Source of the DNA: a virus | Lineage: Duplodnaviria; Heunggongvirae; Uroviricota; Caudoviricetes | Reading direction: 5' to 3' (one strand) | IMG/VR virus record: IMGVR_UViG_3300042876_000208 | Coordinates: 1 to 64,000 of that record | DNA: 64,000 nucleotides | Shown: positions 1-64,000 of the stretch, piece after piece | How the letters are laid out: the number at the start of each line of letters is the position of its first letter | Numbering within the stretch: position 1 is the stretch's first letter | Notes under the pieces: generated by a model | The model's input: only the letters and a program-made list of their open reading frames with translations | Database searches by the model: none | What the model was told of the DNA's origin: nothing | Translations under genes and position numbers: made by a program

Positions 1-37
1 AGTGGGGTTTTATATTACTGAAATACTTCTAAATTAT

Positions 38-592
38 TTATTCAGAATCGTCTAGACCATCATCACTATCATCATAAACTTCATAGGACTCAAGAATGTC
101 AGCGAACTCATTAAAAGTAAAATCATCGTGACCTCTGCCAAAGAGTTCTTTAAGAACCTGATATTGTTCATCAGTGAGTTCTTTTATTTTTAGAGAGCGT
201 CTGTAATCCTCATAACCACTATAGGTAAAACCCTCATTAGTGCCAAAGCCTACCTCAATATCTACACTGGAATAACGTGTCTTTTCTTCAACGTATTCAT
301 TCTCCGTCTTGGTAAAAACTTCATACCAATAATAGGATTTCTTTCTGGCTGTTTCCTTATCCTGATGGAAAAGATTCTTCCAATCCTCGGTGATAGAACC
401 AATCATCTGTCGATAGTGTTCCCTGGTCTTTTTATCAAGCTTTGCCTTATGTTCAGCTACAATTTTGTTACACAAATCCTCAGTCTTTGAAAGAAACCTA
501 TCCAAATCCTCCTTGGAAGGGAACACACGGAAACCTTCTACGTCAAATTCATCAGCGTAGTTATCATCAAATATTACTAATTGTGCTGGCAT
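38..592 (-). CDS. hypothetical protein with strongly acidic C-terminus (DDSDDGLDDSE)
   Basis: Uninterrupted 184-aa ORF co-oriented with neighbours; start overlaps stop of next ORF; no recognisable motif. Confidence 0.45.
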   Translation of the reverse strand: MPAQLVIFDDNYADEFDVEGFRVFPSKEDLDRFLSKTEDLCNKIVAEHKAKLDKKTREHYRQMIGSITEDWKNLFHQDKETARKKSYYWYEVFTKTENEYVEEKTRYSSVDIEVGFGTNEGFTYSGYEDYRRSLKIKELTDEQYQVLKELFGRGHDDFTFNEFADILESYEVYDDSDDGLDDSE

Positions 593-880
593 TTAGTTTT
601 CCTTTCGTCTTACTACAATGATAAAACAGTTATGAGTTTCAATACCTTTCCATGCTACACCCGCATAAAACCACTTAACGTTTTTCTGCGAGTCTAAGCA
701 CTTCTTAAAAGCATCATAATTTTCTCGGTCTACAGGCCCTTCATCACCAAACTCATAGGCACTGCTTGGAAAGATACCTAAGACTATATCATCAGGTCTA
801 TAGTCACTCGGCATGATACTAGCCACAGACCGATTGGCTGAGAATACGGACTCGGCAAATTCCGGCTCTACTTCTGGCAT
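593..880 (-). CDS. hypothetical protein
   Basis: 95-aa ORF abutting 38..592 (stop/start adjacent), same strand. Confidence 0.4.
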   Translation of the reverse strand: MPEVEPEFAESVFSANRSVASIMPSDYRPDDIVLGIFPSSAYEFGDEGPVDRENYDAFKKCLDSQKNVKWFYAGVAWKGIETHNCFIIVVRRKEN

Positions 881-1078
881 TTATATCTCCTCTCTAAATC
901 TTGAATGTTAAACCAATGCCGAAACTCATGGTATCAGCACCTAAAGGACTTGAGTCATACGGTTCATCAGTATAATAGTAAATATTAATCTGGCATTGTT
1001 TACCATTATACATTTGAATATAGATGAAAAGCTTTCTCTTATCTCCAAAGGGTATCTCAAGTTTTTTGTTTATGAAGT

Positions 1079-1378
1079 TCATAAATTTTTCCAGTAGAAT
1101 AGTTCCCGAATACGATAGTAAGTTTGTCCAGTAGATACAAAGATTTCTCCGGGAACGCCCTTTTCATAACTAGATGCTGGCCAATACTTTCCGGTCGGAT
1201 TTTCTGGAATTGGAAGGCCAGTGTTTAGATGATTTATCAGAGATTTCTTGTCGTATATACCTACCAATTCCCAATGAGTATTTAGTGGTGGGGTTTCTTC
1301 TATGCCATTTGGGTCTTCAATAAATCTACGAATTTCAAGAACGAATGAAGGGTGTGTCATCTCTTTTAAGCTCCTCAC
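1079..1378 (-). CDS. hypothetical protein
   Basis: 99-aa ORF in minus-strand early-gene array. Confidence 0.35.
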   Translation of the reverse strand: MRSLKEMTHPSFVLEIRRFIEDPNGIEETPPLNTHWELVGIYDKKSLINHLNTGLPIPENPTGKYWPASSYEKGVPGEIFVSTGQTYYRIRELFYWKNL

Positions 1379-1655
1379 TTAATAAATAGTTTGAGGCACA
1401 GGATTTACTACAGAAATCATAACTTTTAGTCATTAGAATTTCATATCTTTCTGCAAAATACTCTTTTCTCTCCTGTGCAAAACGATTGCCCCATTCCTCA
1501 TCGGCTACATCTGTTGGTTTGTAGTACCAACCATGTAGATATGCAGGATAATCCTTAGTAGGATGTTCTGTAAGAACCTTTTTTGTAAATATAAGTGTTA
1601 CCTCAGGTTCGTCAGAACTCTCATCACCACAGTTATGGCATACATAGTTGCACAT
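1335..1655 (-). CDS. hypothetical Cys-rich (CxxC) small protein
   Basis: N-terminus MCNYVCHNCGDE plus later CSKSC suggest a zinc-binding fold. Confidence 0.4.
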   Translation of the reverse strand: MCNYVCHNCGDESSDEPEVTLIFTKKVLTEHPTKDYPAYLHGWYYKPTDVADEEWGNRFAQERKEYFAERYEILMTKSYDFCSKSCASNYLLSEELKRDDTPFIRS

Positions 1656-2110
1656 TACTTATAGTCCTCTAGTTTAAAACTGAATACACCAACAAGGTGG
1701 CTGGTATGCGGATTAATAAACTCATTAAGTTTAGTCCATCCTGTTTTCTCAAGGATATGAGCCTCGGCAGGATTTCCAGATAGGTTTACCGTAGCCAAAA
1801 GTAAACCATATCCAAACTCTTTTGCAAGGGACTTCTTCAATAGCATAAGTTCTTGTGCGATACCCCGCCCACGATACTTTTCTGATACCGAGGTCTTTGT
1901 GGAAACAAGAATTCCACAACAACCAGTTTGTTCTTGAAGTTTAAAATGTGCTATTTCATTGTCGTTGTTATCAAGCAACCAGAACTCAATTCTAAATGGC
2001 CCCTGATTAATCTTAACCTTGAAATTAACTGAACCAACCGAGTGAAACAGTTCTTTAACACCATGAGCAATCGCATCAGCTACTTCTTTGGTATCACATA
2101 TGTAACCCAT
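1655..2110 (-). CDS. GNAT-family N-acetyltransferase
   Basis: 151 aa; RGRGIAQELM followed by hydrophobic stretch and LLLATV resemble GNAT motif A (acetyl-CoA binding Q/RxxGxG/A). Confidence 0.55.
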   Translation of the reverse strand: MGYICDTKEVADAIAHGVKELFHSVGSVNFKVKINQGPFRIEFWLLDNNDNEIAHFKLQEQTGCCGILVSTKTSVSEKYRGRGIAQELMLLKKSLAKEFGYGLLLATVNLSGNPAEAHILEKTGWTKLNEFINPHTSHLVGVFSFKLEDYK

Positions 2111-2435
2111 TTGTTGTCTCCTTTGTTTTCTTGTACTTAGTCATAGCAGTTCTTACAAGTTTTTCAGAAATTTCAATGACAATACTGCAGAATCCAGTCG
2201 GCCATACATCAAGTTTTCCATAGGTGTTCATATGAAGCTCTTGACCTTTGTAAACAAATACAAATTTATCTAGAGGAATTACATCCAGTGCTACTTGAAG
2301 TTTGATATAAGCAAAGATATTCTCAGTAGAGAAATTATATTCAGAGAACCCAAATTCAAGTATACGATTAAAAGTTCCTTCAAGGTTGAAATCATTTACA
2401 GGTTCGCCTTCAGGTGAGTAGATAACTTTAATCAT
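2094..2435 (-). CDS. hypothetical protein
   Basis: 113-aa ORF, overlapping start/stop with neighbours (operon). Confidence 0.4.
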   Translation of the reverse strand: MIKVIYSPEGEPVNDFNLEGTFNRILEFGFSEYNFSTENIFAYIKLQVALDVIPLDKFVFVYKGQELHMNTYGKLDVWPTGFCSIVIEISEKLVRTAMTKYKKTKETTNGLHM

Positions 2436-2848
2436 TTGTCAGACCAAGTCAGAAGTTCTGCAAGTTGTCTATCAGTGTAGTCACAAAAGCCTCGGGGCCA
2501 GTAATCTAAGTAACCACGCTTATCAGGAAATATCACCTTATCCTCAAAATGAAACTCAACCTGTGAGTAAGGCAATAAACCTCTGGCCACAAGAACTCTA
2601 AAGCAATTGACTAATAGTTCTTGTGATACAGTCAAGGTGTATTGCATGGTTTCTCTGTTCCAAGCTTTTACTTTGGATAGGGCGAATTCCTCAGCTAATC
2701 CATCTGCGATATTTGCAGCATTTTTGTTCTTGGGTTCATACTTTACTATGAATTTTCCAAATGGTGGCATATTAACTTCCCTTCTAATAGTGATTACAGT
2801 ATTTATCAATGATATTACTAACAGCCTGAATAAATACATTAACACCAC
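2432..2848 (-). CDS. hypothetical protein
   Basis: 138-aa ORF in the same array. Confidence 0.4.
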   Translation of the reverse strand: MVLMYLFRLLVISLINTVITIRREVNMPPFGKFIVKYEPKNKNAANIADGLAEEFALSKVKAWNRETMQYTLTVSQELLVNCFRVLVARGLLPYSQVEFHFEDKVIFPDKRGYLDYWPRGFCDYTDRQLAELLTWSDK

Positions 2849-2974
2849 AGACTAAATCATTAAGTCTATATGCTAATTGCTTATCGCTTCTGAGATTATC
2901 ATTTCTTATTGAGATAAGTAAAAGTCTAACCTCACGAAGTTTCTTAAGGACTTCAGCAAGCTTATCATAAGATT

Positions 2975-3205
2975 TCATTTAGACCCTCCTTTCAGAATCT
3001 TACGAATAGCAAGTATATCTACAATTACGTAGAAAATACTTCTAAACAAAAACGCAAGTTGTCCAGTGTAGGAAAAATAAATTATTGACAAAATAGACGC
3101 TACAGTAAATATATACATGGAATACAATCTATATTTAATATTTACTGTCCATCCAATCATGGCAATAATATTTATAGTCCACTCGAAAATCACCAGAGCG
3201 TTCAT
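2975..3205 (-). CDS. small integral membrane protein
   Basis: 76 aa with two hydrophobic helices (IIAMIGWTV / IFTVASILSIIYF). Confidence 0.35.
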   Translation of the reverse strand: MNALVIFEWTINIIAMIGWTVNIKYRLYSMYIFTVASILSIIYFSYTGQLAFLFRSIFYVIVDILAIRKILKGGSK

Positions 3206-3366
3206 TAATTCTCCAATTTCTTAAGTTCTTTTTGAATGGCTTCAATAACCTTATTCTTTTTGTTCAACTCCTTCTTCAAGTCATTTATTTCATTTGACTG
3301 AAGAACCATGATAATAAACAGCACTGCAATAGCTATGAGTGCTGATATATTCCACAATCCTGCCAT

Positions 3367-3846
3367 TTAATCCTCCTGGTTAAAAGTCTTGAGAGCAAAG
3401 TAGTTCATATTTGTGGAGTGGGGATTGTACAAATGCTGGATTATAGTATATCCACGAGATACAAAGAATTCCTCAACTGGTTTCACAGTTCCCGTGAACA
3501 TAAGACCACCATATCCAGCTTCTTTAGCAATTTCTTCCGCAAAACCTATAAGATTTTCCCGTAGTTTATACCGCATATCTGACTCATCTCTATCTAGAGA
3601 GATTTGAATTGGTGTTTCTCCGCCATGCACAACAACCACAGAGCAATTGCCGGGGAATTCTGAAATGTGAAAGTTAGAACCACCCGAAGATGCAAATTTG
3701 ATGGACGTTGTAATCGTATCAAACGGCCTAACTGCATCAATAAACGTAAAGTCATATTTATCCAGCATGTTCTTAACAAGGTCAATATACTTGGCCTGTT
3801 CCAAACCAAATCCCCGTACAAGACTAGACAGATAGAATTTTCCCAT
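3367..3846 (-). CDS. hypothetical protein
   Basis: 159-aa ORF preceded by AGGAG-like RBS; no motif recognised. Confidence 0.45.
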   Translation of the reverse strand: MGKFYLSSLVRGFGLEQAKYIDLVKNMLDKYDFTFIDAVRPFDTITTSIKFASSGGSNFHISEFPGNCSVVVVHGGETPIQISLDRDESDMRYKLRENLIGFAEEIAKEAGYGGLMFTGTVKPVEEFFVSRGYTIIQHLYNPHSTNMNYFALKTFNQED

Positions 3847-4122
3847 AGTTATGCTCCTTTTTGAATATAGTACAGAATGGATGAACTTACAATCGTGGAG
3901 TTAATTCTTGGAAATCCTTGTGTTGCTAACTCTCTCCACAAAGCCGTTGAGCAGTCTTTAAAGCTACGGTTTAGCACTAGAATTCCGTTATGACTACTCA
4001 AGTTACACAGACCGGACATCAATACTTCAATCTTATAGTCATACATGGGTTACCTCCAAGAACAAAATTTATGATAGCAAAAAGGGGCAGAAATCTCCGC
4101 CCCTTGTATTACAACCCACGTA

Positions 4123-4407
4123 TTACTTTTTACACTTGCTATAGTACAGTTCCCACAACTCTTTCCGCGCCCTTTTGGAGGGAATTGTGGCAAGCAGTTT
4201 CTCAAACGCCTTGTGACGACCAACTGCTTTTTCAAAGCGGTCTTTGAAATGACAGGTCACGGAATACTTGGCGACCTCGCCGTTCACAGTATTGGTGGTG
4301 ACAAGGGTAGTAGTGCGCTTACCTTCATCATTGGTGTACTGGAAATTAAAGCCTACATTTACATACTCGAACAGATACTTTTCTTTCTTATCACTTTCTT
4401 CAGACAT
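4123..4407 (-). CDS. hypothetical protein
   Basis: 94-aa ORF, start abuts stop of 4407..5045. Confidence 0.4.
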   Translation of the reverse strand: MSEESDKKEKYLFEYVNVGFNFQYTNDEGKRTTTLVTTNTVNGEVAKYSVTCHFKDRFEKAVGRHKAFEKLLATIPSKRARKELWELYYSKCKK

Positions 4408-5045
4408 TAGTTACCTCCTTGTGGTGTTCCATTACGGAACTCAGAATGAAACCGTTCGCGGTAATTACGCCCGTTTGGGTCATACATTTTGTACACAGCT
4501 TCTTGTTCAGATGTTTCCGGCTTGGTGATGGTAGCCCAGTCGTCAAACACTATGCCAAATTCGTCCCAGGCATTGGTGCTAGTACCACCACCTTGTCCAA
4601 CATCTTCTCGCACACGGAACACACGGCGACCCACCGTTGAGCAGAGAGATACATACATTCTATTCTCTTTCATGCACAACTTATAGAGGGACTCCATGAC
4701 TTCACTAAGAGACACGTTCAATCCCACACCCTGGGCAATGCGCCACATATCTAAAGCTGAGCGGCGACGGTTGGATTCTGTTTGAGCTGATGCCCCGAGT
4801 TCATCCCCACTTTTCTTGGTGAAGGTGTTATAGGTACGAGTTAAACACAGAATCTCGTACAGAATATCCTCAAGAGAATTTCCTTCGAGTTTTGAACGTA
4901 ACTTGGTATCCACGCTGGGTGTGAAGTACAACGGCTCTACATCGTGGTTCTCTTCACAGATGTCCAAGAACAATGCAACACGCTTACCCTTATTCAGCAT
5001 CTTAAATCTCCTTCCATTTATCAAAGTCGAGGCCATATTCATCAC
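4407..5045 (-). CDS. hypothetical protein (paralog A of tandem pair)
   Basis: 212 aa; C-terminal region (RRSALDMWR...WDEFGIVFDDW) resembles 5002..5547 (KRSSLDLYR...EYGLDFDKW). Confidence 0.5.
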   Translation of the reverse strand: MMNMASTLINGRRFKMLNKGKRVALFLDICEENHDVEPLYFTPSVDTKLRSKLEGNSLEDILYEILCLTRTYNTFTKKSGDELGASAQTESNRRRSALDMWRIAQGVGLNVSLSEVMESLYKLCMKENRMYVSLCSTVGRRVFRVREDVGQGGGTSTNAWDEFGIVFDDWATITKPETSEQEAVYKMYDPNGRNYRERFHSEFRNGTPQGGN

Positions 5046-5547
5046 GCTCAGGATTGTAGATGGCCGAGCCGCCTGTGTAGTCGTATAACTTTTTCATGTT
5101 TGGCAAAGTCTGACAAACACGCTTGCAAACACCAAAGCAGTACGCCGAGTAGAACTCGTCGGCATGTTCATACAGAGTGTGCATCACATCCCATAGGGTG
5201 AACTCTGGACAATATTTGTAGATGTGACGGTACAAGTCTAGAGAGGAACGCTTTCGCCCTGCGGTGGTTTCAATCCATCCTGTTGGGTCAACACTTGGAT
5301 ACTGCATTGCAAAGTCCAGACATAACTTGATTTTGTCAAGCAAGGTTGGTGCTTCCTTGAGTTGGTTCTCTTTGTCTTCTGGTAAGAGATAGAACGTAAG
5401 AACTGTTTTTGGAAGGAATTTTCCCGACCCATCGATGATACGACACACCTGCTCTGCATAGGTCGTGGTTGGAACTAAACTAACCGTTGGTGTTTCCATT
5501 AGTACCTCCATTCGTAGCGCGTCTGCGGCGAGGTCTAGCCTCACCAA
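5002..5547 (-). CDS. hypothetical protein (paralog B of tandem pair)
   Basis: 181 aa; shares C-terminal block with 4407..5045. Confidence 0.5.
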   Translation of the reverse strand: MVRLDLAADALRMEVLMETPTVSLVPTTTYAEQVCRIIDGSGKFLPKTVLTFYLLPEDKENQLKEAPTLLDKIKLCLDFAMQYPSVDPTGWIETTAGRKRSSLDLYRHIYKYCPEFTLWDVMHTLYEHADEFYSAYCFGVCKRVCQTLPNMKKLYDYTGGSAIYNPERDEYGLDFDKWKEI

Positions 5548-6160
5548 CTTGTGGGGTTGCTGGCATATCTATCGGGGTAGCGGCCTGTTCTATTGGGGCA
5601 TTGACGGGATTAACTCTAGGCACACGCAGAGTAGCCGCCTCAGTACCACGCTGTGCTATAAGTCTATTCAGTTCATTAATAACTTCTGCTCTTGGCTCAT
5701 CATCCAAATTCTCAAGCACTTGAAAATCTATACCCAGCATCTCGTGTGCCATTGCCATCCAACCTGGGCGAGTATCTTCAACAAATCTATTCGGTTGTGG
5801 GATGTTAATACGAGCATTAGCTCTATCAGCCTCATCAATATTGAAGTCATGAGCCACTTCAGTCCAAGTGGGATTTATGGTAGTTCCAACTGTGGTGTAA
5901 GTTGAGCCATATCCACCAGAGACCTTGACCTCTTTTTCAGCGACTTTCTTGGGCTTTGGAACGTATTCGCTGATTTCAACGGTGACCGTGACTTTCAGGT
6001 TAAAGGTATAGCCACAGAATGGACATGTGGTTTTACCATCATAGTTGCTCTGGTTGATGATATACATCTGGGTTTTGCACTTAGCACAAATCACCGTGGG
6101 CGTTTCAGAACCTGACTTTACACTAGACTTTATCAGTAACATTATTCCTCCTTTACCCAA
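5480..6160 (-). CDS. zinc-ribbon protein with Arg-rich/Asn-Gly-rich tail
   Basis: CAKCKTQ...CPFCGY zinc ribbon near N-terminus; C-terminus PRRRRATNGGTNGNTNG; last gene of the ligase operon. Confidence 0.45.
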   Translation of the reverse strand: MGKGGIMLLIKSSVKSGSETPTVICAKCKTQMYIINQSNYDGKTTCPFCGYTFNLKVTVTVEISEYVPKPKKVAEKEVKVSGGYGSTYTTVGTTINPTWTEVAHDFNIDEADRANARINIPQPNRFVEDTRPGWMAMAHEMLGIDFQVLENLDDEPRAEVINELNRLIAQRGTEAATLRVPRVNPVNAPIEQAATPIDMPATPQVGEARPRRRRATNGGTNGNTNG

Positions 6161-6747
6161 TCACAAACGTAGTCAAAGAACTTTTGTCCAGCGGTCATAG
6201 TAGAGAATTCAGGATGGAATTGCGTGGTCAAAATCCTGTTATCCCGACTATAGGCTAGCTCAACAATACGGCTCTCTGGCTCAATAGCAAATGGTTCAAG
6301 ATGCTTAGAAATTTCGTCCGCAGTGTAACCTTGATGGTGCATACTATTCACATTATCAGTATAAATTTGTTGCACTGGAGTTTTCTTTAGCCACACAACC
6401 TCATGGTGGCTTGCATGGCCTGGACGAATGTCTTGAACAAGACCACCACCCAAGAGTGCATTGATAAGCTGGTGACCACGACATACACCCAGCATCTTGA
6501 GTTTCAGCCTTTGAGCATGACGGAATACTTCAAGTTCTACAGCATCCCTTTCCACTTCAATTCCTCTTGCACCATGAAAATCCTGGTTGTATAAGCGAGG
6601 TGAAATGTCTGCCCCGCCCGGAAAGATGACCAAATCCAATCTTGGCAGGATAGCCAAGTTCTTTCCAATTACAACCAGATTAGGAAAGTAAGACTTAAAG
6701 TGAGCAAAGAATGGGACTGTGGCAATCCCTACTTTTAGTTCGTCCAT
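6142..6747 (-). CDS. class-I glutamine amidotransferase / peptidase C26 (gamma-glutamyl hydrolase-like)
   Basis: GVCRGHQ nucleophile-Cys motif, HHQ, and QFHPE His/Glu motif; 201 aa. Confidence 0.7.
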   Translation of the reverse strand: MDELKVGIATVPFFAHFKSYFPNLVVIGKNLAILPRLDLVIFPGGADISPRLYNQDFHGARGIEVERDAVELEVFRHAQRLKLKMLGVCRGHQLINALLGGGLVQDIRPGHASHHEVVWLKKTPVQQIYTDNVNSMHHQGYTADEISKHLEPFAIEPESRIVELAYSRDNRILTTQFHPEFSTMTAGQKFFDYVCDWVKEE

Positions 6748-7668
6748 TTATACCTTGCTTTCAATGTAGGACAGGAGTTCAAGCGCCTTGGTTTGATTGC
6801 ACTGAGCGATGGCATCCGTCATTTCAACCTCAAGTTCTTTGCTGAACTTTTCAATTTTTTCAGGGAAATTGAGCAGGTTTTCAACCGAGAACTTGGCCCA
6901 GCGGAAAATTTCTTTTGGCAGGTCGGGATAGTCCGGGTTCGTCCAAGACGTGGAGGGTGTACGATATTCCACACCAACCAGATTCTTTCCGTTTACCTCA
7001 CCATACTTCTGAGGACGGAATTTACCAATGCGCCCATAGAGATAGGTGCGGAGACGTTCCAGTTCGGGGAATGGGGAATAAGCCGTAGCTGCAAGACCAA
7101 TGCCCATAGCGAACCCACGGATTGCTGTGCGTGGTGCAATCTCAAAGAGCGGGTGACCAGACCAGTGGATATGACCGCCAAAGTAGCGATACGGGTGAAT
7201 GGAGGCATCAATTTCTGGACTGGTATAGGATGTGTCGAAGGCATTTTCGTCCGGGTCACAGCCAAACATGTTAGCCATTTCCATCTCTGGCCCCATACTG
7301 TTCCAACGGTCAAAGTTGTATTTCAAGGTTGGGCGAACGACTGGCCCAATGGTATCGCTCGGGAACTTGGAGAGCATTTCCTTAAGTATCTCAAGACCAT
7401 TGTAAACCCGGCCAAGCAACTGTTCCCAATTTCCATTCGGAGCGGGTGGCACGGTGAATTCAAAGGCTGCACCATCTTCAATGATTTTGAGTTCCGGTGA
7501 CTCAAAGAACAGAGGGTGACGCGGGTGGTCAACAAATTTTATGCCACGAGCCAAGCGGAAGAATGCTGCCGGAATGACTTCCATATCACCGTGCATATCA
7601 ATAGCACCTGCGGCGTATTCTGGGTCACACCCAATGGTCAAATCTGAAAACTTAACATCGAAATTCAT
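6748..7668 (-). CDS. putative carboxylate-amine ligase (GCS2/COG2170-like amidoligase), divergent
   Basis: 306 aa; FGGHIHWSG HxH-G motif echoes the AIHFHVG motif of 13097..14233; directly coupled to GATase-I gene. Confidence 0.35.
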   Translation of the reverse strand: MNFDVKFSDLTIGCDPEYAAGAIDMHGDMEVIPAAFFRLARGIKFVDHPRHPLFFESPELKIIEDGAAFEFTVPPAPNGNWEQLLGRVYNGLEILKEMLSKFPSDTIGPVVRPTLKYNFDRWNSMGPEMEMANMFGCDPDENAFDTSYTSPEIDASIHPYRYFGGHIHWSGHPLFEIAPRTAIRGFAMGIGLAATAYSPFPELERLRTYLYGRIGKFRPQKYGEVNGKNLVGVEYRTPSTSWTNPDYPDLPKEIFRWAKFSVENLLNFPEKIEKFSKELEVEMTDAIAQCNQTKALELLSYIESKV

Positions 7669-7681
7669 ATAGAGCCTCCTT

Positions 7682-8101
7682 CTAAATTGAAATCTTTTTG
7701 TTCAGTAGAATTGAAAGAACAGCATTCTTGCGGCAAGACGGTGGAATAGTCTGGTCGGGTATTTTGAGCCAGCCCTCAAGACATTCCTTTCCAGCCAAGG
7801 GTGTATAGGCGGTGGACACCATATCTTCAATCTTGTGTTGATGACCACACACAAAGCACCCAGCACGAATTTGCTTGAAATCATCCTCAGTGATAAATTC
7901 CTTACCACACTTAGAGCAAAAGAATGTGATAGGATAATCTTCACCGGAATGTAATTCGCCACTCTCTGAGAGTGGTCGTGCCTCTGCCGCGCCGGGAATG
8001 AGAGTCTTTTCCTGAAACGTCCAGGTTAAGACACGCATCACCAAGCGAAAGCCCGAGATTACTGCACCACCACATTCACCTTCGTGGTAGAGTTGGCTCA
8101 T
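7682..8101 (-). CDS. zinc-ribbon protein
   Basis: CSKCGKEF ... CFVCGH pairs of CxxC. Confidence 0.4.
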   Translation of the reverse strand: MSQLYHEGECGGAVISGFRLVMRVLTWTFQEKTLIPGAAEARPLSESGELHSGEDYPITFFCSKCGKEFITEDDFKQIRAGCFVCGHQHKIEDMVSTAYTPLAGKECLEGWLKIPDQTIPPSCRKNAVLSILLNKKISI

Positions 8102-9108
8102 ATTGCACCTCCTTTTGGACTATTTCCTTCGGTAATTAAACTAATTGACAGTTGATTTGTTTCAAAGATATTTTCAAGGCTGTCCCTAAGAACCACAGTT
8201 ATAGCATCATAGACAACTATATGAACCATGCCATTCTGAATGTAAGCTGAAAAGATTGTATCTAACAGAGTATCAAGCTTAATCCTGTAGGTTTTCCTTG
8301 GGTCAAGTTTACTACTTTCCAACTTATCTTCATAAGCCTCTTTGCCTAATGCTGTTATACTCAGTAGGCTTATGGCATAATCCGTCGGTTCAGGCAAGAG
8401 TGGCATTTGCTTTTCTCCTGGGCGAAATTTATCCCGGTTACGTTCAGCATATTCCACAAGGTTAGTAATACAACCTTTACCATACCCACCCTCCACCGTA
8501 GTCCTTAGAGGATTTCCAGTAGGAACTTTCACAAACGAGATGCCGTTGGTTCCTGTGAATTGCTTGAGGTTGTGGTAGTTCACGGTTAATCCAGCAAGCA
8601 GTGCCTTGCCCGTATCGGTGATGCTCTTTGAGTCAGGGACTGGAAAGCATTGGTTAGCTGCAACATTGCAAGCCGTTGCAATCCACCCTTCAAAGTCAAA
8701 AGAGTAGACTTGATTACGCTCAGATAAGAATAGGCTTGGCCCTTTGGTATCAGGGGCGAAAGAGAACATGAAATCCTTCGCGGTAAGTTTTTTCTTTAGC
8801 CTAAAGTCCACAAGGCAGGGAACATCGAGGTCGGCTACAGTATAGAGCCAATCCATATTCTCTGGATATTTGAGAAAACCATCCAAGAGAGTATCATCGG
8901 TTGCCCTGAGAGAGCCAATATTGAGAACGTCAAGAGTACTAGGCTTGGTGACTTCAAGTTGAATTACACATTCAGCGGTTTCGGGATAAAACCTGCCGGG
9001 GAAAATAATTGTTCCCATTTCATCTTCCAACTTGCCAACCATTCTAACCAGACACTTATCGTCATTGCGTTTATCCATGACTCTTCGATTAATTACATAA
9101 TCTGTCAT
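8098..9108 (-). CDS. hypothetical protein (336 aa) inside ligase operon
   Basis: Long uninterrupted ORF, overlapping stop/start with both neighbours; no motif recognised. Confidence 0.45.
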   Translation of the reverse strand: MTDYVINRRVMDKRNDDKCLVRMVGKLEDEMGTIIFPGRFYPETAECVIQLEVTKPSTLDVLNIGSLRATDDTLLDGFLKYPENMDWLYTVADLDVPCLVDFRLKKKLTAKDFMFSFAPDTKGPSLFLSERNQVYSFDFEGWIATACNVAANQCFPVPDSKSITDTGKALLAGLTVNYHNLKQFTGTNGISFVKVPTGNPLRTTVEGGYGKGCITNLVEYAERNRDKFRPGEKQMPLLPEPTDYAISLLSITALGKEAYEDKLESSKLDPRKTYRIKLDTLLDTIFSAYIQNGMVHIVVYDAITVVLRDSLENIFETNQLSISLITEGNSPKGGAI

Positions 9109-9878
9109 ACCAAACTCCTTCCCGCTCGCCCAATTTGGATGAGCCTTTTGTGAAGTAGAACGGGTTCTACCTGATAGAGTAGTAACCCCTTGTTCATATG
9201 TAAATATCCTGCAAGTGTGTCCAACGAAGCCCTACCACCAAGAGCAGAGAGTGCATCTAAATACCTTGTGCCGTTGGCATCAATGCCATCCTGAATACCA
9301 AAGAACTCTTTTAGAACTCTGGTAATACTATCAGGAACACCATTTCGTTTGATGTATAGAGATAATCGTTTAGCCAGAGACGCTATAACTCTTGGATTTT
9401 CTAGACCTGCATTGACAATCTCCGGATAGAATTCCTCCGGTAGGTCTATAGATACATCCATATAGCTTTTAGTTATTTCAATCAAATCTCCCATCGAGTA
9501 TGGTTCAAAGGTCAATGGCACACACCTGTTGATTAGTGGTTCTAGCAAACCATCCAGTTCATTGGTTGCCATAAATACTACAAACCTGTTACTATCTAGA
9601 GTGTGGTAAAGCGTCTCCGGGTCTTGTAGCTTATGTACCTCATCTATAAAGTGAACCCTAAAGTCTTCATTGAAGGATATTCTACCATCCCTTGGCACAC
9701 TGATTTCAAAGTCACCATTCGGACACAGATAGTTGCAAGATAGCAGGGCTAACCTAGTTTTCCCCCATCCAGAAGGGCCATTAAGTAGGATGTTTAATGC
9801 CTCAGTGGTATGTTCAAGCAGGTTCGGCAAGAACAATCCCAATTGACGCATTAAAGCTGGTTGTCCCTGAAAATACAT
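9105..9878 (-). CDS. RuvB-like AAA+ ATPase (short form)
   Basis: FQGQ..LMRQLGLFL (RuvB FIGQ..VKEQL-like), Walker A GPSGWGKT, Walker B HFIDEVH, C-terminal winged-helix-like GGRASLDTLAGYL...EPVLLHKRLIQIGRAGR (RuvB EPYLIQ.GF..RTPRGR-like). Confidence 0.55.
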   Translation of the reverse strand: MYFQGQPALMRQLGLFLPNLLEHTTEALNILLNGPSGWGKTRLALLSCNYLCPNGDFEISVPRDGRISFNEDFRVHFIDEVHKLQDPETLYHTLDSNRFVVFMATNELDGLLEPLINRCVPLTFEPYSMGDLIEITKSYMDVSIDLPEEFYPEIVNAGLENPRVIASLAKRLSLYIKRNGVPDSITRVLKEFFGIQDGIDANGTRYLDALSALGGRASLDTLAGYLHMNKGLLLYQVEPVLLHKRLIQIGRAGRSLV

Positions 9879-10687
9879 TACAACTCCAAGGCGGTGCGAA
9901 GATAGTCTACATATGTCCGGGCGGTATCGGCATTGTTTGTCAAAGCTGGGGCGGTGTTTATTTCAATCAGTCGAAAACCACCGATAGCCTCTTCAAACGC
10001 TACATCAATCCTGGCCATCTTGACCGGAACAATGGCATAGAGTCTGTGAACAAAATCGCGGAGTTCGGCAATGCGTCCAAAGCCTTCATTTGAAATTCTT
10101 TTGAAGGAATAACCCATATCCTGATTACGGATTGGGAACTCAGGCTCATTATTGGCATCATTGTCCCAGACCTTTTTGAAAATCTTGGCAACCTCACCTC
10201 CGAGAATATGCACACCATATTCATAACGGAATGTATACCAAGGACTCCAATAGCTTTCACGGTGTGCAGAGAATTCTTCTGGGGTACGGGCAATGATAAT
10301 TCCCGCCCCGCCATGCCCATTCAGGACGGTACGAATACACACCGGGTATTGAGTCGGAGTACCGCGACGAAATTCAACTACAGGAAAGTCACGGTCAACA
10401 AGCTTGGTAGCCAGTCGGGTTTTGCTCCCACAAAGACTAATCACCGCAGGGGAATTGAACACGGTGTCACGACCCGCAAAGCGTTCACTACCTGCGGATG
10501 AACCCCAGCGAATTGTAGGAGGCTCATTGGTAGTGGTATAGCGAGTACCCATACCAAGTCCTTCAGCAAGGATACGTGCAGACCCAATCAAGGTATCACT
10601 AGTAAGAATGTAGGACATTCTAATTACCTCCATAAAGGAACAAATCTTCATTTGGAAAAAGATGCTGATAACTTTTGTTCTCAGCAA
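9878..10687 (-). CDS. ATP-grasp family ligase (RimK/glutathione-synthetase-like)
   Basis: 269 aa; CIRTVLNGHGGAGIIIA Gly-rich ATP-grasp loop, downstream acidic/Asn metal-binding region (IEINTAP). Confidence 0.55.
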   Translation of the reverse strand: MLRTKVISIFFQMKICSFMEVIRMSYILTSDTLIGSARILAEGLGMGTRYTTTNEPPTIRWGSSAGSERFAGRDTVFNSPAVISLCGSKTRLATKLVDRDFPVVEFRRGTPTQYPVCIRTVLNGHGGAGIIIARTPEEFSAHRESYWSPWYTFRYEYGVHILGGEVAKIFKKVWDNDANNEPEFPIRNQDMGYSFKRISNEGFGRIAELRDFVHRLYAIVPVKMARIDVAFEEAIGGFRLIEINTAPALTNNADTARTYVDYLRTALEL

Positions 10688-10937
10688 ATTTGGAAGAAAT
10701 ACGCACTTTGTCTACAATTAGACTATAGGCAGTGATAATCTCAAAGACATCCAAGATAGGAACATTTTTCAATACAAGAATGAGTATGCCATTTGCTTCC
10801 CTTGTATAGTTATCAGGATATTTCTTAACGAGGTCTATAATTAATCCCACACCTCGCTGCATAATCAATCTCGTAGAGATAGCCAGTGTCACCTCTTTTT
10901 TATCTCTGTAGATAGGTGAAAGAACTAAGTCAGACAT
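10620..10937 (-). CDS. hypothetical protein
   Basis: 105-aa ORF between the two ATP-grasp genes. Confidence 0.3.
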   Translation of the reverse strand: MSDLVLSPIYRDKKEVTLAISTRLIMQRGVGLIIDLVKKYPDNYTREANGILILVLKNVPILDVFEIITAYSLIVDKVRISSKFAENKSYQHLFPNEDLFLYGGN

Positions 10938-10947
10938 AAAGTATCAA

Positions 10948-11874
10948 TTATCCTCCAAAAGCTACCGACCACAGATATTTTGCGATACGGTAATGAATGT
11001 TCCAAGGGCCATCTTCGCCCAATGAGGCTTTGGCAAGGCGTTCATGCCGAAGTAGAGAACAAGCAGTGTTAATCTCACTCATAACAAACTTTCGGTGCGT
11101 AGTTTGGAAGATGTCGATGAAAGAGATTTTAGCGCCCACAAGTTGCTGAGCTTTAACCGCCAGGTTCAAGAGAATTTCCGGCGGTGTGGGCATGAACTGC
11201 ATGGTGTCGGATAAACACACAGACACTTTCCACTCATCGGGGTGGAACTCAGGTTTGTCCACAAAGCCATATGGAAGGGCCTCCCCATTGATAACCACGA
11301 TGCGGTACAGAGCATCATATTCAATGTATTCTTGCAGGACAAAGCGGTTGCCTAAACCATTGGCCAGGGTGGACATGGGAACAATTTCTTCTGTTCCGGT
11401 TTTCTTCCAACCACTTTCCACTTTGGTAAGCCGAAGGACACGAGCGCCCTGTTCCATGCTGGTGATGGGTTTGATAATGTAATTCCCATTTGGTACAACT
11501 GGAATATCATCAACCCGGACACTCCAAGTGCGTGGGTGTGCAATGGTTTCCTGCAATAAGAGAGAGCAAGCAAGCTTGTCGGACGTAAGCCGTAGAGCTG
11601 AAGGCTTGTTGACAATCTTAAATCCACGCCTCTCCATATCGAAGAGTGTTCCCATCCACCCGTTTTCAGACGGGTTTGCCGCACGAGCGTGTACCACAGT
11701 GTTCGCTGGGGTGAGTTCGGTATGGCGTTCAAAGAATTCCGACAACTCTGATACACGGATTACGTGTGTGTGAATGTCAGTCTTATGCTTCTTCCCGGCA
11801 ATCCACATGATAGACCGTGCAATTACGCGGCTGTAATCACCGCCAGTTTCGGTTCGTACAATAACAAAATTCAT
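10948..11874 (-). CDS. ATP-grasp family ligase (second copy)
   Basis: 308 aa; FVLQEYIEY and EINTA motifs typical of RimK-like ATP-grasp. Confidence 0.5.
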   Translation of the reverse strand: MNFVIVRTETGGDYSRVIARSIMWIAGKKHKTDIHTHVIRVSELSEFFERHTELTPANTVVHARAANPSENGWMGTLFDMERRGFKIVNKPSALRLTSDKLACSLLLQETIAHPRTWSVRVDDIPVVPNGNYIIKPITSMEQGARVLRLTKVESGWKKTGTEEIVPMSTLANGLGNRFVLQEYIEYDALYRIVVINGEALPYGFVDKPEFHPDEWKVSVCLSDTMQFMPTPPEILLNLAVKAQQLVGAKISFIDIFQTTHRKFVMSEINTACSLLRHERLAKASLGEDGPWNIHYRIAKYLWSVAFGG

Positions 11875-11883
11875 CGCTCCTCC

Positions 11884-13089
11884 TTAATGATACTGAAATT
11901 TTTTGATGGCACGTTCAATCTCATTGAAATTAGTACCCAGTCCCAAGGGGAATTGAATCTCCTTAGAATAGATACCAATTGGAATAACCGCGAACTTCTT
12001 TCGTTCTACCTCATCACGAACGGATTTTCTGCTACCAAGTCCACCGACAGCGTATTTCAAGAACAAGTCGATTTGCTTTTCTTCAAGACTCAAGAGAGGC
12101 TTGTTGAACAGAACAATGAATATAGCATCCATGTCTGCAACACTCAACCTCTCCCTCTCACGGAATTCAGCCACCCGAGTAATCTTTTGCCAAAGACCCT
12201 CCTGTGGACTAGTCCCCGAAGTATCCCCCGCGCCGTAACCAGTATTCCTCGTCGTCTGAGAGTTCACGGAGTGGACTTGTCCCTGACTGTATGACGTTTG
12301 ATACGTTTTTGCTGGTAAAGGGTTTTCGGGGCATTTCCCTACCTCCGTTAGAGTTAACCCATCGACTCTGTAGATGGTTTCCTTTTCGAGTTCTTTGACT
12401 TCCTTATCAAAGTCTATTTGAGGACTGCCGAGTAACTGGGCAATATTGGAAATGCTCAGTTGTTCATCGGATAGTGTGCCCTTTTCTGTATTGACGATAA
12501 ACCCATACGGAACTTTGTCCTTCGAGAGATGAACAATATGCAAATCGGCAGTACGTCCTCGACACACATAGAACTTGGACTCTCTGCGAACATAGATAAC
12601 CATTGCATACTTGCCCTTGCATCCGGCCATACAATTGTTGAAGGCGAGGACAAAATCCGGCTCGATTTTCAATTCCGCAGTGAGCATTTCAGCAAAGCGC
12701 TTGCTATCCGAGGGGCGGCTTTCTTCCGTTGTACTGGTTGTGGTGTTGGTATCCTTTAGCTCATCTTCAAACCAAAGAGTACCATTGTGAACGAGAACGA
12801 GTTCATCCGTCTGAAAGGGATGTACATTTTCCTCAGTTACCACAATATTCTTGCTTGCCCTGCGAACATGCGATACAATGGGATTTACCCCAAAGCCATA
12901 GTCGCTGATTAAACCACCAATGTCGCATAGTTCGCTGGCTGCGAATTTGGTTTTGAAGATACCTGACTTAGGTGAGAAAAACCCCCAACCATCCTTGTGC
13001 AGGTAGCGTGAATTCTTTGTTGCTGTTACAAGTAGTGCGGCTTTGTTAAACCGCTCAGACCGTGAGGCGATAAGTGTTATTTGGCACAT
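11884..13089 (-). CDS. class-II (Ntn) glutamine amidotransferase-like protein
   Basis: Begins Met-Cys (MCQITLIAS), the N-terminal nucleophile arrangement of GATase-II/Ntn hydrolases; 401 aa. Confidence 0.5.
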   Translation of the reverse strand: MCQITLIASRSERFNKAALLVTATKNSRYLHKDGWGFFSPKSGIFKTKFAASELCDIGGLISDYGFGVNPIVSHVRRASKNIVVTEENVHPFQTDELVLVHNGTLWFEDELKDTNTTTSTTEESRPSDSKRFAEMLTAELKIEPDFVLAFNNCMAGCKGKYAMVIYVRRESKFYVCRGRTADLHIVHLSKDKVPYGFIVNTEKGTLSDEQLSISNIAQLLGSPQIDFDKEVKELEKETIYRVDGLTLTEVGKCPENPLPAKTYQTSYSQGQVHSVNSQTTRNTGYGAGDTSGTSPQEGLWQKITRVAEFRERERLSVADMDAIFIVLFNKPLLSLEEKQIDLFLKYAVGGLGSRKSVRDEVERKKFAVIPIGIYSKEIQFPLGLGTNFNEIERAIKKFQYH

Positions 13090-13096
13090 ATTACTC

Positions 13097-14233
13097 CTAA
13101 CGATTGATTACGTGACTGAATTGGATATTGTGTACAGAGGCTTGGTGTGAGTCCAAGAAACCAGAATCTTTCAAATCTCTGGCATTTACCTTACGCCGGG
13201 GTTTATCATCCCCAGTATAGTAGAAATCTTCTTGGACATACTTATCCCAAAGGTGGGATTTTATCTCACCCTCTGGTAAGACAAATTTAGGCGCTGTACA
13301 TAAGAGTTCCCTTAGTAGGGTCTTGTACTTGGGCTGCATAGGATATGTATCAGAGAACTCATCCAAGAGTGCAAAGAGAACCTCAAGCAACTGACAATCA
13401 TCGTTGCTCTTGGTCACAGGTGCAAATGGCAGCTCTTCCAAGCGTCTCAATGGCACTTTGGTCAGCATTTCGGCTGTGCTTTGACACAGACGCATGTTAG
13501 CCAAGAACAACTGAGAGTTGACGGTGAAATTGAAATGTCTGAACTCTAATGTGCCGTGTAGTAAGATGCTCAGCAGGTTCACCCCAAAATAGCGCGATGG
13601 GTGATACCGCTTCGGTTCACGCTGACTTACACCATAAGCACGCCAGAATTCATCCACGGTTTCGGATGTTATCAGTTGCTCGTAAGAGAGTACCGGGCGA
13701 TAGTTTCCATCTTCACAACGAACAATCGGGGGCGCGGTGTGTGGTCTGCAATAAATAGCATTGTTGCTATCGCCTCTGAATGTATAGCCCATAGTCCCGA
13801 GCTGATACATGAGGCTTTCAAACTTAGCAGAGAATGTTACCGCCGATAGCAGGCTACCAAGTGAATGGGGGAAACCTACGTGGAAGTGAATGGCATTGCG
13901 AGTACCTTTCTCCAATTCACCTTCACGGTCTAGTTCACCAAGCAAGAGCGGAAAGATACGTTCAGCATCCCTAAAGTACATGGGTACTGAAATCAATTCA
14001 ACTCCCGTGGTGACTTGAGTTAAACTACGACCACTTTTAGTCAACAGATTGAAGGGGTCGATGAAATAGAGTTTGTCTGTAAGCCGCTTCAAAAAGGTTT
14101 CGGAGGATGCATCCCTATCCTTTTTAAACCAATCAAGTATCCCAAGAGTTCCTGCTCTCTCAACGAAGCGTGTGGGGATAACATTTGTGGTTTCTATTTC
14201 AGCGGCTACAGTATCAAGAATTAAACCTTGCAT
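13097..14233 (-). CDS. carboxylate-amine ligase (GCS2/COG2170 family amidoligase)
   Basis: 378 aa; AIHFHVGFP motif comparable to YbdK-type HVHVG; Glu/Arg-rich catalytic core. Confidence 0.45.
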   Translation of the reverse strand: MQGLILDTVAAEIETTNVIPTRFVERAGTLGILDWFKKDRDASSETFLKRLTDKLYFIDPFNLLTKSGRSLTQVTTGVELISVPMYFRDAERIFPLLLGELDREGELEKGTRNAIHFHVGFPHSLGSLLSAVTFSAKFESLMYQLGTMGYTFRGDSNNAIYCRPHTAPPIVRCEDGNYRPVLSYEQLITSETVDEFWRAYGVSQREPKRYHPSRYFGVNLLSILLHGTLEFRHFNFTVNSQLFLANMRLCQSTAEMLTKVPLRRLEELPFAPVTKSNDDCQLLEVLFALLDEFSDTYPMQPKYKTLLRELLCTAPKFVLPEGEIKSHLWDKYVQEDFYYTGDDKPRRKVNARDLKDSGFLDSHQASVHNIQFSHVINR

Positions 14234-14241
14234 AGTTTTTC

Positions 14242-14685
14242 CTAGAACTGGTAAACGTCATTGACAGAGTATACAAATCCAAGTTGAGTTTTATTCTCAC
14301 GGAAATTCTGGCAAAGACGCCAGATGGTTTCAATGAGGTTATTCTTAACCTGCTCTGCATTAGGAACTGAGTAGTGGCACATAATGTTATCCATGTTTCT
14401 ATCCAGTCCTTGAATATAGACCACGGTTCTATCCCCGAGCGCTGGGGTATTATTCACCTTGACCGTGCCTCCGGTGTCCTCGCAAGAGAACGTGAGTTCA
14501 TTAACACGGAGAGCGTCGTGTTGAGATAACACCCTGAAATAAATCACATCACGGTCAACACACATCATAAACGTAATGAGTGCTTCCGTCTCAGGGACAA
14601 TCGGTGGCTTTCCTACCGGGTATCGGAACATATTACCTCCTACGAGAACAAAGTAGTGAACTTCTTGATTGAATAAGCATCCCAC
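14242..14685 (-). CDS. hypothetical protein (true start probably internal Met)
   Basis: 147-aa ORF overlapping next gene by 46 nt; internal MFRYPVGK start likely. Confidence 0.35.
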   Translation of the reverse strand: MGCLFNQEVHYFVLVGGNMFRYPVGKPPIVPETEALITFMMCVDRDVIYFRVLSQHDALRVNELTFSCEDTGGTVKVNNTPALGDRTVVYIQGLDRNMDNIMCHYSVPNAEQVKNNLIETIWRLCQNFRENKTQLGFVYSVNDVYQF

Positions 14686-15245
14686 ATACGTTCAGGATGC
14701 CATTGAACTGCAAAGATATTTGCATCGACCGAGATGGCTTCAACAAGGCCTGACTCTTCAGAGTTAGCCTCAACCCTAACACCGTTACCTAAACGAGCAA
14801 TTCCCTGGTGGTGGAAAGAGTTTGTACGAAACACGCTCCTATCCCGTGTAGTAACACGGTGAACCAAATCAGTCTCGTGCTGAGAGTAGGGATGGTCAAC
14901 AAGGTCTTGACGCAGAGTTCCACCAAAGAACACATTCAACGCCTGCAACCCTCGACAAATCCCAAAGATTGGAAGCTTTGCTTCAACGAACAAAGGTAAA
15001 ACGTGGTCGTCAAAGTATTCCAGGTACGTGTTGGGTTTAGATGTTCGATACTCAGGCCATTGACCATACTTACCGGGATAAATATCTGCACCACCGGGAA
15101 GAACAATTCCGTACAAGAACTTGAGGGGTTCTTCCAAGGACGGGGTTACAATTACGGGTGTTCCAACCTGTTCAATCCAATACAGGTAGTTTGTGTGAAC
15201 ACCAAACACACCATCTGTTTCCGAGCCAGGAATTCCAATTCGCAT
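14640..15245 (-). CDS. class-I glutamine amidotransferase / peptidase C26 (second copy)
   Basis: GICRGLQ nucleophile motif, HHQ, WHPE; 201 aa; first gene of operon. Confidence 0.7.
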   Translation of the reverse strand: MRIGIPGSETDGVFGVHTNYLYWIEQVGTPVIVTPSLEEPLKFLYGIVLPGGADIYPGKYGQWPEYRTSKPNTYLEYFDDHVLPLFVEAKLPIFGICRGLQALNVFFGGTLRQDLVDHPYSQHETDLVHRVTTRDRSVFRTNSFHHQGIARLGNGVRVEANSEESGLVEAISVDANIFAVQWHPERMWDAYSIKKFTTLFS

Positions 15246-15521
15246 CGTTAGCCTCCTTTAGCTAATAATACAGCACCGAGTATGCACATCAAAATCCACA
15301 GTGCAATCAAACCTCTTGATAACATATTGCCTCCTTAAATTCTCTTATCATGCTTGTTGGAGATATAGGTATCCAGCATAGTTGCGAATGTGTTGGCTAG
15401 AAAAATAATGCCCAGGCCAATCAAAATAGTTCCGAGGTCAGAAACATTATAATTTCCAGAATATATCTTATCCAGAACAAATTCAATTCTTTCAGTAATC
15501 CTTCTGTTCATATTACCTCCT

Positions 15522-15896
15522 TTACTTAAGATAAAGATTGGTGTTCAGGTCGATGAACTTTTGATTTTCTACTTCAAGAGCATGAAAGTTATAATCAATC
15601 CAAGCTTTAACTGCATTGAAACAAGTGCTACCGCGAAATACCATACCAGCTTCTGTGGCTTGCTCTCTAGTGACACCAATATTGTATCGTGACTTCAACT
15701 CAACATAGTATCTTTGACCCAGAAGGGTGTAGTAAATGTTAATAGGAATAGACTCTCTCAGGACAGATACAATAATGCGAGAATTATCATCTGAGTTGTG
15801 TACACCAGTTTCCTCAACTCTCAGGTCTGGCCACAACTTTCCGAGGATTTCGATAATCTCCTCAACGGCTTTGCGTTCTTCAGCAATCAGTTTCAT
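15522..15896 (-). CDS. hypothetical protein
   Basis: 124-aa ORF. Confidence 0.4.
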   Translation of the reverse strand: MKLIAEERKAVEEIIEILGKLWPDLRVEETGVHNSDDNSRIIVSVLRESIPINIYYTLLGQRYYVELKSRYNIGVTREQATEAGMVFRGSTCFNAVKAWIDYNFHALEVENQKFIDLNTNLYLK

Positions 15897-16112
15897 TTTA
15901 CTCTCCTTGGTTCATAAGCAAATACGCAAGTATAAGTAACAGAATGGTTATGGGGTTCATAGTCTTCCCAATATAAGTGCAAGAGTTAATAGAAGTAATA
16001 ATCCAAGTAAGAATGTGACAATTGCCACAGTCTTACCAAATAGAATTACAAGCAGTATAAAAACTAGTACACATGCTGCTTCTATTATTAGACTTGCAAG
16101 CATAGTTACTCC

Positions 16113-16463
16113 TTAAATCTCGATGTTACAAATCTCAGACAAAGCAGCCCTTGCTTGTGTCATGAGTTCTTGCTGTTCATTATCTTTGATAGTTGATTTG
16201 ATAGACTGTAGTGCCATCTTGAACTGTTCTATAAACTTGTTGACAAATTCCATGTTGGCCTTTCCTATGGAGCGTATTTCAAAGGTGGTTAGGACTGTAC
16301 TACTACCATCCATTACACTAAGCAGAGGTAACGCATGAAAAGCTTGTTTGACCTTTACAATTTTAAGTTCGGAGTCTTTTGACTTATCCACTGAAACAAT
16401 GATACAAATAGATAGTTCACCGCTCTTTGTAATATGCAACTGTGGCTTTTCAAAAGTTCTCAT
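16113..16463 (-). CDS. hypothetical protein
   Basis: 116-aa ORF. Confidence 0.4.
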   Translation of the reverse strand: MRTFEKPQLHITKSGELSICIIVSVDKSKDSELKIVKVKQAFHALPLLSVMDGSSTVLTTFEIRSIGKANMEFVNKFIEQFKMALQSIKSTIKDNEQQELMTQARAALSEICNIEI

Positions 16464-16678
16464 CTCTTATCTCCTGCTTGATAGATATACAATCCGATTA
16501 CGGCAGGCAGGAAAAAGAAATCTACAAAGAATATTGTAAGGAGTACTCCAATGTTTCCTAAGCCATAGTCAGACTTGAAAAGTTCTTTGACCAATTTAGT
16601 ATCTGTAAGTTGGCCAACAAATATGCCAACAAACAGCATAATCCAGATGTATGCTAAGATTGCTAATGTATCACTCAT
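16460..16678 (-). CDS. small membrane protein
   Basis: 72 aa, two hydrophobic helices. Confidence 0.4.
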   Translation of the reverse strand: MSDTLAILAYIWIMLFVGIFVGQLTDTKLVKELFKSDYGLGNIGVLLTIFFVDFFFLPAVIGLYIYQAGDKR

Positions 16679-16681
16679 AGC

Positions 16682-17074
16682 TTATTCTTCACTTTCAGAT
16701 TCTTTTGTAGGAACTATAACATGCACACTGCAAGGAACAATTGCGGCTGACACAAGTGTAGATGAATTTACACATTTAAGAGCATCTCCAGTATTGTGTG
16801 CAAATACAATACGCAAACCCCCAGAACCATCGCTGTGTTTTGTTTCAACAATGAATGGAATTCCAGCATCGAGTTCATATGAGTCTGGATAAATTGTACT
16901 GTTATCATACAAAAAGGGTTTATTTTTTACACTAATAACAGCATGAAGGTGCGGCGGTTTGTTAAACCTATCCAGAGGATTACCCAGATAGACTTCAGAA
17001 ACACTATCGTCTATTTTGGTAGGATGGGGATTACTGTGATAAGCTTTTGCAGTATCTTTATTATACTTAGTCAT
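16682..17074 (-). CDS. hypothetical protein
   Basis: 130-aa ORF. Confidence 0.4.
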   Translation of the reverse strand: MTKYNKDTAKAYHSNPHPTKIDDSVSEVYLGNPLDRFNKPPHLHAVISVKNKPFLYDNSTIYPDSYELDAGIPFIVETKHSDGSGGLRIVFAHNTGDALKCVNSSTLVSAAIVPCSVHVIVPTKESESEE

Positions 17075-17075
17075 A

Positions 17076-17300
17076 TTATTTCTCCGGATTTTCTATGGGG
17101 CCAGAGCGCATGAGATTTATCTTGATAACTTTGGAGAATCTTTTATCTCTGCCAAGTTCAAGGAATAACTGGGCGAGTGCTTCATCTCGATTATATCTCC
17201 TATACTTAATAGTTTTAGTTATCTTGGAATGATAACTATCTGTGTAAGAGAGTTTAATCTTTATTTCAAGAACATCTTCAAACCAATCGTTCATAGTCAT
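17076..17300 (-). CDS. hypothetical protein
   Basis: 74-aa ORF abutting previous. Confidence 0.35.
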   Translation of the reverse strand: MTMNDWFEDVLEIKIKLSYTDSYHSKITKTIKYRRYNRDEALAQLFLELGRDKRFSKVIKINLMRSGPIENPEK

Positions 17301-17317
17301 CTCCTTTTTTGAATAAG

Positions 17318-17341
17318 ACCCGGGCTAGGAATCGAACCTAG
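17318..17341 (-). other. tRNA 3'-half-like element (T-arm plus acceptor strand only)
   Basis: Minus strand reads CTAGG-TTCGATT-CCTAG followed by CCCGGGT; I could not find a matching 5' acceptor strand or D-arm within 120 nt. Confidence 0.3.
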
Positions 17342-17499
17342 ACCTTCTCCTGCTATAACTTCATTACGGACATTGCCGTAATACATCATTCGCATCAGAG
17401 CTGTACTACTTATACTACTCAGGGTTTAGAACACTCTATTTTTACTTTCGCGGGTCGCTAAATCCGCTGTGGAAGAATGTTCAAGAGAACCACCAGAGT

Positions 17500-17571
17500 G
17501 CCCTCGCAGGGAATCGAACCCTGATTGCCAATTTAGAAGATTGGAGCTTCTATCCATTGAGCTACGAGGGC
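17500..17571 (-). tRNA. tRNA-Arg (anticodon UCU)
   Basis: Hand-folded: acceptor GCCCTCG/CGAGGGC, D-arm, anticodon stem CCAAT/ATTGG with loop CTTCTAA (UCU), T-arm CAGGG-TTCGATT-CCCTG; 72 nt, no encoded CCA. Confidence 0.7.
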
Positions 17572-17699
17572 GTTTTGTTACGGAAGTAAATATCTCAAAA
17601 ATAAATATAGTTCTTTCCACCAAGTCACCGGTGTAAATTGAAACGATGCAGGAAGTCTTGGGTCACAACCAAAATAAATGCGCCGTTTTTTACCCATAG

Positions 17700-18038
17700 T
17701 TAACTCCTTTCTATAAACTCTATTACTTCTAATAGTCTATCCAATATTTCCTTCTTTAATTCTTCATGACCTTCAAAACTCTCAATACACCCAAAGAACC
17801 CAAGGTTCACAGAGTAGATGCCATCAACAAGCTTTCCGTCAGCATCCTCTATGTGAGAATACATCCAATTCCTGCTTCTTACGGTCATAGGTGCATCAAA
17901 GGAGTCAATGGACTTGATATTACCTTCCTTGTCCATAACCATTGTTTCACCGTTTGGATTGAGAGTACCAAATACAACTCCCAAATAGATGTAAAAGCTA
18001 CCATCGTTATGCTTTACAGGTTGACCAATGTTTAACAT
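17700..18038 (-). CDS. hypothetical protein
   Basis: 112-aa ORF. Confidence 0.45.
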   Translation of the reverse strand: MLNIGQPVKHNDGSFYIYLGVVFGTLNPNGETMVMDKEGNIKSIDSFDAPMTVRSRNWMYSHIEDADGKLVDGIYSVNLGFFGCIESFEGHEELKKEILDRLLEVIEFIERS

Positions 18039-18040
18039 AG

Positions 18041-18334
18041 TTATCTCCCGTTCTCTGCTTCACAAAGGTGTGCTAATGTTTTACCCACAGAAATCCAGCC
18101 CTCAAACTCGAAGGTAAAGACATAGATAACAAAGTCTTTGATAATGTTCTCACCACAGAATGGACAACGATTAGTTGCTTCAATACTTTTTTCTGCGATT
18201 ACTCGTTCAAGGTCAATGGGCGCTCCACAATGCTCACACTTGGAAAATACTTCCTTGAGGTCTGCCATCATAACATATTGGTCAAAAGAATTACTCAATC
18301 TGAGACGATTAATAATAGTTTCTTTAATGTTCAT
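18041..18334 (-). CDS. zinc-ribbon protein
   Basis: CEHCGAP ... CPFCGENI. Confidence 0.45.
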   Translation of the reverse strand: MNIKETIINRLRLSNSFDQYVMMADLKEVFSKCEHCGAPIDLERVIAEKSIEATNRCPFCGENIIKDFVIYVFTFEFEGWISVGKTLAHLCEAENGR

Positions 18335-18536
18335 TGACTACCTCCTCATCCAAAACCACAACCATAGAATATTTCATAATCAGGTTCAAGAACCAATTGG
18401 TATTAATGAACATTCCGCAGGACAAGGTATTAAATCCCTTTAGCAGGTTCAGCACTTGCTTGCCGGATAGATTGTTCAGCATATTCAAGAGCAATGTGGT
18501 TATAAATAACAGATAAAATGTGTACATGGTAATCTC

Positions 18537-19109
18537 CTAAAAGAATGGAAAGATAGTCTTTAGATGTTCAGTATATTCCACATCAAAACCATCACAGCAA
18601 CTGACACGAACACCATGTGTTTCCACGTAGTAATTCAAATCCACTGAGATGGTCTTAAATTTATCAGAGAATTTGTGGCCTTTGAGATAATTAATACACT
18701 CTTTCCAGCCTTTATTATCGGGAAAGGATAGAGCAAATTCTTTCAGTTCCTTGATTGCTGCATCTAAGTCTTCCGGCTCAAAGCCTAAACTAACTGAGAT
18801 GTTCTCATATCCTTCAAGACCCCACCGCAGGTCAAAGATGCAATATTCAAGGTCATCACGTTTTACCTTTAACGTTCTTTTCAGACTTTTGCGTACTTGC
18901 TTGACAAGAAAATGATTTAAAAGAACTTCATTCTCAGGTTTTATTTGTAAATTGACCTCGGAGGCCTTATTCACTTGCTCTTTGGTCAATACCAACATAG
19001 TCCCTGAGTGACGTGGACTTTCGATTACGTAGCTATCTTCATCCAGTTTAAACATCAAAGGACGTGCTTTGTGGTTTACAAGAACGGCTTCTGTTTCCAT
19101 ATCAATCAT
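18537..19109 (-). CDS. hypothetical protein
   Basis: 190-aa ORF. Confidence 0.45.
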   Translation of the reverse strand: MIDMETEAVLVNHKARPLMFKLDEDSYVIESPRHSGTMLVLTKEQVNKASEVNLQIKPENEVLLNHFLVKQVRKSLKRTLKVKRDDLEYCIFDLRWGLEGYENISVSLGFEPEDLDAAIKELKEFALSFPDNKGWKECINYLKGHKFSDKFKTISVDLNYYVETHGVRVSCCDGFDVEYTEHLKTIFPFF

Positions 19110-19473
19110 CCTCTTCCATAGTTATTTGCACGATATGGGGTATCCATTTCCAACTGCGGAAATCGAATTGCTTGTCTCCGCGAGTGGCCCAAAGTTCCCA
19201 AGCCTCTGAACCAAGGTCAATGTTTATCTTCCCTTCGCCATAGCGTTTACTGTCAAATACATCGATGGTTAGGGAATTAGACAACTGCATCATATTGGTA
19301 TAGGTATTCAGAGTAACCATATCCACACCAAATTCTGAAATGAACTTGACTACCTTTTCATGCCTGGTTCTTACTTGTTGGCGTAAAGACTCTGGATATT
19401 GTTCCTCCTCAATCTTGAGAAAATAATCCAGCAACTTTCCGGCATGTGTACCTTTCAGAGTTTCAATATCCAT
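19102..19473 (-). CDS. hypothetical protein
   Basis: 123-aa ORF overlapping neighbour by 8 nt. Confidence 0.45.
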   Translation of the reverse strand: MDIETLKGTHAGKLLDYFLKIEEEQYPESLRQQVRTRHEKVVKFISEFGVDMVTLNTYTNMMQLSNSLTIDVFDSKRYGEGKINIDLGSEAWELWATRGDKQFDFRSWKWIPHIVQITMEEDD

Positions 19474-19480
19474 AACAACC

Positions 19481-19714
19481 TCACTTTACTGAATAAGTAG
19501 GAACAGACTCACAATGGTCATAAATGTCTGTAGGTGAGTGAAACATTTGTGCTACCCAGCCACGCTTGTAGCATACTTCACTCACAGTACAACCATGCCA
19601 TCCACCTAAGATGTTCATATGGCAGTCACGCATTTCAACGCGCTCTGTGGACATCATACCCATTCCCAGAGCAATGAGTAAAGCCACGATTATGATTAGA
19701 ACCAGGTTTTGCAT
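19481..19714 (-). CDS. small secreted/membrane protein
   Basis: 77 aa, N-terminal hydrophobic helix, four Cys. Confidence 0.4.
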   Translation of the reverse strand: MQNLVLIIIVALLIALGMGMMSTERVEMRDCHMNILGGWHGCTVSEVCYKRGWVAQMFHSPTDIYDHCESVPTYSVK

Positions 19715-19819
19715 ATTATCCTCCTTGAATTTAGTATGGTCTTACGAAAGAGCTAGTGCAGCGATGAACCACACTAGCCCTGGGCCTTACATTTGTTGCA
19801 CTGACACTACTTGCTTATA

Positions 19820-20431
19820 TTATTCCATACCATCCTGGTAGATGTCGTATGGATTTTCACCGAACACGTCGCTGGGCTTGACGGTGACAGGCATAACAAA
19901 GATAGAGATGAGGTCACCGCTGTTCAACATGACCGACACCGCGCTTTTGCCAGCCTCAACAAAGAGGGTATAGGCACGTGTGATGGCCTGCTTGAGCAAT
20001 GCGGGAACGCTGCTTGCCGGGACAACTTTCCATCCGTCACTTTCCAGGTATTGAACCAAGGCTGCCATATCTTTGTAGTTGGCAATCGTGCCACGCCCGA
20101 AGGTAGCTTTCAACCACCCGCTGATGGGGGTTTCAAACATAACTTCACCACCGGACTGAATGGCATTACGCATCATGGTGAAGCCAACACCACCGCCGGG
20201 TGTTCCCCATGCGAACAGGTAATTCTCACCATTGGTCAGGATGTAAGTACCCGTTCCACCCGTTACGGCCTGATTGAGCCAATACAGGGTAGTGCCGAGG
20301 TGAGCCGCGTAAACCTGGCCATCCGGAGGCAGGGGCGGGTTGATGGTCGCCGCAGATGGGTCGGGGGCGCAGGCGGCCAAAACGAGGGTCATGATTGTTA
20401 CAAACAACAGAGCGATACGAGCAAGTTTCAT
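19820..20431 (-). CDS. lipoprotein (signal peptidase II substrate), GC-rich island
   Basis: MKLARIALLFVTIMTLVLAAC lipobox; Gly/Thr-rich mature part; local GC visibly higher than flanks. Confidence 0.55.
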   Translation of the reverse strand: MKLARIALLFVTIMTLVLAACAPDPSAATINPPLPPDGQVYAAHLGTTLYWLNQAVTGGTGTYILTNGENYLFAWGTPGGGVGFTMMRNAIQSGGEVMFETPISGWLKATFGRGTIANYKDMAALVQYLESDGWKVVPASSVPALLKQAITRAYTLFVEAGKSAVSVMLNSGDLISIFVMPVTVKPSDVFGENPYDIYQDGME

Positions 20432-20705
20432 TTTACATTCTCCTTTCGAGAGACGAACTAAGATTAGTTATCTAGCCTGAGCTAGTTTAACTTACTAAAA
20501 TACCAATTGTCCGCTGCAAATCTACCCGTGATGTTGTTAACTTGGCCTTCTCTGAAATCTGCAATTGTGGACATTTCAACACCAAGTCCCGTTCTAGGAA
20601 TAGTTGAGAAACCTTTTGGAAAGCGGTCAATGGCCTGCATGGAAATAGTCTGTTGTCTTGGAAACCACTTGATTATATATACTTTCAGAATAGTAATTTC
20701 CATAG

Positions 20706-21026
20706 TTACCTCAACTTACTAAACTGTTCCCAAACTTTTCTACTAATACGCACCCAACCGTCTGCTGGATTTAAGCGATTGCGTTTCCAGTTTATAATAT
20801 ATAAATCGCCAGTATTCACGTTCAAATAACATTCCGGCTCTACCAATTGAGTATCCGGCGACTGGTCTACAATATAGTCGATATTAACTCCTTCACCATA
20901 GTTACCATTTACATCAAGAACAGTGTTATCATCAAACTCAATGGTTACACCATAAGGTTCAGTATCATTTCCTACCAGAACCTCTTTGAACTCTTTGATA
21001 CGTTTTCCAGTAAGATTGAGTGTCAT
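20706..21026 (-). CDS. hypothetical protein
   Basis: 106-aa ORF. Confidence 0.4.
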   Translation of the reverse strand: MTLNLTGKRIKEFKEVLVGNDTEPYGVTIEFDDNTVLDVNGNYGEGVNIDYIVDQSPDTQLVEPECYLNVNTGDLYIINWKRNRLNPADGWVRISRKVWEQFSKLR

Positions 21027-21283
21027 TTTAATACCTTCTTTCCAACGAACTCATGGTAGTACCACATCGCAACATGGTTCAGAAAATACATCATTACAAA
21101 TAATTGAAGATATTGCATTTCCTCTGCGGTTAAGATGCGATACATGAACTTGTTTGCAAAGGTGAATAAAGCCAGATATGAAATAGCTTTAGACAATCCA
21201 GCTATGCTTGTTGAAGCAATAAACATTGGCCAAATTTTGTGCTTATTCAAGTCACCAATCCAGATATTTATGGCTTTTATCAT
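21023..21283 (-). CDS. small membrane protein
   Basis: 86 aa with hydrophobic helices. Confidence 0.4.
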   Translation of the reverse strand: MIKAINIWIGDLNKHKIWPMFIASTSIAGLSKAISYLALFTFANKFMYRILTAEEMQYLQLFVMMYFLNHVAMWYYHEFVGKKVLK

Positions 21284-22042
21284 TTAGGCCTCCTTGTGGA
21301 ACAGGAAAAGCTTACCATCATTGCTCTCGAAATGCTTCTTTATTTCAGGATTGCTCATAGCATGCCAACCGGAGTCCACGTTATAAAACACGCAAATAAT
21401 ATCATCGTCTGCGGTATTGATTACATTCTTGAAAAATGCTTCCATACCATCTGGGCGGGTCATCGGATTATAGGCATAAATAAGATTGTAGCTCTTGAAA
21501 TCCCAGGTTGTAATATCACCCTGTTTCACGTTAATTGTTCTTCTTAATGCTTTAGCCGGAGAAACTAGGAACGGATTATATTCCACACCCTCCCAGATAT
21601 TAGCGGTAGTCTTGAACACACAATCAAAGAATGTCTGAGCAAGTAAAACCTTATCGCCCATGCCTGAGCCTGCATCTACAAAACGAATGGTATCAGTTTT
21701 AGTTCTAAGCAGTTTAGTCGCTTTGTGCATAGTAAAAATAAACTCATCTGACCAAAGAGGAATGTAAGGATAGGCATCAAACCCACTGGGCGGGTTTTCA
21801 GCGTCTTTACCAAATTTTTTGCACTCAAAAATAGACTCACTGAGATTAAGCCGTTTCTCAAGTACATACATAACTCTTGGTGGAAGATAGTTATCTGGGT
21901 TATCATCCAAGTATTTCAGGACACCTTGGCAGATAAGCGGGGTTGGAATAATATTGAGAATAGGTGAGTCCGATTCTGAACTCACTAGCAACTTGAGTGC
22001 CTCAGAAGCGGTTTCTGGAAAATCAAATATTACTTGTTTCAT
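21284..22042 (-). CDS. putative class-I SAM-dependent methyltransferase
   Basis: FVDAGSGMGDKVL resembles MTase motif I; start moved to internal Met (perfect AAGGAG RBS 7 nt upstream), which avoids overlap with the tRNA-like element. Confidence 0.4.
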   Translation of the reverse strand: MKQVIFDFPETASEALKLLVSSESDSPILNIIPTPLICQGVLKYLDDNPDNYLPPRVMYVLEKRLNLSESIFECKKFGKDAENPPSGFDAYPYIPLWSDEFIFTMHKATKLLRTKTDTIRFVDAGSGMGDKVLLAQTFFDCVFKTTANIWEGVEYNPFLVSPAKALRRTINVKQGDITTWDFKSYNLIYAYNPMTRPDGMEAFFKNVINTADDDIICVFYNVDSGWHAMSNPEIKKHFESNDGKLFLFHKEA

Positions 22043-22074
22043 TTCAGTCTCCTTTTTGAATTGTATGAAACAGA

Positions 22075-22140
22075 AGCACCGATGGGATTTGAACCCATGC
22101 ACAGCGTATCCGCTTGCTCTACCAACTGAGCTACGGTGCT
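22075..22140 (-). other. tRNA-like element with truncated anticodon arm (66 nt)
   Basis: Perfect acceptor AGCACCG/CGGTGCT, canonical U8 and D-arm GCTCAGTTGGTAGAGC, canonical T-arm ATGGG-TTCAAAT-CCCAT, but only 16 nt (AGCG-GATA-CGCT-GTGC) where the anticodon arm plus variable loop (~22 nt) should be. Confidence 0.45.
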
Positions 22141-22156
22141 TGCCTACTACATGGAG

Positions 22157-22474
22157 CTAATCGTGAATTTTCTTTAAAGATGTGGCCAAAACAACGTAAT
22201 CTTGACTGATTGAACCTGGTTCACGACAGGTGACCACTAGACTTGGTGTATTTCCCGAAATGGCATCTGCACCACAAGTGCTGTACTTTGTTAAGGTTTC
22301 CACTTTGCCTTCTATGGTAACTTCATATACCCTTGTAGTGGAAAATGCTTCCTGTTTAGGCGCACCAGGTAAGTTGGTGTTCCCCTCAGCAGGGCCACAA
22401 GCCGCTACAATCAATGCCAAGACAAACAACATGGCCAGTAATACATACCAGGGGTTAATCCTTGCGTTTTTCAT
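22157..22474 (-). CDS. lipoprotein
   Basis: Signal peptide ending LIVAAC lipobox. Confidence 0.5.
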   Translation of the reverse strand: MKNARINPWYVLLAMLFVLALIVAACGPAEGNTNLPGAPKQEAFSTTRVYEVTIEGKVETLTKYSTCGADAISGNTPSLVVTCREPGSISQDYVVLATSLKKIHD

Positions 22475-22685
22475 ATTTCCTCACAGCTCGCTTGCGTTTG
22501 AGCCAACGTGGTAACCAGCCACGCATGGTTGAAAGGATTTCCTGAGCATCCAGGCCAATCTTTGGGGCAACGAACTTCACCGCAATCCAGAGCAATTTGA
22601 CTGAGAGCCAAACCACAAGTAGGATTACCAGGGCCATGCCACCAAACTGTACAATATTGTACAAGAACTTTATGCCGATACCCAC
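22455..22685 (-). CDS. small membrane protein
   Basis: 76 aa, two TM helices, basic C-terminus. Confidence 0.4.
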   Translation of the reverse strand: MGIGIKFLYNIVQFGGMALVILLVVWLSVKLLWIAVKFVAPKIGLDAQEILSTMRGWLPRWLKRKRAVRKYEKRKD

Positions 22686-22694
22686 GATTACCTC

Positions 22695-23615
22695 CTAGGG
22701 CTGGGGAACGGGCACGATGTTAGTGCCTGTGGTATTAAAGAACTGGGTCAAGTCGGTTCCTTCGGGGATGAAGTAAACCGTTCCTGTACCGAACATACGC
22801 TGGATGAGTTCCAGGCGCTTGAGTTCAAATGCCTGCGGGTTATCGGTGTAGACCTGCTGGGCGGCGGCAACTTTCTTGCCTTCACGCTGGGCGATTTCAA
22901 CATCAATAGCGGTTTGAGCTTTCTGCACGTCGAGCTGCTTTTCCAAGACGGTCTTGCTCTTTTCGGCCTGCAAGATGTCATTGGCAGCCTGTTGATTAAT
23001 CAACGACTGCCTTTGAACCTCAACTTCGGTATTGACACGCAGCAAGGCTTTGTCGTTCAAAGCTTTCATGTATTCAGCAGACGGGGCAACGTTTTCAATG
23101 GTCACATTGATGATTTCTGCAGAATATTTTTCAGAGTCTTGCTCAAGCTGGTCTTTGATGTTATTGGCCAGACCATTGCGGTCATCAAGCAACTTGTCCA
23201 GGGTGAATGAACGAACGCCATTCTTCATGCCCTCACGAGCGGTAGCGGCCACCGTGTTCACAAAGTTACCATCATCAGTCAATGTAGACCAATTCGTCAT
23301 CAAGTTCATGACGGAGTCCTTGTCGGACTTGCGGCGAGCCTGGATGGTCACTTTCAAGCCAATCGCCTGATTATCCGAGGTAAGCACCTCGGGGTCTTCA
23401 ACGCTGAACGTAAGTGCATCCACGTTGATGACCTTGATTTCAGCGAGAGCGCCACCGCTGTACATGCCTGGGCCAACCACGTTCACAATCTTGTTGGACT
23501 CCATTTGCACGGCCACCTGGTTCGGGTTAACGTCCGCGTTCCAGTAACAACCGCTGGTGATGAGGGTGAACAAAACGAGCAATACTGTCAAAAGCGATAA
23601 CTTACTGAATTTCAT
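22695..23615 (-). CDS. SPFH/band-7 (stomatin/prohibitin/HflKC-like) lipoprotein
   Basis: Lipobox LITSGC; central SPFH-like core followed by long Ala/Gln/Glu-rich coiled coil (QRQSLINQQAANDILQAEKSKTVLEKQLDVQKAQTAIDVEIAQREGKK); GC-rich. Confidence 0.6.
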   Translation of the reverse strand: MKFSKLSLLTVLLVLFTLITSGCYWNADVNPNQVAVQMESNKIVNVVGPGMYSGGALAEIKVINVDALTFSVEDPEVLTSDNQAIGLKVTIQARRKSDKDSVMNLMTNWSTLTDDGNFVNTVAATAREGMKNGVRSFTLDKLLDDRNGLANNIKDQLEQDSEKYSAEIINVTIENVAPSAEYMKALNDKALLRVNTEVEVQRQSLINQQAANDILQAEKSKTVLEKQLDVQKAQTAIDVEIAQREGKKVAAAQQVYTDNPQAFELKRLELIQRMFGTGTVYFIPEGTDLTQFFNTTGTNIVPVPQP

Positions 23616-23626
23616 TTAGAACCTCC

Positions 23627-23866
23627 TTAATGAACACTTGGCTGAATGGAATTTAGGACTATGGCTAACCAGCCACCGATTGCCACAGCCAGACAAATAA
23701 ACCCTATTGTAATTACCAGGGCTTTTATCTTCTTATTAACAACCATGCGAACGCTCCGAGTAGTACGATTGAAGGACAAAATGAGGAAGCAGCCAAGAGC
23801 CTTTGCCACGCTGGATAATCCATAGTCAATGCAATTCTGCCCAAAAGAACTGCACATACTCCACAA
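23627..23866 (-). CDS. small membrane protein
   Basis: 79 aa, hydrophobic C-terminal helices. Confidence 0.4.
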   Translation of the reverse strand: MWSMCSSFGQNCIDYGLSSVAKALGCFLILSFNRTTRSVRMVVNKKIKALVITIGFICLAVAIGGWLAIVLNSIQPSVH

Positions 23867-23887
23867 ATGGCATAGACTATTGGGTGG

Positions 23888-24058
23888 TTCATTTAGTGCT
23901 CCTTCTTGTTTTTCTTGCTTTTGGATGCTTCAGCATCGTAATCCTCTAAGCTGGGTTTGGTAGTAGATTTACCACCAATTTTCTTGCCCTGCTCAAGAGC
24001 GGCCAATTCCTCAGCCGTGATGCCAATTACCTGCTTGTAGCGGTCGTTGCGAGTCTTG
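23888..24058 (-). CDS. small basic protein (about 56 aa)
   Basis: Hand-translated MHKTRNDRYKQVIGITAEELAALEQGKKIGGKSTT..., below ORF-track length cut-off. Confidence 0.3.
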
Positions 24059-24173
24059 TGCATGATAACCTTCTTATTTATTGTACATAATTACTGCAAT
24101 AATCAAGAACAAGATTACCAATCCAGCGTAATCTAGTTCAAGTTCAAACGGGCCAATTTTAATCCTGAACATT

Positions 24174-24335
24174 ACTTGCCCCGATTGATACGGCGGGAGG
24201 CCTTGGACTGCTTGCGAGCCTTTTTGCTCTGGCTCTTGTTCTTCTTGGTGATACCAATTGAAGAAATCTTAGTAACATGCTCTACTGGTTTGAGCGGGGT
24301 TTCTTCAAAGGTTTCTACGATTTTTTCGTTCATAA
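24174..24335 (-). CDS. small Lys/Arg-rich protein (about 53 aa)
   Basis: Hand-translated MNEKIVETFEETPLKPVEHVTKISSIGITKKNKSQSKKARKQSKASRRINRGK. Confidence 0.3.
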
Positions 24336-24356
24336 CGAGTCTCCTTGTATAAGATT

Positions 24357-24488
24357 AGGTCTATCAAAACTAATAGACCTTTAAAACTGAGCAAGCACTT
24401 GGCGTGTCCCGGCTTATAGCTCTGAACATCCTTTAATCTCTAGCGAACCGACTTACTCAGTTTTAAAGGACTACTAGATGTAGTCCTT
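24357..24488. ncRNA. structured element: three interlocking hairpins
   Basis: H1 aggtctat/atagacct (24357-24380), H2 long-range 18-bp cctttaaaactgagcaag / cttactcagttttaaagg (24378-24395 with 24452-24469), H3 aaggactac/gtagtcctt (24466-24488). Confidence 0.4.
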
Positions 24489-24496
24489 CCCATGCT

Positions 24497-24604
24497 TTAC
24501 AAATAAAGTGGAACGGGTGTTGGCTGGCCGTTGGCATTGGCAATAGCGGCTGCAATGAGTACAATCACAAGCAAAATCATCATAATCCAGAACGGGTTAG
24601 GCAT
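24497..24604 (-). CDS. small hydrophobic peptide (about 35 aa)
   Basis: Hand-translated MPNPFWIMMILLVIVLIAAAIANANGQPTPVPLYL. Confidence 0.3.
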   Translation of the reverse strand: MPNPFWIMMILLVIVLIAAAIANANGQPTPVPLYL

Positions 24605-24698
24605 GTTATCCTCCTTTTTTATGGAATGATGTAGGCTAGAAATGCACCTACTGCTGAGATTACAAAAAGCAATTCAAAGAACAGGGAAAGGGACATTT

Positions 24699-25010
24699 TT
24701 ATACTCCTACGGTTAAAGATTGGGCGAGCAATTCGATACTCACTCCACTATCAGACATTAAATAAATCTTGTAGCGGTCTCCAATTTGTTCAACGGATAC
24801 CATATCGCATCCTGCCTCAAATTCAGCATCCGTACCATCGAAGTACAAGTAAACAATGATGGGTTCATCAGTCTTGCGGGGTTCAATCACAAGGGCAAAC
24901 TGACGGTCACTAAATAAGCCAGCGTTCCTCGGGTGTGCATATTTCTTGAGAACGCTGGAAAGATAAACGCCATCCTCGGCTGTGAGTTTTTCAACAAAGA
25001 GTGATTTCAT
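24699..25010 (-). CDS. hypothetical protein
   Basis: 103-aa ORF. Confidence 0.4.
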   Translation of the reverse strand: MKSLFVEKLTAEDGVYLSSVLKKYAHPRNAGLFSDRQFALVIEPRKTDEPIIVYLYFDGTDAEFEAGCDMVSVEQIGDRYKIYLMSDSGVSIELLAQSLTVGV

Positions 25011-25348
25011 TGTGCCTCCAAAGCCTGGTCAAGCTTGTCCTTGAAAGATGAAAGCGGAGGAAGCAGACCCTTACATTCCTCGAGGTCAAACGATTTTCGC
25101 CAATCATTCCAGTATTTTTCAACAAAGCTGGTAAGAGAATGAATGTGCTTATCCATGTTGAAGCGATTGAATTGCTTAGCCGCTTCATCCTCACTCATGG
25201 TAGGTTTGATGTGCCAACGAAATTCAAGAGTAATATCAAGTTGTTGTTGAGCCTTTTGATGTTCAGCCCAATAACGGGCCTCTTTCAAAGCCAGACGCTG
25301 AAACAGTCTAAAGGACTTTTTGTTGAAGTCTTTTTCGTTCATAGTCAA
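25007..25348 (-). CDS. hypothetical protein
   Basis: 113-aa ORF, overlapping stop/start with previous. Confidence 0.4.
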   Translation of the reverse strand: MTMNEKDFNKKSFRLFQRLALKEARYWAEHQKAQQQLDITLEFRWHIKPTMSEDEAAKQFNRFNMDKHIHSLTSFVEKYWNDWRKSFDLEECKGLLPPLSSFKDKLDQALEAQ

Positions 25349-25368
25349 TCTCCTTTTGGATAATAATA

Positions 25369-25390
25369 AACCCGCCTTTTGGCGGGTTTT
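25369..25390. terminator. intrinsic terminator-like hairpin
   Basis: aaacccgcc-tttt-ggcgggttt, 9-bp GC-rich stem flanked by A/T runs on both sides. Confidence 0.55.
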
Positions 25391-25409
25391 AGATTGTGAA
25401 TTGAATTTT

Positions 25410-26462
25410 TTAGAAGGTTTGTACGGGGATTACCTGACCCATGAATACTCTGAGTTCCCATTCAGCGGCGGTTTTGACTTTATCGCCATATTCCCAGCGG
25501 GTGTAGTTGTCTTTGACAATATCTGGCCACAAGACCACCGTGTTGGTCGGAGTGTGAATGAAACCTATGTGAATTTTAGCTTTGTAATCTTTAAGAGCTT
25601 CTTCAAGAGGATTGGCTGTGACAAATGCACCCAAGTCACGCAGGTTCTTGAACATGGCTTTCAGGTCGTTGGATAACTCGGCTTGTTTCACAATAGATTC
25701 TTCATGCTTGTAATATTCAGGATTTTTGGGATTAGCAGAGGTTTCTCGAAAAACTACCTTGCCCGGTCTAGCTGCTTCATTCTCAGCCGTTACGCTATCA
25801 AACCAAGCAATTCCATCGTGAAGATACTCAATAACCTTTTTAGACTTCAACTCAACAAAGAGAGTATCACCATCGCTCAGGTTGAACATACCAATATTGG
25901 TATAGCGGAACTTCTTTGAATGGTCGGGAGTGGGATTATCATTTTCTGAAAGCAGGTAAGCCCAAATTCGTTCACCCTGTTCCCGCATCTCCTTAATTTC
26001 CTTGACACGGGATTTATCATGCAGGACTTTGCCAGATTTACCAAATTGTACCCAACTACCTTCGGCATATAATGGTAGAACTGGTGTACCCGGCACGGTC
26101 ATCTTGACGGTAGTAGCAGCCTTGGCTTTCAGGCTAAACTTGCCCGTATGCGGATTATTCTCAGTCTTTTTAATATCCCCTAATACTGAGATAGTTCCAT
26201 CGGGGAACAGGACAATTGCTTTACCATCTTGTTTAGCACGGTGCAGCAAATCAAGTACGTATTGTAACTCGGCAAGTAAATTGGAGTCTGTCATAAGATT
26301 ATCCTTGTACGCCCCAAAAGGCGTCTGCACGTTGCTTTTCGGCATCTGAACACTTGGCATGAAACTCGTTAGCCATCTCCGGAGTTTCAAACTCAAGAAT
26401 TTCATCGCGCTTTTCACCACTCTGATACCAAGTGAAGGCAACCATGTTCTCAACAACTTCAA
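25410..26462 (-). CDS. hypothetical protein (350 aa; true start may be internal)
   Basis: Long ORF; no motif confidently recognised. Confidence 0.45.
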   Translation of the reverse strand: MKLLRTWLPSLGIRVVKSAMKFLSLKLRRWLTSFMPSVQMPKSNVQTPFGAYKDNLMTDSNLLAELQYVLDLLHRAKQDGKAIVLFPDGTISVLGDIKKTENNPHTGKFSLKAKAATTVKMTVPGTPVLPLYAEGSWVQFGKSGKVLHDKSRVKEIKEMREQGERIWAYLLSENDNPTPDHSKKFRYTNIGMFNLSDGDTLFVELKSKKVIEYLHDGIAWFDSVTAENEAARPGKVVFRETSANPKNPEYYKHEESIVKQAELSNDLKAMFKNLRDLGAFVTANPLEEALKDYKAKIHIGFIHTPTNTVVLWPDIVKDNYTRWEYGDKVKTAAEWELRVFMGQVIPVQTF

Positions 26463-26631
26463 TCATAGGAAAGTCATCATACTTCAAGTTCCACACTCGA
26501 AGTGTGCGAGGCCAACGTTCGGCTTCCGGTGAATTGAGTCTTAGAAGTTTATTTTCCATGTTATTTACCTTTCCAGGCAAACTTGATTGGGCAATAGTAA
26601 TTGTAATTGCGAAGGGCATTTCCGAAGGCAA
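26299..26631 (-). CDS. hypothetical protein
   Basis: 110-aa ORF. Confidence 0.4.
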   Translation of the reverse strand: MPSEMPFAITITIAQSSLPGKVNNMENKLLRLNSPEAERWPRTLRVWNLKYDDFPMIEVVENMVAFTWYQSGEKRDEILEFETPEMANEFHAKCSDAEKQRADAFWGVQG

Positions 26632-26765
26632 AATGTCGTGCCCAATTCATATTGAACTTGTAACTCCGAAGGAAAGCAAATTGTTTGTTCTTCATAATCT
26701 TATCCTTTTGTCAGTTGGTTACACATAACCGTACTCGAATTACTTCAAATACGGATGGTGTGTCA

Positions 26766-27179
26766 CTAACTCCATTTTTGACTAACTTGCTTGTAGAACT
26801 GAATTGTTCTGCCGGAACGCATCGCGTATAAAGGAATGGGGAATTGATGCTCTGGGTGGTAGCATACATGATACTGAGCTACAAAACCATCATCCAGGTT
26901 GGGAAAGATTTCCTTGTATGGTTCATATATATCTGCATCAAGTAACTTTCCGAAGGTGCAAGCCTCAGCCGAGATAGGTTGAGAAATAATCGGGGCAACT
27001 TGCTTCAATTGGTCAAGTAGGGTTTGCTTGTCTGCATCAAACTTGCATCGGGAGCAAAGTGTACGCCCGATTGGGTGAGCAGGTGAGGGCGGTTCATTGT
27101 ACAGTTTGCTAATTGAAATGTGATGCCCACAGCCATTGCATTGTTCATATTGAACTCCATCCATGATTACGCCAGACAT
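26766..27179 (-). CDS. zinc-finger protein (first gene of leftward transcription unit)
   Basis: CNGCGHH ... CSRCKFD; lies immediately downstream of the leftward promoter. Confidence 0.45.
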   Translation of the reverse strand: MSGVIMDGVQYEQCNGCGHHISISKLYNEPPSPAHPIGRTLCSRCKFDADKQTLLDQLKQVAPIISQPISAEACTFGKLLDADIYEPYKEIFPNLDDGFVAQYHVCYHPEHQFPIPLYAMRSGRTIQFYKQVSQKWS

Positions 27180-27254
27180 ATTTTTATCCTTTTTTGAATT
27201 TGAAGTTCGAAGTTAAAATGTAATCGCACGGGCATGTATAACCACCCGCCCCTA

Positions 27255-27264
27255 TAGTATAGCA
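27255..27264 (-). promoter_or_regulatory. extended -10 promoter (TGcTATACT) for leftward early operon
   Basis: Minus strand reads GTGCTATACT, identical to the box in the rightward promoter 570 bp away. Confidence 0.45.
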
Positions 27265-27807
27265 CGAAAAAATTGGCCGAACACAACAAATTTTGACCAA
27301 TTTGTTTCCGAAAACGACATAAAATGATGAAAAAATTGTAGGAAAATGACATTTTCGATAGGCGATATTAGGCGAAATATGCCCAAATCTGCGGAGGAAG
27401 GCATAGTAGAAGGTAATAGAAGAGTAAGTGGTATATACCAATATAGGAATATAAGCGGGAGAAAATATAAACACGTAGACTAATTATTATAAGGTAAACA
27501 TATAAATGAACCATTATATGCGATAACATAGAACACTAATAATAGAATATATTCAGAAACGTCAAAAAATATTCTTGTGTAAATAGTGCTAAGAGTAAAT
27601 ATATAGGGAAATATTAGAAGATGTGTAAAAAGAGAGGGCTGTATAGAACAAACACATACTCTTATATGACTGATTTACTTCGATAAGAATTTTTCCCCAG
27701 AATTTAGTTGAGCAAATGTTTTTGAGCAGTTCCTGTTCGCGTTTCAGTACATATTTGAATATGGTGTACAGAAAGCTAAGTTCGGAGTTTGGGTTTTGCT
27801 AGGGTAC

Positions 27808-27836
27808 TTGCATATGCTTACATGTCGTGCTATACT
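27808..27836 (+). promoter_or_regulatory. sigma70-like promoter: TTGCAT, 17 bp spacer, TGcTATACT
   Basis: -35 at 27808-13, spacer 17 nt, extended -10 TGc + TATACT at 27831-36, about 60 nt upstream of ATG 27898. Confidence 0.5.
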
Positions 27837-27848
27837 AAGCTAAGGTTA

Positions 27849-27866
27849 CATGTTCGCGTGAACATG
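27849..27866. promoter_or_regulatory. palindromic operator candidate CATGTTCgcgtGAACATG
   Basis: 7-bp inverted repeat immediately downstream of the -10; the half-site core GTTCGCGT recurs at 27735-27742. Confidence 0.45.
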
Positions 27867-27897
27867 ACCTAGGGTTCTTACCCGGAAAGGTTATACA

Positions 27898-28314
27898 ATG
27901 GCTACTTACTTTTGCAAGCGTAATGAAAAGACCGCACTTGCCCAAAGCGTGTTCGCCCCTATGTACACGCTACTCGATACCCAATCGCCAACCGCTCAAA
28001 ACTACGCCAACGCGGTCGAAACCAAGACTATGTTGGAAACCGGTCTTTTGCCCAAGTACGGTGGCAAGGATAGCGACGTGTACACGTTTGGCATTGACGA
28101 AACGGTTGTATACAAAGCTACCCGCCGCGAAATTATCGACTACGCTGACAAGGTTATCGCCACCAAAGTACACTTTGATGCACTCAATACCGCATGGTTA
28201 GCTATCCGCCCCGTTGACAAAGACGGTAAGGACAACCCCGCCTGGAAAGTGGCCGATAAGCCTAAGATTGAAAAGGGCACGGGCACGCGGGTAAAGGTCG
28301 AAAAGGTCGCCTAG
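27898..28314 (+). CDS. hypothetical protein (138 aa), first gene of the only plus-strand cassette
   Basis: GGAAAGG RBS 8 nt upstream of ATG; Lys-rich C-terminus. Confidence 0.5.
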   Translation: MATYFCKRNEKTALAQSVFAPMYTLLDTQSPTAQNYANAVETKTMLETGLLPKYGGKDSDVYTFGIDETVVYKATRREIIDYADKVIATKVHFDALNTAWLAIRPVDKDGKDNPAWKVADKPKIEKGTGTRVKVEKVA

Positions 28315-28385
28315 TTTTTTCTCACTTGCGGCGGGTGATGTTTGGACAAGTCACCCGCCAACATTTTCTCATAAGGATAATCAAC

Positions 28386-28577
28386 ATGGATACTAAACTT
28401 TTTGAAAGTGAACGCGGACAAGGTTTACTAGGCTTTTTGCTCTTTGTCTTTTGCATAGTGGTTATTGTGTACGTGCTATGCTATGCGGCGGGTACGCAAG
28501 ATGTTCATATCTCACTGGCCGACTTGTGGGGTGCGCTTGTGAACATTGGTCACACGGCACAAAACGCTATGCACTAA
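28386..28577 (+). CDS. small membrane protein (63 aa)
   Basis: AAGGA RBS before internal Met; hydrophobic helix LLGFLLFVFCIVVIVYVLCYAAG. Confidence 0.4.
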   Translation: MDTKLFESERGQGLLGFLLFVFCIVVIVYVLCYAAGTQDVHISLADLWGALVNIGHTAQNAMH

Positions 28578-28610
28578 CACTACCTTACAATTCCCCCACT
28601 TACTTTCATA

Positions 28611-28637
28611 AGCCAACTTTCATTAGTTGGCTTTTTT
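28611..28637 (+). terminator. rho-independent terminator of plus-strand cassette
   Basis: agccaact-ttcatt-agttggct followed by TTTTTTG. Confidence 0.6.
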
Positions 28638-28646
28638 GTTCTATAT

Positions 28647-28656
28647 CCCCCCCCCC
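28647..28656. repeat. poly(C)10 homopolymer tract
   Basis: Ten consecutive C in the intergenic region, preceded by TATAT; related motif TATATCCCCC recurs at about 28847. Confidence 0.6.
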
Positions 28657-28925
28657 TTGCCTGAAAAAAGCGGGCTGTGCTTTGTGGACTCCGGCGGGTT
28701 GTATACCCCAGGAACGTCGCAGTATTTTTTCAAATAAATCGCTTTGTGTTAAATCGAACGTCGCTTCTATTTTTTGAATCTCAGTCGTTATTACGAATTC
28801 GATTATATTGAATAAGTTTCTATTGGTTTCTTATTAAACTTTGCTTATATCCCCCTTACTTTGTATAAAATTGGCCTCTTTCCTGCCATGAGTTTATTGA
28901 ATTCCCAAAAAATCTGATAAAAAAA

Positions 28926-28950
28926 TCCCCTAGAAAGGCTACTTCTAGGG
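28926..28950 (-). terminator. rho-independent terminator after endolysin gene
   Basis: cccctagaa-aggctac-ttctagggg; A-run on plus strand gives a U-tract on the minus transcript. Confidence 0.6.
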
Positions 28951-28962
28951 GATGATTTGTAT

Positions 28963-29760
28963 TTAATTGTTAGGATGTGATTTTAAATATTCATTCCAAA
29001 GTATTGAAACCTTTTGTTCTAAAGTAATCTCATATGGTATTGGACTGGGGATTTGCTCCACTGTGCCAACTAGCTTATTAAATTCTGCATCTGTACCTAG
29101 AAAGAAATTGAAATCTATTTCTTTCTTATCTAGGAAACCTGTGGGGTAACCGGGAATGTCTCTAGGTTTACCCCTATATGACCACTGGAGGAATTTTAAG
29201 GTACTTATATTGGGTACGCTGGGTACTTGTGGCAGCTTAGTTCCTGCCATGATTGCTAAGTAATCCTGCTCAAAGGTTTTACTATAATCCACATTAGGTA
29301 AAGAAAACCAAAAGATGTGAGCATCACACCAAGCTTTACTGGCTTTGGTTTGACAAGTTGTTTTCCAATAATCCAACCCCGTATAGATTATAGGGTATCT
29401 TCCAATCGTGTTTTTAATTCTTTCTGAGAGTTCGTCTATCTGCCCGAAAACCAAGGCTCTATTCGCTAGAGTATCCTCAAGGTCTATTACAGGAGGTAAT
29501 TCACCATTATAATCTTTTCCACCAATAGCTTTTAAGAAAGCATCTGTGCGGGTTTTATTGATTAACTCAGTGGATTGTCTCCAAAAGTAATAAGCCCCTC
29601 TGGGAACTTTACCTTTTGAATTATTCCAGTTGGTAGCAAATGCTGAATCCTGAGTATACTCATAAGCCTTTATAAATACGAAATCCAGTTTAGTCTTAGC
29701 TAAATCCCAATCAATTTTTACACCATCATATTTAGATATGTCTATTCCGAATCTGAGCAT
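28963..29760 (-). CDS. endolysin, GH25 muramidase family
   Basis: N-terminus FGIDISKYDGVKIDWDLAK...FVFIKAYE matches the GH25 signature (GIDVSxxQG.IDW..V); 265 aa; adjacent holin genes. Confidence 0.7.
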   Translation of the reverse strand: MLRFGIDISKYDGVKIDWDLAKTKLDFVFIKAYEYTQDSAFATNWNNSKGKVPRGAYYFWRQSTELINKTRTDAFLKAIGGKDYNGELPPVIDLEDTLANRALVFGQIDELSERIKNTIGRYPIIYTGLDYWKTTCQTKASKAWCDAHIFWFSLPNVDYSKTFEQDYLAIMAGTKLPQVPSVPNISTLKFLQWSYRGKPRDIPGYPTGFLDKKEIDFNFFLGTDAEFNKLVGTVEQIPSPIPYEITLEQKVSILWNEYLKSHPNN

Positions 29761-30254
29761 TTTTCCTCCTGCATTTTTTCAAGGGCTGCATTTAGTTTAC
29801 CATCTGGTTTCCAAGCGGGTGTTATGTTGAGTTCCTTCAATTGTTTCAATACTTCATTGAATCCATGAAATAACTCAATGGTTAACTTCTCTCCCCTTAT
29901 TCTTCTTTTTATTTCGTCGTCTAGTCTTGATTCAGTAGCTTGTAATCTTTCGTCTAGAGTTGCGTATTTCTTAGATAATGCTTCTAGCATTTCCTTATAC
30001 TCCGAGACTAGTGCATTAGCGGATTCGACAATATTCTGAGCAACCTCAGATTCTATTTTTCTAGCACTAGCCTTAGTTGCTTCTGCATCAGCATCAATCT
30101 TTTTATTCTCTTTATCAAATTTATTTTTTTCTAAGATTCTGCCCAATAGATATATTATTGCTGGGAGTAATACCGACAGCATTACACCAATTTCTCCATA
30201 GGTTGGCATTGGTATATCTATAAACAGCGTTGTTAGTTTATTTAATAGTAACAT
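29742..30254 (-). CDS. membrane-anchored coiled-coil protein (spanin-like or second holin/antiholin)
   Basis: N-terminal TM helix then long coiled coil; located between holin and endolysin. Confidence 0.4.
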   Translation of the reverse strand: MLLLNKLTTLFIDIPMPTYGEIGVMLSVLLPAIIYLLGRILEKNKFDKENKKIDADAEATKASARKIESEVAQNIVESANALVSEYKEMLEALSKKYATLDERLQATESRLDDEIKRRIRGEKLTIELFHGFNEVLKQLKELNITPAWKPDGKLNAALEKMQEEKCSDSE

Positions 30255-30558
30255 GGGGCATCCATCCGTTCCAAGTGATTCTAAAGTGTGAGAGCATTAG
30301 AAATAAATGATAAATACTTTCTGCCATAAATAAAGCGGTCAATCCGTATCTAACTACAATACCACGAGCATCCATAGGAAAGTCGTTAATGTATAGGGCA
30401 AAATAAGCATATATTACCGTAAAGTAGATTCTAACAAGTAAATCTATTACTCTCGAAAAATCCCTTCTAGCTACTATTCTCATAGCGAATCCTACACTAG
30501 AGATGAAAGCCAGAAAGGTTATAAGCCATTCTTGTATTTCATATAAGTTTCTTGACAT
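30238..30558 (-). CDS. holin (multi-TM small membrane protein)
   Basis: 106 aa, three predicted TM helices, charged C-terminus, lysis-cassette position. Confidence 0.5.
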   Translation of the reverse strand: MSRNLYEIQEWLITFLAFISSVGFAMRIVARRDFSRVIDLLVRIYFTVIYAYFALYINDFPMDARGIVVRYGLTALFMAESIYHLFLMLSHFRITWNGWMPHVTIK

Positions 30559-30568
30559 TTAACTACTC

Positions 30569-32494
30569 CTACAAATAAGAAAGTGTACAAACAACCAACG
30601 TTGCTGCCAAATCTCCACGGAAAGATATGCTCGTTGTAGCCGCAGTGCCAGTCAAACAATTTAGATAATAGGTTGTTTTCGCTGTTAGATAGAGCGAAAA
30701 CTGCGTTGAAAAGAAAGGAGAATAGGTAGTTGCGGAGGCTACTGCACTATTGCAGGTTGTATCACTATTACTTTCAGAATTAGTCGCTGTGGAAAAAGTT
30801 GCCCTAATACCAATGCTTGTTCCGCTAGCTATAATAACATCGGCTCTCAATTTATATCTACAATCCCAAATTCCTATGGGAATAACTAAAGATATTGAGC
30901 CAAGATTATACCACGTGGACGCGGTAGGTGAAGCTTGCAGTTGGGAATTTATATCTGATACTGTTACACTCCACTTCGCTTTATTTATAGGAAATCCACT
31001 AGGTATTTTAACTGATGAATATTTAAAGTTAGAGATTGTATCATTAACTAGAGAATGGTCTGTTCCACCCCAAAAAGTTACAAGAGTAGCTCCAGCGGAA
31101 TAATTACCCATTTTAGTAACTATTCCATATTTGGTAAGAGTAATACTGCCCGTTCCCTGTGCCGTAGATGCTATATACTTTACTTTTACGGTTTGTTCGT
31201 CCAAAGCATACCCATTTATTATAAACAAATCATCTATTTGTCCATTCATAAAAGATATGTCTGTTCCTGCATTATTTCCACACCCGATTCTAATGTAATT
31301 TGTAGCTACATAAAAGGGAGTTATACAGTATCCCGATGCTTCTAATGCACCATCTAAATATATTTGGACAAAGTTGTTTCTAAAGATTGCCACAACATAA
31401 TGGAAATTTCCATCAGTTACAGTTGTAGTACCCGAAATTACTGAATAATCTATACCTGCGGTAGTTCCAGAATATTTTCCTGAGTTAAAGGCTAACTTAT
31501 TTGAAGAATTTATAGATAAATAAATTCCCGCTGGATATGGGTTTTCTGAGTAAGATTGAAATAGTACCTTAGCTGCACCCGTATTACTAGTTTTAAACCA
31601 ACATCCTACAGTAAAGTTGTTAGTAGGCTGTAGTGTGACCGTATCCGTGATTGATAGGGCTTGTGTTGTTCCGTTTAGAGTTAGAGCATTAGAAAATTTT
31701 CCAGCCGTATAGGTTGGAGTAGCTATGTTAGACATAGTAAACGAGCCAACATCAGGAGTTGAATTAGTATCAAATGTCCAATAAGCGGTTAATGCCTGTG
31801 TTTGAGAATATTTAACTCTCATTCCATTTGACAAAATAGATGTCATGTCAGCAGCAAAAGAAACAACTCCAGTAGCACCATCTATACTGGAATAGGTAGG
31901 TGAAACAGAGGGTGAGTTCCAATCTGAATATGCTTGAGTTCCTACTAAACTAGTTCCGCTTCTAACTACTTGATACCCGTCTGGAATACTACCGATAGTT
32001 AGAGCGGTTGGCCCTCCAGTTTCCGTAATACCATTCACCGTAGGTAAATCGGCAGTTCCACCTAACTGGTTTGTTAATTTTAAGATGCCTTTAGTGGTAG
32101 CATCGGCATCCACAACCGTAACTGAAGAACTAGAGACACTAGTTCCATCCGACAATGAGAAAGTTCCACTCGCTACAATTACGGAACTCTTTATGTTTCT
32201 TTGAGTTCCGCTATTGTCTAAATAAATTCTAGGGGTGATACTAACTCCCATATTATTGTAAATGGTTAGTTCTCTAATTACTCTAGAAATTCCCGATGCA
32301 GGAGCATCTAGAATGGTTATATCTGTAGTAGAGTTAAACACACCGTCGCTTGATTTTTCTATAAAAGAACCTGTAGATAAATTATGTTCAGCATAGTGAA
32401 CCGTAAATGCGGGTTGTGTAGAAACCCCGCTAAGTAAAACTCCTTTTATTGCTTTTGTTGTACTATCTAAAACTAAAATGTTCATAAAAACCAA
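30569..32494 (-). CDS. tail fiber / receptor-binding protein with LamG/ConA-like lectin domain
   Basis: 641 aa, Ser/Thr/Gly-rich; DGNFHYVVAIF...IYLDGALEASG resembles LamG jelly-roll motif. Confidence 0.5.
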   Translation of the reverse strand: MVFMNILVLDSTTKAIKGVLLSGVSTQPAFTVHYAEHNLSTGSFIEKSSDGVFNSTTDITILDAPASGISRVIRELTIYNNMGVSITPRIYLDNSGTQRNIKSSVIVASGTFSLSDGTSVSSSSVTVVDADATTKGILKLTNQLGGTADLPTVNGITETGGPTALTIGSIPDGYQVVRSGTSLVGTQAYSDWNSPSVSPTYSSIDGATGVVSFAADMTSILSNGMRVKYSQTQALTAYWTFDTNSTPDVGSFTMSNIATPTYTAGKFSNALTLNGTTQALSITDTVTLQPTNNFTVGCWFKTSNTGAAKVLFQSYSENPYPAGIYLSINSSNKLAFNSGKYSGTTAGIDYSVISGTTTVTDGNFHYVVAIFRNNFVQIYLDGALEASGYCITPFYVATNYIRIGCGNNAGTDISFMNGQIDDLFIINGYALDEQTVKVKYIASTAQGTGSITLTKYGIVTKMGNYSAGATLVTFWGGTDHSLVNDTISNFKYSSVKIPSGFPINKAKWSVTVSDINSQLQASPTASTWYNLGSISLVIPIGIWDCRYKLRADVIIASGTSIGIRATFSTATNSESNSDTTCNSAVASATTYSPFFSTQFSLYLTAKTTYYLNCLTGTAATTSISFRGDLAATLVVCTLSYL

Positions 32495-33483
32495 CTCCTT
32501 GCTATAGCGGGGGATATGTCCGCACTAGGCCCGTGTGTGTGTGGCACACCATCAATATTGTATGTACTTCCTGCCGGAATGTTTACACTTGTATTTCTAA
32601 TTGTAAAAGCATCCGTTCCTGTAGTTCCTAATACTGTATAAAATACAATCTTACTCGTTTGATTTGAACTAGTCCAATCGTCATCTGCATTGAAATATAT
32701 TGCAGGCCCCCATTGCCAGTCTCCATCTGCCCAGCCCAACGTTTCTATGCCAAGTAAAGTATTATAATTACTAACATTACTTCTAGAAGCAAAAGTTCCA
32801 TTAGCATAATAACCAGCTACTCCAGGACTTGCACCAAAACCAAAAGAGTTGTAATAAGGATAGGATGGGGATTCACCAAAGATATTTAGACTTGTCTTTC
32901 CATTAGACCAAATGGTTTCACTAAATGGTTTATATAGTGAAAGAGTTTTTAAAGTTTCATCGTAAGAGCCAAATTCTGTCGCTAGAACCTTTATTCCTTG
33001 TAATGCGGACAGTTCTCCGGGTGTTCCCGTTCCTGCACCCACGGCTCTACCCGTTAGAGTGGAATCCGCTTGGTCGGGTATAGAACCACCACCTCCGGAA
33101 ATAGTTACATCGGTAGAATTATTTCCAGGGTTATCCGTAACAACTACACTACCTAAGAATCTTAGTTTACTTCTCTGTGGATAACCGGATGATACAGTAT
33201 ATATACTATGTCCACCACCGCCGGATTCTAGAATCTGAATTCTATATCTAATATGATTTAGGTTATCATAAAGGGATTCACCAGAGGGAGGAGTATAAAG
33301 AGTAGCTAGTTCCGCAGTATCATACGCAACACGTCTTTGTGGTAACCAACCCACGAATCCACCCGGAGGGCCACCCGACCCTCCCGATGAAGACGCTATA
33401 CCACCCAAAACCAAGGCTCTAGCCTCATATTGTCTTCTAGACATATTGATTAGGTCTAGAATTTGATAATCATAATTTTGCAT
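32482..33483 (-). CDS. Gly-rich tail fiber protein
   Basis: 333 aa, runs of GGSGGPPGG / GGGGS, typical fiber composition. Confidence 0.45.
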   Translation of the reverse strand: MQNYDYQILDLINMSRRQYEARALVLGGIASSSGGSGGPPGGFVGWLPQRRVAYDTAELATLYTPPSGESLYDNLNHIRYRIQILESGGGGHSIYTVSSGYPQRSKLRFLGSVVVTDNPGNNSTDVTISGGGGSIPDQADSTLTGRAVGAGTGTPGELSALQGIKVLATEFGSYDETLKTLSLYKPFSETIWSNGKTSLNIFGESPSYPYYNSFGFGASPGVAGYYANGTFASRSNVSNYNTLLGIETLGWADGDWQWGPAIYFNADDDWTSSNQTSKIVFYTVLGTTGTDAFTIRNTSVNIPAGSTYNIDGVPHTHGPSADISPAIARSWFL

Positions 33484-33490
33484 AGTTTTC

Positions 33491-36400
33491 CTAAATCCTA
33501 TCGTCTACTCTGATTCTAGTAATTACTACATCACCAGGTAATCCGGTTTTATACTCAAACCACACATTTGGATTCATTAAACTCATTTGAAAGAAACTTC
33601 CCGAAATTGCGGTGAATATGTGTTGATTTAGATACAAGTTAGTAGTAGTTTCTATTTGAGTAGGGATTCCAGAGGCGGGGATAAAGAGTGATTGTGATTC
33701 CCCTAAAGTAGAATCATAATTAATTAGCTTTTGACAAATTCCGCTTGGGGTAGAATATATAAAATATTTATTTTGAATACCGGATATTAAATCAGTCACT
33801 TCCATATAACGGTGGTCATTGATAATATCGCCCGAAGGTGAGATTACTGATACATCTATTAAAGTTCCTAAATAGGAATTTAAGATATTTGTATCATATA
33901 GACCTACACCAGCTGCTACAATTGGAAATTGATTTGAAATATCTAATCTGTCTGCACTTATTCCTAGATGAACTAATTTAAATACTTCCCCAGTTCTTTG
34001 CATAACTTTGAACAAAGTAGAGGTAGCACCAGTAAATCCAGTCAAGTTCTTTACATAGATAACTACTGGGGTATTGAAAGTTCTCCAAAAAAAGTTACCC
34101 ATATTTCCATACAAACCTTTTGAGGTTGTAGATGTTGGTAGAACTAGGAATTCCTTCTTTATAGTAAAGTTACTAATATTTATTCCGAAAGTTCCAACAC
34201 TACTATCGCTAGAACGTCTACCAATTATATAGATAGAATCATCTATTGAATCCGGGGTATCATATATTCCATATAGTGCGGATAGTCCAGTTACTACTAC
34301 TTCATCAAAGTTTGAACTTCCCCAAGTCTTAAAATCGTTCATTCTAAAATACTTATTAGTTGAAGCATTATAAGACAATCTTGGAAAGGAATGTTTTGAA
34401 TTAAGAACTAAAGTATTTCCTTTATCTTTTTCATTAGTTATTCTAGAATCTGCGGAAGTAGTTGTTGCTACCGTAATTGTATTATCTGAACAAATGGAAA
34501 TCGCTTTAACTACTTCTGGCCCACCTGCATAGTCTCTAGAGTCATACCAAACATAGGTAAATAAATAATCAACATAGTTGTATTTACTTAAGAATGTATA
34601 GTTTAAAGCTATGTTAAAAACACCCGCACCGGGGGCTTTAGAGGTACTATAATATAAATTGGATACGTTATCATAAACTAAATAAACATCTGCATTTTTA
34701 TAATCACCAAAATCAAAGTTATAATAGTCTACATAGGTAACCACCCAATGTATTTGAGCGTTTGTTTCCATGAAATTAAAAGCGGTATAACGTATTCCAG
34801 ATGAGTTTCCAGTTCTTTTATGTCCTGCCGTTGGTATTGTTTGAAATAGTGTAGTGTTTGTATAAGTTCCAATCGTAGTATCTATAGTAGAAACATTGAC
34901 ATTAAAATCATTAGCTCCATTAAATTCCATGAACCCAACTCTAAGAATATCCCCAATAGAACTAGAACTCATTAAGTTACTTATTTGATTTGTAGATACA
35001 TAAACCTCAACATTTGTTGAACTACCTCCCGGTGTTACACTTATTTGCCACAAGTGTACTGGTTGTCCAAGGGATGTTTGAATTGTATAATAATATCTAT
35101 ATAAAGTATTACTAACTTTGTATAGTCCTAATATACCTCTACTAGTTCCTGATGAAAATCCATCCGTAAGAGTAATTGTAGTATTACTGTCTAATACAAA
35201 TAATCCATTTACTATCTTATAAACAAATAGATGAGGTACGCTTGAGATAACACGAATATAAGAAAATTCTCTATCATTATAATTATCTGAGGCATAGATA
35301 GTTGACATGGATGTTGGTGAAATTGCATCGTAGGTTTTGTCAATAGTAGTATCTAAGAACGCTACTTCTCCGGGTGGTTCATTTTGTGCTGAGTTTGTAT
35401 TGCCGTCACCATAAACAGTAGATACTGCATATCTATTTGCTAGAAAATGTGTATGTCCAAAGTTAGGTTCATTATCTGGGCCGGATGTAGTTATAATACC
35501 ACTACCCGCTACTAGGATTGAGGTATAATCATTTATACCATCATTCTCAATATCTAAAGCGCAGATGTTTATATCCCCCGATGAGACAATTGGAAAAGTA
35601 TTTGCAATGTGTCTAGTATAGGGTTCTACGTCAAGCACCCAAGCTAAATTGCCAGGACTAGTTGCAATCATTAGTGGATTCTTAGACCAATCAAAGTAAT
35701 TCCATTCTACTGGATAAGGTCTATTGTCAGCAATTATTCTAACATGATTGTTAACTTTATCATGTATAATACCTCTGGCATAAATAGCTCCTGAGAATGT
35801 AGAGTCTACTGCGCCACCATCTCTATGATAGTTGTATTTAAGACCACTAATTGTAACAGGTCTCCAAATGCCCTCTGATTCAGAAGCGGTATAAGCCACC
35901 CCGGTAACATCAATACAAGATAGAACACCCTTATTAACATAAAGGTCTACAATGTTATGATTTAGCAAACCAGATGAGAATGGATACCAAGTATCTCCCT
36001 CTAGGTGTTTTCTAAATACACCGCTAGTAGTTGTACTAGCATATACAAAGTCATAGCCATAGGAATCAAATAGGTTTTGTGGATTAAAGCATGTAAAGAG
36101 TCTAGGACATTTTTCGTCTAGAGTTATGTTAGTGATTAGACCCTCCCTACTCATTACAGAGCCAACGGATGTTACTAGTCCAATCCCACTCCAAACACCA
36201 TTAGCTACTTCTACAAAGTCGCCAATCTTAACATTTCTAGCGCCATGAACTTGAATGTGCTTTTCAATAGTAATATCACCAAAAGCAGAAAGCATCTTAG
36301 AAGCTAGCTCTTTAGCTTTTGCTTTGCTAGGTATGGCGTTGTTACTTACAACCGCAGCTCTTAAATCATTAGCATCATAGTTATAGTTGGTTATTCTATG

Positions 36401-37048
36401 TAAGTCAGCGGTAATCCAACCACCCGTAACGGGGTCTGTACTACCAAGAACTAAAGCACGGTTTCTAAGTAGTTTATCATTCTTAATTAATTTAATATTT
36501 AGAATATCCGTGTTATCTATTTTTAAAGTAGGAGCACCTTGTGAGAGTAAATCACCTATGATACAGGTATCGTTTTCAAAGTGCATGTACCAACCGGACA
36601 TTTGTAGTAAAGGTACGATTTGTTCATAAGCACTTGATAAGCCTAGATTTGTATTATTTGAAATAGGTTCTCCATCGCCTGCAACATTGTACGATGGTAC
36701 TCCGGCATCGGATAGGAATTTAGTAATCCAATAACCTGTTTCAGAATAATAGTCAATGAGATAGCTATCTGAAATAAAGTAATCATTTAAATATTTAGTC
36801 CCGTCTTGGCAATAAACAATCTTTTTCCCATCGGGTTGATTGCTTGTAATAATGTTAGCATAAAATACTCCTACTTGTCTGCCTTCCTCGAACAAGACAA
36901 ACTTATCCCAAGTATTTACAACCGTAGTGTATTTACTTGATAGTGTAATATTCAAAGTACCAATACCAGAACAGATGTTTTGTTCTCTAGTATAGTCTAT
37001 GACATATTCTGAAATATCTGTTGTTTTATGTATAATTTGAACATTCAT
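33491..37048 (-). CDS. central tail fiber / host-specificity (J-like) protein
   Basis: 1185 aa, follows minor tail genes downstream of tape measure. Confidence 0.5.
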   Translation of the reverse strand: MNVQIIHKTTDISEYVIDYTREQNICSGIGTLNITLSSKYTTVVNTWDKFVLFEEGRQVGVFYANIITSNQPDGKKIVYCQDGTKYLNDYFISDSYLIDYYSETGYWITKFLSDAGVPSYNVAGDGEPISNNTNLGLSSAYEQIVPLLQMSGWYMHFENDTCIIGDLLSQGAPTLKIDNTDILNIKLIKNDKLLRNRALVLGSTDPVTGGWITADLHRITNYNYDANDLRAAVVSNNAIPSKAKAKELASKMLSAFGDITIEKHIQVHGARNVKIGDFVEVANGVWSGIGLVTSVGSVMSREGLITNITLDEKCPRLFTCFNPQNLFDSYGYDFVYASTTTSGVFRKHLEGDTWYPFSSGLLNHNIVDLYVNKGVLSCIDVTGVAYTASESEGIWRPVTISGLKYNYHRDGGAVDSTFSGAIYARGIIHDKVNNHVRIIADNRPYPVEWNYFDWSKNPLMIATSPGNLAWVLDVEPYTRHIANTFPIVSSGDINICALDIENDGINDYTSILVAGSGIITTSGPDNEPNFGHTHFLANRYAVSTVYGDGNTNSAQNEPPGEVAFLDTTIDKTYDAISPTSMSTIYASDNYNDREFSYIRVISSVPHLFVYKIVNGLFVLDSNTTITLTDGFSSGTSRGILGLYKVSNTLYRYYYTIQTSLGQPVHLWQISVTPGGSSTNVEVYVSTNQISNLMSSSSIGDILRVGFMEFNGANDFNVNVSTIDTTIGTYTNTTLFQTIPTAGHKRTGNSSGIRYTAFNFMETNAQIHWVVTYVDYYNFDFGDYKNADVYLVYDNVSNLYYSTSKAPGAGVFNIALNYTFLSKYNYVDYLFTYVWYDSRDYAGGPEVVKAISICSDNTITVATTTSADSRITNEKDKGNTLVLNSKHSFPRLSYNASTNKYFRMNDFKTWGSSNFDEVVVTGLSALYGIYDTPDSIDDSIYIIGRRSSDSSVGTFGINISNFTIKKEFLVLPTSTTSKGLYGNMGNFFWRTFNTPVVIYVKNLTGFTGATSTLFKVMQRTGEVFKLVHLGISADRLDISNQFPIVAAGVGLYDTNILNSYLGTLIDVSVISPSGDIINDHRYMEVTDLISGIQNKYFIYSTPSGICQKLINYDSTLGESQSLFIPASGIPTQIETTTNLYLNQHIFTAISGSFFQMSLMNPNVWFEYKTGLPGDVVITRIRVDDRI

Positions 37049-37058
37049 CCTTATCCTT

Positions 37059-38012
37059 TTATCTCCTTAGTTCTACTTGCGTCTGATAACCTGAGTTATT
37101 TAGTGTGTGACTTACTGAATAAATATACCAATCACCCGAAACACCTAGAGATGTGTTTACTACTGTAGCTACTTGTCTAGGTTGAATAAGTGGATTGCCT
37201 ATCATTGTTAGTGAAACACTCTCGGTAAGTTTATTCAATAACTCTAAGTTATAATCTGCTGATTGCTGTGCCATTCCTTGATTATCAAATACCGTGGGTG
37301 CAGCCACCACAACGGATTTATAAAATCCACCTGGTAGATAAGGTGATACGGCAGATGCTTCTGCATGTATACCTTCTGCACCATAAACTACCACTCTGTT
37401 TCTCAAATCCTTATCCGTTTTGGAATAAGCCATTGAAATAGAATTGCTCGTTGTAATAGTTCCTATAGATACATCTCCGGGAACTACGTAAGGTAATCTT
37501 CTAGTAAAATGTATTTGACCATTTAAATCTGCATAAATATTATATGAAAGAATATCACAAATGAATCTTGCATAATCATATGAACTAGTTAAGTTTACAT
37601 CAAACGAGTTATTTATGCCAAAAGTAAATAGTGTAGAATCTCCTACATAGTTAGTTAATCCGGCTTGAGACAGAACATTTCCCACCAGTGTTTCGGCTTT
37701 AATATTCTTATAATTCAATGGTGCATCTGGATTACTTGCAGCAATAAAATAATCCATTGCTCTTACAAGCACATCACTAGCAGTAATAGAATAAGTCTTT
37801 GTAGGTTCTTTTAGTTCGATATACTTAACATAGCCACTAAATACTTTTAAGTGATTGTCCGTGTAACCCAAATCTAATTCCACATAGCTACCTATATCCA
37901 AAGTAGTATTAATAGCCTCAATTTGAGCTACAGCGGTTTGGGCAGTATGACTATTATTTACTTGGGCGCTTATTATGCCCGTTGTATTGGTAGCACTAGC
38001 ATATAATTTCAT
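37059..38012 (-). CDS. minor tail protein
   Basis: 317 aa, position after tape measure (lambda L/K-like slot). Confidence 0.4.
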   Translation of the reverse strand: MKLYASATNTTGIISAQVNNSHTAQTAVAQIEAINTTLDIGSYVELDLGYTDNHLKVFSGYVKYIELKEPTKTYSITASDVLVRAMDYFIAASNPDAPLNYKNIKAETLVGNVLSQAGLTNYVGDSTLFTFGINNSFDVNLTSSYDYARFICDILSYNIYADLNGQIHFTRRLPYVVPGDVSIGTITTSNSISMAYSKTDKDLRNRVVVYGAEGIHAEASAVSPYLPGGFYKSVVVAAPTVFDNQGMAQQSADYNLELLNKLTESVSLTMIGNPLIQPRQVATVVNTSLGVSGDWYIYSVSHTLNNSGYQTQVELRR

Positions 38013-38389
38013 GGTATTAAGAAGTATCCGCTTGCTGGAATCAAATCTAAGTCAACATTGTAAACCGGAGCATAACAACTCAAATCGGGACGCATTGTCT
38101 GCATAACCACTTGAATTCTAGAATATTTTACATCTTTTACATAAAAGTCACCAACTACTCCCTCCGGTGAAGTTAATTGGTAAGTTAAGCCAGTTTGTTT
38201 AGTTAGTAATAAAGAGGACATATCACCTGACCCAACTACTAATCCCCCTATTTGAGTTGTGTCTGATTCATATCCATATATTTGAACTACTGTTCCCCCG
38301 GCCAAGGGTTGTAGTAGAGGGAGAGTTTGTCTCCCTCCACCTGTTCTTTTATCAACGAAAATCCTAATTGAGTTGAGTCTCCAATCCAT
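38009..38389 (-). CDS. minor tail protein (lambda M-like slot)
   Basis: 126 aa immediately downstream of tape measure. Confidence 0.4.
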   Translation of the reverse strand: MDWRLNSIRIFVDKRTGGGRQTLPLLQPLAGGTVVQIYGYESDTTQIGGLVVGSGDMSSLLLTKQTGLTYQLTSPEGVVGDFYVKDVKYSRIQVVMQTMRPDLSCYAPVYNVDLDLIPASGYFLIP

Positions 38390-38399
38390 AATTTATCTC

Positions 38400-41300
38400 C
38401 TATACCGCAAAGTAAGCACTACTTGTGCTATTTGTAGAGGTTGCCTTAGACATATCAGAGGCCATGTACTGCTTTACGATACTAGCAAGTATTCTACCGT
38501 CTAGTGTCAAAGTTGTGTTAGAGGTAAATCTAACGTTTAAGTTTTGTGTGATAGTGTTATCAAGCTTGATAGGAGTTGTTCCTTTCATAGCGTCTTTTAG
38601 AGGTTGCTGAATCTTATCTAAGAAACTATCCTTTGATAAAGGCGCACCACCGCTTCTAGAGTCACCGATTAAGTCACGTCTATCACTGGTTGGTGTTCTT
38701 GGGCCAAGCGCTGGATTGGATAGCATATTGCTATAGAATGAATTTAACTCTTTTGCTCTTTGTTGTTCTGCAGTATCCGAGAGTGATTTGCTTCTTAGAG
38801 TTGGGCTTGTCAATAGACTTGTTAGATAGGATGTATTATCTATAGCCTTTGGTGTCATATTAGCTAAAGGTTGAGTACCAATGTATGGGCCTTCCCCGGT
38901 AGTAATACCAAATCCTTTTCCACCACCCGTATTTTGAGCGGCTCTTGTTTCTCTATCCATCTTAGCGGCTGCTAGGTTAACCCAGAAAGATGAACCCTCG
39001 GGCATGTTAAACATACCGTCAAGTTGTTTCTGTCCCTGGTCTACTAGTTTTTCAAGTAGCATAGCCAAAATCTTAAAGTCTGCCTTTAGAGGTTTAGCAA
39101 CGCCATCTTTTGCAATAGCAATTTGCTGTTCCGTAGTTCCGGTATAACCAAACTTTTGTTTCCATTGATTGTTTAGAGCGATTGATTGTTGTGCAGCTCT
39201 TTCTAGAGTTCCTCTATCAACGTCTTTGAATTGTTGGAAATCAACATTCTTTTGTTGAGCGGCTTGTAATTGCATACCAGCGGCCTCTAGGAATTTCTCA
39301 GCAATAGGAATAAACTTGGGGTCTAATCCTTCTACGGTTTCATAGAATAACTGAGCGCCTTGTTGAATTGGGAAAGCGGCTTTCTCGAATGTAGCTTCTA
39401 GAGCTGAGATTTGTCTCTCAGATAGATTTCCACCTGCTTCACTTCTATAGTACCCTCTTTGAAGATTCTTAGTTTGATTTATAATGCTTGTTACGGCACT
39501 CTGAGTGAATGGATTGGATACGTCGCCTTGAATTTGTGCTTGAGGAGTTCTAGCTAGGCTTACTTGAACTGATTGTTGCTCTACTTGACTTTGTAGTGAA
39601 CCTTTTAGAATATCCATTTGGTCTTGTAGTTCTTTCTTCTTAGCGGGGTCAGTTGCACTAGCTATAGCATCCGTTAATGTTAGAATATTTTCAGCAAGTG
39701 TTGTGATTGGTTGTGTAGCCTCGGTAGCACCATAAGTCATTACATCAAATAATTCCTTGATTTTATCTGGACTTAATTCCCCACCCAAAGCGGCTATAAT
39801 TGGTTGTAAGATTGTATCAGCATTTGCTGCCATTGTTGTTTTACTTGCGTAATCGGATGGCTTAATCTTGCCTAATTTGCTTTGGTTAGCCAAATCTTGC
39901 ATAGCACTTGAGGTTATTTGCTCAATGACCGCACTATATTTTTTATCAGCGGCGGCTTTTTGTTTTGTAGCAAGAGACTCACCAGTATCACCAGCGTTCT
40001 CGGCTTGTGTCTTTAGATTTAAATATTGATTCTTTAGGCTATCGTTTGCTGATACACCAAATGCTGCTTCACCCGCACTTATCTCACCATATGTTTTACC
40101 CGTCTTGGCTCTTTCCAGTGCTGATTTTAAATCTATTCCTTGACTCTGGAAAACTTTCTCTGTGTTAAGTCCCTTTATAGAATCAAAGAAACTTTTGATT
40201 CCCTCTGTATCACCAGAAGTTATTTTTGCGTTTAGTTCACCAATAGCTTTATTAGATAGATATGTTTCAATACTTGTAGTAATCTTTCCAACCTCTGAAA
40301 CTATTTTATCTGAAATATTCTTTAGTTCTTCTGCTCTTCCGGTTTTTGTATCTGTACCGTTATTGTTACTTATCTCGGTTAATTGTTTATTACCAATCTT
40401 CCATATATCAATTTCCGGTCTAGTTAGTGATATGAATACCTCGGCCATAGATGTACCGATTGTAGAACCAACCATAGCACCCATTGGGCCACCTACAAAG
40501 CTACCTACGATACCTCCGGCAATACCTCCACCAATATCAGCAAACGCTTTTTCTTTATCACCGGAAGCAAAATTGCTTGCAGCAGTAATTGCACTCGTAG
40601 CTAGACCAACTCCAGCACCAAATCCGGCTTTACCCAAGTTTCCAGCACTAGCACCACCTGTACCAATAAATTGTCCAAATCTCTGTGCTTGAGTATATCT
40701 AGGGTCTAAACCAGCCTGTGCTTCAAGAGAACCCGGTGTTCCACCTAATGCTCTGTATGCAAAGTCGGTAACGCCTTTTTCTATGGACATTCCATACATT
40801 GTTCTAGTTTCGGCAGGTTTTCTATAAAAAGCGATTAGAGCCGCTGTCATGGCTACAATCATTGGAGTAGCCTTACCAGTTCCACTAGTAATTAAGTCAA
40901 GAGCCTTGATAAAGAGTGTAGCACCGTTTGTAATTCCCTTAAAGGCATCTAATAAACCACCCTTAGTTCCAAGAGTTTGTGCAAGAGATTGGAAAGCATT
41001 GTTAAATCTATTTATGGCAGTTTGTGCTGTAGTTAGCTGTGTTTCCATAGCTTTAGCAGCCTCTCCACCTTGCGTAGACTTGCTTGCTTCCATGATTTGA
41101 CCATATCTATCAAAGTTAGATAGAACAGCAGATAAAGCAGCTTGGCCTCTTACACCTTGTCCGGCCACTAGAGTTAGATTAGAGAAATCATCTTTGGAAA
41201 TTAAACCTTTCTTTTTCATCTCATAAATTTCTTTAGAGATGTCAAGGAATCCTCTAGCCTTTCCTGTATAATCTTCAGTAGCGATACCTAATTGTCTTAA

Positions 41301-43715
41301 TGCTTCCTTAGCACCCGGAGTTTCATATGCAGTTACCAAACGTCTAGCAGAGTTAGCTGCTTCCTTACCACTTGCCAAACCAGTTTCTGCAACGGTAGCT
41401 ACAAGAGCATTTAGTTGGTCTACGTTTAAACCAGCCGCCTCAGCGGTATCGCCCATTACAGCGAAACCAGTTGCAAGTGTACCAATATCTACATTAGCTA
41501 CTTGTGAAGTTTTAACCCATTTATCTAGTAAAGATGAACCTTTATCTAGGTCAGTTCCGGTTTGTCTTAAGGCAGCTGATAGCGTATCAATAGCAGTAGA
41601 TTCGTCCATTCCTGCTAACTTAGCAAGGGTCATAGAGTCTGATAATAGCTTTTGAGCAGTAGCGAATCTTGTTGTTTCATCAGCACCCCCGCCCGTAGCT
41701 CTATATGCTTGAGTAAAGGCATCAATTGTTGTATTGATTTCCTCACCAGCTGCATTAGCGGCTTGTGCTGAGGCATTGAAAATATCAACTTGTGAAACAA
41801 AGGCATTATTAACTGCAACTGTAGCTGAAGCTAACTTTACCTCATTACTAATCATTAAGGTAGTAATCTCTCCAAGCTTTTGAATTGGGCCATAGATTAC
41901 TGCCATAGCAATAGACCACTTGGTTAATTCACCGATGTCTCTTACAACACTAGCACCAAATGTTCTAAAACGTCTGCCTACTTCTGGTAGAACATCCCCA
42001 GTCTCAGTAATTGTAGCATTAAATTTTTGAACAATCTTATATCCTTGTGAGAAATCATCTCTAGCAAAGGATACTAATCTTGTTCCTGCAGTTCCTTGTT
42101 GTTCAACTGATTTTACATCCTCGGCACTAAATCCACGTTGCTGGGCTTGAGATAGGATTGGATTTAATGTTGGGTCTTTCTTAACATTTTCAACGAAAGC
42201 AAGTCTTTCGGCTATTCTTGCTTGTTCTCTTGCTTCCTTTTCTCTAGCTTCAAGTGCTTGTTTAGCTTTGCGGTCGAATTCTTTTACCGCTCTTTGCTCT
42301 TCACGAATAGCTTTAGATTGGGCTTGTCTCCAGTCACGAAGAAATTCTGATGTTAAACCAGTTTCGGCATCAAACTTTTCATTGATACCAACCTGGTCTG
42401 AGGTAACCTTAACACCGGGTTCTGTTTGAAATTTTCTTAGTTTCAAACTACCATTTATATTGCTACCTACAAGTCCGGTAGCAGGTGTTTCCAACTTGGA
42501 CATTTGAGCAGTTAAAGCGGCTATAATTCTTTCAGCGGCTAAACCTTCCACACCCATCTTGGCTAGAGCGGCTTGTACATTTGTTATAGATAATGCTAAT
42601 CTTTCAGCGGCGGCAGATTCTTGATTAAAAGCTTGAGGATTTGGCTGGTCAGGATTTATAACTCTATCATCACCAGTAGAAATATAATTTCCAGTGTTGC
42701 GAGAACGTCTTTCTATACCACCGCTAGCTAGATAATTTGGGTCGTTCTTTATACGTCTATCTTGTATTGCTTTTTGTATTGCAGGACTTCCAGCAATTAA
42801 AGCATCTACTTGTGCTACTTGTGATGCAGAACTTGAAGCAGCTTCTTGCATCTTTCTAACTTCCTCACCAAATAACTTTTCCTGCTCAGTAGCTTTATTT
42901 ATTTCGGTGGAAAGTCTTTCGTAAAAACTAGTAACCTCTTTTAGATTATTCTTTACGGTTTCTAGTTCAGAACCAATAGCGCTCTTTTGCTCAGGAGTTT
43001 GTGCTTTCTTTAATTCCTGAGTTAACTGCTTCTTTTCAAACTTAAGAGACTCAATGGCTCTCTTTGTAATATCAAGAGTTTGTTGAGGATTTCCTACGGA
43101 TTCTTTTAGATTCTTGAGATATTGTTCGTCATCAAAAAGGGGTGGGGTACTTTTAGGAGCTGCTGGAGTCTTAACTTGTCTATTTAGACCGTAAGTTTTT
43201 GCCTTTGCATCACCATTCTTTTTAACCGCCTCGGTTTCAGTATTAATAGCTTCAACCGTCTTAGTAGTTGCTACCTGCAAATTCTTTTGAGACTCAGCAT
43301 CCTTGGCTAAGTTCTCTTGCATAGTTTTAAGAGAGTTGGTGAAGTCCGCAATCTTTCTTACGTCTAATTTCTCCACTGCACCAGCACCACCTAGCTTAAC
43401 ACCACCGATGGCTTTACCTAGGTACTTATCAAGATTAGCTTGATATTGCTCAATGCTTCTCTTAATATCCTCTAGCATCCTTGAAGATGATTGAACCATC
43501 GTTGATGGAACGTTACCACTTTCTTTTGCAACAGCCTTTAGTTCCTTGAGTGAATTCTCAAGAGTCTTAGCCTCGCTAATAGCAGTACCGATAGCTCCGC
43601 TCATCTTTTCTAGGAACTTTAAAGTAATTGGGTCAGTAGTAGTACCAGACGCTAGCTTAGAAAGTTCTTTATTAATATTTTGTAAATCCGAGGCTAATGA
43701 TTTTAATGTTGCCAT
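38400..43715 (-). CDS. tail tape measure protein
   Basis: 1771 aa, Ala/Gln/Lys-rich coiled coils, Gly-rich hydrophobic segment (GGIAGGIVGSFVGGPMGAMVGSTIG), preceded by G/GT chaperone pair. Confidence 0.8.
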   Translation of the reverse strand: MATLKSLASDLQNINKELSKLASGTTTDPITLKFLEKMSGAIGTAISEAKTLENSLKELKAVAKESGNVPSTMVQSSSRMLEDIKRSIEQYQANLDKYLGKAIGGVKLGGAGAVEKLDVRKIADFTNSLKTMQENLAKDAESQKNLQVATTKTVEAINTETEAVKKNGDAKAKTYGLNRQVKTPAAPKSTPPLFDDEQYLKNLKESVGNPQQTLDITKRAIESLKFEKKQLTQELKKAQTPEQKSAIGSELETVKNNLKEVTSFYERLSTEINKATEQEKLFGEEVRKMQEAASSSASQVAQVDALIAGSPAIQKAIQDRRIKNDPNYLASGGIERRSRNTGNYISTGDDRVINPDQPNPQAFNQESAAAERLALSITNVQAALAKMGVEGLAAERIIAALTAQMSKLETPATGLVGSNINGSLKLRKFQTEPGVKVTSDQVGINEKFDAETGLTSEFLRDWRQAQSKAIREEQRAVKEFDRKAKQALEAREKEAREQARIAERLAFVENVKKDPTLNPILSQAQQRGFSAEDVKSVEQQGTAGTRLVSFARDDFSQGYKIVQKFNATITETGDVLPEVGRRFRTFGASVVRDIGELTKWSIAMAVIYGPIQKLGEITTLMISNEVKLASATVAVNNAFVSQVDIFNASAQAANAAGEEINTTIDAFTQAYRATGGGADETTRFATAQKLLSDSMTLAKLAGMDESTAIDTLSAALRQTGTDLDKGSSLLDKWVKTSQVANVDIGTLATGFAVMGDTAEAAGLNVDQLNALVATVAETGLASGKEAANSARRLVTAYETPGAKEALRQLGIATEDYTGKARGFLDISKEIYEMKKKGLISKDDFSNLTLVAGQGVRGQAALSAVLSNFDRYGQIMEASKSTQGGEAAKAMETQLTTAQTAINRFNNAFQSLAQTLGTKGGLLDAFKGITNGATLFIKALDLITSGTGKATPMIVAMTAALIAFYRKPAETRTMYGMSIEKGVTDFAYRALGGTPGSLEAQAGLDPRYTQAQRFGQFIGTGGASAGNLGKAGFGAGVGLATSAITAASNFASGDKEKAFADIGGGIAGGIVGSFVGGPMGAMVGSTIGTSMAEVFISLTRPEIDIWKIGNKQLTEISNNNGTDTKTGRAEELKNISDKIVSEVGKITTSIETYLSNKAIGELNAKITSGDTEGIKSFFDSIKGLNTEKVFQSQGIDLKSALERAKTGKTYGEISAGEAAFGVSANDSLKNQYLNLKTQAENAGDTGESLATKQKAAADKKYSAVIEQITSSAMQDLANQSKLGKIKPSDYASKTTMAANADTILQPIIAALGGELSPDKIKELFDVMTYGATEATQPITTLAENILTLTDAIASATDPAKKKELQDQMDILKGSLQSQVEQQSVQVSLARTPQAQIQGDVSNPFTQSAVTSIINQTKNLQRGYYRSEAGGNLSERQISALEATFEKAAFPIQQGAQLFYETVEGLDPKFIPIAEKFLEAAGMQLQAAQQKNVDFQQFKDVDRGTLERAAQQSIALNNQWKQKFGYTGTTEQQIAIAKDGVAKPLKADFKILAMLLEKLVDQGQKQLDGMFNMPEGSSFWVNLAAAKMDRETRAAQNTGGGKGFGITTGEGPYIGTQPLANMTPKAIDNTSYLTSLLTSPTLRSKSLSDTAEQQRAKELNSFYSNMLSNPALGPRTPTSDRRDLIGDSRSGGAPLSKDSFLDKIQQPLKDAMKGTTPIKLDNTITQNLNVRFTSNTTLTLDGRILASIVKQYMASDMSKATSTNSTSSAYFAV

Positions 43716-43720
43716 TTAGT

Positions 43721-43984
43721 TTATTCCTCAATATCTGTAATCAAAATATCTACAGTATCTTTTTCATCGGGATTCTTGAATACTCGCTCAAGCCAGTCGT
43801 CAAGTTCATCTGAATTTCCATCCCAAATTAATTTATCGGGAGGACGCTTGTCTTTGGGTAGTTCATTAAAGTTATCTATTTGTTGTCTCTTTCTAATAGT
43901 ATAACTTATTGTATATGGTATATCAGTCAATTCAGTGATATTTGAATCTATTGGGATTCGCAACGCCTTTGCAATTGACCACAA
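43721..43984 (-). CDS. T segment of tail assembly chaperone GT (frameshift extension)
   Basis: No ATG (TTG in the track); in -1 frame relative to 43990..44718; -1 reading from the A7 run gives ...KKIAGSNAINSLWSIAK matching this ORF. Confidence 0.5.
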   Translation of the reverse strand: MWSIAKALRIPIDSNITELTDIPYTISYTIRKRQQIDNFNELPKDKRPPDKLIWDGNSDELDDWLERVFKNPDEKDTVDILITDIEE

Positions 43985-43989
43985 AGAAT

Positions 43990-44718
43990 TTATCGCGTTG
44001 CTACCAGCAATTTTTTTAGTTCGTCTGGATTTATATCTAGAGATTCATAAGCGGCCATAAATTGTTCTTTAAGTCCGGTTTCTAGATTATCAAACTCATC
44101 AAAGGATTCAAAATATCTTGTTTTGAAATGTTCGTCCTTGAATGTACCATAATAGGTACACATAGCCTTAAAGTAACTATACATTTCAATTTCACAAAGT
44201 TCATTTATAAAGTAATCTACGTATAAATCAAATAATTCATCGTAGGGTAACTTTTCATATTCTTTTATAAGTGTATCAACTTTAGCGGAAATATACTCTT
44301 TCAAAGCTTTATCTAGCTTTGCAGGATATTCATCCACCTGCTGTTGATAACGTTCTTGTTGCTCGGTTGTAGCATCGGCTTTTGGTTCTTTAGGCAAAGG
44401 CACATTTACATTCTTTGCTGCTTCTCTAGCAAAATCTTTAGAGATTAGCAAAGCACATGCCGAAACTAATCTTTCTTTTTCAACCGCACCCCTTTCCGGC
44501 ACAAAGGCGATTCTTTCATCAGAACCCTCTGTCTTTAATGCCTTTCTTTTTTCGGCGCTTTTTCTAAGAGCAAATACTCTAGCTCTATTCAAATCAGCAT
44601 CACCAATTAAACGCATATAAAGCGTTTCAACAACTTCATCTTTATTATTTCTAACTTCAAAAGCCTTGCCCCATGAGAACAAAGGCTTTAAATCCACATC
44701 ATTCTTCTCTGCTTGCAT
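43990..44718 (-). CDS. tail assembly chaperone (G-like)
   Basis: 242 aa, acidic, directly upstream of tape measure; slippery heptamer A_AAA_AAA about 20 nt before its stop. Confidence 0.55.
   Translation of the reverse strand: MQAEKNDVDLKPLFSWGKAFEVRNNKDEVVETLYMRLIGDADLNRARVFALRKSAEKRKALKTEGSDERIAFVPERGAVEKERLVSACALLISKDFAREAAKNVNVPLPKEPKADATTEQQERYQQQVDEYPAKLDKALKEYISAKVDTLIKEYEKLPYDELFDLYVDYFINELCEIEMYSYFKAMCTYYGTFKDEHFKTRYFESFDEFDNLETGLKEQFMAAYESLDINPDELKKLLVATR
44011..44017 (-). promoter_or_regulatory. programmed -1 ribosomal frameshift slippery site A_AAA_AAA
   Basis: Seven A on minus strand in X_XXY_YYZ register of the G frame. Confidence 0.5.
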
Positions 44719-44737
44719 TTTATTTTCTCCTAATACC

Positions 44738-44797
44738 TAATAAACAAAAAGGGACTGTAAAATAAGCTTATCTAGAAACTAGAAAGATATAATACAG
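44738..44797 (-). terminator. terminator hairpin after major tail protein gene
   Basis: aaagggactgta ... tacagtcccttt (12-bp stem, long loop with inner tctag/ctaga hairpin); U-rich on minus transcript. Confidence 0.5.
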
Positions 44798-44846
44798 TCC
44801 CTTTTGTCTTACTCCTTGAATTACCGACTTAAACTAAATTGTAATT

Positions 44847-46034
44847 TTAGAAACTACCGCTGTAAACTACAACGTTAGAGTCCGTGCTTCTAAAGTTAAA
44901 TGTCTGAGTTGCATTGTTGTTAACGTTGCTTGTGAAAGCGTCGCCAACTACTGTGATGCTTGGTAGATAGACAGTCTTTAGAACTACTTCTGGTGACTCT
45001 GGGCCACAAGGGTCTACCAATCTAATCTTTAGTGGCAAACCGGATGTTACGCATCCTTCGCCAGGAGTCCACTCAATACCAGACCCTACTACACCATAGG
45101 TTAGTAGAGAAATCAAGTCGGTATCTGTGTCAAGAACTGTGATAGTTCCTTCTACTGTTGGAACTTGTTTCTGGTAACCAACAATATTTCTATTGCCTAG
45201 TTCCTTTACGGGTTGAGTGTTTAAGTTACCATTGATTGTTACAGATTGTACTCTAGAAATCTCGCCAGCTGAGATTAGGATATTTACATCCTTGCCTCTA
45301 ATAGCGGCGGGGCCTGCTGCTGCGTCACTTACGTCAGACCAAGTTGCACCTGAGTTGGCGTTGTAAACAACAAGAAGTTGAGCGGATACTGTATCAAAAA
45401 CGGTAAGAGTTGTACCAACGATTTTATATTCGCCAGTAGCGGGTGTTCCAGTAACCTCGGTTAGATAACCACCATCTAATCTTACGGATAGTGCTTTCTT
45501 ACCATTGGCTAGCTGAATGGGTGTTTGTGAAAGTGTAAAGGTTGGGCCAGCAGTAACAAATTTGTCTACTACTACATCATACTTGAACCATCTCTTTTCA
45601 GAGCCGATTGCTGTGTATTCTTCTGTAGAGTCACCATCAACTGAATAGTTGAATGAAAAATCTCTAACCTGAAGTCTGCGAGCATGACCAGTCTTAACAT
45701 AAGAGTTAACAACTGAATCTTTTACTTTCAAAATGGCATCCATTTCACCCAAGTCAGAGATTGACTTTCCACCAGCTGGATAAGAAGCAGGGTCTGCCCC
45801 GGTCAATGCCGCAAATGTCTTGATTCCTACATCAAATGCTTGGAATGTAAGAGTGATGTTTGGGGTATCTTTTGACTGGCCGACGTGTAATGGATTACCT
45901 AGTTCATCCTTATCTTCAACTGGAATATCCGTAGTCAAAGTCACTCTCTGGACACGAGATGCCTTAAAAGCATCTCTAGCTCCTACAACGGTTAGTTGTA
46001 GTTCCTTTGAGGGTATAGCTAATTTTTTTGCCAT
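44847..46034 (-). CDS. major tail protein
   Basis: 395 aa, Thr/Val/Gly-rich beta composition, followed by terminator and upstream of the chaperones. Confidence 0.5.
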   Translation of the reverse strand: MAKKLAIPSKELQLTVVGARDAFKASRVQRVTLTTDIPVEDKDELGNPLHVGQSKDTPNITLTFQAFDVGIKTFAALTGADPASYPAGGKSISDLGEMDAILKVKDSVVNSYVKTGHARRLQVRDFSFNYSVDGDSTEEYTAIGSEKRWFKYDVVVDKFVTAGPTFTLSQTPIQLANGKKALSVRLDGGYLTEVTGTPATGEYKIVGTTLTVFDTVSAQLLVVYNANSGATWSDVSDAAAGPAAIRGKDVNILISAGEISRVQSVTINGNLNTQPVKELGNRNIVGYQKQVPTVEGTITVLDTDTDLISLLTYGVVGSGIEWTPGEGCVTSGLPLKIRLVDPCGPESPEVVLKTVYLPSITVVGDAFTSNVNNNATQTFNFRSTDSNVVVYSGSF

Positions 46035-46049
46035 GTAATCTCCTCCAAT

Positions 46050-46499
46050 TTATACTGTATCATTGTTGGCTACAATTGTTATTGTAGAACGATAATACAA
46101 TTTATCTACAAGTTCGGGCATGATTCTAACAGGGGTTAGTTCTCTTTGATACACATCCAGATGTTCTATCTGGGGTATACCAGACGCTGGTGGAAATCCT
46201 ACATTATAATCATAAATTGGAATTCCTCTATCAAATGAATTTAATATCCTATATCCAAATTCATCCCGTTGTGCTTTGTTTAGTGCATATATATCTATAT
46301 ACCATTTTCTGATTCGCAATCCCTTACTATTTCCTAACTCATAGTCTTCTAGACGTAAAGGCCCAGCGTTAACTGAAATTGAGGGGATTACCAAATTGTC
46401 CGTGGGATAGTCATCGGTAATCGGTAAACCGGAAACATCGGTAAATAGAGATTTAATAAAGTAATTTACAGAAAGGTCTTCTAGGCGCTCGATGTACAA
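46050..46499 (-). CDS. tail completion/terminator protein (positional)
   Basis: 149 aa directly upstream of major tail gene. Confidence 0.35.
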   Translation of the reverse strand: MYIERLEDLSVNYFIKSLFTDVSGLPITDDYPTDNLVIPSISVNAGPLRLEDYELGNSKGLRIRKWYIDIYALNKAQRDEFGYRILNSFDRGIPIYDYNVGFPPASGIPQIEHLDVYQRELTPVRIMPELVDKLYYRSTITIVANNDTV

Positions 46500-46559
46500 A
46501 TCAACCTCCTTTAGGAAAAATTTAAAGGATTTGGTAGATTGTTTTCTTTAACATAGCAA

Positions 46560-47160
46560 TCATAAGCTATAGCAGCATCAACTTCCTTAGCAAATCTTCC
46601 TAGATAGATTCTTTTTTTTTTAATATATTAAGTTGACTTTCCCATTGTCCAGTAGCTTTGAAAAAACAGACCCCAAAATATTTTGAAGTCGCATTTTTAT
46701 TCTTTTTTCCAAAAGCCCCGCACTCTGTATTTATTTTTCCCAAATGAGAAAGTGACATTTTTAGTTTTTCTTCTTTAGTATGCTTTCTACCGGTATTTTT
46801 TATGGATAGTTTAATTCTAGTTTCTTTAGAAACTTTTCTATTTAAGTTTCCTTCACCACCCATGGTAAGATTAAATCCAGTATTAAAAGTATTTAATTTT
46901 TGTATCCAAAATCTTTCTCTACGGCTTAACAATGAGTTTTCACATTGCTCTAGTATATAGAAGTTAAATTCTGCAATGCCGTATTTATTCCAAGAATTTT
47001 GAAGATATTTATTTTGATGACGATTTTGATTTAAGCATATAATATGACGATTCCATCGTTTTTGTATATTTATACTTTTTCCAACATATTTTTTATCAGT
47101 AATCTTGTTTTCTATGCAATAGATTCCAGATATTTTCTCTGAGGACATAGCCATATTATT
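46560..47160 (-). mobile_element. free-standing homing endonuclease gene insertion
   Basis: Selfish HEG between tail genes, lower GC than flanks. Confidence 0.5.
46600..47154 (-). CDS. GIY-YIG homing endonuclease (I-TevI/Seg-like)
   Basis: GIYCIENKITDKKYVGKS...KRWNRH...ERFWIQKLNT...GFN matches the GIY-YIG catalytic module; AT-rich; interrupts the tail gene array. Confidence 0.75.
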   Translation of the reverse strand: MAMSSEKISGIYCIENKITDKKYVGKSINIQKRWNRHIICLNQNRHQNKYLQNSWNKYGIAEFNFYILEQCENSLLSRRERFWIQKLNTFNTGFNLTMGGEGNLNRKVSKETRIKLSIKNTGRKHTKEEKLKMSLSHLGKINTECGAFGKKNKNATSKYFGVCFFKATGQWESQLNILKKKESI

Positions 47161-48310
47161 TTACTCCAGCAACAGCTCTTTTAAGTTTATTAACATAGAT
47201 TCTAAATCTATATCCATTGTTCATTGTTAATTCAACTCTACCTTCTTTAGTAACCTTTGAATTAATAACTTTCCCAAATTCCTCAATATCAAACACGATA
47301 CTGGCAAATTTTGGGCTATGTGTAAAGACGGCAGGTAGACCGTAAGCTTTTGCTACATCGACTACCTTTTGTTGCAATCTTTCTATTCTTTTAAGACCGG
47401 GTTCAAAAATAACAGGCAAATCATCTCCTTCGGTTAGTTCATTTTCTAACTCTGAGATTCTAGCCTCTAGATAATTCTTTAAGTCCAATAGATTATTGTG
47501 CGTAGAAAGTATCCTATTTCTAAAAATCATATAATCTTCTCTGGCACTTTTTAATGAATTTCTAAAAGTAAATTCTAATTCATCTTGGGTTCTTTCTACA
47601 AAAAAAGTAGGTCTATTTACTGGATATGGAAAACCACCCCTGTCTGACGACATACTGGTAAAATTTCCATTATTAAGTAATTTCCAAAATGGGGCAACCC
47701 CACCGGATAGACCTAGACGTTCATCAATTGTATATTTCCACAAGTCTGCGGAAACAAACCTCTTTCCTTTTTTCCCTACGGCGTTACTATGTTTAAAAAT
47801 AGAATCTCGCCAAATAGCTGAAGCTTGAATAGGGTCTTTTGTTTTGTTCCAATTATTTAAATTACGAGCTTCGGATACCGCTCTTGCCCACGAATCTAGA
47901 GTTCCTGCGGAAGAATCCAAATCTACGGTAGCTTTAATCGTGGAATTCCAACCCGCTCGATTTACTTTTATTTCGATTGGAGCATTTCTACAAGCTAATA
48001 AAAGTAAATCTCTTAGGGGTTGTCTACTATATTCCTCAGAAGAATCGGCTGCATCTGTTGCATTTGAGACTAGCGAATTAGTTGCATTTTCTTTTATAAT
48101 TATAGAGAGTTGAAATAAAATATTTGCTAAATATTCTGGTTCATAGGTTGCATTTACCAAATATTCCATATTAGATAGTGCTTTAGTTAATTCATCCACA
48201 ATTTCTTGTAAAGTGCTAATCTTAGCAAGAATACTGTTTAAATCATTCTCAGCCTTTTCTGCATCACTCTTTAATTGTTTAAAGATGTTCTCAAATTCAT
48301 CAATAGCCAT
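47156..48310 (-). CDS. hypothetical structural protein
   Basis: 384 aa, N-terminal coiled coil. Confidence 0.4.
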   Translation of the reverse strand: MAIDEFENIFKQLKSDAEKAENDLNSILAKISTLQEIVDELTKALSNMEYLVNATYEPEYLANILFQLSIIIKENATNSLVSNATDAADSSEEYSRQPLRDLLLLACRNAPIEIKVNRAGWNSTIKATVDLDSSAGTLDSWARAVSEARNLNNWNKTKDPIQASAIWRDSIFKHSNAVGKKGKRFVSADLWKYTIDERLGLSGGVAPFWKLLNNGNFTSMSSDRGGFPYPVNRPTFFVERTQDELEFTFRNSLKSAREDYMIFRNRILSTHNNLLDLKNYLEARISELENELTEGDDLPVIFEPGLKRIERLQQKVVDVAKAYGLPAVFTHSPKFASIVFDIEEFGKVINSKVTKEGRVELTMNNGYRFRIYVNKLKRAVAGVK

Positions 48311-48318
48311 TTAAACTC

Positions 48319-48546
48319 CTAGTGTAAAGTGTATTCAATATCTCCAAAAATTAATCTTACAATCGCTCTAGCATAGTTATTTGATTCATCCAAAATAATC
48401 TTACGATATGTATCATATTCCGGGGATTCTTTATCCATAACTTTTTCTAGTTCTTGTAGGAGAATTGCCTGCATCTTTTTGTTCTTTCGACCTATTGCAC
48501 GAACTAGAACAATAGGGTCTAATTCTTGCACAAAAGTGTTGTCCAT
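48319..48546 (-). CDS. hypothetical protein
   Basis: 75-aa ORF. Confidence 0.35.
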   Translation of the reverse strand: MDNTFVQELDPIVLVRAIGRKNKKMQAILLQELEKVMDKESPEYDTYRKIILDESNNYARAIVRLIFGDIEYTLH

Positions 48547-48557
48547 AAAATATCTCC

Positions 48558-49010
48558 TTATTCTTTATCCTTCTCCTGTAACGTAATAATTATTCTATTA
48601 ACATCGGGAGCGCCTCGAAGATTTATTTTGTCAATTTGCATAACCCTACCATCTACAACTACATATTTAGTAGCGTTAACAATGTTGACAACGTCGGGGT
48701 AATAATTTATTCTTACTTGGCAATCACCAGTAAATTGTTGTCCTGCCGAGTACCAAGATAAATTTTCAGAATATCTCCAAGTAACATGACCAGAAATAGT
48801 AGCAGTATCAAGAATATTTAACCAATAGTATCCAGAGCAAACTGGACAAAAGGCATTAGTTGATGTGTTACTAACTGGGTCTAAGCTACAAATTGGACAA
48901 CCGGATGTGGCAACCACGTAATGAAACTCTACGGGTCTACCAATAGTTTCCAAAGTATTATTTAGAAATGAATCTATATTTGATTTATCTGGCCAGGGTA
49001 GTTTAGTCAT
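48558..49010 (-). CDS. Cys-rich hypothetical protein
   Basis: Start trimmed to internal Met (MTKLPW) to avoid 107-nt overlap; CPICS...CPVCSG motifs. Confidence 0.35.
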   Translation of the reverse strand: MTKLPWPDKSNIDSFLNNTLETIGRPVEFHYVVATSGCPICSLDPVSNTSTNAFCPVCSGYYWLNILDTATISGHVTWRYSENLSWYSAGQQFTGDCQVRINYYPDVVNIVNATKYVVVDGRVMQIDKINLRGAPDVNRIIITLQEKDKE

Positions 49011-50166
49011 AGAGTTCCTCAAACAATTTGTACCAAGTCTCTGAAATAGTAGACCACTGGTATTCTGGTGCTGTAAATTTATTAAATGCTTTCTCAGCGA
49101 GGTCATCACACAATTCTCTTTGAGAGTAAGCCATTTGCATTGCTGAGGCTACGTCCTCGGCTCTAACTAGACCACCTACGGTCATGATTCCCTCATGTAA
49201 CCATTTGGTTTTTACTGGGATGAATACGCCGCAACCTTTAAATAGTTCCGTACAAGCTGAGTGATTAGGAATTATTTGTAAAGCCCCGGTACTAGCGTGT
49301 TCAGTTGAAGTTAATCCCCAACCTTCACCTAATCCGGTATTTACGCCTACATTACAGCTATTGTAAATAATATTCAAAGTCTTTTCGGAAACTTGCTGAG
49401 GGCCAACGCTTACATTGCTTAGAATTAGTTTATCATCTATTCCTAATCTTACTGATAGTCTGGCTACGTCAATGTGCATATCGGTTATACCGCAGTGCAT
49501 ATAGATGTTTACATCTGGTTTGCCATCAGCAAATAGTTTGAAACCCTCTAGAGTCAGGTCAATTTTCTTTCTTGGTTGATTTCTATTAGCATTTAGAAAG
49601 ATAAAGTTATCGGTGGCTTTATTACCAAATACTGCTTTTCTAGCCTCTTTTCTATCTATCTTAAAGAAAGTCTTTGTATCAATACCATGAGGAATTACGG
49701 TTAGTTTTTCAGCTAATTCCGGTGCGGCTTTTAGAATTACATTCTTTCCAAATTGAGTGTATGCAACAACTCTTGAAACAATATCAAAATGCTGAAACCA
49801 ATCTGGGTCATGTTCTTCAGCATCTACTGGAATATATGTAACAATTTTGGGTAGAGTATCCTTGGGCCAAATTTGCTTAATAATTGTAAGCATTTGATTA
49901 ATAACCCAAGCATCGTTTAGAATAAAAAGAATGTCTATATCAGAATGTGTAAACTCTTTTATTCTACCTATACCATATAAATCCCCGCCTAGGGATGCAG
50001 GATAAACAGGGAATCTATAAGAATTGGGGTCACCTCTGTAGTTAATCCCCAATCCCGCAATATCTAGTTTATCTGTTAAGTTTTCAAAGATAGAACGATT
50101 TACTCGTTCAAATCCCGTCTTTGTTACCAAATCTCCCCAAACCATTACTTTCAATTTCTTATCCAT
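49003..50166 (-). CDS. GT-B glycosyltransferase (GT4/GT1-like)
   Basis: 387 aa; GLGEGWGLTSTEHASTGALQI matches the EX7E sugar-donor motif region of GT4 enzymes. Confidence 0.55.
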   Translation of the reverse strand: MDKKLKVMVWGDLVTKTGFERVNRSIFENLTDKLDIAGLGINYRGDPNSYRFPVYPASLGGDLYGIGRIKEFTHSDIDILFILNDAWVINQMLTIIKQIWPKDTLPKIVTYIPVDAEEHDPDWFQHFDIVSRVVAYTQFGKNVILKAAPELAEKLTVIPHGIDTKTFFKIDRKEARKAVFGNKATDNFIFLNANRNQPRKKIDLTLEGFKLFADGKPDVNIYMHCGITDMHIDVARLSVRLGIDDKLILSNVSVGPQQVSEKTLNIIYNSCNVGVNTGLGEGWGLTSTEHASTGALQIIPNHSACTELFKGCGVFIPVKTKWLHEGIMTVGGLVRAEDVASAMQMAYSQRELCDDLAEKAFNKFTAPEYQWSTISETWYKLFEELYD

Positions 50167-50192
50167 TTATTATCTCCTTATCCTTTAAAAAA

Positions 50193-50663
50193 TTATGATG
50201 GGTCAGACCAATTGATTCTTAGTGGGATTGCACCGCGTTTGATTGGGGGCTTTAGATAATCGTAAAGTTCATTCCAATCTCTTTGCAACCCGGCATCTTT
50301 TGTTCTAGATTGCTCCAGGTTAGAATAAGAAAGTTCTGAATCTCTCCAGTTTCCCAAACTCCAACTTAGATTTTCTAACTGCCCTGACTTAATAATTATT
50401 GCGGCCATTAGGATTATAATCCATTGGTCTTTTACTTGAATAGTTGGGGGTGCAACTGTTTCCCAACTAGTATATACAGTACTTCTAGTTACATTTCCAA
50501 AATCATCGGAAGTATACTTATTTGACCACCATCTACTTAAGGCGGTTACAGCAGCTACCAATGAGGATAGTAACCATTCATCTAAATATCTATAACTTGC
50601 TGAATTAATATCACCAAGTTTAAGTCTCAAGGTAGGTATTAATTCTTCTAAAGTAGTTGGCAT
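50193..50663 (-). CDS. hypothetical head/connector-region protein
   Basis: 156 aa. Confidence 0.35.
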   Translation of the reverse strand: MPTTLEELIPTLRLKLGDINSASYRYLDEWLLSSLVAAVTALSRWWSNKYTSDDFGNVTRSTVYTSWETVAPPTIQVKDQWIIILMAAIIIKSGQLENLSWSLGNWRDSELSYSNLEQSRTKDAGLQRDWNELYDYLKPPIKRGAIPLRINWSDPS

Positions 50664-50675
50664 TAAATATCTCCG

Positions 50676-51155
50676 TTAGTCTTGCTTTTGTAGCTCAGAA
50701 ATTCTAGCCTCAATTGCCGCAAGGATTTTCTCTGATTTCTCATTTGCTTCTGCAATAGAAAGCATCTTGTAAAGAGTTTGAATATTTGTAACTTTGTTAA
50801 GCTTAGCTTGTAGCCCTAGGAATCTTTGTCCAAGAACCTCAAGTAGTTCCGTGTCGTTATAGTCATCAATGGTTCTTTCGGGTGCGGCGGTTGGTTTCTT
50901 ATATTCAATTAGAACACCATTGTCAAACAAACTTGCGTTCATATTATGAACAAACACATCTTGCTTGGTAGACCAAATATCCAAGATAGTCTTTCTTTCA
51001 TACTTTCTTGGGTCACCCTCTAGAAGTACACCCATTGGTTGGTCTGTGAAAGGGTCTAGTACCGTAAGATGTACCTTACCTAAAATAGTCTTGATATAAG
51101 ACTTAATAGGCTTACCTTCTTGCATTGCTGAATATAACTCTGTATTATTAATCAT
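50676..51155 (-). CDS. hypothetical protein
   Basis: 159 aa; AAGGAG RBS. Confidence 0.35.
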   Translation of the reverse strand: MINNTELYSAMQEGKPIKSYIKTILGKVHLTVLDPFTDQPMGVLLEGDPRKYERKTILDIWSTKQDVFVHNMNASLFDNGVLIEYKKPTAAPERTIDDYNDTELLEVLGQRFLGLQAKLNKVTNIQTLYKMLSIAEANEKSEKILAAIEARISELQKQD

Positions 51156-51233
51156 TTTTAAATCTCCTTATTCCTTTTAATTTTTATAGGGGAGGTTTTA
51201 ATCCTCCCCTTATTACCTAGTAAACTGATTGTT

Positions 51234-52445
51234 TTATACGATTGCCGATTGTAAAACGGGGCGGCTCAGATCGTGGACTTTTATTGCTCCGGCATTGGCA
51301 TAGTGCAGTAAGTCAGCTTGATAGTAGGTTGTGTTGTTGAATGCCCCAGGCGCTCCAATATCGGGGGCGTTACAAATCTCGACCAATCCGTCTAGAAACG
51401 AATGGTCATTACGCATCAACGTATTAAAATCTTGCCGCTTTTGTTCATACCCCTGGCTTATTGCTGCGCCGTCGCCTGCTGGTTGCAAAGTATAGCCAAT
51501 GACCTTATTGGCTCCTGCCGTGCGTCGTGCGGCTATGTAAGTTTGCAGACTGGCGTAATGTTCTGCGGCTGTGATTGGACGGCGCAGGTCATTCGTGCCG
51601 TAGTAAACAAATAGGATATTGTTATAGCCGCTTGTAAACAGGGGGTCGACGCGAGTCGCTACATCTGCGTTGGCTTCGGCCAGTCCGTATCCACTTACCC
51701 CCTTATTGGCCCACATACACTGTCTAAAATCAGCGTGAAGTAAATAAGGCCACGTATTGAGAAAAGTCAGACCGGAGCCGATAGTTAGACTATCCCCGTC
51801 AAAAATGATCAGATTGGTACTAGGGTTGTAGAATTTGAAATCGTTAAACATGTATGCAGAAATTCCCCACAACCCCGCTAGGGTTTCATTTTGATTGGCG
51901 GTGACACCGGTGGCTTTTATCATTGCCCCGTTGACATTTGCCATTATGGTCGTGCCTTTAGCCAATACCGAGCAATAATAGCTCGCCCCGGCTGTAAGCG
52001 TCATTGGTAAATTTGCCTTACTTGTAAATGTCCCGTTCACATTCTGGAATATATGTGCAGCGGGAGTCCCTGTGTCATACAAATATAAACCATTCCAGTT
52101 GGTACTGTTTTTCCCCCTTACCACCAACCCGCCGCTTTGTGCCGCCCCGGCAGGCTTGATAAGCTTCCCTTCGATAAGCATATCTTTTTGTCCGGCTGGG
52201 ATTGTGGCAATGTTATGATCTGTGGCCCCGGCCCACTTTGCGGAATTGGATAATATTATCCAGTCCGCTGCGCCAGTCCAGGCAGCATTGATAGTATTTG
52301 TCGGGGCTGGCGTGTGCGAGCTTAGCAGGGCATTGTCTGTCCCCGTAAAAGCATCGTGGAACAGCGGGGAAACGGGCGTAAAAACATTTTCTGCTGCTCC
52401 CCCGCCCAACATCCCCAACGTTCTATGTCTAAGAGTTCTTAGCAT
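51234..52445 (-). CDS. SGNH/GDSL hydrolase with N-terminal beta-rich domain
   Basis: IIFDGDSLTIGSG (block I GDS), YYGTNDL (block III), DLLHYANAG (block V DxxH); GC-rich gene. Confidence 0.55.
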   Translation of the reverse strand: MLRTLRHRTLGMLGGGAAENVFTPVSPLFHDAFTGTDNALLSSHTPAPTNTINAAWTGAADWIILSNSAKWAGATDHNIATIPAGQKDMLIEGKLIKPAGAAQSGGLVVRGKNSTNWNGLYLYDTGTPAAHIFQNVNGTFTSKANLPMTLTAGASYYCSVLAKGTTIMANVNGAMIKATGVTANQNETLAGLWGISAYMFNDFKFYNPSTNLIIFDGDSLTIGSGLTFLNTWPYLLHADFRQCMWANKGVSGYGLAEANADVATRVDPLFTSGYNNILFVYYGTNDLRRPITAAEHYASLQTYIAARRTAGANKVIGYTLQPAGDGAAISQGYEQKRQDFNTLMRNDHSFLDGLVEICNAPDIGAPGAFNNTTYYQADLLHYANAGAIKVHDLSRPVLQSAIV

Positions 52446-52447
52446 AA

Positions 52448-52858
52448 TTACTCCTCAATGCCGTATAAAGTTCCTGTGATTGTTGCTGCGGCAGAAGAAG
52501 TTGCTTTCAAAACACTATTGATTGCTCCAAGTAAAACACCATTGCCCAAATCGAAGGAATAAGGACTATCAACAGCTAGTTTAGGAGTTTGATAAACATC
52601 TGTACCTGCCGAATTATCTTCAAATAAAACTGAAACAGCGGCAGATACGGAAATAGAACCACCCATTAAACGAACTTTTTTACCGCTTGCGGGTGTCCAA
52701 ACAGTTGCAATAGATGTAATCGTAACAGCTTTTAAAGTCTTAAACGTAGATGGTACTTTTAGACTTATGTCTGTATAAGGACTATAAGAGCCGTCCCCGT
52801 TATCTTTATATTTTATTTTTACACTTTCATCCCCATCGGGAAAAATTACATCGGCCAT
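52448..52858 (-). CDS. hypothetical protein (possible decoration/Ig-like)
   Basis: 136 aa, Ser/Thr/Ala-rich beta composition. Confidence 0.35.
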   Translation of the reverse strand: MADVIFPDGDESVKIKYKDNGDGSYSPYTDISLKVPSTFKTLKAVTITSIATVWTPASGKKVRLMGGSISVSAAVSVLFEDNSAGTDVYQTPKLAVDSPYSFDLGNGVLLGAINSVLKATSSAAATITGTLYGIEE

Positions 52859-53023
52859 AATATCACCTTTAAACTATCATAGATAGAACTACAAAAAATA
52901 AATCACCCGCTAACATATCTAAATTCGCCACGTTTACATTTATGAATTTAAGGAAAAAACATACGGCGGCTGCGATGAGACAAAGTAATTTTAACATAAG
53001 CTTAGTCTCCTATAGTAGTAAAA

Positions 53024-53050
53024 AGAGGGGATAAGGTTATTATCCCCTCT
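53024..53050 (-). terminator. strong rho-independent terminator after major capsid gene
   Basis: agaggggataa-ggtta-ttatcccctct (11-bp stem), A4 on plus gives U-tract on minus transcript. Confidence 0.65.
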
Positions 53051-53064
53051 TTCATTAGTTGCTA

Positions 53065-53985
53065 TTAAGCAATCTTAATTACGTACACTCCATCGGCGTT
53101 ATCAATCACCATACCAAATTCTTGGTAGAGTTCTAGATACCACTGTGGAGGTGTTGGCTCCATATCTGTCCATTCCTTGCTCTTTACTTCACCATAAGTG
53201 ATAAAATCACCTACTTTATTACCGATAACAAGAATCTTGTCAGCGGGTAGTAGTGGAGTATAGTCATCTGGGTTGTTGTAAACCTGTTCTAGAGCAATAA
53301 TGGGCGCACCATAATATCTACCTAGCCAGCCAGTTGACATGATTTCACGAATGTTTTCTGGAACTACTTGGCTAACACCAGTACCATCGGTATAACCTGC
53401 ACCGAATGTAGTAATGGGTGTTAGAGCAGAACGTAGACCTACAACGGCCTTTACACCACCAGTTGTCTGGTTAATTCTATCAATGGCGTTCTTTAGCATT
53501 GTTGCTGTAAGAGTTGCACCAGTTGTATAGTTTAGAGGTGTATTTGTTGGAGTCCAGATTGTTGAAAGAGCAGTAAAGACCTTTCCTAGATAGTAGTCAC
53601 GTAGCTTAGCCATCATTTCAGTTCTAATTTCACCAACTGTTCCAATGTCACCATTATCTAGTTCCCATTGGTTAGCGGTTACTTTAATATCTGCACCGTC
53701 AAGAATGTAGTTCAATCTCTCAGATGTAGTGATTTCGTGTGCTAGGTGAATTGAACCAGGAACTAGAGTGTGTACCTTTAGCCCCTTGCGGATTTTCTTT
53801 ACAAGAGAGTCACCCTTGTTAAGAGCCTTTGAGTTCAATAATAGACTGATATAGTCTGTAGTAATGTGTTGTGGTTGAATCCATTCAACCATTAGCTGTG
53901 CAAGAGCTGCCTTGTCACCGTTTTTAACTAGCTCAGCAATAGCTTCCTTTAGTTTGATTTCGTCCATGTTATTAAAATCCTCCAA
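53065..53985 (-). CDS. major capsid protein (positional/compositional)
   Basis: 306 aa, between scaffold/protease and strong terminator. Confidence 0.5.
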   Translation of the reverse strand: MEDFNNMDEIKLKEAIAELVKNGDKAALAQLMVEWIQPQHITTDYISLLLNSKALNKGDSLVKKIRKGLKVHTLVPGSIHLAHEITTSERLNYILDGADIKVTANQWELDNGDIGTVGEIRTEMMAKLRDYYLGKVFTALSTIWTPTNTPLNYTTGATLTATMLKNAIDRINQTTGGVKAVVGLRSALTPITTFGAGYTDGTGVSQVVPENIREIMSTGWLGRYYGAPIIALEQVYNNPDDYTPLLPADKILVIGNKVGDFITYGEVKSKEWTDMEPTPPQWYLELYQEFGMVIDNADGVYVIKIA

Positions 53986-53992
53986 GTATCTT

Positions 53993-54562
53993 TTAGTAGA
54001 TACGAACAGTTAGTTTACCAGAATCAGCATCAAAGTCTTCAGTTACACCGATAACTTGAATGTCATAGGTATTGCTTTGAACTAACTTACCTTCGTTTCC
54101 ACCACTATAACCAACTGTTAGATAAGCACCTGTTAATTTAATCGCAGAACTATCTACGTATCCACCAGATGGAATAGTGAAAGTACCGTGAGTATAGCCT
54201 AGGCTTGGTCTACCAGAAGGAATTGTCTGGCTTTCTGGGCCGCTAGAGTGATGTGTCATATAGATGGTGGCGGATAAAGGCATATTTGCGCCCTTTGACC
54301 AACCACCGCGAGTAGCAAAGCTACCATCGAGTGTAGGTAGGGTTTCGTAGAATGGTGTTGGTTGGTTATCAACTGCCCATGTGATGCAATACTTAGCTGA
54401 GGCAGCTTCTGCGGCTGTAGTAGGAACTTTTACGCCTACAACATCCTCTTTGCTACCAAAGTCTGTTGAAAAAGTATGAGGAACGATGCAAACAAATCTA
54501 CCCTCAACTACATCAGCAGTAGGAATCACACCAATAACGTCTTCGAATTTATTGATTTCCAT
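53993..54562 (-). CDS. head protein (decoration or minor capsid)
   Basis: 189 aa, Gly/Thr-rich, between scaffold and capsid genes. Confidence 0.35.
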   Translation of the reverse strand: MEINKFEDVIGVIPTADVVEGRFVCIVPHTFSTDFGSKEDVVGVKVPTTAAEAASAKYCITWAVDNQPTPFYETLPTLDGSFATRGGWSKGANMPLSATIYMTHHSSGPESQTIPSGRPSLGYTHGTFTIPSGGYVDSSAIKLTGAYLTVGYSGGNEGKLVQSNTYDIQVIGVTEDFDADSGKLTVRIY

Positions 54563-54579
54563 TAGAATAATCTCCTTGG

Positions 54580-55827
54580 TTATTTAGCCTTTAATGAGTT
54601 TAAGGCTTTAACTATTTCTTTAATATCAGATTCTGCAGCGCGTCCTTTACCACTTAGGTTGGGGATTCTTTCGCTTGCTGATGCTGATTGGTTGTTGTTA
54701 TTTGCGCTAGAAAAAGCTACAAGTTCTTGTAGCATAAATTCAAGAGCCTTCTCGTCTAGTGAAAGTAGAAATTCTCTTTTTTCGTTAAAGAATTCTTCAT
54801 CTTTCTTAAGTCCAGCTTCTTCAAACTTTGTCTTGATTGATGCAAATTTTTCATTTGCAGCTTTCTCATTCTCAATGCTGGATTTGAATTCTCTTAATGA
54901 AACAAGTTCTTGTTCCTTCTCTGTTAGAGCATTTGCTTTCTCTTCAATCAAAGCTTTATTAGTAGCTAATTCAGCTTTAATGTTTTCTAGCTCTTGCTTT
55001 AGAGTCTCAAGTTCGTCCAATTTAGTATCCTCCGTAATATCTTGAACTACAGATTCTTCACTGTTTGCTAGTAATTCATTGGCTTTTGCGGTTAGCTCAC
55101 CTTTTGTTTCATCCGGCAAATCAGAGTTTTCTATATCCTCTAAACATGAGGATAGTAGTTCTGTATCAATGTTCCCATCTCTATCCTTGAAGGGAAATAA
55201 TTTTAACCCATCATCATTAGCAAACAAAAATGCAGAAGTAGGAAGGTCGTCTACACCATCTACTTTCTTTGCTGCTACTGCGAGTATAGGGGTTCTATCA
55301 CCATATGCAGGTCTACCAACGATAGTCGAGGCTTTTAGAACTACACCTCTTAGAATTTCAACTCCGTCTTTAAACTCAGAATCTCTATAAAGAACTTCCC
55401 AAGAAAGTCTTAGTTTCTTAGATTCCTTATAAGTATTCTTAATAAATTTAATATCGTTGATTCTCTCTTTAGACCAAAGAGCCGCTAGTCCAACAATATA
55501 ATTAACACCGTCTTTTACTTCCTCTTTCAAATTTGTGATAACACCAAGAGGTTCAGAGTTCTTATGAGTTTCCTCAACCGCACCCTTAGCCATTTTAATT
55601 GGCATATAAATTCCGGTCTTAATTAAATTCGCAAACTCCTCTTGTGGAATTTGCTGACTATTCCCATTGGGTTGGTCATCTGTCAAGACAAACTTTGCCC
55701 AAGTGATTGCTGGATTAATATTTATAGCAGAAGTGGCTTCTTTGAATTCCTCTTTGGCCTCATTCTCTGTTAGTAATTCTAACACAAAATCGGATTCTTT
55801 GCTAATAATTGAGTCATTTTCGTTCAT
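54580..55827 (-). CDS. prohead protease/scaffolding protein
   Basis: 415 aa, globular N-half plus long acidic coiled-coil C-half (ELETLKQELENIKAELATNKALIEEKANALTEKEQEL), directly after portal. Confidence 0.45.
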   Translation of the reverse strand: MNENDSIISKESDFVLELLTENEAKEEFKEATSAININPAITWAKFVLTDDQPNGNSQQIPQEEFANLIKTGIYMPIKMAKGAVEETHKNSEPLGVITNLKEEVKDGVNYIVGLAALWSKERINDIKFIKNTYKESKKLRLSWEVLYRDSEFKDGVEILRGVVLKASTIVGRPAYGDRTPILAVAAKKVDGVDDLPTSAFLFANDDGLKLFPFKDRDGNIDTELLSSCLEDIENSDLPDETKGELTAKANELLANSEESVVQDITEDTKLDELETLKQELENIKAELATNKALIEEKANALTEKEQELVSLREFKSSIENEKAANEKFASIKTKFEEAGLKKDEEFFNEKREFLLSLDEKALEFMLQELVAFSSANNNNQSASASERIPNLSGKGRAAESDIKEIVKALNSLKAK

Positions 55828-57404
55828 TATTTTGCTCCTGGCTTAGTTTGTGTACTTGGCTTAGCCGCTGGTTTTGGTTGTGGTTGACCAGGTTTTGGTG
55901 TCTGGCCGGGTGTAGTTTGAACTTGGTTTCCAGCATTTGGTGTTAGACCAACTTGAGGAATACCAGATTGAGTAATCTCTTCTTGTTCTTGGGTTCTCAA
56001 ATCAATCTGTTCTTTGAAATCATAACCAAGAATTTCATCGAAGGCATCTCTACTCAAACCACCAGTTTCATATAACTTAGATAGAGCGGCAATCAAATCA
56101 GCAAACTTATGTAGATTTAAAGCCTTGAAGTCTAGAGTTGGGGGTGTCTTAAACTTATTAGCCAAAGCAACTTCCTCACAGACTCTACGCAATACTTCAA
56201 TAATCTTACGTCTAAAATTTTCCATTGTCTTTATAGGGCCAATCATAGCCATCTCGGGGTCACCCGCAGCTGTTCTAGATGCTTCACCTACAATCAATGT
56301 TTGAGGGAATCCTAAAGCATACAGGATTTCCATATTAATATCTCTATACTTTGCATCATTAACTAGTTCAGTAGTATCAGGGAAAATCCACTTAATATCC
56401 ACTGTATGACTAGTCAATAGTTGGAATATTCTTTCCAAATCCTTTTTAGAATTGAAACGCCAAGTTAATTGGTTTCTCAATGAGTCCACAAACTCTTGGT
56501 CTTCTTCACTATCGGTAATTGGAAATTCATCACTACCCATCTTAACGTGTAAGATAGCACCAATTACTTTGTCAGCAATGGAATAGTCCATCTGGCGAAG
56601 TTTTCTCTTGTGTTTTAGAACATCAAGAGCTGGTGCAATAAAAGGTGTTGGATATGGATTATCAGACATATATCTACGTCTAATAACATTTTTATTATAA
56701 ATGGGGATTTCAGTAACACCCGCTAGAACATCTTTTACAAACTCGGGAAACTTTGCTTTCATTTGTTTGAAAAGTTCTTTGTTCTCTTCACCGTTAGGGT
56801 ATGTACCATTATTCTTAATGAAATAGGCTACATCGTCGGGAACTTGAACAAAGTAATCGGGTTGGTCGGACATTAGAGAAGTATAGATTACTATACTCTT
56901 TGGGTCACGCACGAACATTGAAATGGGAAGTTCTAGTGTTGAATATTTCTTAACCCCTAAGCTAAGGATTTCTTCTTTGGTAGCCTTTCCTAGAGCAAAC
57001 TCAGGAACTACTAAACCAGAAAGTAGAAACTCTTGTGCCATAGATTCAGCAAATTCAAGTAGCTTTGGCTTAAGTGATGTGAATACTGTGAACTCATTAT
57101 CAGATAAACCGTTCTTAGAAAAGACTAAATCATTAATCCCGATTTCAACCATTCTATTTACAATTGAGGCTACGAGTGGTTCGTTCTTATAAAAGAATCT
57201 ACACTCATTTACTAGGCTTACAAAGTAGTCTAGATTAGTCTTTGATGACACATCATCCATCTTAACAGTCCAAGGATTGGCGTTGTTAATTTGATTTCCT
57301 GATGTAGCCGCCTCTGCTATATTAAGTCTGGATACTGTTTTATTAGTAGACTCAATAGGCTCTTCACTTTCTTCTTCAAAATTTAACTTATCAATTTCTT
57401 CCAT
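55827..57404 (-). CDS. portal protein
   Basis: 525 aa, immediately downstream of terminase large subunit; Pro/Gln-rich flexible C-terminus. Confidence 0.6.
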   Translation of the reverse strand: MEEIDKLNFEEESEEPIESTNKTVSRLNIAEAATSGNQINNANPWTVKMDDVSSKTNLDYFVSLVNECRFFYKNEPLVASIVNRMVEIGINDLVFSKNGLSDNEFTVFTSLKPKLLEFAESMAQEFLLSGLVVPEFALGKATKEEILSLGVKKYSTLELPISMFVRDPKSIVIYTSLMSDQPDYFVQVPDDVAYFIKNNGTYPNGEENKELFKQMKAKFPEFVKDVLAGVTEIPIYNKNVIRRRYMSDNPYPTPFIAPALDVLKHKRKLRQMDYSIADKVIGAILHVKMGSDEFPITDSEEDQEFVDSLRNQLTWRFNSKKDLERIFQLLTSHTVDIKWIFPDTTELVNDAKYRDINMEILYALGFPQTLIVGEASRTAAGDPEMAMIGPIKTMENFRRKIIEVLRRVCEEVALANKFKTPPTLDFKALNLHKFADLIAALSKLYETGGLSRDAFDEILGYDFKEQIDLRTQEQEEITQSGIPQVGLTPNAGNQVQTTPGQTPKPGQPQPKPAAKPSTQTKPGAK

Positions 57405-57408
57405 ATTT

Positions 57409-58962
57409 TTATCCTACCCATCTAGCTAGCATGAGTTTTTTCTTTTGTTGTCTATTTTGTGAGAATTCATACACAAGATAATAAGCACCCGTGGCACAGA
57501 GTAGAGCCGATGTAAAGTGGTCTTCACCTTTTTGACCGCCCTTTGGAGTTAAGGTTTTATACGAAATGTCCCCGGTTGTTGGATTCTTTGTATAAGTCAT
57601 TCTTTCCAACTCGGTAATCATATCCGGGTCTGTACTAGAATATACTAGTCTATGTGTATTTGAATAGTCTTGCAAAATAGAAACGGTTAATGGTTTAGTC
57701 TTTACCTTAATTTCCTCACCGTCAGAATTTGTTCCCATAACTGTCCAAGATGAAAAGTCAATAGGGATTAATCTTTCTGCAAAGTTTTTGTGGATAAAGT
57801 CTTTATGTTCCCAAAGATTCTGTACTACGGACATACCCGCATTTCCTTTATCAATGCCTAGTAGTCCTGGTTCAAACTTAGAGTCTATAAAGTCAATAAT
57901 CTTTTCCTGAATTGGATAAGATACTTTAGTTAATTTTATTCTAGCATGGAATTTAAGTCGCTCATGCTTATCGAAATACAAAATAACTATCGCGGTTGGC
58001 TCGGTATAACCTAAGTCAATACCCACTAGTACATTTGAATTCTTATCTGGAACTCCGGGAATCGCAGATACTTTTTGGAAATATTCACTTATGTTTTCAG
58101 TTCTAATACCATCAATTTCTAGATTGTATACGGGATAAGTTTCCACCAAGAACATTTCTCTATCAAATAATGAGAATACTGGCTTACCGTGTTGACCCAA
58201 GAAATAGTGAACAAAGTCATCACTATCTTCACCACCATATTGTTCTATGGCTCTTGTCTTGTCATCTTCCGTAATTCTAGGATTCATGTAAGCACTAATT
58301 CTATGCTTACTATAGTTAGAATTTTCCATGTCGGCGTTATAGAGAACATTCTTTTCTCTAAGTCCGGTAGGTACACCCGCGACTATTTCCCTAAATCCGG
58401 GTGTAAATGTATTCAAGGATGGCTGCATTTCATTGAAAGCATTATGTGGGTAATATCCACCTTCATCCACTGTAATATAGGGTGTATGCAAACCAATTAG
58501 GTTTGAACCATTTCCCGACTGGCCAGCAATACGGCAAAGTAAAACCGCTGAATTTAATAGTGAGATTGTGTATTCCGAACTATTAATTCCCCCGTTCTTT
58601 GATATGAATTGTTTTAGAAATGAATTTGTTCTAAAGTGCCTAATTAGATTTTTGAATACTGGTTCAAGGTGAACTTTATTAGGAACGGTGTATAAAACAT
58701 AGTCATCGGGATAAACTTTAAAGGTTAAAATCCATTCAAATAACGAGGTTAGTGTGACCGTTTTACCTGTGGCTCTAGCTTGGCATAAGGAAACAAATGA
58801 ATTGAAATCCCCTAATACTTCTCTTTGATACCATGAGAATTCAAACGGTTCATCATATTTTGGGTCTAAATCTATATTGTAGATAAATTCCATGCACAGA
58901 ACTGGGTTTCTAAGTATCTCATATAAAATTAAATCATCTCTTGAGACTTTTTCAACTATCAT
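57409..58962 (-). CDS. terL: terminase large subunit
   Basis: Walker A QARATGKT, Walker B YITVDEGG, nuclease-domain acidic motifs VGIDLGYTEP and GEDHFTSAL. Confidence 0.85.
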   Translation of the reverse strand: MIVEKVSRDDLILYEILRNPVLCMEFIYNIDLDPKYDEPFEFSWYQREVLGDFNSFVSLCQARATGKTVTLTSLFEWILTFKVYPDDYVLYTVPNKVHLEPVFKNLIRHFRTNSFLKQFISKNGGINSSEYTISLLNSAVLLCRIAGQSGNGSNLIGLHTPYITVDEGGYYPHNAFNEMQPSLNTFTPGFREIVAGVPTGLREKNVLYNADMENSNYSKHRISAYMNPRITEDDKTRAIEQYGGEDSDDFVHYFLGQHGKPVFSLFDREMFLVETYPVYNLEIDGIRTENISEYFQKVSAIPGVPDKNSNVLVGIDLGYTEPTAIVILYFDKHERLKFHARIKLTKVSYPIQEKIIDFIDSKFEPGLLGIDKGNAGMSVVQNLWEHKDFIHKNFAERLIPIDFSSWTVMGTNSDGEEIKVKTKPLTVSILQDYSNTHRLVYSSTDPDMITELERMTYTKNPTTGDISYKTLTPKGGQKGEDHFTSALLCATGAYYLVYEFSQNRQQKKKLMLARWVG

Positions 58963-59810
58963 CTATTTCTCCAATATTCAATAATGTTTCCCTCACTTTC
59001 TCTAGAACCTATATAAAGATTGGGTACTTTTGTTTCTCTACCCGGCTCACCGCCCCACTTAGAGATATAATATTCTCTATTGTTTTGGAAATAGTGGGAA
59101 TTACTTCCACCGCCTCCTTGATGGATGGTGCGTGACCAAAAATGAAAGAAACGGGCGTTTCCTAGAGAGCAGAATCTTAATCCAGTTCTAACCATTCTTT
59201 GAGCATAATCATTATCAATAAAATAAGCAGGGAAAAAAGCTACATCGGTATATCCAACGGCATTGAATACACTTTTCTTATATAGACATAGATTTTGAAT
59301 ATCATATAATTGCATATTCGCAATATCTAGCTTGGGTGAGTATCCAGTAAACTTATTCCAAAATTTAGATGAGAAATCATTTACTACAAAGTTATCACCG
59401 GAAAAGTATTGTCTTGTTTCGGGATGTTCTGCTACTAAGCTTCTAACATCATATTGTATAGCACTAATAGCATCATAATTGCTTAAGTTAGCAAGTGTGA
59501 TTAGTGAATCTACTGCATAAGGATAGGCAACTATATCATTCCCCGCTAGGATTAGATTATCATAGTCATTTTCCTTCCAAGCATAATCATAAATATCATT
59601 CACGCTTTTAGGAAATCCATAATTATTAATATGTCTAACAAATGGAATATTTGCTTCTTTTAGATAATTAGCGGTAACCTCATCATCTGGTTTCCCTATA
59701 ACACAAAAGAAATCCACGGGAATTTTAGTGGTTTCCATGATAGACTCTATGGCTAATCTAGTAAACTGAAAGTTACCAAAGGTTACAATTCCTATTAAGT
59801 TTTTGCTCAT
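58959..59810 (-). CDS. GT-A fold glycosyltransferase (GT2-like)
   Basis: N-terminal IGIVTFGNF...RLAIESI like GT2 Rossmann start; acidic DxD-like LILAGNDIV. Confidence 0.45.
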   Translation of the reverse strand: MSKNLIGIVTFGNFQFTRLAIESIMETTKIPVDFFCVIGKPDDEVTANYLKEANIPFVRHINNYGFPKSVNDIYDYAWKENDYDNLILAGNDIVAYPYAVDSLITLANLSNYDAISAIQYDVRSLVAEHPETRQYFSGDNFVVNDFSSKFWNKFTGYSPKLDIANMQLYDIQNLCLYKKSVFNAVGYTDVAFFPAYFIDNDYAQRMVRTGLRFCSLGNARFFHFWSRTIHQGGGGSNSHYFQNNREYYISKWGGEPGRETKVPNLYIGSRESEGNIIEYWRNR

Positions 59811-60526
59811 CCGGTTATACTCCTTATAAACTCTACAACCTGCGGTGTTACTAGTTGTTCAATTGGTGGCTTAGAAAATCCACCACCAGCAATATGTAGA
59901 AGTTTAATCCGTTTATTATTTAATTCTAGATGGTCATTTACAACTACAATGTTTTTCCACACATCCCAATAAGTTACAGTTCCTTCAATAAAGGATGTAC
60001 CATAATATATGTTTGACTCTACCGGGTCTAATAGTTTGCAGTTATATTTACCTGAATAAAATACTATATTATAAGTATCATTCTCACCATAGGGATATTC
60101 ACCACCATGCTCTGCTGTTAACTTATTCCATTCATCACAAAATTGTTCCGATGAGATTGAGTGTACGCCTACATTAATAAATTTATCCCAGGCTATTCCA
60201 GGTATAGGAGTTAATCCTGGGCCAGTTGCACTTCGGTTGTTATCACTATTATTTCTACATCCACGGGCATCTGTAGTATCATCGAATAGTTCATCTAGTC
60301 TATCTACAATGATTACATCAGAGTCTATATGTGTTACTGTGGAATATTTTTTAAATAGTGGTAATTCTAGTTTTGGATATATGTAGTATCCAGTTACTAA
60401 TTTGATAACATCCTCTCTATTTGGAACTTCGAGATTTACTTCTGGATGAAAATGAAGAAGACTTTTAACCATTCTATCGTGTTCAAATTTAAAATCTATA
60501 AAGAAACTAGATACACACTTGCTCAT
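59807..60526 (-). CDS. putative nucleotide-sugar glycosyltransferase (DxD)
   Basis: THIDSDVIIV DxD-type motif. Confidence 0.35.
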   Translation of the reverse strand: MSKCVSSFFIDFKFEHDRMVKSLLHFHPEVNLEVPNREDVIKLVTGYYIYPKLELPLFKKYSTVTHIDSDVIIVDRLDELFDDTTDARGCRNNSDNNRSATGPGLTPIPGIAWDKFINVGVHSISSEQFCDEWNKLTAEHGGEYPYGENDTYNIVFYSGKYNCKLLDPVESNIYYGTSFIEGTVTYWDVWKNIVVVNDHLELNNKRIKLLHIAGGGFSKPPIEQLVTPQVVEFIRSITG

Positions 60527-61377
60527 AATTCCCCCGCTATAATGCTTTCAATCTCGCTTAGGTTAGTAGAAGGCGACCAAACTTTTTTAGCTTTAGTAAC
60601 TTGATTTGAAACAAAAGACGAAGCTTCTTTTCCATACGTGAAAGATATAAAGGTTTTATTTGGGTTTTCCCAGTTATCCTTAGTACCACAAAAACAAAAT
60701 GGGCCTGATTTTCTACCTACAATTACATCACAATACGAGCTAAGTAAAGCAACCTCATTCAAATCAAATCCGTTTTTCTTTATTAAATCACCTGTGAAAA
60801 CAACATTGTTATATTTAATTTCCATATTGCTGGTTATGTAGAACGTTACGTTTTGAAAATTATGTGCTAAGAAATTAATCACTGGTGTAAAATCAAAATT
60901 CTCTGCTTGACAGGATTGAACTGGGCCATTACAAATCAATACTTTTTTACCACTTGCTACGTTGGTTATCCAATCAGTTTTATAGAACGAATAGTCTATA
61001 TTTGGAACATAGTCATAAGGAACTCCGGGTAATTGCTTATCGCTAAATATTCTTAGAATATCATTAAACATTCTAAAGCTTTGTTCTACAACACAACCTA
61101 CATTTGGTAGTACGTATTGACTATCTCTACCAATCCAAGTATTAATAAATCTAGTTTCTACATGCACATAGCTTCCGGTACGTTCTAAGAACAAGTGACT
61201 ATTCTCGCTAGTGATAGGTACATAAATAATTGGTAAATCTTTTAGAACTTCTTCACCCTTAGCGTGGGCGAACATATAGCTTAAGCCGGGAAATAAATTT
61301 ATAATCTCTTGTACGAAACGTCTTGTCTCAAACAAATCCCCCGCGCCATACTGATTGTAAAACATTATACTATTCAT
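60523..61377 (-). CDS. hypothetical protein in glycosylation operon (possible transferase)
   Basis: 284 aa, translationally coupled to neighbours. Confidence 0.35.
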   Translation of the reverse strand: MNSIMFYNQYGAGDLFETRRFVQEIINLFPGLSYMFAHAKGEEVLKDLPIIYVPITSENSHLFLERTGSYVHVETRFINTWIGRDSQYVLPNVGCVVEQSFRMFNDILRIFSDKQLPGVPYDYVPNIDYSFYKTDWITNVASGKKVLICNGPVQSCQAENFDFTPVINFLAHNFQNVTFYITSNMEIKYNNVVFTGDLIKKNGFDLNEVALLSSYCDVIVGRKSGPFCFCGTKDNWENPNKTFISFTYGKEASSFVSNQVTKAKKVWSPSTNLSEIESIIAGEL

Positions 61378-61378
61378 T

Positions 61379-61603
61379 TTAGTATGTCTTATCTGTTACA
61401 GTAATATCCGAGTCGCCAAGACGTTTATCAATCTCTATCATAAGTTCATTGCGTCTTTTATTTAAGGTTTGAATATCTTTAGCAACTTGTACAACTTTAT
61501 CCTCTGGTGAGGACATTAGAATATCTTGCTTTAAGAAACACTTGATACTAGTGGTGATAAGACTATCTATTAACTCTGCGGTTGATTTCATTCCTACGTT
61601 CAT
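61379..61603 (-). CDS. hypothetical protein
   Basis: 74-aa ORF. Confidence 0.3.
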   Translation of the reverse strand: MNVGMKSTAELIDSLITTSIKCFLKQDILMSSPEDKVVQVAKDIQTLNKRRNELMIEIDKRLGDSDITVTDKTY

Positions 61604-61607
61604 GTTT

Positions 61608-62186
61608 TTACTCCTTTATTTCCGCAACAAGAATATCATTATTTCCATTTGCGGAGTCCATATAAGAAATTTTGTATTTTGGATTTATATCCAAAATATA
61701 ATGTATTACCAAATCCTCTGAAAACTTTCCCCAATCCTTTACAATTTCACCGGGTATATTCGTTTGACCAAATACACGCCTATCATCAATTAAAATAGTA
61801 TGTGTTTTAATCGGATGCTCTTTTATTATTTCTAGTTCCTGTAGTAGGGGAACTTCAATCGCGGCTAATTGATGATTATCCACAATAGCGGGACTTTGAG
61901 AAAAGAAATGTCCATCCAAAAAGAATGTGATTGGTTCATTTATTGGTTCTATAATCCAAGGTAGAACTTTTAGAGAGTCTCCTAAAAATAAGGAGACTCT
62001 GTTATTATCTGCAAATCTATTAAAAGAATAGTTGAAATATTTTTCAGATATTTCAATGCTAATAACCTTTTTAAAACCTGCTTCTAAGGCTCTTTGAACA
62101 CCACCACCCATAAAAGTTCCGGTTTCAACAAAGATATTATTATTTGTAAATCTTGTTAATGAATTTTCAAGTATGCTCAGGCTCAT
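61608..62186 (-). CDS. class-I SAM-dependent methyltransferase (TylF/CmcI-like sugar O-MTase)
   Basis: FVETGTFMGGG resembles the E-x-G-x-x-x-G-G-S motif of TylF/cephalosporin-hydroxylase family. Confidence 0.45.
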   Translation of the reverse strand: MSLSILENSLTRFTNNNIFVETGTFMGGGVQRALEAGFKKVISIEISEKYFNYSFNRFADNNRVSLFLGDSLKVLPWIIEPINEPITFFLDGHFFSQSPAIVDNHQLAAIEVPLLQELEIIKEHPIKTHTILIDDRRVFGQTNIPGEIVKDWGKFSEDLVIHYILDINPKYKISYMDSANGNNDILVAEIKE

Positions 62187-62409
62187 ATGCTCCCCAAAAA
62201 TAATCCTCTATTTCCTTGAAAGTATCCGCGATAGCTTGTCCATGAAAAATTCTTTCATGTGGAAAATCTAAGGGTGGATACCAAACTATAAACAAAAGGC
62301 TTTCGTCAGTATTTTTTAAGAAATATTCTAGAAAACCTTTATCCGCTGAGTATAACACTACAAACTTGTTATGCCCATACTTTTGTATAAACTCTTGGAA
62401 TTTTGTCAT
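62167..62409 (-). CDS. hypothetical protein
   Basis: 80-aa ORF. Confidence 0.3.
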   Translation of the reverse strand: MTKFQEFIQKYGHNKFVVLYSADKGFLEYFLKNTDESLLFIVWYPPLDFPHERIFHGQAIADTFKEIEDYFWGAYEPEHT

Positions 62410-63077
62410 TGTAAACTCTCCGGCATAATCTCTGGTTTGTTAGAACTCTTAGTCTCTAACATTTGTTTTGTAGTTACCTTGACTACGGTATTACAAACCC
62501 CACCGTCTACCTCACGTTTACAAATTAATTCAATTTTATTTTGTTGTTCTGGATACTGTGTCCAGATAGTTCCAAGTAACATCTTGCATTTTGGGCAAAA
62601 AATATATTGTTCTTTTAGCTCATGAAACTTTTTAGCTTTCTCTTTTAGAGAGTCGATATAGTTAATAAGCGAAGTCTCTTGGTCTGACTTTCTAATCTTA
62701 CGTGTGATTTTCAAGTCATTTTGTAGAGATGAAATATCACGTCTTAAGTCTGACATAACCTTATTAACTTTGTCTAGCTTTACGATAGTATCGTCTGTGA
62801 TACCTTCCTTTCTAAACTTATAAACTATTTGTTCATAATCCTCAAGAGAAATCAATGCTTGAATTAAGGCTCTTAGAGTTTCATGGTCATTCATTTTCAT
62901 ATCGGAAATGTCATAATCCTCAGTGAATTTCTTTAGCTTAAGTTCAATTCTTTTTTCAAACTCTTGTGAAGGTTTTACATCATCCTCTTTCTTTAACATT
63001 AGTTCTTCAAAATCATCCTCACTCATATTCTTATATTGAGGAAGATTTCTCTGACGTTTCCATTTACCGTTATTCAT
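62406..63077 (-). CDS. coiled-coil protein with C-terminal zinc ribbon
   Basis: 223 aa; CPKCKML...C..C. Confidence 0.4.
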   Translation of the reverse strand: MNNGKWKRQRNLPQYKNMSEDDFEELMLKKEDDVKPSQEFEKRIELKLKKFTEDYDISDMKMNDHETLRALIQALISLEDYEQIVYKFRKEGITDDTIVKLDKVNKVMSDLRRDISSLQNDLKITRKIRKSDQETSLINYIDSLKEKAKKFHELKEQYIFCPKCKMLLGTIWTQYPEQQNKIELICKREVDGGVCNTVVKVTTKQMLETKSSNKPEIMPESLQ

Positions 63078-63139
63078 AATTCTCCTTTAGTTTCATACAA
63101 TAATTTTACCATATTGTACTAATTGTTGCCAATTATTGA

Positions 63140-63337
63140 CTATTTTCCACCATCCTTCCATAACTTATAACACCTATCTAAATTTGTAGAAAGATAGCCT
63201 ATTAAATCCTCTGTGACTATCTTTTTACATTCCTCATGTAAAATCAGGTTCATATAGGGTCTTTCGATGGGTACAAAAATCCTACGCTCACCTTCCTCAA
63301 AAGGTTTTTCGCAGTGATGACAAACTTTCTTTATCAT
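63140..63337 (-). CDS. small zinc-ribbon protein
   Basis: CHHCEKP ... HEECKK. Confidence 0.4.
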   Translation of the reverse strand: MIKKVCHHCEKPFEEGERRIFVPIERPYMNLILHEECKKIVTEDLIGYLSTNLDRCYKLWKDGGK

Positions 63338-63852
63338 AGTTCCTTCAAGTAATATTTTATTCTATTTGGATATAATTTAGATTTATTTTCCACTAGAGAG
63401 TTTACATGACTTTCACCTGCGGCATAGATATATCTAACTTTAGTTCCACTAAAATATTCTATGTTTTTGTAAAAAGCCACATCGCCAACAAACTTTCTAA
63501 GTGTATATTTTGTTTCGTCTAGTTGAGTAAACTTTTCTATATCAATCTTTGCAATACTATTTTGAACTGCAGCATATAAACTAGTTCCATCAAATTGCTC
63601 ATAGTAAATATTATAGGAAATCAAAACACCGTTAAAGTATAAACAAGTTCCTATAATACCTTTAGTATTAAGTTGTTTAATTAAAGACGGCGCAAATTTT
63701 GGATAGGATAGGTCTTGCTTGTTAGCTTTCCACAATTCAAATAGGGCTAGCATATTTTCTTTATCTGAGTCATCGGCTACTTTGAAAGTTAATTCACCTA
63801 GTTTATTCACCTTATTAATGTCATGCGCTGAACGCCAAACGCTTCTATTCAT
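63334..63852 (-). CDS. hypothetical protein
   Basis: 172-aa ORF. Confidence 0.4.
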   Translation of the reverse strand: MNRSVWRSAHDINKVNKLGELTFKVADDSDKENMLALFELWKANKQDLSYPKFAPSLIKQLNTKGIIGTCLYFNGVLISYNIYYEQFDGTSLYAAVQNSIAKIDIEKFTQLDETKYTLRKFVGDVAFYKNIEYFSGTKVRYIYAAGESHVNSLVENKSKLYPNRIKYYLKEL

Positions 63853-64000
63853 GTGTTTCCAAGACTCATTAATATCACAAAAGAAATCAGAATCGGAGTA
63901 TTCAGTTTCCTCTCCAAATATTGAAATTATTTGCTTTACTATATTATTTCTTTGTAGAATATCTAGAACGGTGATAGCATTGTCATCGACATCATTTAAA

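Follow-up and report, generated by a model that had tools for sequence, protein, structure and literature searches.

The phage locus described here raises two questions: whether an operon predicted to encode four ATP-dependent amide-bond ligases, three glutamine- or gamma-glutamyl-cleaving enzymes and a RuvB-like motor represents a new kind of system, and on what acceptor such enzymes would act. The window referred to below is the whole 64-kb stretch of DNA that was analysed; its relevant features are listed in Table 1.

Organization of the operon

Thirteen abutting minus-strand genes occupy the segment from position 15245 to 5480; at their junctions, neighbouring genes overlap by up to 4 nt or are separated by at most 13 nt (ORF list and gene calls); a first-pass annotation had counted eleven, overlooking the 129-aa and 105-aa ORFs. 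The packing carries on past 5480 through three further genes, and no intergenic gap exceeds 13 nt between the first gene and a terminator-like hairpin. As predicted from this arrangement, the full unit most likely comprises 16 genes, five of them without assignable function, and extends down to the hairpin. Since nearly all genes of the window lie on the minus strand, their common orientation is by itself a weak argument for a single operon, and the promoter-like site upstream of the first gene is also weak evidence, such sites being no more numerous in the region than in shuffled sequence. The close packing supports the earlier prediction that the amide-bond-forming and glutamine/gamma-glutamyl-cleaving enzymes are encoded by one co-transcribed phage unit.

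The operon is indeed richer in GC than the rest of the window (45.2% versus 38.2%), as had been observed, but the recent acquisition suggested on that basis is not supported, because in 10 relatives the GC content of the operon follows that of each genome (26-48%), exceeding the flanks by only about 1-4 points, and because the operon is ancestral to an entire phage lineage. Equally GC-rich genes are present elsewhere in the window (19.8-20.5 kb, 22.7-23.6 kb and 51.2-52.4 kb).

Table 1. Predicted features of the transcription unit, in order of transcription (window coordinates).
Feature	Position	Strand	Basis
Promoter-like site TTGATG-16-TATTAT	15265..15292	-	Consensus match, within 89-nt gap upstream of first gene
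C26-1, class-I GATase-fold gamma-glutamyl hydrolase-like, 201 aa	14640..15245	-	PF07722 5.5e-33
129-aa protein	14242..14631	-	No Pfam or PHROG match; orthologue at equivalent position in L003 (33% identity, 1.5e-26)
Amidoligase_2, glutamine-synthetase-like carboxylate-amine ligase, 378 aa	13097..14233	-	PF12224 6.9e-9, 36.4 bits (cut-off 22); phrog_2443
Ntn class-II GATase domain with C-terminal region of ~210 aa without assigned fold, 401 aa	11884..13089	-	PF13522 1.2e-8, PF13230; Met-Cys start
ATP-grasp A, RimK/LysX/MptN-like ligase, 308 aa	10948..11874	-	RimK family TIGR00768 5.4e-11
105-aa protein, C-terminus ...LYGGN	10620..10937	-	No Pfam or PHROG match; no orthologue detected
ATP-grasp B, phiEco32 gp80 / LUZ24 gp21 homologue, 246 aa	9878..10618	-	phrog_2599 8e-17
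Shortened RuvB-like AAA+ ATPase with C-terminal winged helix, 257 aa	9105..9878	-	18/18 PDB sequence matches are RuvB; NF000868 1.4e-16
336-aa orphan	8098..9108	-	Start overlaps RuvB-like stop by 4 nt
Double zinc-ribbon protein, 139 aa	7682..8101	-	HxxC and three CxxC; alignment of 14 members
phiEco32-type COOH-NH2 ligase (type 2), 306 aa	6748..7668	-	phrog_3815 7e-16; BLASTP phiEco32 gp86 1e-10
C26-2, class-I GATase-fold, 201 aa	6142..6747	-	PF07722 6.2e-26; start abuts COOH-NH2 ligase stop
Zinc-ribbon protein, 195-220 aa, low-complexity basic C-terminus	5480..6142	-	Weak zinc-ribbon matches only; two gene calls disagree on start codon
165-aa protein, paralogous family with RRRSxLDxWR motif	5002..5499	-	Sequence comparison
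197-aa paralogue of 165-aa gene	4407..5000	-	Sequence comparison
94-aa protein, final gene of packed unit	4123..4407	-	Weak homologue downstream of L005 cluster
Terminator-like hairpin, likely unit end	4082..4105	-	10-bp stem, 6 GC pairs, then TTTTGC; best such hairpin of the region

Relationship to known phage clusters

The novelty implied in the first pass was not borne out: the core of four enzymes is homologous to phiEco32 gp80/83/84/86 and LUZ24 gp16/18/19/21. The phiEco32/LUZ24 gene cluster was described, with predicted functions, by Iyer et al. 2009, as cited in PMC10580990; annotations of LUZ24-like phages list it routinely (PMC3890496), and two Pfam families bear its name. Whereas the phiEco32 and LUZ24 clusters carry GGCT and no RuvB-like gene, the window operon contains C26 proteins and a RuvB-like add-on. 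Judged by these homologies, it is an enlarged version of the phiEco32/LUZ24-type amidoligase cluster, not a new kind of system. Our literature search returned no experimental function, substrate, product or phenotype for any member of this type of cluster.

The four core genes are clustered in about 26 phage contigs (the window, L003, L005, L006, L012-L014, L016-L019, L028, L033-L044, L046, LUZ24 and phiEco32). They are usually accompanied by an enzyme that cleaves gamma-glutamyl bonds (C26 or GGCT), and replication genes are frequent neighbours. Gene order takes at least four forms among these loci, and phages of widely differing hosts (Escherichia, Pseudomonas, marine OM43) carry the cluster. 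In relatives the genes are syntenic, and so the scattering that the first pass had named as refuting its reading was not observed.

Enzymes of amide-bond formation and cleavage

Profile searches confirmed two Peptidase_C26/class-I GATase proteins, Amidoligase_2, a phiEco32-type COOH-NH2 ligase, an Ntn class-II GATase, two ATP-grasp proteins and a shortened RuvB homologue, with the COOH-NH2_lig Pfam match, both ATP-grasp proteins and every equivalog model scoring under the curated family cut-offs. Catalytic residues are unchanged among relatives for all seven enzymes (alignments of 12-13 homologues per family). The operon had also been described as duplicated in outline; this is incorrect, the resemblance being one of layout only, since the two paired ligases come from different families and have no pairwise similarity. 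ATP-grasp A and B are only remote relatives (hhalign E 8e-5), and C26-1 and C26-2 share 34% identity.

Amidoligase_2 retains E12, E14, E79, H116, H118, R153, E230 and R232 in 13 homologues. The gene directly downstream of it in most loci, LUZ24 and phiEco32 included, encodes the Ntn GATase, in which C2, R76, N102, G103 and D128 are likewise unchanged (13 homologues). The assignment of the COOH-NH2 ligase, whose match to PF14395 (1.6e-3, 18.1 bits) lies below the cut-off of 25, rests on phrog_3815 and the similarity to gp86; the homologue alignment shows D15, E17, E70, H166, H168, R207, R218, E234 and R236 unchanged. ATP-grasp B, related by BLASTP to gp80 (4.7e-8) and gp21 (5.8e-7), keeps K66, D205, E219 and N221.

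The closest solved relative of C26-1 is PuuD (6vtv, 8e-17); its NCBIfam matches, to PuuD at 1.7e-19 and to gamma-glutamyl-CDP-amidate hydrolase at 1e-15, fall far short of the equivalog cut-offs. C26-2, with an unchanged C89, H178, E180 triad (12 homologues), could be an ammonia-donating glutaminase instead of a hydrolase, because GMP-synthase subunit A scores slightly above the same two models. Its gene neighbours that of the COOH-NH2 ligase in loci with and without the RuvB-like gene. C26 is found in about 16 of the cluster loci and GGCT/GGACT in about 10, with both present in L005, L014, L018, L039, L040 and L043. The occurrence of one or other of these non-homologous enzymes in nearly all loci points to cleavage of a gamma-glutamyl-amine as a conserved step of the putative pathway. 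The closest named relatives of the operon enzymes are PuuD, gamma-glutamyl-CDP-amidate hydrolase, RimK, MptN, LysX, CofF, glutathione synthase, GlmS, PurF and EgtC, together with the 'probable glutamine amidotransferase' entries 7d4r, 7d53 and 7d50, which we take to be SpuA; all of them use Glu or gamma-glutamyl substrates.

ATP-grasp A also matches MptN (7e-11) and LysX (9e-11), all three models, including TIGR00768, falling under their cut-offs. Its likeness to RimK and LysX, enzymes that modify the C-termini of proteins, suggests that the ligases may modify a protein of the host or the phage with Glu or a peptide, much as RimK or PafA does, with C26, GGCT and the Ntn GATase (GAT-II) as editors or erasers. 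PafA is itself a GS-fold ligase, whose partners are an amidase and an AAA+ ATPase, and GGACT-family enzymes cleave gamma-Glu-epsilon-Lys. A possible substrate is the RRRSxLDxWR family, which travels with the cluster (also in L012, in four copies, and in L014, L016, L017 and L033). Nevertheless, ATP-grasp A is an accessory, with orthologues only in the window, L003, L013 and L017, and the AAA+ protein is of RuvB type rather than Mpa/ARC type. Nor is there a conserved small protein that always ends in a Glu, Gln or Gly motif and could be a tag: the 105-aa and 197-aa proteins end in ...GGN, but orthologues and paralogues do not keep this ending, and ...LYGGN is not conserved at the equivalent position in L003. 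Moreover, the characterised C26 and GGCT enzymes have, to our knowledge, small-molecule substrates. We consider a protein acceptor unlikely. Such tagging was among the hypotheses of the first-pass annotation.

The RuvB-like add-on

What is new here is a lineage-specific add-on, present in 16 contigs of 46-97 kb. Its members are a RuvB-like protein without the RuvA-binding hairpin region, an orphan of some 330 aa that evolves fast, and a double zinc-ribbon protein. The RuvB-like protein has Walker A, Walker B, sensor 1, NR, NPR and the C-terminal (winged-helix) GR unchanged. Compared with RuvB, however, it is shorter by about 15 residues from Walker B to sensor 1, in the RuvA-binding hairpin region; no RuvA was seen. 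A protein of about 290-390 aa follows it in 14 of the 16 loci. The 336-aa orphan has only 6 representatives among 1.84 billion proteins; AF2 models are poor (pLDDT 31 and 53), and no fold match was found. Four relatives have a 250-aa family that is paralogous to the N-terminal half of the orphan (hhalign E 5e-6). The double zinc-ribbon gene adjoins that of the COOH-NH2 ligase in most loci, including the permuted L019, with L033 as the exception. The other zinc-ribbon protein, encoded at the end of the 13-gene segment, is lineage-specific, and no homologue of it was found in the other loci. Any part of the RuvB-like, orphan and zinc-ribbon proteins in the amide chemistry is putative.

The RuvB-like protein and the orphan, perhaps with the zinc-ribbon protein, may instead form an independent recombination or replication module nested in the amidoligase cluster. 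In L019 the five genes of amide chemistry form an uninterrupted block, with the RuvB-like gene and that of a 286-aa protein paired at the end; the add-on is missing from 10 clusters, those of LUZ24 and phiEco32 among them, and the contigs bearing it resemble a single phage lineage in their similar sizes and common flanking genes such as Band_7. On the other hand, the RuvB-like gene is invariably within or beside the cluster in its 16 contigs, a link kept through three arrangements (the window order, L019 and L033), and its IMG/VR relatives of at least 33% identity all lie in or beside the cluster, those without it being below 30%. Start/stop codon overlaps also tie the add-on to adjoining enzyme genes, and the loss of the RuvA-contact region, no RuvA having been seen, points the same way. 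We regard two nested systems as a serious alternative, at somewhat less than an even chance. It is compatible with any of the acceptors discussed here.

The same persistent link, with the ATPase motifs and winged-helix GR retained, would also fit a motor that, with its partner, translocates the ligases along phage DNA, where they would place an amino-acid or glutamyl-type group on a base or deoxynucleotide. The cluster adjoins primase/helicase genes in LUZ24 and phiEco32 and lies amid DnaB, SSB, Prim-Pol, Toprim and ThyX genes in other phages, and dCMP deaminase and MazG are encoded just outside the window. Lee et al. 2021 (PMC8989533) report viral contigs in which thymidine-hypermodification genes occur together with those for amidoligases and amidotransferases. 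DNA hypermodification had been another of the first-pass hypotheses. Several findings argue against it. No dUMP/dCMP hydroxymethylase, 5-HMUDK, aGPT-Pplase, TET/JBP, DpdA or related glycosyltransferase was found in the window or some 20 kb of flanking sequence, which together cover all but about 10 kb of the 93.5-kb genome, or among the neighbours of nine other clusters; the first-pass remark that the window has no hmU/hmC-forming enzyme thus holds, and extends to base-activating enzymes there and in the flanks. The RuvB-like gene is, as noted, dispensed with in 10 clusters, and we found no published report of modified DNA in LUZ24 or phiEco32. We consider DNA, or a component bound to it, an improbable acceptor.

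Predicted pathway and its acceptor

Our tentative preference, still short of even confidence, is for a soluble or nucleotide-linked small molecule as acceptor, peptidoglycan precursors and polyamines included. A small molecule does not, however, explain why the RuvB-derived motor and zinc-ribbon proteins stay linked through the rearrangements in L019 and L033, or why the cluster lies amid replication genes in many phages.

A special case, in essence one of the first-pass hypotheses, is that cytoplasmic peptidoglycan precursors are altered to give a changed cell wall, e.g. in superinfection exclusion. The peptidoglycan stem peptide contains gamma-linked D-Glu, amidated residues and D-Ala-D-Ala; ATP-grasp B weakly matches D-Ala-D-Ala ligase (Ddl), and the operon proteins all appear to be cytoplasmic, as is UDP-MurNAc-peptide synthesis. 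A cell-wall role had already been predicted for the cluster, according to PMC10580990, by Iyer et al. 2009. Yet the Ddl matches are marginal (1.4e-3 and 3e-4), a search of the cluster revealed no Mur-ligase, transpeptidase or lipid-II-related genes, late wall changes would bring a lytic phage little gain, and stem-peptide chemistry would be expected to differ among such different hosts. We consider wall remodelling very unlikely.

Taken as a whole, the operon is best read, with a probability of about 0.5, as an enlarged phiEco32/LUZ24-type system encoding a cytoplasmic, ATP-driven, single-unit pathway that would build and then trim gamma-glutamyl-type amide bonds on one acceptor. Amidoligase_2 and the COOH-NH2 ligase, both of glutamine-synthetase fold, would couple a carboxylate to an amine after activating it as an acyl-phosphate. 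The Ntn GATase may deliver glutamine-derived ammonia to Amidoligase_2, turning a carboxylate into a carboxamide, or may strip a gamma-glutamyl group as EgtC does; its gene adjoins that of Amidoligase_2 in most loci, and it has the glutamyl-binding Cys/Arg/Asn-Gly/Asp set. One or more further residues, most likely of Glu type, would be added by the ATP-grasp ligase(s), and the gamma-glutamyl group would be released by C26 here and by GGCT in phiEco32, LUZ24 and other relatives. The gamma-glutamyl group would in that case mask or activate its carrier transiently, a role for which the Puu pathway and butirosin biosynthesis provide examples.

Probable transcription unit and its phage

The cluster of amide-bond enzymes is encoded by a tailed phage of ~93.5 kb, whose terminase, portal, tape-measure and GH25 lysin genes lie within the window. 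The contig coordinates of three pieces of the genome show that the assembly is circularly permuted. We consider this phage to be uncultured and distant from known ones, since neither the operon (megablast) nor the amidoligase (tblastn) has a match among 50,697 GenBank phages, and the terminase has a single GenBank phage match, at 23% identity. A scan of IMG/VR for close relatives with the amidoligase alone returned nothing, and relatives were recovered by profile scans. In 185,579 genomes searched for prophage copies that could point to the host, only two MAG fragments of ~2.5 kb each were detected.

The minus strand carries nearly every gene of the window. Sixteen of these genes are closely packed, neighbours overlapping by up to 20 nt or being separated by up to 13 nt. 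They are preceded by an 89-nt gap that contains a promoter-like site and followed by the region's best terminator-like hairpin. Neither a riboswitch nor any other RNA element was found upstream of the operon. The gene cluster is real, well delimited and statistically solid. The first-pass annotation counted eleven genes between positions 15245 and 5480, where there are in fact thirteen, and described their layout as duplicated; the ligases are non-paralogous, and the two C26 proteins are only 34% identical to each other. It had also noted a raised GC content and suggested acquisition. The compositional difference stands (45.2% in the operon vs 38.2% in the rest of the window), but recent horizontal transfer is not supported, since in ten relatives the GC content of the cluster follows that of the genome (26-48%), being only ~1-4 points above the flanks, and since the cluster is ancestral to the lineage. 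No function could be assigned to the proteins of 129, 105, 336, 195-220 and 94 aa, nor to the 165/197-aa paralogue pair.

Several other features of this genome were recorded (see the table). The tRNA-like sequence matched by Rfam is absent from the ARAGORN output, which contains tRNA-Arg(TCT) only; its acceptor, D and T arms are normal and its anticodon arm seems shortened or irregular. The real role of the putative glycosyltransferase of the structural module may differ from its PHROG label. Past the window end opposite to position 1, the genome encodes DnaB, an RNase_H_2-fold protein and two PD-(D/E)xK nucleases.

Coordinates of features in the window and in contigs of the same phage (L011) and of related phages (other L handles)
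Feature	Location	Strand	Remarks
16-gene unit	window 15245-4123	-	
Terminator-like hairpin	window 4105-4082		
105-aa protein	window 10620-10937	-	ends ...GGN
RuvB-like ATPase	window 9105-9878	-	257 aa
336-aa orphan	window 8098-9108	-	
Double zinc-ribbon protein Zn139	window 7682-8101	-	139 aa
Zinc-ribbon protein	window 5480-6142		ends ...GGTNGNTNG
197-aa protein	window 4407-5000	-	ends ...GGN
R-S-x2-D-x2-R family, two copies	window 4407-5499	-	
R-S-x2-D-x2-R family, four copies	L012:12016-14693		
tRNA-Arg(TCT)	window 17498-17571		
tRNA-like sequence	window 22074-22140	-	67 nt; Rfam tRNA match, 53.3 bits, E 1.3e-8; overlaps the annotated GTG start of ORF 21284-22102
Putative glycosyltransferase	window 49003-50166	-	387 aa; PHROG 2170 'glycosyltransferase', 8.8e-37; no Pfam match at E 1e-3
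Convergent module beyond window position 1	L011:10620-19914		RNR large subunit, MazG, Toprim primase, HNH, dCMP deaminase, 472-aa DUF2828/DUF7788 protein
Second, short Ntn GATase-domain gene	L019:2178-2960		260 aa; ~3 kb upstream of the cluster
RNA-repair gene	L006:7960-8586		
RNA-repair gene	L012:2779-3951		
RNA-repair genes	L013:15538-16176, 18750-19847		
RNA-repair gene	L014:21315-end		
RNA-repair gene	L018:11849-12499		
RNA-repair gene	L034:14647-15882		

Amide-bond enzymes of the operon

Profile searches upheld the enzyme assignments originally made from motifs. Two proteins belong to the Peptidase_C26/class-I GATase family (5.5e-33 and 6.2e-26); the triad C89, H178 and E180 of C26 #2 is invariant in 12 homologues, and C26 #1 contains the equivalent GICRG...WHPE motif. 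PuuD is both the best solved and the best named match of C26 #1, and the score of C26 against the PuuD model is 70 bits (equivalog cut-off 266). Judged by sequence, which does not separate the two roles, these enzymes may act either as hydrolases or as ammonia donors.

The Amidoligase_2 protein (PF12224) scores 36.4 bits, over the Pfam cut-off of 22. Only 7 nt past its stop codon begins the gene of a class-II GATase of the Ntn type (GAT-II), and the same adjacency is found in LUZ24 (gp18-gp19) and phiEco32 (gp84-gp83). The GAT-II protein begins with Met-Cys, and its residues C2, R76, N102, G103 and D128, invariant in 13 homologues, correspond to the nucleophile and glutamyl-binding set of GlmS (C1, R73, N98, G99 and D123). 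Since this Cys, Arg, Asn-Gly and Asp set binds the glutamyl moiety, the substrate should be glutamine or a gamma-glutamyl amide. A weak match to EgtC (1.1e-3) was also obtained.

The second glutamine-synthetase-fold enzyme is a type-2 COOH-NH2 ligase of the PF14395 family (phrog_3815, 7e-16; Pfam 18.1 bits, below the cut-off of 25), with BLASTP matches to phiEco32 gp86 (1e-10) and LUZ24 gp16 (4.5e-7). The two ATP-grasp ligases represent different families. ATP-grasp A is RimK/LysX/MptN-like (5e-11) and aligns to the RimK family over its full length (positions 26-279 of 308); it also matches glutathione synthase (1.4e-5) and reaches 41 bits with the LysX model, whose cut-off is 276. ATP-grasp B matches phrog_2599 (8e-17) as well as gp80 of phiEco32 and gp21 of LUZ24 (BLASTP, 4.7e-8 and 5.8e-7), and its K66, D205, E219 and N221, a Lys/Asp/Glu/Asn set for ATP and Mg, are invariant. 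In all five enzyme families aligned (12-13 homologues) the catalytic residues are invariant, and the closest named relatives of every enzyme have Glu, Gln or gamma-glutamyl substrates in common.

Kinship with the phiEco32/LUZ24 cluster

The cluster is a variant of a known phage system of the phiEco32/LUZ24 type and does not constitute a new category. BLASTP ties three of its proteins to annotated genes: the COOH-NH2 ligase (gp86/gp16), ATP-grasp B (gp80/gp21) and the GATase (LUZ24 gp19). In both phages the annotated order is COOH-NH2 ligase, unknown, Amidoligase_2, GAT-II, ATP-grasp and GGCT, directly upstream of the primase/helicase. The segments phiEco32 gp77-gp88 and LUZ24 gp14-gp23 share with the window the type-2 COOH-NH2 ligase, Amidoligase_2, the Ntn GATase immediately following it and the gp80/gp21-type ATP-grasp enzyme, as well as a location in a region of the early/middle type.

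There are also differences. The phiEco32/LUZ24 cluster has a GGCT, whereas the window has two C26 enzymes instead and no GGCT/AIG2-type gamma-glutamyl cyclotransferase, an enzyme present in the related contigs L005, L014 and L018. The window additionally encodes a RimK-like ATP-grasp, a RuvB-like ATPase, the 336-aa orphan, a double zinc ribbon (Zn139) and the paralogous 165/197-aa family. By BLASTP and hhalign, LUZ24 gp14, gp15 and gp17 (equivalent to phiEco32 gp88, gp87 and gp85) show no similarity to any window protein, which rules them out as cryptic homologues of the RuvB-like, orphan, Zn139 or C26 proteins. The GAT-II protein is shorter than LUZ24 gp19 and phiEco32 gp83 and lacks their C-terminal zinc ribbons, of which Zn139 may be a free-standing counterpart (weak hhalign match, E 1e-3, probability 21%).

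The amidoligase cluster of phiEco32 and LUZ24 was reportedly analysed by Iyer, Abhiman, Burroughs and Aravind in 2009, and it is covered by two Pfam families, COOH-NH2_lig (PF14395), which has phiEco32 in its name, and Amidoligase_2 (PF12224). A later article proposes a role in cell-wall modification and superinfection exclusion, citing Iyer et al. 2009 for it (PMC10580990), while other phage papers merely list the genes (PMC3890496; PMC3517423; PMC6209634). Full-text literature searches found no experimental characterisation of the cluster.

Conservation of the cluster in related phages

Loci for comparison came from three sources: (i) amidoligase relatives (26-56% identity), whose contigs (26-93 kb) share the gene set, (ii) a RuvB-like profile, which retrieved four IMG/VR contigs at 33-39% identity, all of them with the cluster, and (iii) a COOH-NH2 ligase profile, which added 15 further contigs. 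Six more distant RuvB-like genes (22-29% identity) are not accompanied by the cluster. The COOH-NH2 ligase, Amidoligase_2, GAT-II and ATP-grasp B genes occur together in ~26 distinct phage contigs, in at least four gene orders, with Amidoligase_2 adjoining GAT-II in most. Such persistence of clustering despite gene shuffling argues for one functional system.

Almost everywhere this four-gene core is accompanied by a gamma-glutamyl-cleaving enzyme: C26 in ~16 contigs, GGCT/GGACT in ~10, and both in six. C26 typically adjoins the COOH-NH2 ligase, also in contigs devoid of the RuvB-like gene. That one neighbourhood should contain two enzymes which share a bond specificity but not ancestry points to the cleavage of a gamma-glutamyl amine as a conserved step. 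In the permuted contig L019, C26 was not found in the stretch covered; its additional short Ntn GATase may replace the C26 function.

Replication genes predominate in the flanks of nine clusters without the RuvB-like gene (DnaB, AAA_24, SF2 helicases, SSB, Prim-Pol, Toprim and ThyX). In six related phages the cluster is adjoined by RNA-repair genes, encoding RtcB or a ~210-aa RNA ligase of the PF09414 type; in L013 the RNA-ligase gene lies within the cluster, flanked by the zinc-ribbon gene on one side and the COOH-NH2 ligase on the other. A functional link with RNA repair, suggested by these six contigs (L006, L012, L013, L014, L018 and L034), was not adopted, because neither gene is present in 84 kb of the window phage. 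Another recurrent component is a paralogous family of 150-320 aa, in which the R-S-x2-D-x2-R motif is invariant and a Cys is conserved; most members also end in a DEYGxxFxxWxxI tail. Besides the copies tabulated for the window and L012, the family is found in L014, L016, L017 and L033. These proteins could be a substrate of the system or a separate host-takeover family.

The RuvB-like ATPase and its neighbours

One addition to the core is a RuvB homologue, whose solved-structure sequence matches are all RuvB. The alignment with bacterial RuvB runs along the whole length and takes in the AAA+ core, the sensor motifs and the winged helix at the C-terminus; both Walker motifs (A and B), sensors 1 and 2 and the winged helix, GR motif included, are retained. 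Bacterial RuvB is longer (~335 vs 257 aa), ~28 N-terminal residues are missing from the phage protein, and its score of 60 bits is far from the equivalog cut-off of 282. The profile alignment to 3pfi and 1in4 breaks between Walker B and sensor 1, where ~15 residues (RuvB 134-150) are lost; in RuvA-RuvB structures this stretch is the site of the RuvA-binding hairpin. Neither RuvA nor RuvC was seen in 84 kb of the phage genome.

Sixteen contigs (46-97 kb) add this ATPase to the cluster. In 14 of these contigs the next gene encodes a protein of ~290-390 aa that evolves fast, represented here by the 336-aa orphan; four loci also contain a 250-aa paralogue of the N-terminal half of the orphan. The Zn139 family is likewise added and adjoins the COOH-NH2 ligase in most contigs with the RuvB-like gene, including the permuted L019, the exception being L033. 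None of the three genes (RuvB-like, orphan, double zinc ribbon) has a counterpart in LUZ24 or phiEco32, and no connection between RuvB-like proteins and amidoligase clusters was found in the literature.

A full HMMER scan of 1.84 billion representative proteins recovered only four real relatives of the orphan, and a word-indexed search returned only the self-match. Two AF2 runs gave models with pLDDT 31 and 53, and Foldseek comparison with PDB and BFVD yielded nothing below E 0.02. A seemingly strong HMMER match from the full database, the cadherin-repeat protein P0034 (4363 aa; E 1.6e-24, 23 stretches), is an artefact, since each of its 23 identical 142-aa repeats gives a weak 32-bit match.

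Proposed chemistry and its acceptor

Based on what is known of these enzyme families, we infer the following scheme. Two glutamine-synthetase-fold ligases would form amide bonds via acyl-phosphates; GAT-II, the partner of Amidoligase_2, would either donate ammonia, converting a carboxylate into a carboxamide, or, like EgtC, remove a gamma-glutamyl group. The ATP-grasp enzyme(s) would add Glu-type residues, and C26 or GGCT would finally strip a gamma-glutamyl group serving as a transient mask, in the manner of PuuA/PuuD or BtrJ/BtrG.

In the Puu/Pau gamma-glutamyl-polyamine pathway gamma-glutamylation is indeed a transient mask, and a GS-fold ligase (PuuA) is encoded beside a C26 hydrolase (PuuD/SpuA); however, the window ligases are not PuuA orthologues (no match to the PuuA model), and an oxidase or dehydrogenase is lacking. 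In butirosin side-chain synthesis, the ATP-grasp enzyme BtrJ adds a gamma-glutamyl group that is later removed by BtrG, a protein of the GGCT fold, and GGCT occurs in many relatives of the cluster. This comparison is one of established biochemistry, not of homology, and the carrier protein, PLP decarboxylase and acyltransferase of that pathway have no equivalents in the window cluster. The enzymes of ergothioneine (EgtA/EgtC) and glutathione metabolism pair a GCS2-type ligase with an amidohydrolase of the Ntn class-II GATase fold that removes glutamate, but EgtB, EgtD and EgtE are missing from the window and the EgtC and glutathione synthase matches are marginal. To our knowledge, the characterised C26 and GGCT enzymes have small-molecule substrates. 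Since this holds also for most relatives of the ligases, our first choice of acceptor is a small molecule, soluble or nucleotide-linked, with a probability of roughly 0.4.

A protein acceptor appears unlikely. The ligase resembling RimK and LysX would fit it, as would the paralogue family that accompanies the cluster, and in pupylation (PafA/Dop and the AAA+ ATPase Mpa) GS-fold ligases, amidase-type partners and an ATPase are similarly united in one locus; the window ATPase, however, is of the RuvB type, and there is no proteasome. Against a protein target speaks the lack of a conserved tag: a comparison of the C-termini of all small proteins from seven loci revealed no conserved motif, such as the fixed C-terminal Gln or Glu of a small tag. 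The 105-aa and 197-aa proteins both terminate in GGN, which recalls Gly-Gly tag ends, as does the end of the tabulated zinc-ribbon protein, and a ubiquitin- or Pup-like tag was considered; we rejected it because neither the positional equivalent in the related contig L003 nor the paralogues conserve GGN. As for the LysW/LysX system, neither a LysX orthologue nor an EDWGE-type acidic carrier was found, and the C-termini of the Zn139 family are hydrophobic or basic, and variable.

DNA, or a DNA-bound target, is about as improbable as a protein; in its favour are the presence of a RuvB-like motor and of zinc ribbons, and the setting of the cluster in a replication module. The clusters for thymidine hypermodification (Lee et al. 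2018, 2021) are comparable as phage biosynthetic clusters in a DNA-metabolism region, and amidoligase and amidotransferase genes whose activities await discovery co-occur with thymidine-hypermodification genes in viral contigs (Lee et al. 2021; PMC8989533). Such a target is opposed by the absence, from 84 of 93.5 kb, of any enzyme forming hmU/hmC or activating a base: dUMP/dCMP hydroxymethylase, TET/JBP, 5-HMUDK and aGPT-Pplase have no Pfam match among the 71 window proteins or in the Pfam annotation of the flanks. The defining hypermodification enzymes were not found beside nine other clusters either.

It is quite conceivable, though far from assured, that the RuvB-like module functions independently of the amide chemistry. 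A much bolder idea, which we regard as a long shot, is that in this lineage of 46-97 kb phages a RuvB-derived motor devoid of the RuvA hairpin, together with its fast-evolving ~330-aa partner and the double zinc ribbon, couples the amidoligases to DNA and installs an amide-linked modification of the glutamyl/aminoacyl type on phage DNA or a DNA-bound protein. If true, this would represent a motor-assisted route of hypermodification with a starting point other than hmU or hmC, and the first function for the whole phiEco32/LUZ24 cluster family.

Significance for phage biology

Clusters of the phiEco32/LUZ24 type make up 10-20% of the genomes of some small lytic phages and are widespread, being found in phages of Escherichia, Pseudomonas and marine OM43 as well as in many metagenomic contigs. 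Seventeen years after their prediction, no assigned product was found in the literature. The stable core of four enzymes and the almost obligatory gamma-glutamyl-cleaving step narrow the chemistry to be tested, while the tie between the cluster and a RuvB-like motor in one lineage offers a concrete, testable hint of a target on or near DNA. The interest of the system lies both in the function of the whole family and in this fresh clue provided by the window variant. Solving that function would explain a common 'auxiliary' module of phages, and could reveal a new modification of nucleic acids, proteins or metabolites in phage-host conflict.

Follow-up and report, generated by a model that had tools for sequence, protein, structure and literature searches.

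An SPFH lipoprotein gene and its small membrane partner gene among envelope-directed genes of an uncultivated phage

Known SPFH systems and the present locus

SPFH lipoproteins and Band 7 ORFs of phages include Vi01_108c of the Salmonella phage Vi01, gp200 of Sajous1, ORFs of the T4-like phages 44RR, Aeh1, and RB43, and the SPFH lipoprotein of the N4-like phage GIB1, and their function was called unclear in 2026 (PMC13239085; see also PMC10892097 and PMC1524935). In the bacterial SPFH-NfeD operons (QmcA-YbbJ, YqiK-YqiJ, PH1511-PH1510, and FloT-YuaF), a neighboring gene, coupled to the SPFH gene, encodes a small membrane protein, and HflK/HflC, with FtsH, forms an extracytoplasmic cage on the cytoplasmic membrane. 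Full-length HflK/C, QmcA, stomatin, prohibitin, erlin, and flotillin are established cage formers among the SPFH proteins. Phages also encode lipoproteins that are made in the infected or lysogenic cell, such as T5 Llp, Cor of phi80 and N15, and Ltp of TP-J34.

In the present study, we analyzed a region within a 64-kb stretch of phage DNA (the window). At the core of this region is a two-gene phage cassette consisting of an SPFH lipoprotein gene and a gene for a small membrane partner. Phage SPFH lipoproteins have already been annotated elsewhere, and the window gene adds a case with a fixed membrane partner. The features of the region are as follows.

19481..19714, minus strand: 77-aa protein, adjoining the 203-aa lipoprotein gene
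19820..20431, minus strand: 203-aa lipoprotein with the lipobox VLAA-C21 (lipobox scan, homologues)
22074..22140, minus strand: tRNA-like element that lacks an anticodon loop, flanked by the 105-aa lipoprotein gene and the gene that comes next (Rfam)
22157..22474, minus strand: 105-aa lipoprotein with the lipobox IVAA-C26 (lipobox scan, sequence)
22455..22685, minus strand: 76-aa SPFH partner protein (position, ribosome-binding site, conserved features, HMM)
22695..23615, minus strand: 306-aa SPFH/Band-7 lipoprotein (Pfam, PHROG, AF2, Foldseek, lipobox)
23627..23746, minus strand: 39-aa one-helix protein, from an internal ATG with GGAG upstream (hydrophobic segment)
23725..23892, minus strand: 55-aa two-helix protein directly upstream of the SPFH gene, its ATG preceded by AAGGAG

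The SPFH lipoprotein

Regarding the 306-aa protein, the assignment to the SPFH family made in the original prediction was borne out by Pfam Band_7 (80.4 bits against a cut-off of 23.6, E=2.2e-22) and by an AF2 model (pLDDT 86), the best Foldseek matches of which were stomatin, HflK/C, prohibitin, erlin, flotillin, and QmcA over approximately 290 columns (E down to 6.5e-15). A signal peptide with the lipobox ITSG-C23 is followed by the SPFH domain (approximately residues 29-203), a long helix (180-258), a second helix (260-275), and a low-confidence C-terminal tail. The protein is predicted to retain the full architecture of cage-forming SPFH proteins, namely, the domain, a helix of approximately 80 residues, a second helix, and a tail, and this predicted architecture matches that of QmcA in the QmcA-YbbJ cage structure 8z5g. 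A strong Shine-Dalgarno sequence (AAGGAGG) lies 7 nt upstream of the ATG.

More than 200 homologues were found, with many invariant residues; the lipobox Cys was aligned in 118 of the 120 listed, the other two being N-terminally truncated gene calls, and Cys23 was invariant in a 30-sequence alignment. Through this conserved lipobox, the protein would be tethered by a lipid to the membrane's outer face, whereas SPFH proteins usually have a transmembrane helix or hairpin at the N terminus. No relative was found in 185,579 species-representative bacterial and archaeal genomes, and a comparison with 50,697 phage genomes in the databases gave no BLAST-level match. The gene is carried by uncultivated phages, mostly on contigs of approximately 50-125 kb, and all 13 lineages inspected (identity to the window protein of approximately 39-74%) were phage-like contigs of small genes, with genes for ligase, RtcB, PARP, methylase, dUTPase, a sliding clamp, or a GH25 endolysin. 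Judged by the PHROG 200 "lipoprotein" profile, the window protein (E=1.5e-21) is a distant member of the family of SPFH lipoproteins of Vi01-like phages, to which Vi01_108c belongs with E=1e-58. The two share phage origin, an N-terminal lipobox, and the SPFH domain, whereas BLAST-level similarity was absent between them (E=0.31) and the window protein is approximately 40 aa longer than the Vi01 type.

A ring facing the periplasm may capture or displace host FtsH-HflK/C or another membrane protease and thereby stabilize phage or host proteins. HflK/C-FtsH controls CII of phage lambda, and HflK/C, which likewise faces the extracytoplasmic side, was among the best structural matches, with 9cz2, 7vhq, and 7wi3 ranking high. 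A prophage HflK/C-like SPFH protein has also been reported in Pasteurella multocida (PMC9872710). Such mimicry of HflK/C is nevertheless very improbable because stomatin, prohibitin, erlin, and flotillin matched the model equally well, the closest sequence relative in the PDB was stomatin at only E=2e-7, and the window has one SPFH gene rather than two paralogues, with a lipobox where HflK/HflC has a type II transmembrane anchor.

The small membrane partner and the proposed scaffold

The 76-aa partner consists of a hydrophobic block (residues 5-41) followed by GWLPRWLKRKRAVRKYEKRKD, with a net charge of +8 in the tail. Its GTG start, preceded at 5 nt by AGGAGG, lies 9 nt past the SPFH stop codon, a spacing predicted to be close enough for translational coupling. 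A partner gene was located directly 3' of the SPFH gene in 13/13 phage lineages examined, the intergenic distance being -4 to +32 nt. The products (56-98 aa) carry an extended hydrophobic block at the N-terminal end, behind which most have a Trp and a basic tail; the net charge of the tail was +2 to +8 in 10 of 12. An HMM built from eight copies recovered the copies of lineages L006 (E=1.5e-7) and L020 (E=4.7e-5), on which it had not been trained, while those of L019, L021, and L022 (3/13), which it did not match, were assigned from position and features. Mean column identity in the partner alignment was 33%, a value to be read in consideration of the ease with which small hydrophobic proteins align by chance. 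The 76-aa protein had no match in Pfam, PHROG, NCBIfam, or PADLOC.

An NfeD-like pairing had been anticipated for this locus. The pairing with a small membrane protein was seen in every lineage examined, but the partner is not NfeD-like at the family level because it has no Pfam match and is mostly a hydrophobic block with a basic tail; no protein of the region gave an NfeD or other further Pfam match at E<=0.1, and partners of this length leave no room for the OB-fold domain of the SPFH-NfeD operons. The window also differs from these operons in that its SPFH protein has a lipid anchor rather than a transmembrane segment and a body predicted to lie outside the cytoplasm. In Vi01, the SPFH gene is likewise overlapped by a small membrane gene, but this gene is upstream and encodes two helices (phrog_11680), whereas that of the window is downstream and encodes a single hydrophobic block with a basic tail.

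Considering these features together, we propose, with a probability of approximately one half, that the phage makes an SPFH scaffold that works with the partner and is located at the outer surface of the cytoplasmic membrane. Once exported by Sec and lipidated, copies of the SPFH protein would assemble into a ring- or dome-shaped oligomer on the extracytoplasmic side of this membrane in the host. Within that patch of membrane, the partner would be inserted such that, following the positive-inside rule, its basic tail points into the cytoplasm, and the pair may, therefore, mark or enclose a membrane microdomain of the infected cell. The most likely purpose, which we put forward tentatively, would be the protection or reorganization of the envelope during infection, for example by shielding the entry or receptor site from a superinfecting phage or by keeping the membrane energized until lysis. 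Sorting of the SPFH lipoprotein to an outer membrane would make it unlikely that it directly contacts a partner in the inner membrane. The fixed partner offers a handle for probing the role of phage SPFH lipoproteins.

In its length, its extended hydrophobic block, and its charged tail, the partner is typical of holins. It may instead act like a holin or an antiholin, being small with two hydrophobic helices and a basic C terminus as class II holins are, and be confined or released by the SPFH ring, which would set or delay lysis. SPFH proteins of other systems act as regulators of channels and membrane proteases, and in L006, L021, and the window a GH25 endolysin gene is either the neighbor of the SPFH gene or no more than a few kb away. 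However, the window already has a holin-type gene with three hydrophobic helices (30238-30558) and a gene for a transmembrane and coiled-coil protein directly upstream of its endolysin gene, which is 5.3 kb from the cassette; the cassette stands among DNA-metabolism genes in L003, L004, L008, L019, L020, and L022, and the partner matched no holin family in Pfam or PHROG. A role in lysis timing is accordingly regarded as quite unlikely.

Neighboring lipoproteins, base composition, and small elements

A PROSITE-style scan in six frames found exactly three non-shadow lipobox ORFs in the window, namely, 19820-20431, 22157-22474, and 22695-23615, all on the minus strand, which confirmed the three lipoprotein genes first noted here as its only credible ones. 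By our estimate, the chance that three randomly placed genes all fall within 3.8 kb of 64 kb is approximately 0.01. Exported or hydrophobic products were encoded by 6 of the 10 ORFs in 19400-23900 and by 18 of 97 in the window (hypergeometric P=0.0024).

The 203-aa lipoprotein, by its homologues, is a member of an undescribed family of exported phage proteins; a search of 1.84 billion proteins gave 147 cluster representatives at E<=1e-3, of which 91 have a lipobox (regex) and almost all are 154-232 aa long. Three further located members (L006, L023, and L024) have phage-like contexts. Neither a Pfam or PHROG family nor, for its AF2 model (pLDDT 81), a fold match in the PDB or BFVD was found. 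A plus-strand ORF at 19811-20461 (216 aa) was rejected as a shadow of this gene, since homologues favor the minus-strand frame. The 105-aa lipoprotein has two Cys in its mature part, and its gene overlaps the partner gene by 20 nt. Small two-Cys lipoproteins also adjoin the SPFH gene in L003, L006, and L021, and those of L003 and L006 are related (E=3e-6); the window protein matched that of L021 at only E=2e-4, mainly via the signal peptide, and that of L003 not at all, and, thus, its membership in the SPFH module is tentative. Residues 1-26 of the 77-aa protein form a hydrophobic segment, either an anchor or a signal, and its C-terminal part is rich in Cys (5 Cys); no Pfam or PHROG family matched it. 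These three proteins and the tiny hydrophobic proteins described below are envelope-directed accessory products of the same region and not demonstrably one machine.

Known exclusion factors of Gram-negative and Gram-positive phages are lipoproteins, and each of the three lipoproteins may act alone at the cell surface by masking a receptor or blocking DNA entry, in which case the SPFH fold would be the mere body of one blocker and not a scaffold that needs a small partner. Their clustering within 3.8 kb of the phage accessory region, the phage-borne and exported nature of the 203-aa family, and the location of the Vi01 SPFH lipoprotein gene three genes away from one annotated "superinfection exclusion" are consistent with this explanation, and an exclusion role is possible for the 203-aa and 105-aa lipoproteins by analogy. 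Nevertheless, the window lipoproteins resemble T5 Llp, Cor, and Ltp by class only, with no detectable similarity in sequence, profile, or fold; no similarity to known exclusion proteins and no PADLOC defense model was found, and the 13/13 coupling and cage-type architecture argue against an SPFH protein acting alone. No integrase was detected in the scan, which covered approximately 70 of the approximately 95 window ORFs, and this, together with the absence of the SPFH family from the bacterial genomes searched, points to a lytic lifestyle, in which exclusion matters just briefly. Exclusion by independent lipoproteins is, on balance, unlikely.

The lipoprotein and SPFH genes had been described as a single GC-rich island. 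Against a window mean GC of 0.394, the 203-aa gene (0.541, z=3.0, the maximum among all 612-bp windows and the highest GC of any gene in the window) and the SPFH gene (0.502, z=2.2-2.3, top 1% or so of windows; GC3 of 0.638, the highest among approximately 95 ORFs) were indeed outliers in the sliding analysis, whereas the 105-aa gene reached only 0.44. A single GC-rich island was rejected because the two peaks are separated by DNA of 0.35-0.40 GC (20482-22102), and further GC-rich patches occur at 4.1-15.2, 27.9-28.3, and 51.2-52.4 kb; acquisition of the whole set as one island was not supported. The GC of the SPFH gene was within 0.04 of the remaining locus in other phages and 0.11 above the mean in the window. 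A recent acquisition from a phage of approximately 50% GC would be in keeping with the elevated GC and GC3 of the SPFH gene, its partner gene, and the 203-aa gene; L006 is an SPFH-bearing phage of this GC that also carries a relative of the 203-aa lipoprotein. The deviation may in part reflect codon or amino-acid bias, since the non-structural half of the window is, as a whole, GC-richer than the structural half.

The genes may also be GC-rich accessory acquisitions of recent date that have no coordinated role, and their clustering would then mark a stretch, lying between the lysis module and the DNA-metabolism module, that readily accepts insertions. The two GC peaks split by low-GC genes and the tRNA-like element, a gene content very unlike even that of the closest relative, L001, and the 105-aa lipoprotein, which has no firm homologue beside other SPFH genes, agree with this view. 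It is, however, decidedly improbable, because the SPFH gene and its partner have stayed paired in deeply diverged lineages and retain many invariant residues, each is preceded by a strong ribosome-binding site, and an identical 6.6-kb sequence was present in three independent samples.

Regarding the two-helix membrane proteins thought to be interleaved with the lipoproteins, the 55-aa ORF has hydrophobic segments at residues 3-24 and 32-53, and L001 has three tiny hydrophobic ORFs at the matching site. The 79-aa TTG ORF 23627-23866 is probably a mis-call that covers the overlapping 55-aa and 39-aa ORFs, the latter likely being a real gene under the gene model inferred here, and the 86-aa product (21023-21283) is weakly hydrophobic, below the threshold used. 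The tRNA-like element scored 53.3 bits with the Rfam tRNA model (gathering score 29), although ARAGORN made no call at 22074-22140. It folds as a cloverleaf with an anticodon arm of 4 bp and a GAUA tetraloop (z=-3.2) and, while located inside the region, is probably not part of the membrane module.

The SPFH lipoprotein and its phage relatives

Regarding the membrane-targeted gene set at 19820-23866 (the island), four genes bear on the main argument, in which the SPFH gene and the partner gene are together called the cassette:

19820..20431, minus strand, 203-aa lipoprotein gene
22157..22474, minus strand, 105-aa lipoprotein gene
22455..22685, minus strand, partner gene (76 aa)
22695..23615, minus strand, SPFH gene (306 aa)

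The identification of the 306-aa product as an SPFH protein was borne out by Pfam, in which residues 29-203 matched Band_7 (PF01145) at 80.4 bits against a cut-off of 23.6 (E=2.2e-22). Its AlphaFold2 model (pLDDT 86) comprised the SPFH domain, a helix at 180-258 followed by another helix, and a tail modelled with low confidence, and Foldseek aligned approximately 290 columns of the model to the cage subunits of stomatin, HflK/C, prohibitin, erlin, flotillin, and QmcA (E-values of 6.5e-15 to 1e-10). The closest solved protein by sequence was stomatin, a weak match (E=2e-7). The model suggests that the SPFH domain, long coiled-coil helix, and C-terminal segment of cage-forming members are all present. 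Taken together with the lipobox described below, the protein appears to be full-length, of the cage type, and lipid-anchored on the far side of the membrane.

A six-frame scan of the window with a PS51257-style lipobox pattern (positively charged n-region, hydrophobic h-region, and Cys within the first 35 residues) returned five loci, two of which fell within real genes in another frame. The remaining three were the 203-aa, 105-aa, and SPFH genes, with Cys at 21, 26, and 23, respectively, which are exactly the three lipobox-bearing proteins originally predicted in the island. By this criterion, all three products carry a lipoprotein signal and are predicted to be lipidated as Lgt/LspA substrates.

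More than 200 homologues of the SPFH protein, of approximately 300 aa and with roughly 47-74% identity to it, were found, and IMG/VR contained three further homologues at approximately 40% identity. The lipobox Cys, typically within L-[ST]-G-C-Y, was aligned in 118 of the 120 listed homologues, and the two exceptions were N-terminally truncated gene calls. An alignment of 30 sequences had 27 invariant columns, including Cys23, and the segments TFSVEDPEV and LLDDRNGL were strongly conserved. Since the family HMM detected one SPFH ORF in the window and the predicted anchor of its product is a lipobox, an HflK/HflC paralogue pair with N-terminal transmembrane anchors was ruled out. A mimic of HflK/C-FtsH is a rival explanation of the locus; HflK/C is among the folds matched by the model, whereas HflK and HflC are two paralogues with transmembrane anchors and the window has one SPFH gene with a lipobox. 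An HflK/C-like protein of a Pasteurella multocida prophage was reported as a virulence factor borne by OMVs (PMC9872710).

We inspected 13 distinct lineages (the window and the phage contigs or loci L001, L003, L004/5, L006/7, L008, L009, L010, L011, L019, L020, L021, and L022). All 13 were phage-like, with runs of small genes, and the neighbouring genes included those for DNA ligase, RtcB, PARP, methylases, dUTPase, sliding clamp, and Ro60/TROVE, amidoligase/GATase clusters, and GH25 endolysins. A scan of 185,579 species-representative bacterial and archaeal genomes with three peptide patterns revealed no relative of the SPFH family, which, on the evidence of this non-exhaustive scan, may be phage-specific. 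Neither the island nor the SPFH protein had a match among deposited phages (50,697 records) in a DNA search or in protein searches at E<=1e-5 and E<=1, and scans of genome contigs with the SPFH profile and with the endolysin yielded no confirmed relative.

At the profile level, the SPFH protein matched PHROG 200 ('lipoprotein'; E=1.5e-21, profile positions 81-349 of 379) with the lipobox ITSG|C. This profile and a lipobox are shared with Vi01_108c of Salmonella phage Vi01 (264 aa, LLSG|C, PHROG 200 at E=1e-58), although the two proteins have no BLAST-level similarity; the family HMM found nothing in phage Vi01, and Vi01_108c was located only by a lipobox scan of that phage. In Vi01, a 69-aa two-helix membrane gene (Vi01_109c, phrog_11680) overlaps Vi01_108c from upstream. 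These genes are at 24021-25335 of the Vi01 locus (L018; record 74021-75335). A gene for a protein that resembles LysM by eye precedes Vi01_109c, and all three Vi01 genes are annotated as uncharacterised. SPFH/Band 7 Pfam matches were described without a lipoprotein annotation in the T4-like phages 44RR, Aeh1, and RB43 (PMC1524935), and an N4-like phage has an SPFH-like lipoprotein, the reason for the presence of which was called unclear in a 2026 genome paper (PMC13239085). Since such genes are annotated in several phage groups in the literature, phage SPFH lipoproteins are known in kind but uncharacterised, and the present finding is unsurprising in kind. The window protein represents a new, divergent clade in which the operon structure is clearer and an obligate partner is newly evident; the locus adds a large, well-conserved clade that is phage-only in the data searched, and a predicted extracytoplasmic, lipid-anchored SPFH topology.

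The partner gene and a possible split cage

In all 13 lineages, a co-oriented gene for a protein of 56-98 aa was located directly 3' of the SPFH stop, at a gap of -4 to +32 nt. In most lineages, the partner consisted of an N-terminal hydrophobic block of 34-46 aa, a short Trp-containing patch, and a basic tail, the net charge of which was +2 to +8 in 10 of 12. The window partner (76 aa) has a 37-aa hydrophobic block and a 35-aa basic tail, and starts 9 nt past the SPFH stop at a GTG with AGGAGG 5 nt ahead of it. A local partner HMM trained on eight copies, with those of L006 and L020 left out, recovered both (E=1.5e-7 and E=4.7e-5, respectively); the partners of L019, L021, and L022 were assigned from position and features only. 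The L006 partner has an ATG start and a 4-nt overlap with the SPFH stop, and its C-terminal end is WLRSKLPRRRRKRKSKSQ. This invariant two-gene unit is directly clonable and offers a clean experimental handle on why phages carry SPFH proteins.

The pairing of SPFH with a small membrane protein, which had been suggested from the general habits of this superfamily, was thus seen in every lineage inspected, whereas the 'NfeD-like' label attached to it found no support. None of the 10 island proteins matched NfeD (PF01957) in Pfam at E<=0.1 and the partner is far too small for an OB-fold, which ruled out NfeD; the linked, co-oriented small membrane gene is shared with SPFH-NfeD operons, but the NfeD OB-fold is absent. 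The partner is, therefore, a positional analogue of NfeD outside the NfeD family. It had no match in Pfam, PHROGs, NCBIfam (none near cut-offs), or PADLOC, and a word-based homologue search with its 76 aa returned only itself. The 10 island proteins together gave nothing in PADLOC and nothing near the cut-offs of NCBIfam.

SPFH proteins form cages that fence off pieces of membrane. With a probability of roughly one in five, the SPFH lipoprotein and its obligate partner may form such a cage on the outer face of the host membrane, as a split SPFH with the lipid anchor on one polypeptide and the membrane-embedded hydrophobic segment on the other, and this cage may enclose a membrane patch or host protein, controlling DNA entry, membrane integrity, or lysis. 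In the preferred reading of the locus, to which about even odds are given, the SPFH lipoprotein would be exported and lipidated and would oligomerise on the outer face of the cytoplasmic membrane, the partner would be embedded in the same membrane patch with its tail in the cytoplasm, and the pair would organise or protect the envelope of the infected cell. A rival explanation is that exclusion lipoproteins of the island act independently of one another; three predicted lipoproteins are encoded there, and the constant companion of the SPFH gene is the partner. If the split-cage reading is true, it represents a virus-specific use of the SPFH cage principle that is common to many uncultivated phages and, more distantly, to Vi01-, T4-, and N4-like phages.

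In another rival explanation, the partner would be holin-like and under the control of SPFH, which brings the endolysin into consideration:

28963-29760, minus strand, GH25 endolysin, two-domain, with an extra C-terminal part of approximately 120 aa

Class II holins are small proteins of the lysis cassette with two transmembrane helices and a charged C-terminus; the partner fits them in its size, hydrophobic block, and basic tail, is not beside an endolysin in most lineages, and matched no holin family in Pfam or PHROG. Points against a dedicated role in lysis are that holin-like genes other than the partner adjoin the endolysin in the window, that the cassette is 5.3 kb from the endolysin, and that many lineages place the cassette among DNA-metabolism genes. 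If the pair does control superinfection, membrane integrity, or the timing of lysis, this function probably holds as well for SPFH lipoproteins in well-studied phages of Salmonella, Escherichia, and Erwinia.

The lipoprotein genes are 5-9 kb from the endolysin, and a hydrophobic segment at the C-terminus is missing from all three products. Spanins (o-/u-spanin) were ruled out because the lipobox search found no ORF near the lysis genes as an o-spanin candidate and because a C-terminal transmembrane helix was absent. The lack of an o-spanin candidate, the two-domain GH25 endolysin, and the GH25-SH3 endolysin of L006, a related phage contig, weakly hint at a Gram-positive-type host, in which the SPFH lipoprotein and partner would share one membrane.

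Composition, gene models, and the other lipoproteins

The original prediction was essentially right, except that its NfeD-like label and its picture of a single GC-rich island were without support. GC was non-uniform when measured: against a window mean of 0.394, the 203-aa gene reached 0.541 (z=3.0, the maximum of the window in per-gene composition) and the SPFH gene 0.502 (z=2.2-2.3), and the GC3 of the latter (0.638) was the highest of all ORFs. The higher GC claimed for the lipoprotein and SPFH genes held for these two, but the 105-aa gene was merely at 0.44; the partner gene was at 0.47. Because the four genes that separate the peaks were at 0.35-0.40, there are two GC peaks rather than one island. 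The non-structural half of the window is GC-richer, and GC3 in the structural half is approximately 0.25.

In eight other lineages, the GC of the SPFH gene was within 0.04 of the remainder of its own locus, whereas in the window it exceeded the mean by 0.11, with a GC3 of 0.64 against approximately 0.25 in structural genes. Judging by this composition, the SPFH-partner pair and, separately, the 203-aa gene may have been acquired fairly recently from phages of approximately 50% GC. That these are passenger genes is a further rival explanation, to be weighed with this compositional contrast and with the conservation of the pair across lineages.

Products with strongly hydrophobic segments were enriched in the island (6/10 ORFs vs 18/97, P=0.0024). 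A 55-aa two-helix gene (AAGGAG ahead of its ATG) that overlaps a 39-aa one-helix gene is a better model than the 79-aa TTG ORF, and the 86-aa product is only weakly hydrophobic.

Although the 203-aa lipoprotein looked like an orphan in a word-indexed search, an exhaustive phmmer search with a cut-off of E<=1e-3 yielded 147 cluster representatives, of which almost all were 154-232 aa long and 91 had the lipobox Cys. Members were located in phage-like contigs, one of which (56.6 kb) has a terminase and the 7-deazaguanine pathway, and L006 carries both a homologue and the SPFH cassette. The AlphaFold2 model (pLDDT 81) had no significant fold match (best PDB E=0.036, best BFVD E=0.075), and the sizeable family of exported phage proteins defined by this lipoprotein has no entry in Pfam or PHROGs. 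At 15954-18887 of L024, a phage contig with a 203-aa homologue, QueC, PTPS, a radical-SAM protein, and GTP cyclohydrolase I constitute a 7-deazaguanine DNA-modification pathway. A 216-aa antisense ORF at 19811-20461 (+) is longer than the genuine minus-strand 203-aa gene; it is a shadow ORF, as is common in GC-rich coding sequence, and gene callers could be misled by it.

The 105-aa lipoprotein gene has a 20-nt overlap with the partner gene. In L003, L006, and L021, too, small two-Cys lipoproteins adjoin the SPFH gene, and the order SPFH-partner-lipoprotein in L021 is the same as in the window; homology between the 105-aa protein and the small lipoproteins beside other SPFH genes was marginal at best.

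Genome context and a tRNA-like element

All long ORFs of the window are on the minus strand, and tail and fibre proteins are encoded in addition to the following:

38400-43715, minus strand, tape measure (1771 aa)
55827-57404, minus strand, portal
57409-58962, minus strand, large terminase

The window belongs to a tailed phage, the tape measure of which is long. This genome was also recovered as contigs of approximately 93.5 kb, and contigs of three independent samples were 100% identical to the window over 16820-23431.

The lysis region at 28963-30558 (-) encodes, besides the endolysin, a 106-aa protein with three hydrophobic helices and a 170-aa protein that combines a transmembrane segment at its N-terminus with a coiled coil. 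Just downstream of the endolysin region, 27898-28314 (+; 138 aa, GC 0.513) is among the few convincing plus-strand ORFs, with a GC3 (0.619) second only to that of the SPFH gene and no Pfam match. Within the low-GC structural module, the GC-rich ORF 51234-52445 (-; 403 aa, GC 0.49) weakly matched a PHROG 'lipase' and provided the sole match of the window to a deposited phage, a weak one to Leptolyngbya phage Lbo-JY46 (28% identity). A GC-richer cluster at 4100-15250 (-) encodes two class-I glutamine amidotransferase/peptidase C26 proteins, an amidoligase, a GATase_4-like protein, and a RuvB-like AAA protein, with weak ATP-grasp and COOH-NH2-ligase-like matches; a pathway that modifies peptides or small molecules is a possible function, and L001 and L004 have similar clusters downstream of the SPFH gene. 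Promoter and terminator scans of 19-25 kb gave nothing above the shuffled expectation.

Between the GC peaks, the gene at 21284-22042 (-) probably starts at an internal Met to give 252 aa, the length called for it in all three public contigs of this genome (JGI, Logan). Its product contains VDAGSGMGD, which by eye resembles motif I of SAM-dependent methyltransferases, and had no Pfam match. The first 60 nt of the longer ORF version consist of a tRNA-like element:

22074-22140, minus strand, tRNA-like element of 67 nt (Rfam tRNA, 53.3 bits)

The acceptor, D, and T arms of this element are normal, and its anticodon arm is a 4-bp stem with a GAUA tetraloop. ARAGORN made no call at this position, and a standard tRNA with a 7-nt anticodon loop was ruled out. 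Because the anticodon arm ends in the tetraloop, the element cannot decode; possible identities are a decayed tRNA, a processing signal, and a decoy. In L001, the closest relative, the syntenic place is occupied by an ordinary tRNA-Arg(TCT). A tRNA-Arg(TCT) is encoded at 17498-17571 (-) of the window, and at 11483-11556 of L001 and 1370-1444 of L008, both of which are SPFH-bearing lineages.

Follow-up and report, generated by a model that had tools for sequence, protein, structure and literature searches.

The locus described here lies in a window of 64,000 nt (the whole stretch of DNA that was analysed) which belongs to a tailed phage, carrying a tape-measure protein gene and tightly packed genes; the long ORFs are nearly all encoded on the minus strand. 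The phage is uncultivated, with a genome of approximately 93 kb. When joined to two flanking loci, the window covered 83 of about 93.5 kb. Neither the locus nor the element described below (megablast and blastn), nor the ORF downstream of it (tblastn), had a match among GenBank phages, and the phage has no close relative in that collection. Between two protein-coding genes of the minus strand lies a 67-nt gene shaped like a tRNA, hereafter called the element. Its parts, which follow each other in Table 1 in 5' to 3' order, are flanked by a short leader and a short trailer, the latter carrying the Shine-Dalgarno (SD) sequence of the downstream gene. A distant homologue of this downstream gene product bears SAM-methyltransferase Pfam domains. 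No promoter-like or terminator-like site was seen on the minus strand near the element, and hence it is probably co-transcribed with its neighbours, as are other phage tRNAs.

Table 1. Features of the element and its surroundings, listed in the direction of transcription; coordinates are those of the window.
Feature	Position	Strand	Remarks
Upstream ORF, 105 aa	22157..22474	-	Stop codon TAG at 22159-22157; no homologue found besides itself
5' leader, 16 nt	22141..22156	-	Between upstream stop codon and element; contains CUCC (22156-22153)
Whole tRNA-like gene	22074..22140	-	67 nt including discriminator U73; RF00005, 53.3 bits; sequence; MFE cloverleaf
Acceptor stem, 5' strand AGCACCG (positions 1-7)	22134..22140	-	Perfect pairing with 22075-22081
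U8 and A9	22133-22132	-	Directly 3' of the acceptor 5' strand
D-arm GCUC-AGUUGGUA-GAGC, with A14, G15, G18, G19, A21	22116..22131	-	Sequence, Rfam alignment, fold
A26	22115	-	Precedes the mini-hairpin
Mini-hairpin AGCG-GAUA-CGCU, in place of the 17-nt anticodon arm	22103..22114	-	Rfam alignment; fold
Sequence spanning the mini-arm			GAGCAAGCGGATACGCTGTGCATGGGTTC
Variable loop GUGC (G44, U45, G46, C48)	22099..22102	-	Direct reading against standard tRNA numbering
T-arm AUGGG-UUCAAAU-CCCAU, with U54, U55, C56, A58, G53-C61	22082..22098	-	Sequence, Rfam, fold
Acceptor stem, 3' strand CGGUGCU (positions 66-72)	22075..22081	-	Sequence
Discriminator U	22074	-	Followed by C, then UG; CCA not encoded
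3' trailer, 31 nt	22043..22073	-	Shine-Dalgarno AAGGAG of the downstream gene (22054-22049)
Downstream ORF, 252 aa (P0001)	21284..22042	-	ATG at 22042; VDAGSG motif

The body of the element is that of a tRNA. No mismatch was found in the acceptor stem (7 bp), the D-stem (4 bp) or the T-stem (5 bp). Direct reading of the sequence revealed the complete set of conserved D-loop bases, together with all bases of the tRNA core, namely U8-A14, G15-C48, G18/G19 facing U55/C56, U54-A58 and G53-C61; C48 is able to make the Levitt pair with G15. Further core bases present are A9, G46 and A26, the latter opposite G44. The anticodon arm is 5 nt shorter than normal (12 versus 17 nt), consisting of a 4-bp stem and a 4-nt GAUA loop, without U33 and without an anticodon. 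Together with the 4-nt variable loop, this 12-nt hairpin accounts for the 16 nt that separate the D- and T-domains, besides A26. A preliminary description made from the sequence had proposed a tRNA-like element with canonical acceptor stem, U8, D-arm and T-arm, in which 16 nt including a 4-bp stem with a GAUA tetraloop lie between the D- and T-domains. Sequence, Rfam and the minimum free energy (MFE) fold confirmed the body and placed it on the minus strand, and the spacing proved exact apart from A26. The range given there, 22075-22140, is correct for the body but leaves out the discriminator.

The Rfam tRNA model RF00005, for which the gathering score is 29 bits, aligned to the element over model positions 1-71 (53.3 bits, E = 1.3e-8). 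This high score was reached only with the anticodon arm skipped, nine model positions of the arm being exchanged for 4 nt. ARAGORN did not call the element at all; its sole call in the window was a tRNA-Arg(UCU) at 17498-17571. Thus, neither program read the region as an ordinary tRNA of 72-76 nt, a reading that would have contradicted the preliminary description. The MFE structure is a cloverleaf with a 4-bp/4-nt mini-arm (-26.4 kcal/mol, z = -3.16). Only one of 200 shuffled sequences folded as well, and the cloverleaf was kept when the element was folded within 156-181 nt of mRNA context. The feature that the element lacks is the 5-bp anticodon stem with a 7-nt loop, U33 and anticodon of the canonical tRNA. 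Hence, because it passes the Rfam tRNA threshold yet fails in the defining feature of the anticodon arm, the element is tRNA-derived but is not a tRNA. Its RNA cannot decode, since a 4-nt loop without U33 is unable to present an anticodon.

It is hardly credible that the short arm arose through an error of sequencing or assembly, or that it is merely the unusual loop of a functional tRNA which still decodes. Beyond the general chance of indel errors nothing speaks for an artefact, and the element was found, identical base for base, in two other independent assemblies, Logan SRR24010765 (a 93.5-kb contig) and SRR26046407. Both derive from different sequencing runs and were reached via a protein neighbouring the element. 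As three independent assemblies agree, the element is not an assembly error. A decoding tRNA is contradicted by the loop itself and by the rejection of the element by ARAGORN. Over 20.7 kb (20,759 positions compared with the window) the identity among the three assemblies is 100%, and they consequently hold no information on selection; a single allele in at least three samples is uninformative when the flanking 20 kb is identical too.

The 83 kb of the phage harbor six canonical tRNA genes: Arg-UCU on the main strand, and Ile-UAU, Asn-GUU, Trp-CCA, Gln-CUG and Ser-GCU on the opposite arm. A C directly follows the discriminator, and CCA is not encoded, in the element and in all six of these tRNAs. 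None of the six is a paralogue of the element, and no intact ancestor or paralogue was found in the phage genome or elsewhere.

To place the element among related phages, an SPFH/Band-7 gene located 550 nt upstream of it was used. This gene has more than 200 homologues, many of them on contigs of 60-100 kb, which define a clade of related phages. The closest relative, L019, has an SPFH protein with 74-76% amino acid identity. Its gene order (SPFH, a homologous 75-aa ORF, an 81-aa ORF, an intact tRNA-Arg(UCU), a 196-aa ORF) superficially resembles that of the window (SPFH, a 76-aa ORF, the 105-aa ORF, the element, the 252-aa ORF). However, L019 lacks the element as well as both genes flanking it, and the interval between the SPFH/75-76-aa pair and an amidoligase cluster, 8 kb in the window and 3.5 kb in L019, shares no homologous gene. 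The preliminary description had asked whether related phages carry an intact tRNA at the same position. In the strict sense none of those fetched does: the tRNA-Arg of L019 was considered for this place and rejected, as its DNA flanks and neighbouring ORFs are unrelated to those of the element. If it is the counterpart of anything, it matches the window's own tRNA-Arg. Judged from these comparisons, the surroundings of the element are a hypervariable accessory region in which neighbouring genes have few or no homologues.

The element was absent from L019-L023, L027-L041, L003 and L052, of which even the nearest is already distant (SPFH 74% aa) and in which the locus is hypervariable. Rfam searches of L019-L023 and fifteen JGI loci gave 42 tRNA matches, each at least 71 nt long, and one tmRNA. 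The number of tRNA matches per fetched clade locus ranged from 1 to 14, and the clade freely gains and loses tRNA genes. The IMG/VR relatives L024-L026 were covered by ARAGORN and by a strict cloverleaf scan (see below) only. A full-length tRNA with the acceptor and T-arm sequences of the element was not present in any relative. Three homologues of the downstream gene are directly preceded by an ORF or a terminator hairpin, with no tRNA-like element. Flanking proteins led to no close relative in IMG/VR, and an SPFH alignment search of the same collection retrieved only three loci, at ~40% identity. Likewise, no homologue of the element was retrieved when IMG/VR and GTDB genomes, one for each species, were scanned for exact patterns. 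Its 5' half was found in IMG/VR and GTDB genomes only in ordinary G1 tRNAs (Met, Phe, Thr, Asn), none of which has the T-arm of the element. As far as the available data go, the element is unique to one phage. The collections searched contain no relative at a useful divergence, and there is no evidence of selection on the short form.

The origin of the short arm was analysed by simulation. For this purpose, every contiguous 5-nt deletion was introduced into 506 real anticodon arms from 1.4 Mb of phage contigs. A clean 4-bp/4-nt hairpin was left by 47.5% of these deletions; such a neat hairpin is common because any 5-nt deletion within positions 31-39 gives one. Conversely, 5 nt can be put back into the element so that a 17-nt arm results which has U33, a purine at position 37 (R37) and a stem of 5 bp; 388 such arms are possible. 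Reconstructions, one for each of the 28 possible anticodons, were all called as normal tRNAs by ARAGORN. Taken together, the simulations and reconstructions indicate that one small deletion suffices and that the tidy hairpin is unremarkable. The conserved parts had been described initially as too well preserved for a decayed pseudogene. This argument found no support, since one recent 5-nt deletion is enough, nearly half of all simulated deletions leave the same clean hairpin and there is no sign that the element is conserved.

As the best explanation, we consider it somewhat probable that the element is a tRNA gene disabled by a 5-nt deletion, and that it is probably still processed. In that case, five nucleotides would have been lost from the anticodon arm of a phage tRNA gene, among them part or all of the anticodon, so that no codon could be read any more. 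The short arm would then be a recent accident in an accessory region with fast turnover and not a selected design. Such a deletion would have left intact all that tRNA-maturation enzymes recognise, i.e. the acceptor/T-arm stack, the elbow formed by G18G19 and U55C56, and the D-arm. For RNase P and RNase Z, the features that count are the G19-C56 elbow, which they recognise, and the acceptor/T stack, along which they measure; the anticodon loop plays no part in this (PMC11693755). From the intact elbow and acceptor/T stack we infer that the RNA is probably cut from the polycistronic transcript by RNase P and 3' processing and subsequently CCA-tailed. The product would be a stable, non-decoding tRNA-like RNA of ~70 nt, which would accumulate with or without a purpose. 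Akin to a pseudogene, the element is derived from a tRNA, carries a defect that blocks decoding and is not conserved in its defective form in relatives. The flawless stems and tertiary bases outside the arm fit a very recent deletion and selection equally well. It counts against a disabled gene that phages, with their compact genomes, tend to lose DNA which is of no use.

The GAUA loop limits the ancestors from which the element can be reached in one step to two loop types. The first has an NNG anticodon (G36) followed by A37-U38, together with U31-A39, and includes Gln, His, Arg, Leu or Pro; the second contains A32-U33-A34 and is effectively Arg-ACG. A loop ending in GAU was found in 3 of 591 phage tRNAs (His, Gln and Leu, one each), none of which has A39 as well, and no simulated deletion yielded a GAUA loop. 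E. coli tRNA-Gln(UUG) has the arrangement ...U-UUUUGAU-A..., and thus suitable ancestors exist, though they are uncommon. Both this narrow choice of ancestors and the fact that no intact one was found speak against a trivial origin by deletion. The disabled ancestor was probably of the Gln, His or Arg type, and it is the GAU-A loop remnant alone that points to these isotypes. A His ancestor was also considered on the basis of body similarity; this was discarded, as the same D-arm/T-loop body belongs mostly to Lys, Thr and Tyr tRNAs in IMG/VR viral contigs.

Are similar bodies found elsewhere? A strict cloverleaf scan that did not depend on sequence, applied to 1.4 Mb of phage DNA, detected 326 bodies in the real sequence versus none in shuffled DNA, and 304 of the 326 had the normal 22-23 nt between D- and T-stems. 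Loci not chosen for short arms (~310 strict bodies) contained no intact body with a short arm. Apparent short cases in loci not fetched by a short-gap pattern turned out, upon inspection, to be normal tRNAs with a mis-registered D-stem. The exact body of the element was encountered 102 times at normal length in an IMG/VR pattern scan and not once with a short arm. Using a looser pattern, 14 short-gap sequences were obtained, and in approximately half of them the acceptor stem was intact and the Rfam tRNA score lay between 44 and 50 bits. L010, L012 and L016 are 67 nt long and possess mini-hairpins, while L004, L005/L006 and L008 are 58-63 nt long and have no arm at all. The arm-less tRNA-like sequence of L008 follows a GOLLD RNA at a distance of 3 nt; occurrence of GOLLD close to tRNA islands of phages is known (PMC12286853). 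A search for the arm-less L005/L008 type retrieved no additional members. Truncated bodies hence turn up repeatedly, but they are rare and make up far less than 1% of tRNA bodies. This rarity fits sporadic decay; occasional co-option is also compatible with it.

Selection of the short form would offer a different explanation. As the main rival, that the element is a selected non-decoding tRNA mimic, serving either as a processing signal or as a decoy, can be put forward only tentatively. It seems doubtful that the phage deliberately makes a stable, RNase P-processed and CCA-tailed body without an anticodon, acting as a cis switch or a trans decoy and belonging to a scattered, undescribed class of mimics without an anticodon arm that is met with in tRNA/tmRNA/GOLLD clusters of phages. 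Two versions can be distinguished.

According to the first version, which we regard as unlikely, the tRNA body was kept, or was co-opted once its anticodon had been lost, in order to direct RNase P and 3' processing to the polycistronic mRNA between the two ORFs, much as mascRNA defines the MALAT1 3' end. Processing would free the SD sequence GGAG of the downstream gene from the CUCC of the leader and thereby permit translation of that gene. The arrangement of the locus agrees with this idea, as the element lies between two ORFs, with a leader of 16 nt and a trailer of 31 nt and no promoter or terminator of its own. The elbow and the acceptor/T stack, which are what RNase P and RNase Z recognise (PMC11693755), are intact, and, apart from the tRNA family, mascRNA alone among Rfam families gives a match to the element, although below threshold. 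Folding of the unprocessed transcript predicted pairing of GGAG (22052-22049) with the leader CUCC (22156-22153) at a probability of ~0.97-0.99, and opening of the SD (P unpaired 0.53-0.80) when leader and element were removed. However, this masking is marginal, since 10 of 200 shuffled leaders were as closed (p ~0.05). In addition, chance readily yields a 4-nt match to the SD, and the helix would in any case be opened by a ribosome that terminates at the neighbouring stop codon. The predicted masking is taken as a hint only. A comparable layout exists in L008, where the arm-less tRNA-like sequence adjoins the GOLLD RNA. Any intact tRNA would do equally well as a processing signal, which leaves the short arm unexplained, and the pairing of gene and element is not conserved, given that homologues of the downstream gene lack the element.

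The second version, in which a stable, CCA-tailed body without an anticodon acts in trans and diverts a host factor that binds the elbow or the acceptor end, is quite unlikely. Such a factor could be, for example, a toxin or defence enzyme modifying the acceptor end, a modification enzyme, or an elbow-binding RNA or protein. It would account for the perfect acceptor stem, D-arm, T-arm and tertiary-pair bases, the decoding part alone being missing. Furthermore, intact bodies with short or absent arms recur in unrelated viral contigs, usually in tRNA/tmRNA clusters (L004, L005/L006, L008, L010, L012, L016), and the phage invests in tRNAs, as its six canonical genes attest. Phage tRNAs are also known to act against defences that target tRNAs (PMC10264068, PMC11464382), in line with a role in trans. 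Nevertheless, neither conservation nor covariation was observed. The other short tRNA-like sequences are not homologous in sequence, the search for more of one type found none, and all such elements together remain far below one in a hundred tRNA bodies. Moreover, no partner gene, be it for Ro60/TROVE, an RNA ligase, or a CCA-adding or tRNA-modification enzyme, was detected among the Pfam-annotated genes of the 83 kb, in which the structural half of the window (~28-62 kb) was partly covered. A decoy for a host anticodon nuclease had been among the roles proposed at first. Anticodon nucleases such as PrrC and colicins E5 and D recognise the anticodon loop; as the element is devoid of this loop, such a decoy is implausible and the least likely of those roles.

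A recombination site had also been suggested. Integration commonly targets tRNA genes and, as a pervasive side effect, leaves partial copies of them behind (PMC9897764), so that the element could in principle be an attP site or a tRNA-gene fragment left by integration. This is very improbable. Integration remnants keep only the 5' or the 3' part of a tRNA, whereas both halves are present here with full ends, and five internal nucleotides are missing. No integrase domain was identified in the gene tables (~40 kb around the element) or in other scanned ORFs, and the nearly uniform orientation of the long ORFs is that of lytic phages.

The element is real and unusual, and nothing shows that its short form was selected. 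If it is merely a disabled tRNA gene, it is mainly an annotation issue, because covariance models assign it a confident 53 bits and pipelines could miscount a gene that does not decode; in that case it would also capture one moment in the turnover of tRNA genes within a little-known clade of ~90-kb phages. Were the short form selected, the element would represent a bacterial-virus counterpart to mimicry of the mascRNA type. It would also provide a simple experimental handle, comprising 67 nt at one locus, on the benefit that phages draw from a tRNA body apart from decoding. What phages gain from a tRNA body is a live question, given the phage tRNAs that counter tRNA-targeting defences.

Literature searches found no published phage RNA with the architecture of the element, and we compared it with several known systems. 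With canonical phage tRNA genes (RF00005) it shares the 7-bp acceptor stem, U8/A9, the 4-bp D-stem with the AGUUGGUA loop, the 5-bp T-stem with the UUCAAAU loop and the bases of the tertiary pairs, as well as its embedding in a polycistronic early/accessory region. It differs from them in its arm of 12 nt (4 bp and GAUA) instead of 17 nt. Like the pseudogenes and partial genes of tRNAs in prokaryotes and phages (PMC9897764), it is tRNA-derived, non-decoding, lineage-specific and unconserved. The partial genes, however, are mostly terminal truncations resulting from integration, whereas the element has an internal loss of 5 nt in an otherwise flawless body. The short-armed tRNA-like sequences from IMG/VR likewise have intact acceptor, D- and T-arms, with 8-17 nt versus the usual 22-23 nt between D- and T-stems. 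They show no sequence homology to the element and are found mostly in tRNA/tmRNA arrays or beside GOLLD, while the element stands alone between two protein genes. The tRNA-like domain of a tmRNA was considered and dismissed: Rfam gave no tmRNA match for the element, and neither ARAGORN nor Rfam gave one in the window.

Bacterial Y RNAs of the YrlA type, tRNA mimics that bind Ro60 (PMC4201824), resemble the element in that they do not decode, have tRNA-like D- and T-arms, occur in phages and are substrates of tRNA enzymes. In YrlA, the ends form a long stem that binds Ro60, and the gene adjoins a Ro60/TROVE gene (PMC4201824). The ends of the element, in contrast, form a plain 7-bp acceptor stem, which folding of leader and trailer extended by only a weak 5-bp helix after a 2-nt bulge. 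A Ro60/Y RNA system was thus rejected: Rfam revealed no YrlA match for the element even at E<=1, and no TROVE gene was present among the Pfam-annotated genes (83 kb, structural half partly covered). A DUF2828/DUF7788 vWA protein encoded ~30 kb away gave no sequence match to Ro60 in the PDB.

The vertebrate RNAs mascRNA and menRNA, which are cut from MALAT1 and MEN-beta by RNase P and RNase Z, share with the element a tRNA-like L-shape and a compact loop at the site of the anticodon loop. The mascRNA-menRNA model RF01684 scored the element at 27.4 bits (E = 0.0016), the threshold being 42.5. mascRNA is recognised via its elbow, processed and CCA-tailed, but is not aminoacylated (PMC11693755). 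Its D-arm is reduced, its equivalent of the anticodon stem is longer, and its place is the 3' end of a vertebrate long non-coding RNA. The element, by contrast, possesses a full D-arm and is situated between two phage ORFs. It is regarded as an analogue of mascRNA, and not as a homologue or a member of that family.

Comparison of the window's SPFH/Band-7 gene with the relatives' loci L019-L041 revealed that the encoded protein, with identities of 46-76%, is kept throughout a large clade whose members are uncultivated phages of roughly 60-100 kb. The stretch immediately downstream of this gene is hypervariable and carries 1 to 14 tRNA genes, the tRNA-rich extremes being L032 (14 Rfam matches) and L037 (12 plus a tmRNA). 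One match in the relative L039 is much longer than an ordinary tRNA and may contain an intron or insertion.

Coordinates of the features discussed
Feature	Location	Strand	Remarks
Amide-ligase gene cluster	window 6142-15245	-	
Canonical tRNA gene	window 17498-17571		
Downstream ORF	window 21284-22042	-	252 aa
SD of downstream gene	window 22049-22052	-	GGAG
tRNA-like element	window 22074-22140	-	no anticodon
Leader CUCC	window 22153-22156	-	directly 3' of upstream stop codon
SPFH/Band-7 gene	window 22695-23615	-	
Five canonical tRNA genes	L155 17143-20535		Ile-UAU, Asn-GUU, Trp-CCA, Gln-CUG, Ser-GCU; same phage, beyond window start
tRNA match	L039 702-822		Rfam, 121 nt, 43.8 bits; in tRNA cluster of relative
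tRNA-like	L004 1218-1280		
tRNA-like	L005 12856-12913 = L006 1356-1413		adjoins permuted alpha-tmRNA
tRNA-like	L010 3311-3377		within tRNA array
tRNA-like	L012 11274-11340		flanked by tmRNA and tRNA
tRNA-like	L016 1678-1744		
GOLLD and tRNA-like pair	L008 6773-7223		IMG/VR UViG_2523533542_000003; Rfam

In the phage itself, a C directly follows the discriminator in the tRNA-like element and in all six canonical tRNAs. The sequence beyond this C is unrelated, and none encodes a full CCA. The five tRNA genes beyond the window start flank a 472-aa vWA-type protein of the DUF2828/DUF7788 family, for which comparison with the PDB gave no match to Ro60 at the sequence level; in the relative L021 a family member adjoins an RNA-ligase-like gene.

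Around the element, pairing of the leader CUCC with the SD of the downstream gene was predicted (paired probability about 0.97-0.99), marginal when compared with shuffled leaders (10/200). The downstream ORF probably encodes a SAM-dependent methyltransferase, as judged from its VDAGSG sequence, typical of SAM-binding motif I, and from Methyltransf_31/25 Pfam matches in a 45%-identical homologue (P0003); the window's own protein gave no Pfam match. Elsewhere in the window, a peptide/amide-ligase system comprises two Peptidase_C26/GATase genes, Amidoligase_2, a class-II GATase, a phiEco32-like COOH-NH2 ligase and a RuvB-like AAA+ protein, together with weak ATP-grasp matches (RimK and D-Ala-D-Ala ligase-like). 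Both L019, the closest relative, and L021 keep this cluster.

Further tRNA-likes of 58-67 nt, with intact bodies and miniature or missing anticodon arms, were observed in the viral contigs L004, L005/L006, L010, L012 and L016 (Rfam tRNA scores 44-50 bits). The contig L008 holds another, of 59 nt, in which the acceptor, D- and T-arms are perfect and the anticodon arm is wholly absent. The L005 and L008 tRNA-likes have the linker TT(G)TATGTC in common, while their acceptor and T stems differ with compensating changes; a search for more arm-less tRNA-likes of this type found no additional members. In L008 a full-length GOLLD RNA (263 bits) ends 3 nt before the tRNA-like starts. This layout suggests, by analogy, that RNase P may define the GOLLD 3' end, the arrangement being reminiscent of MALAT1-mascRNA.
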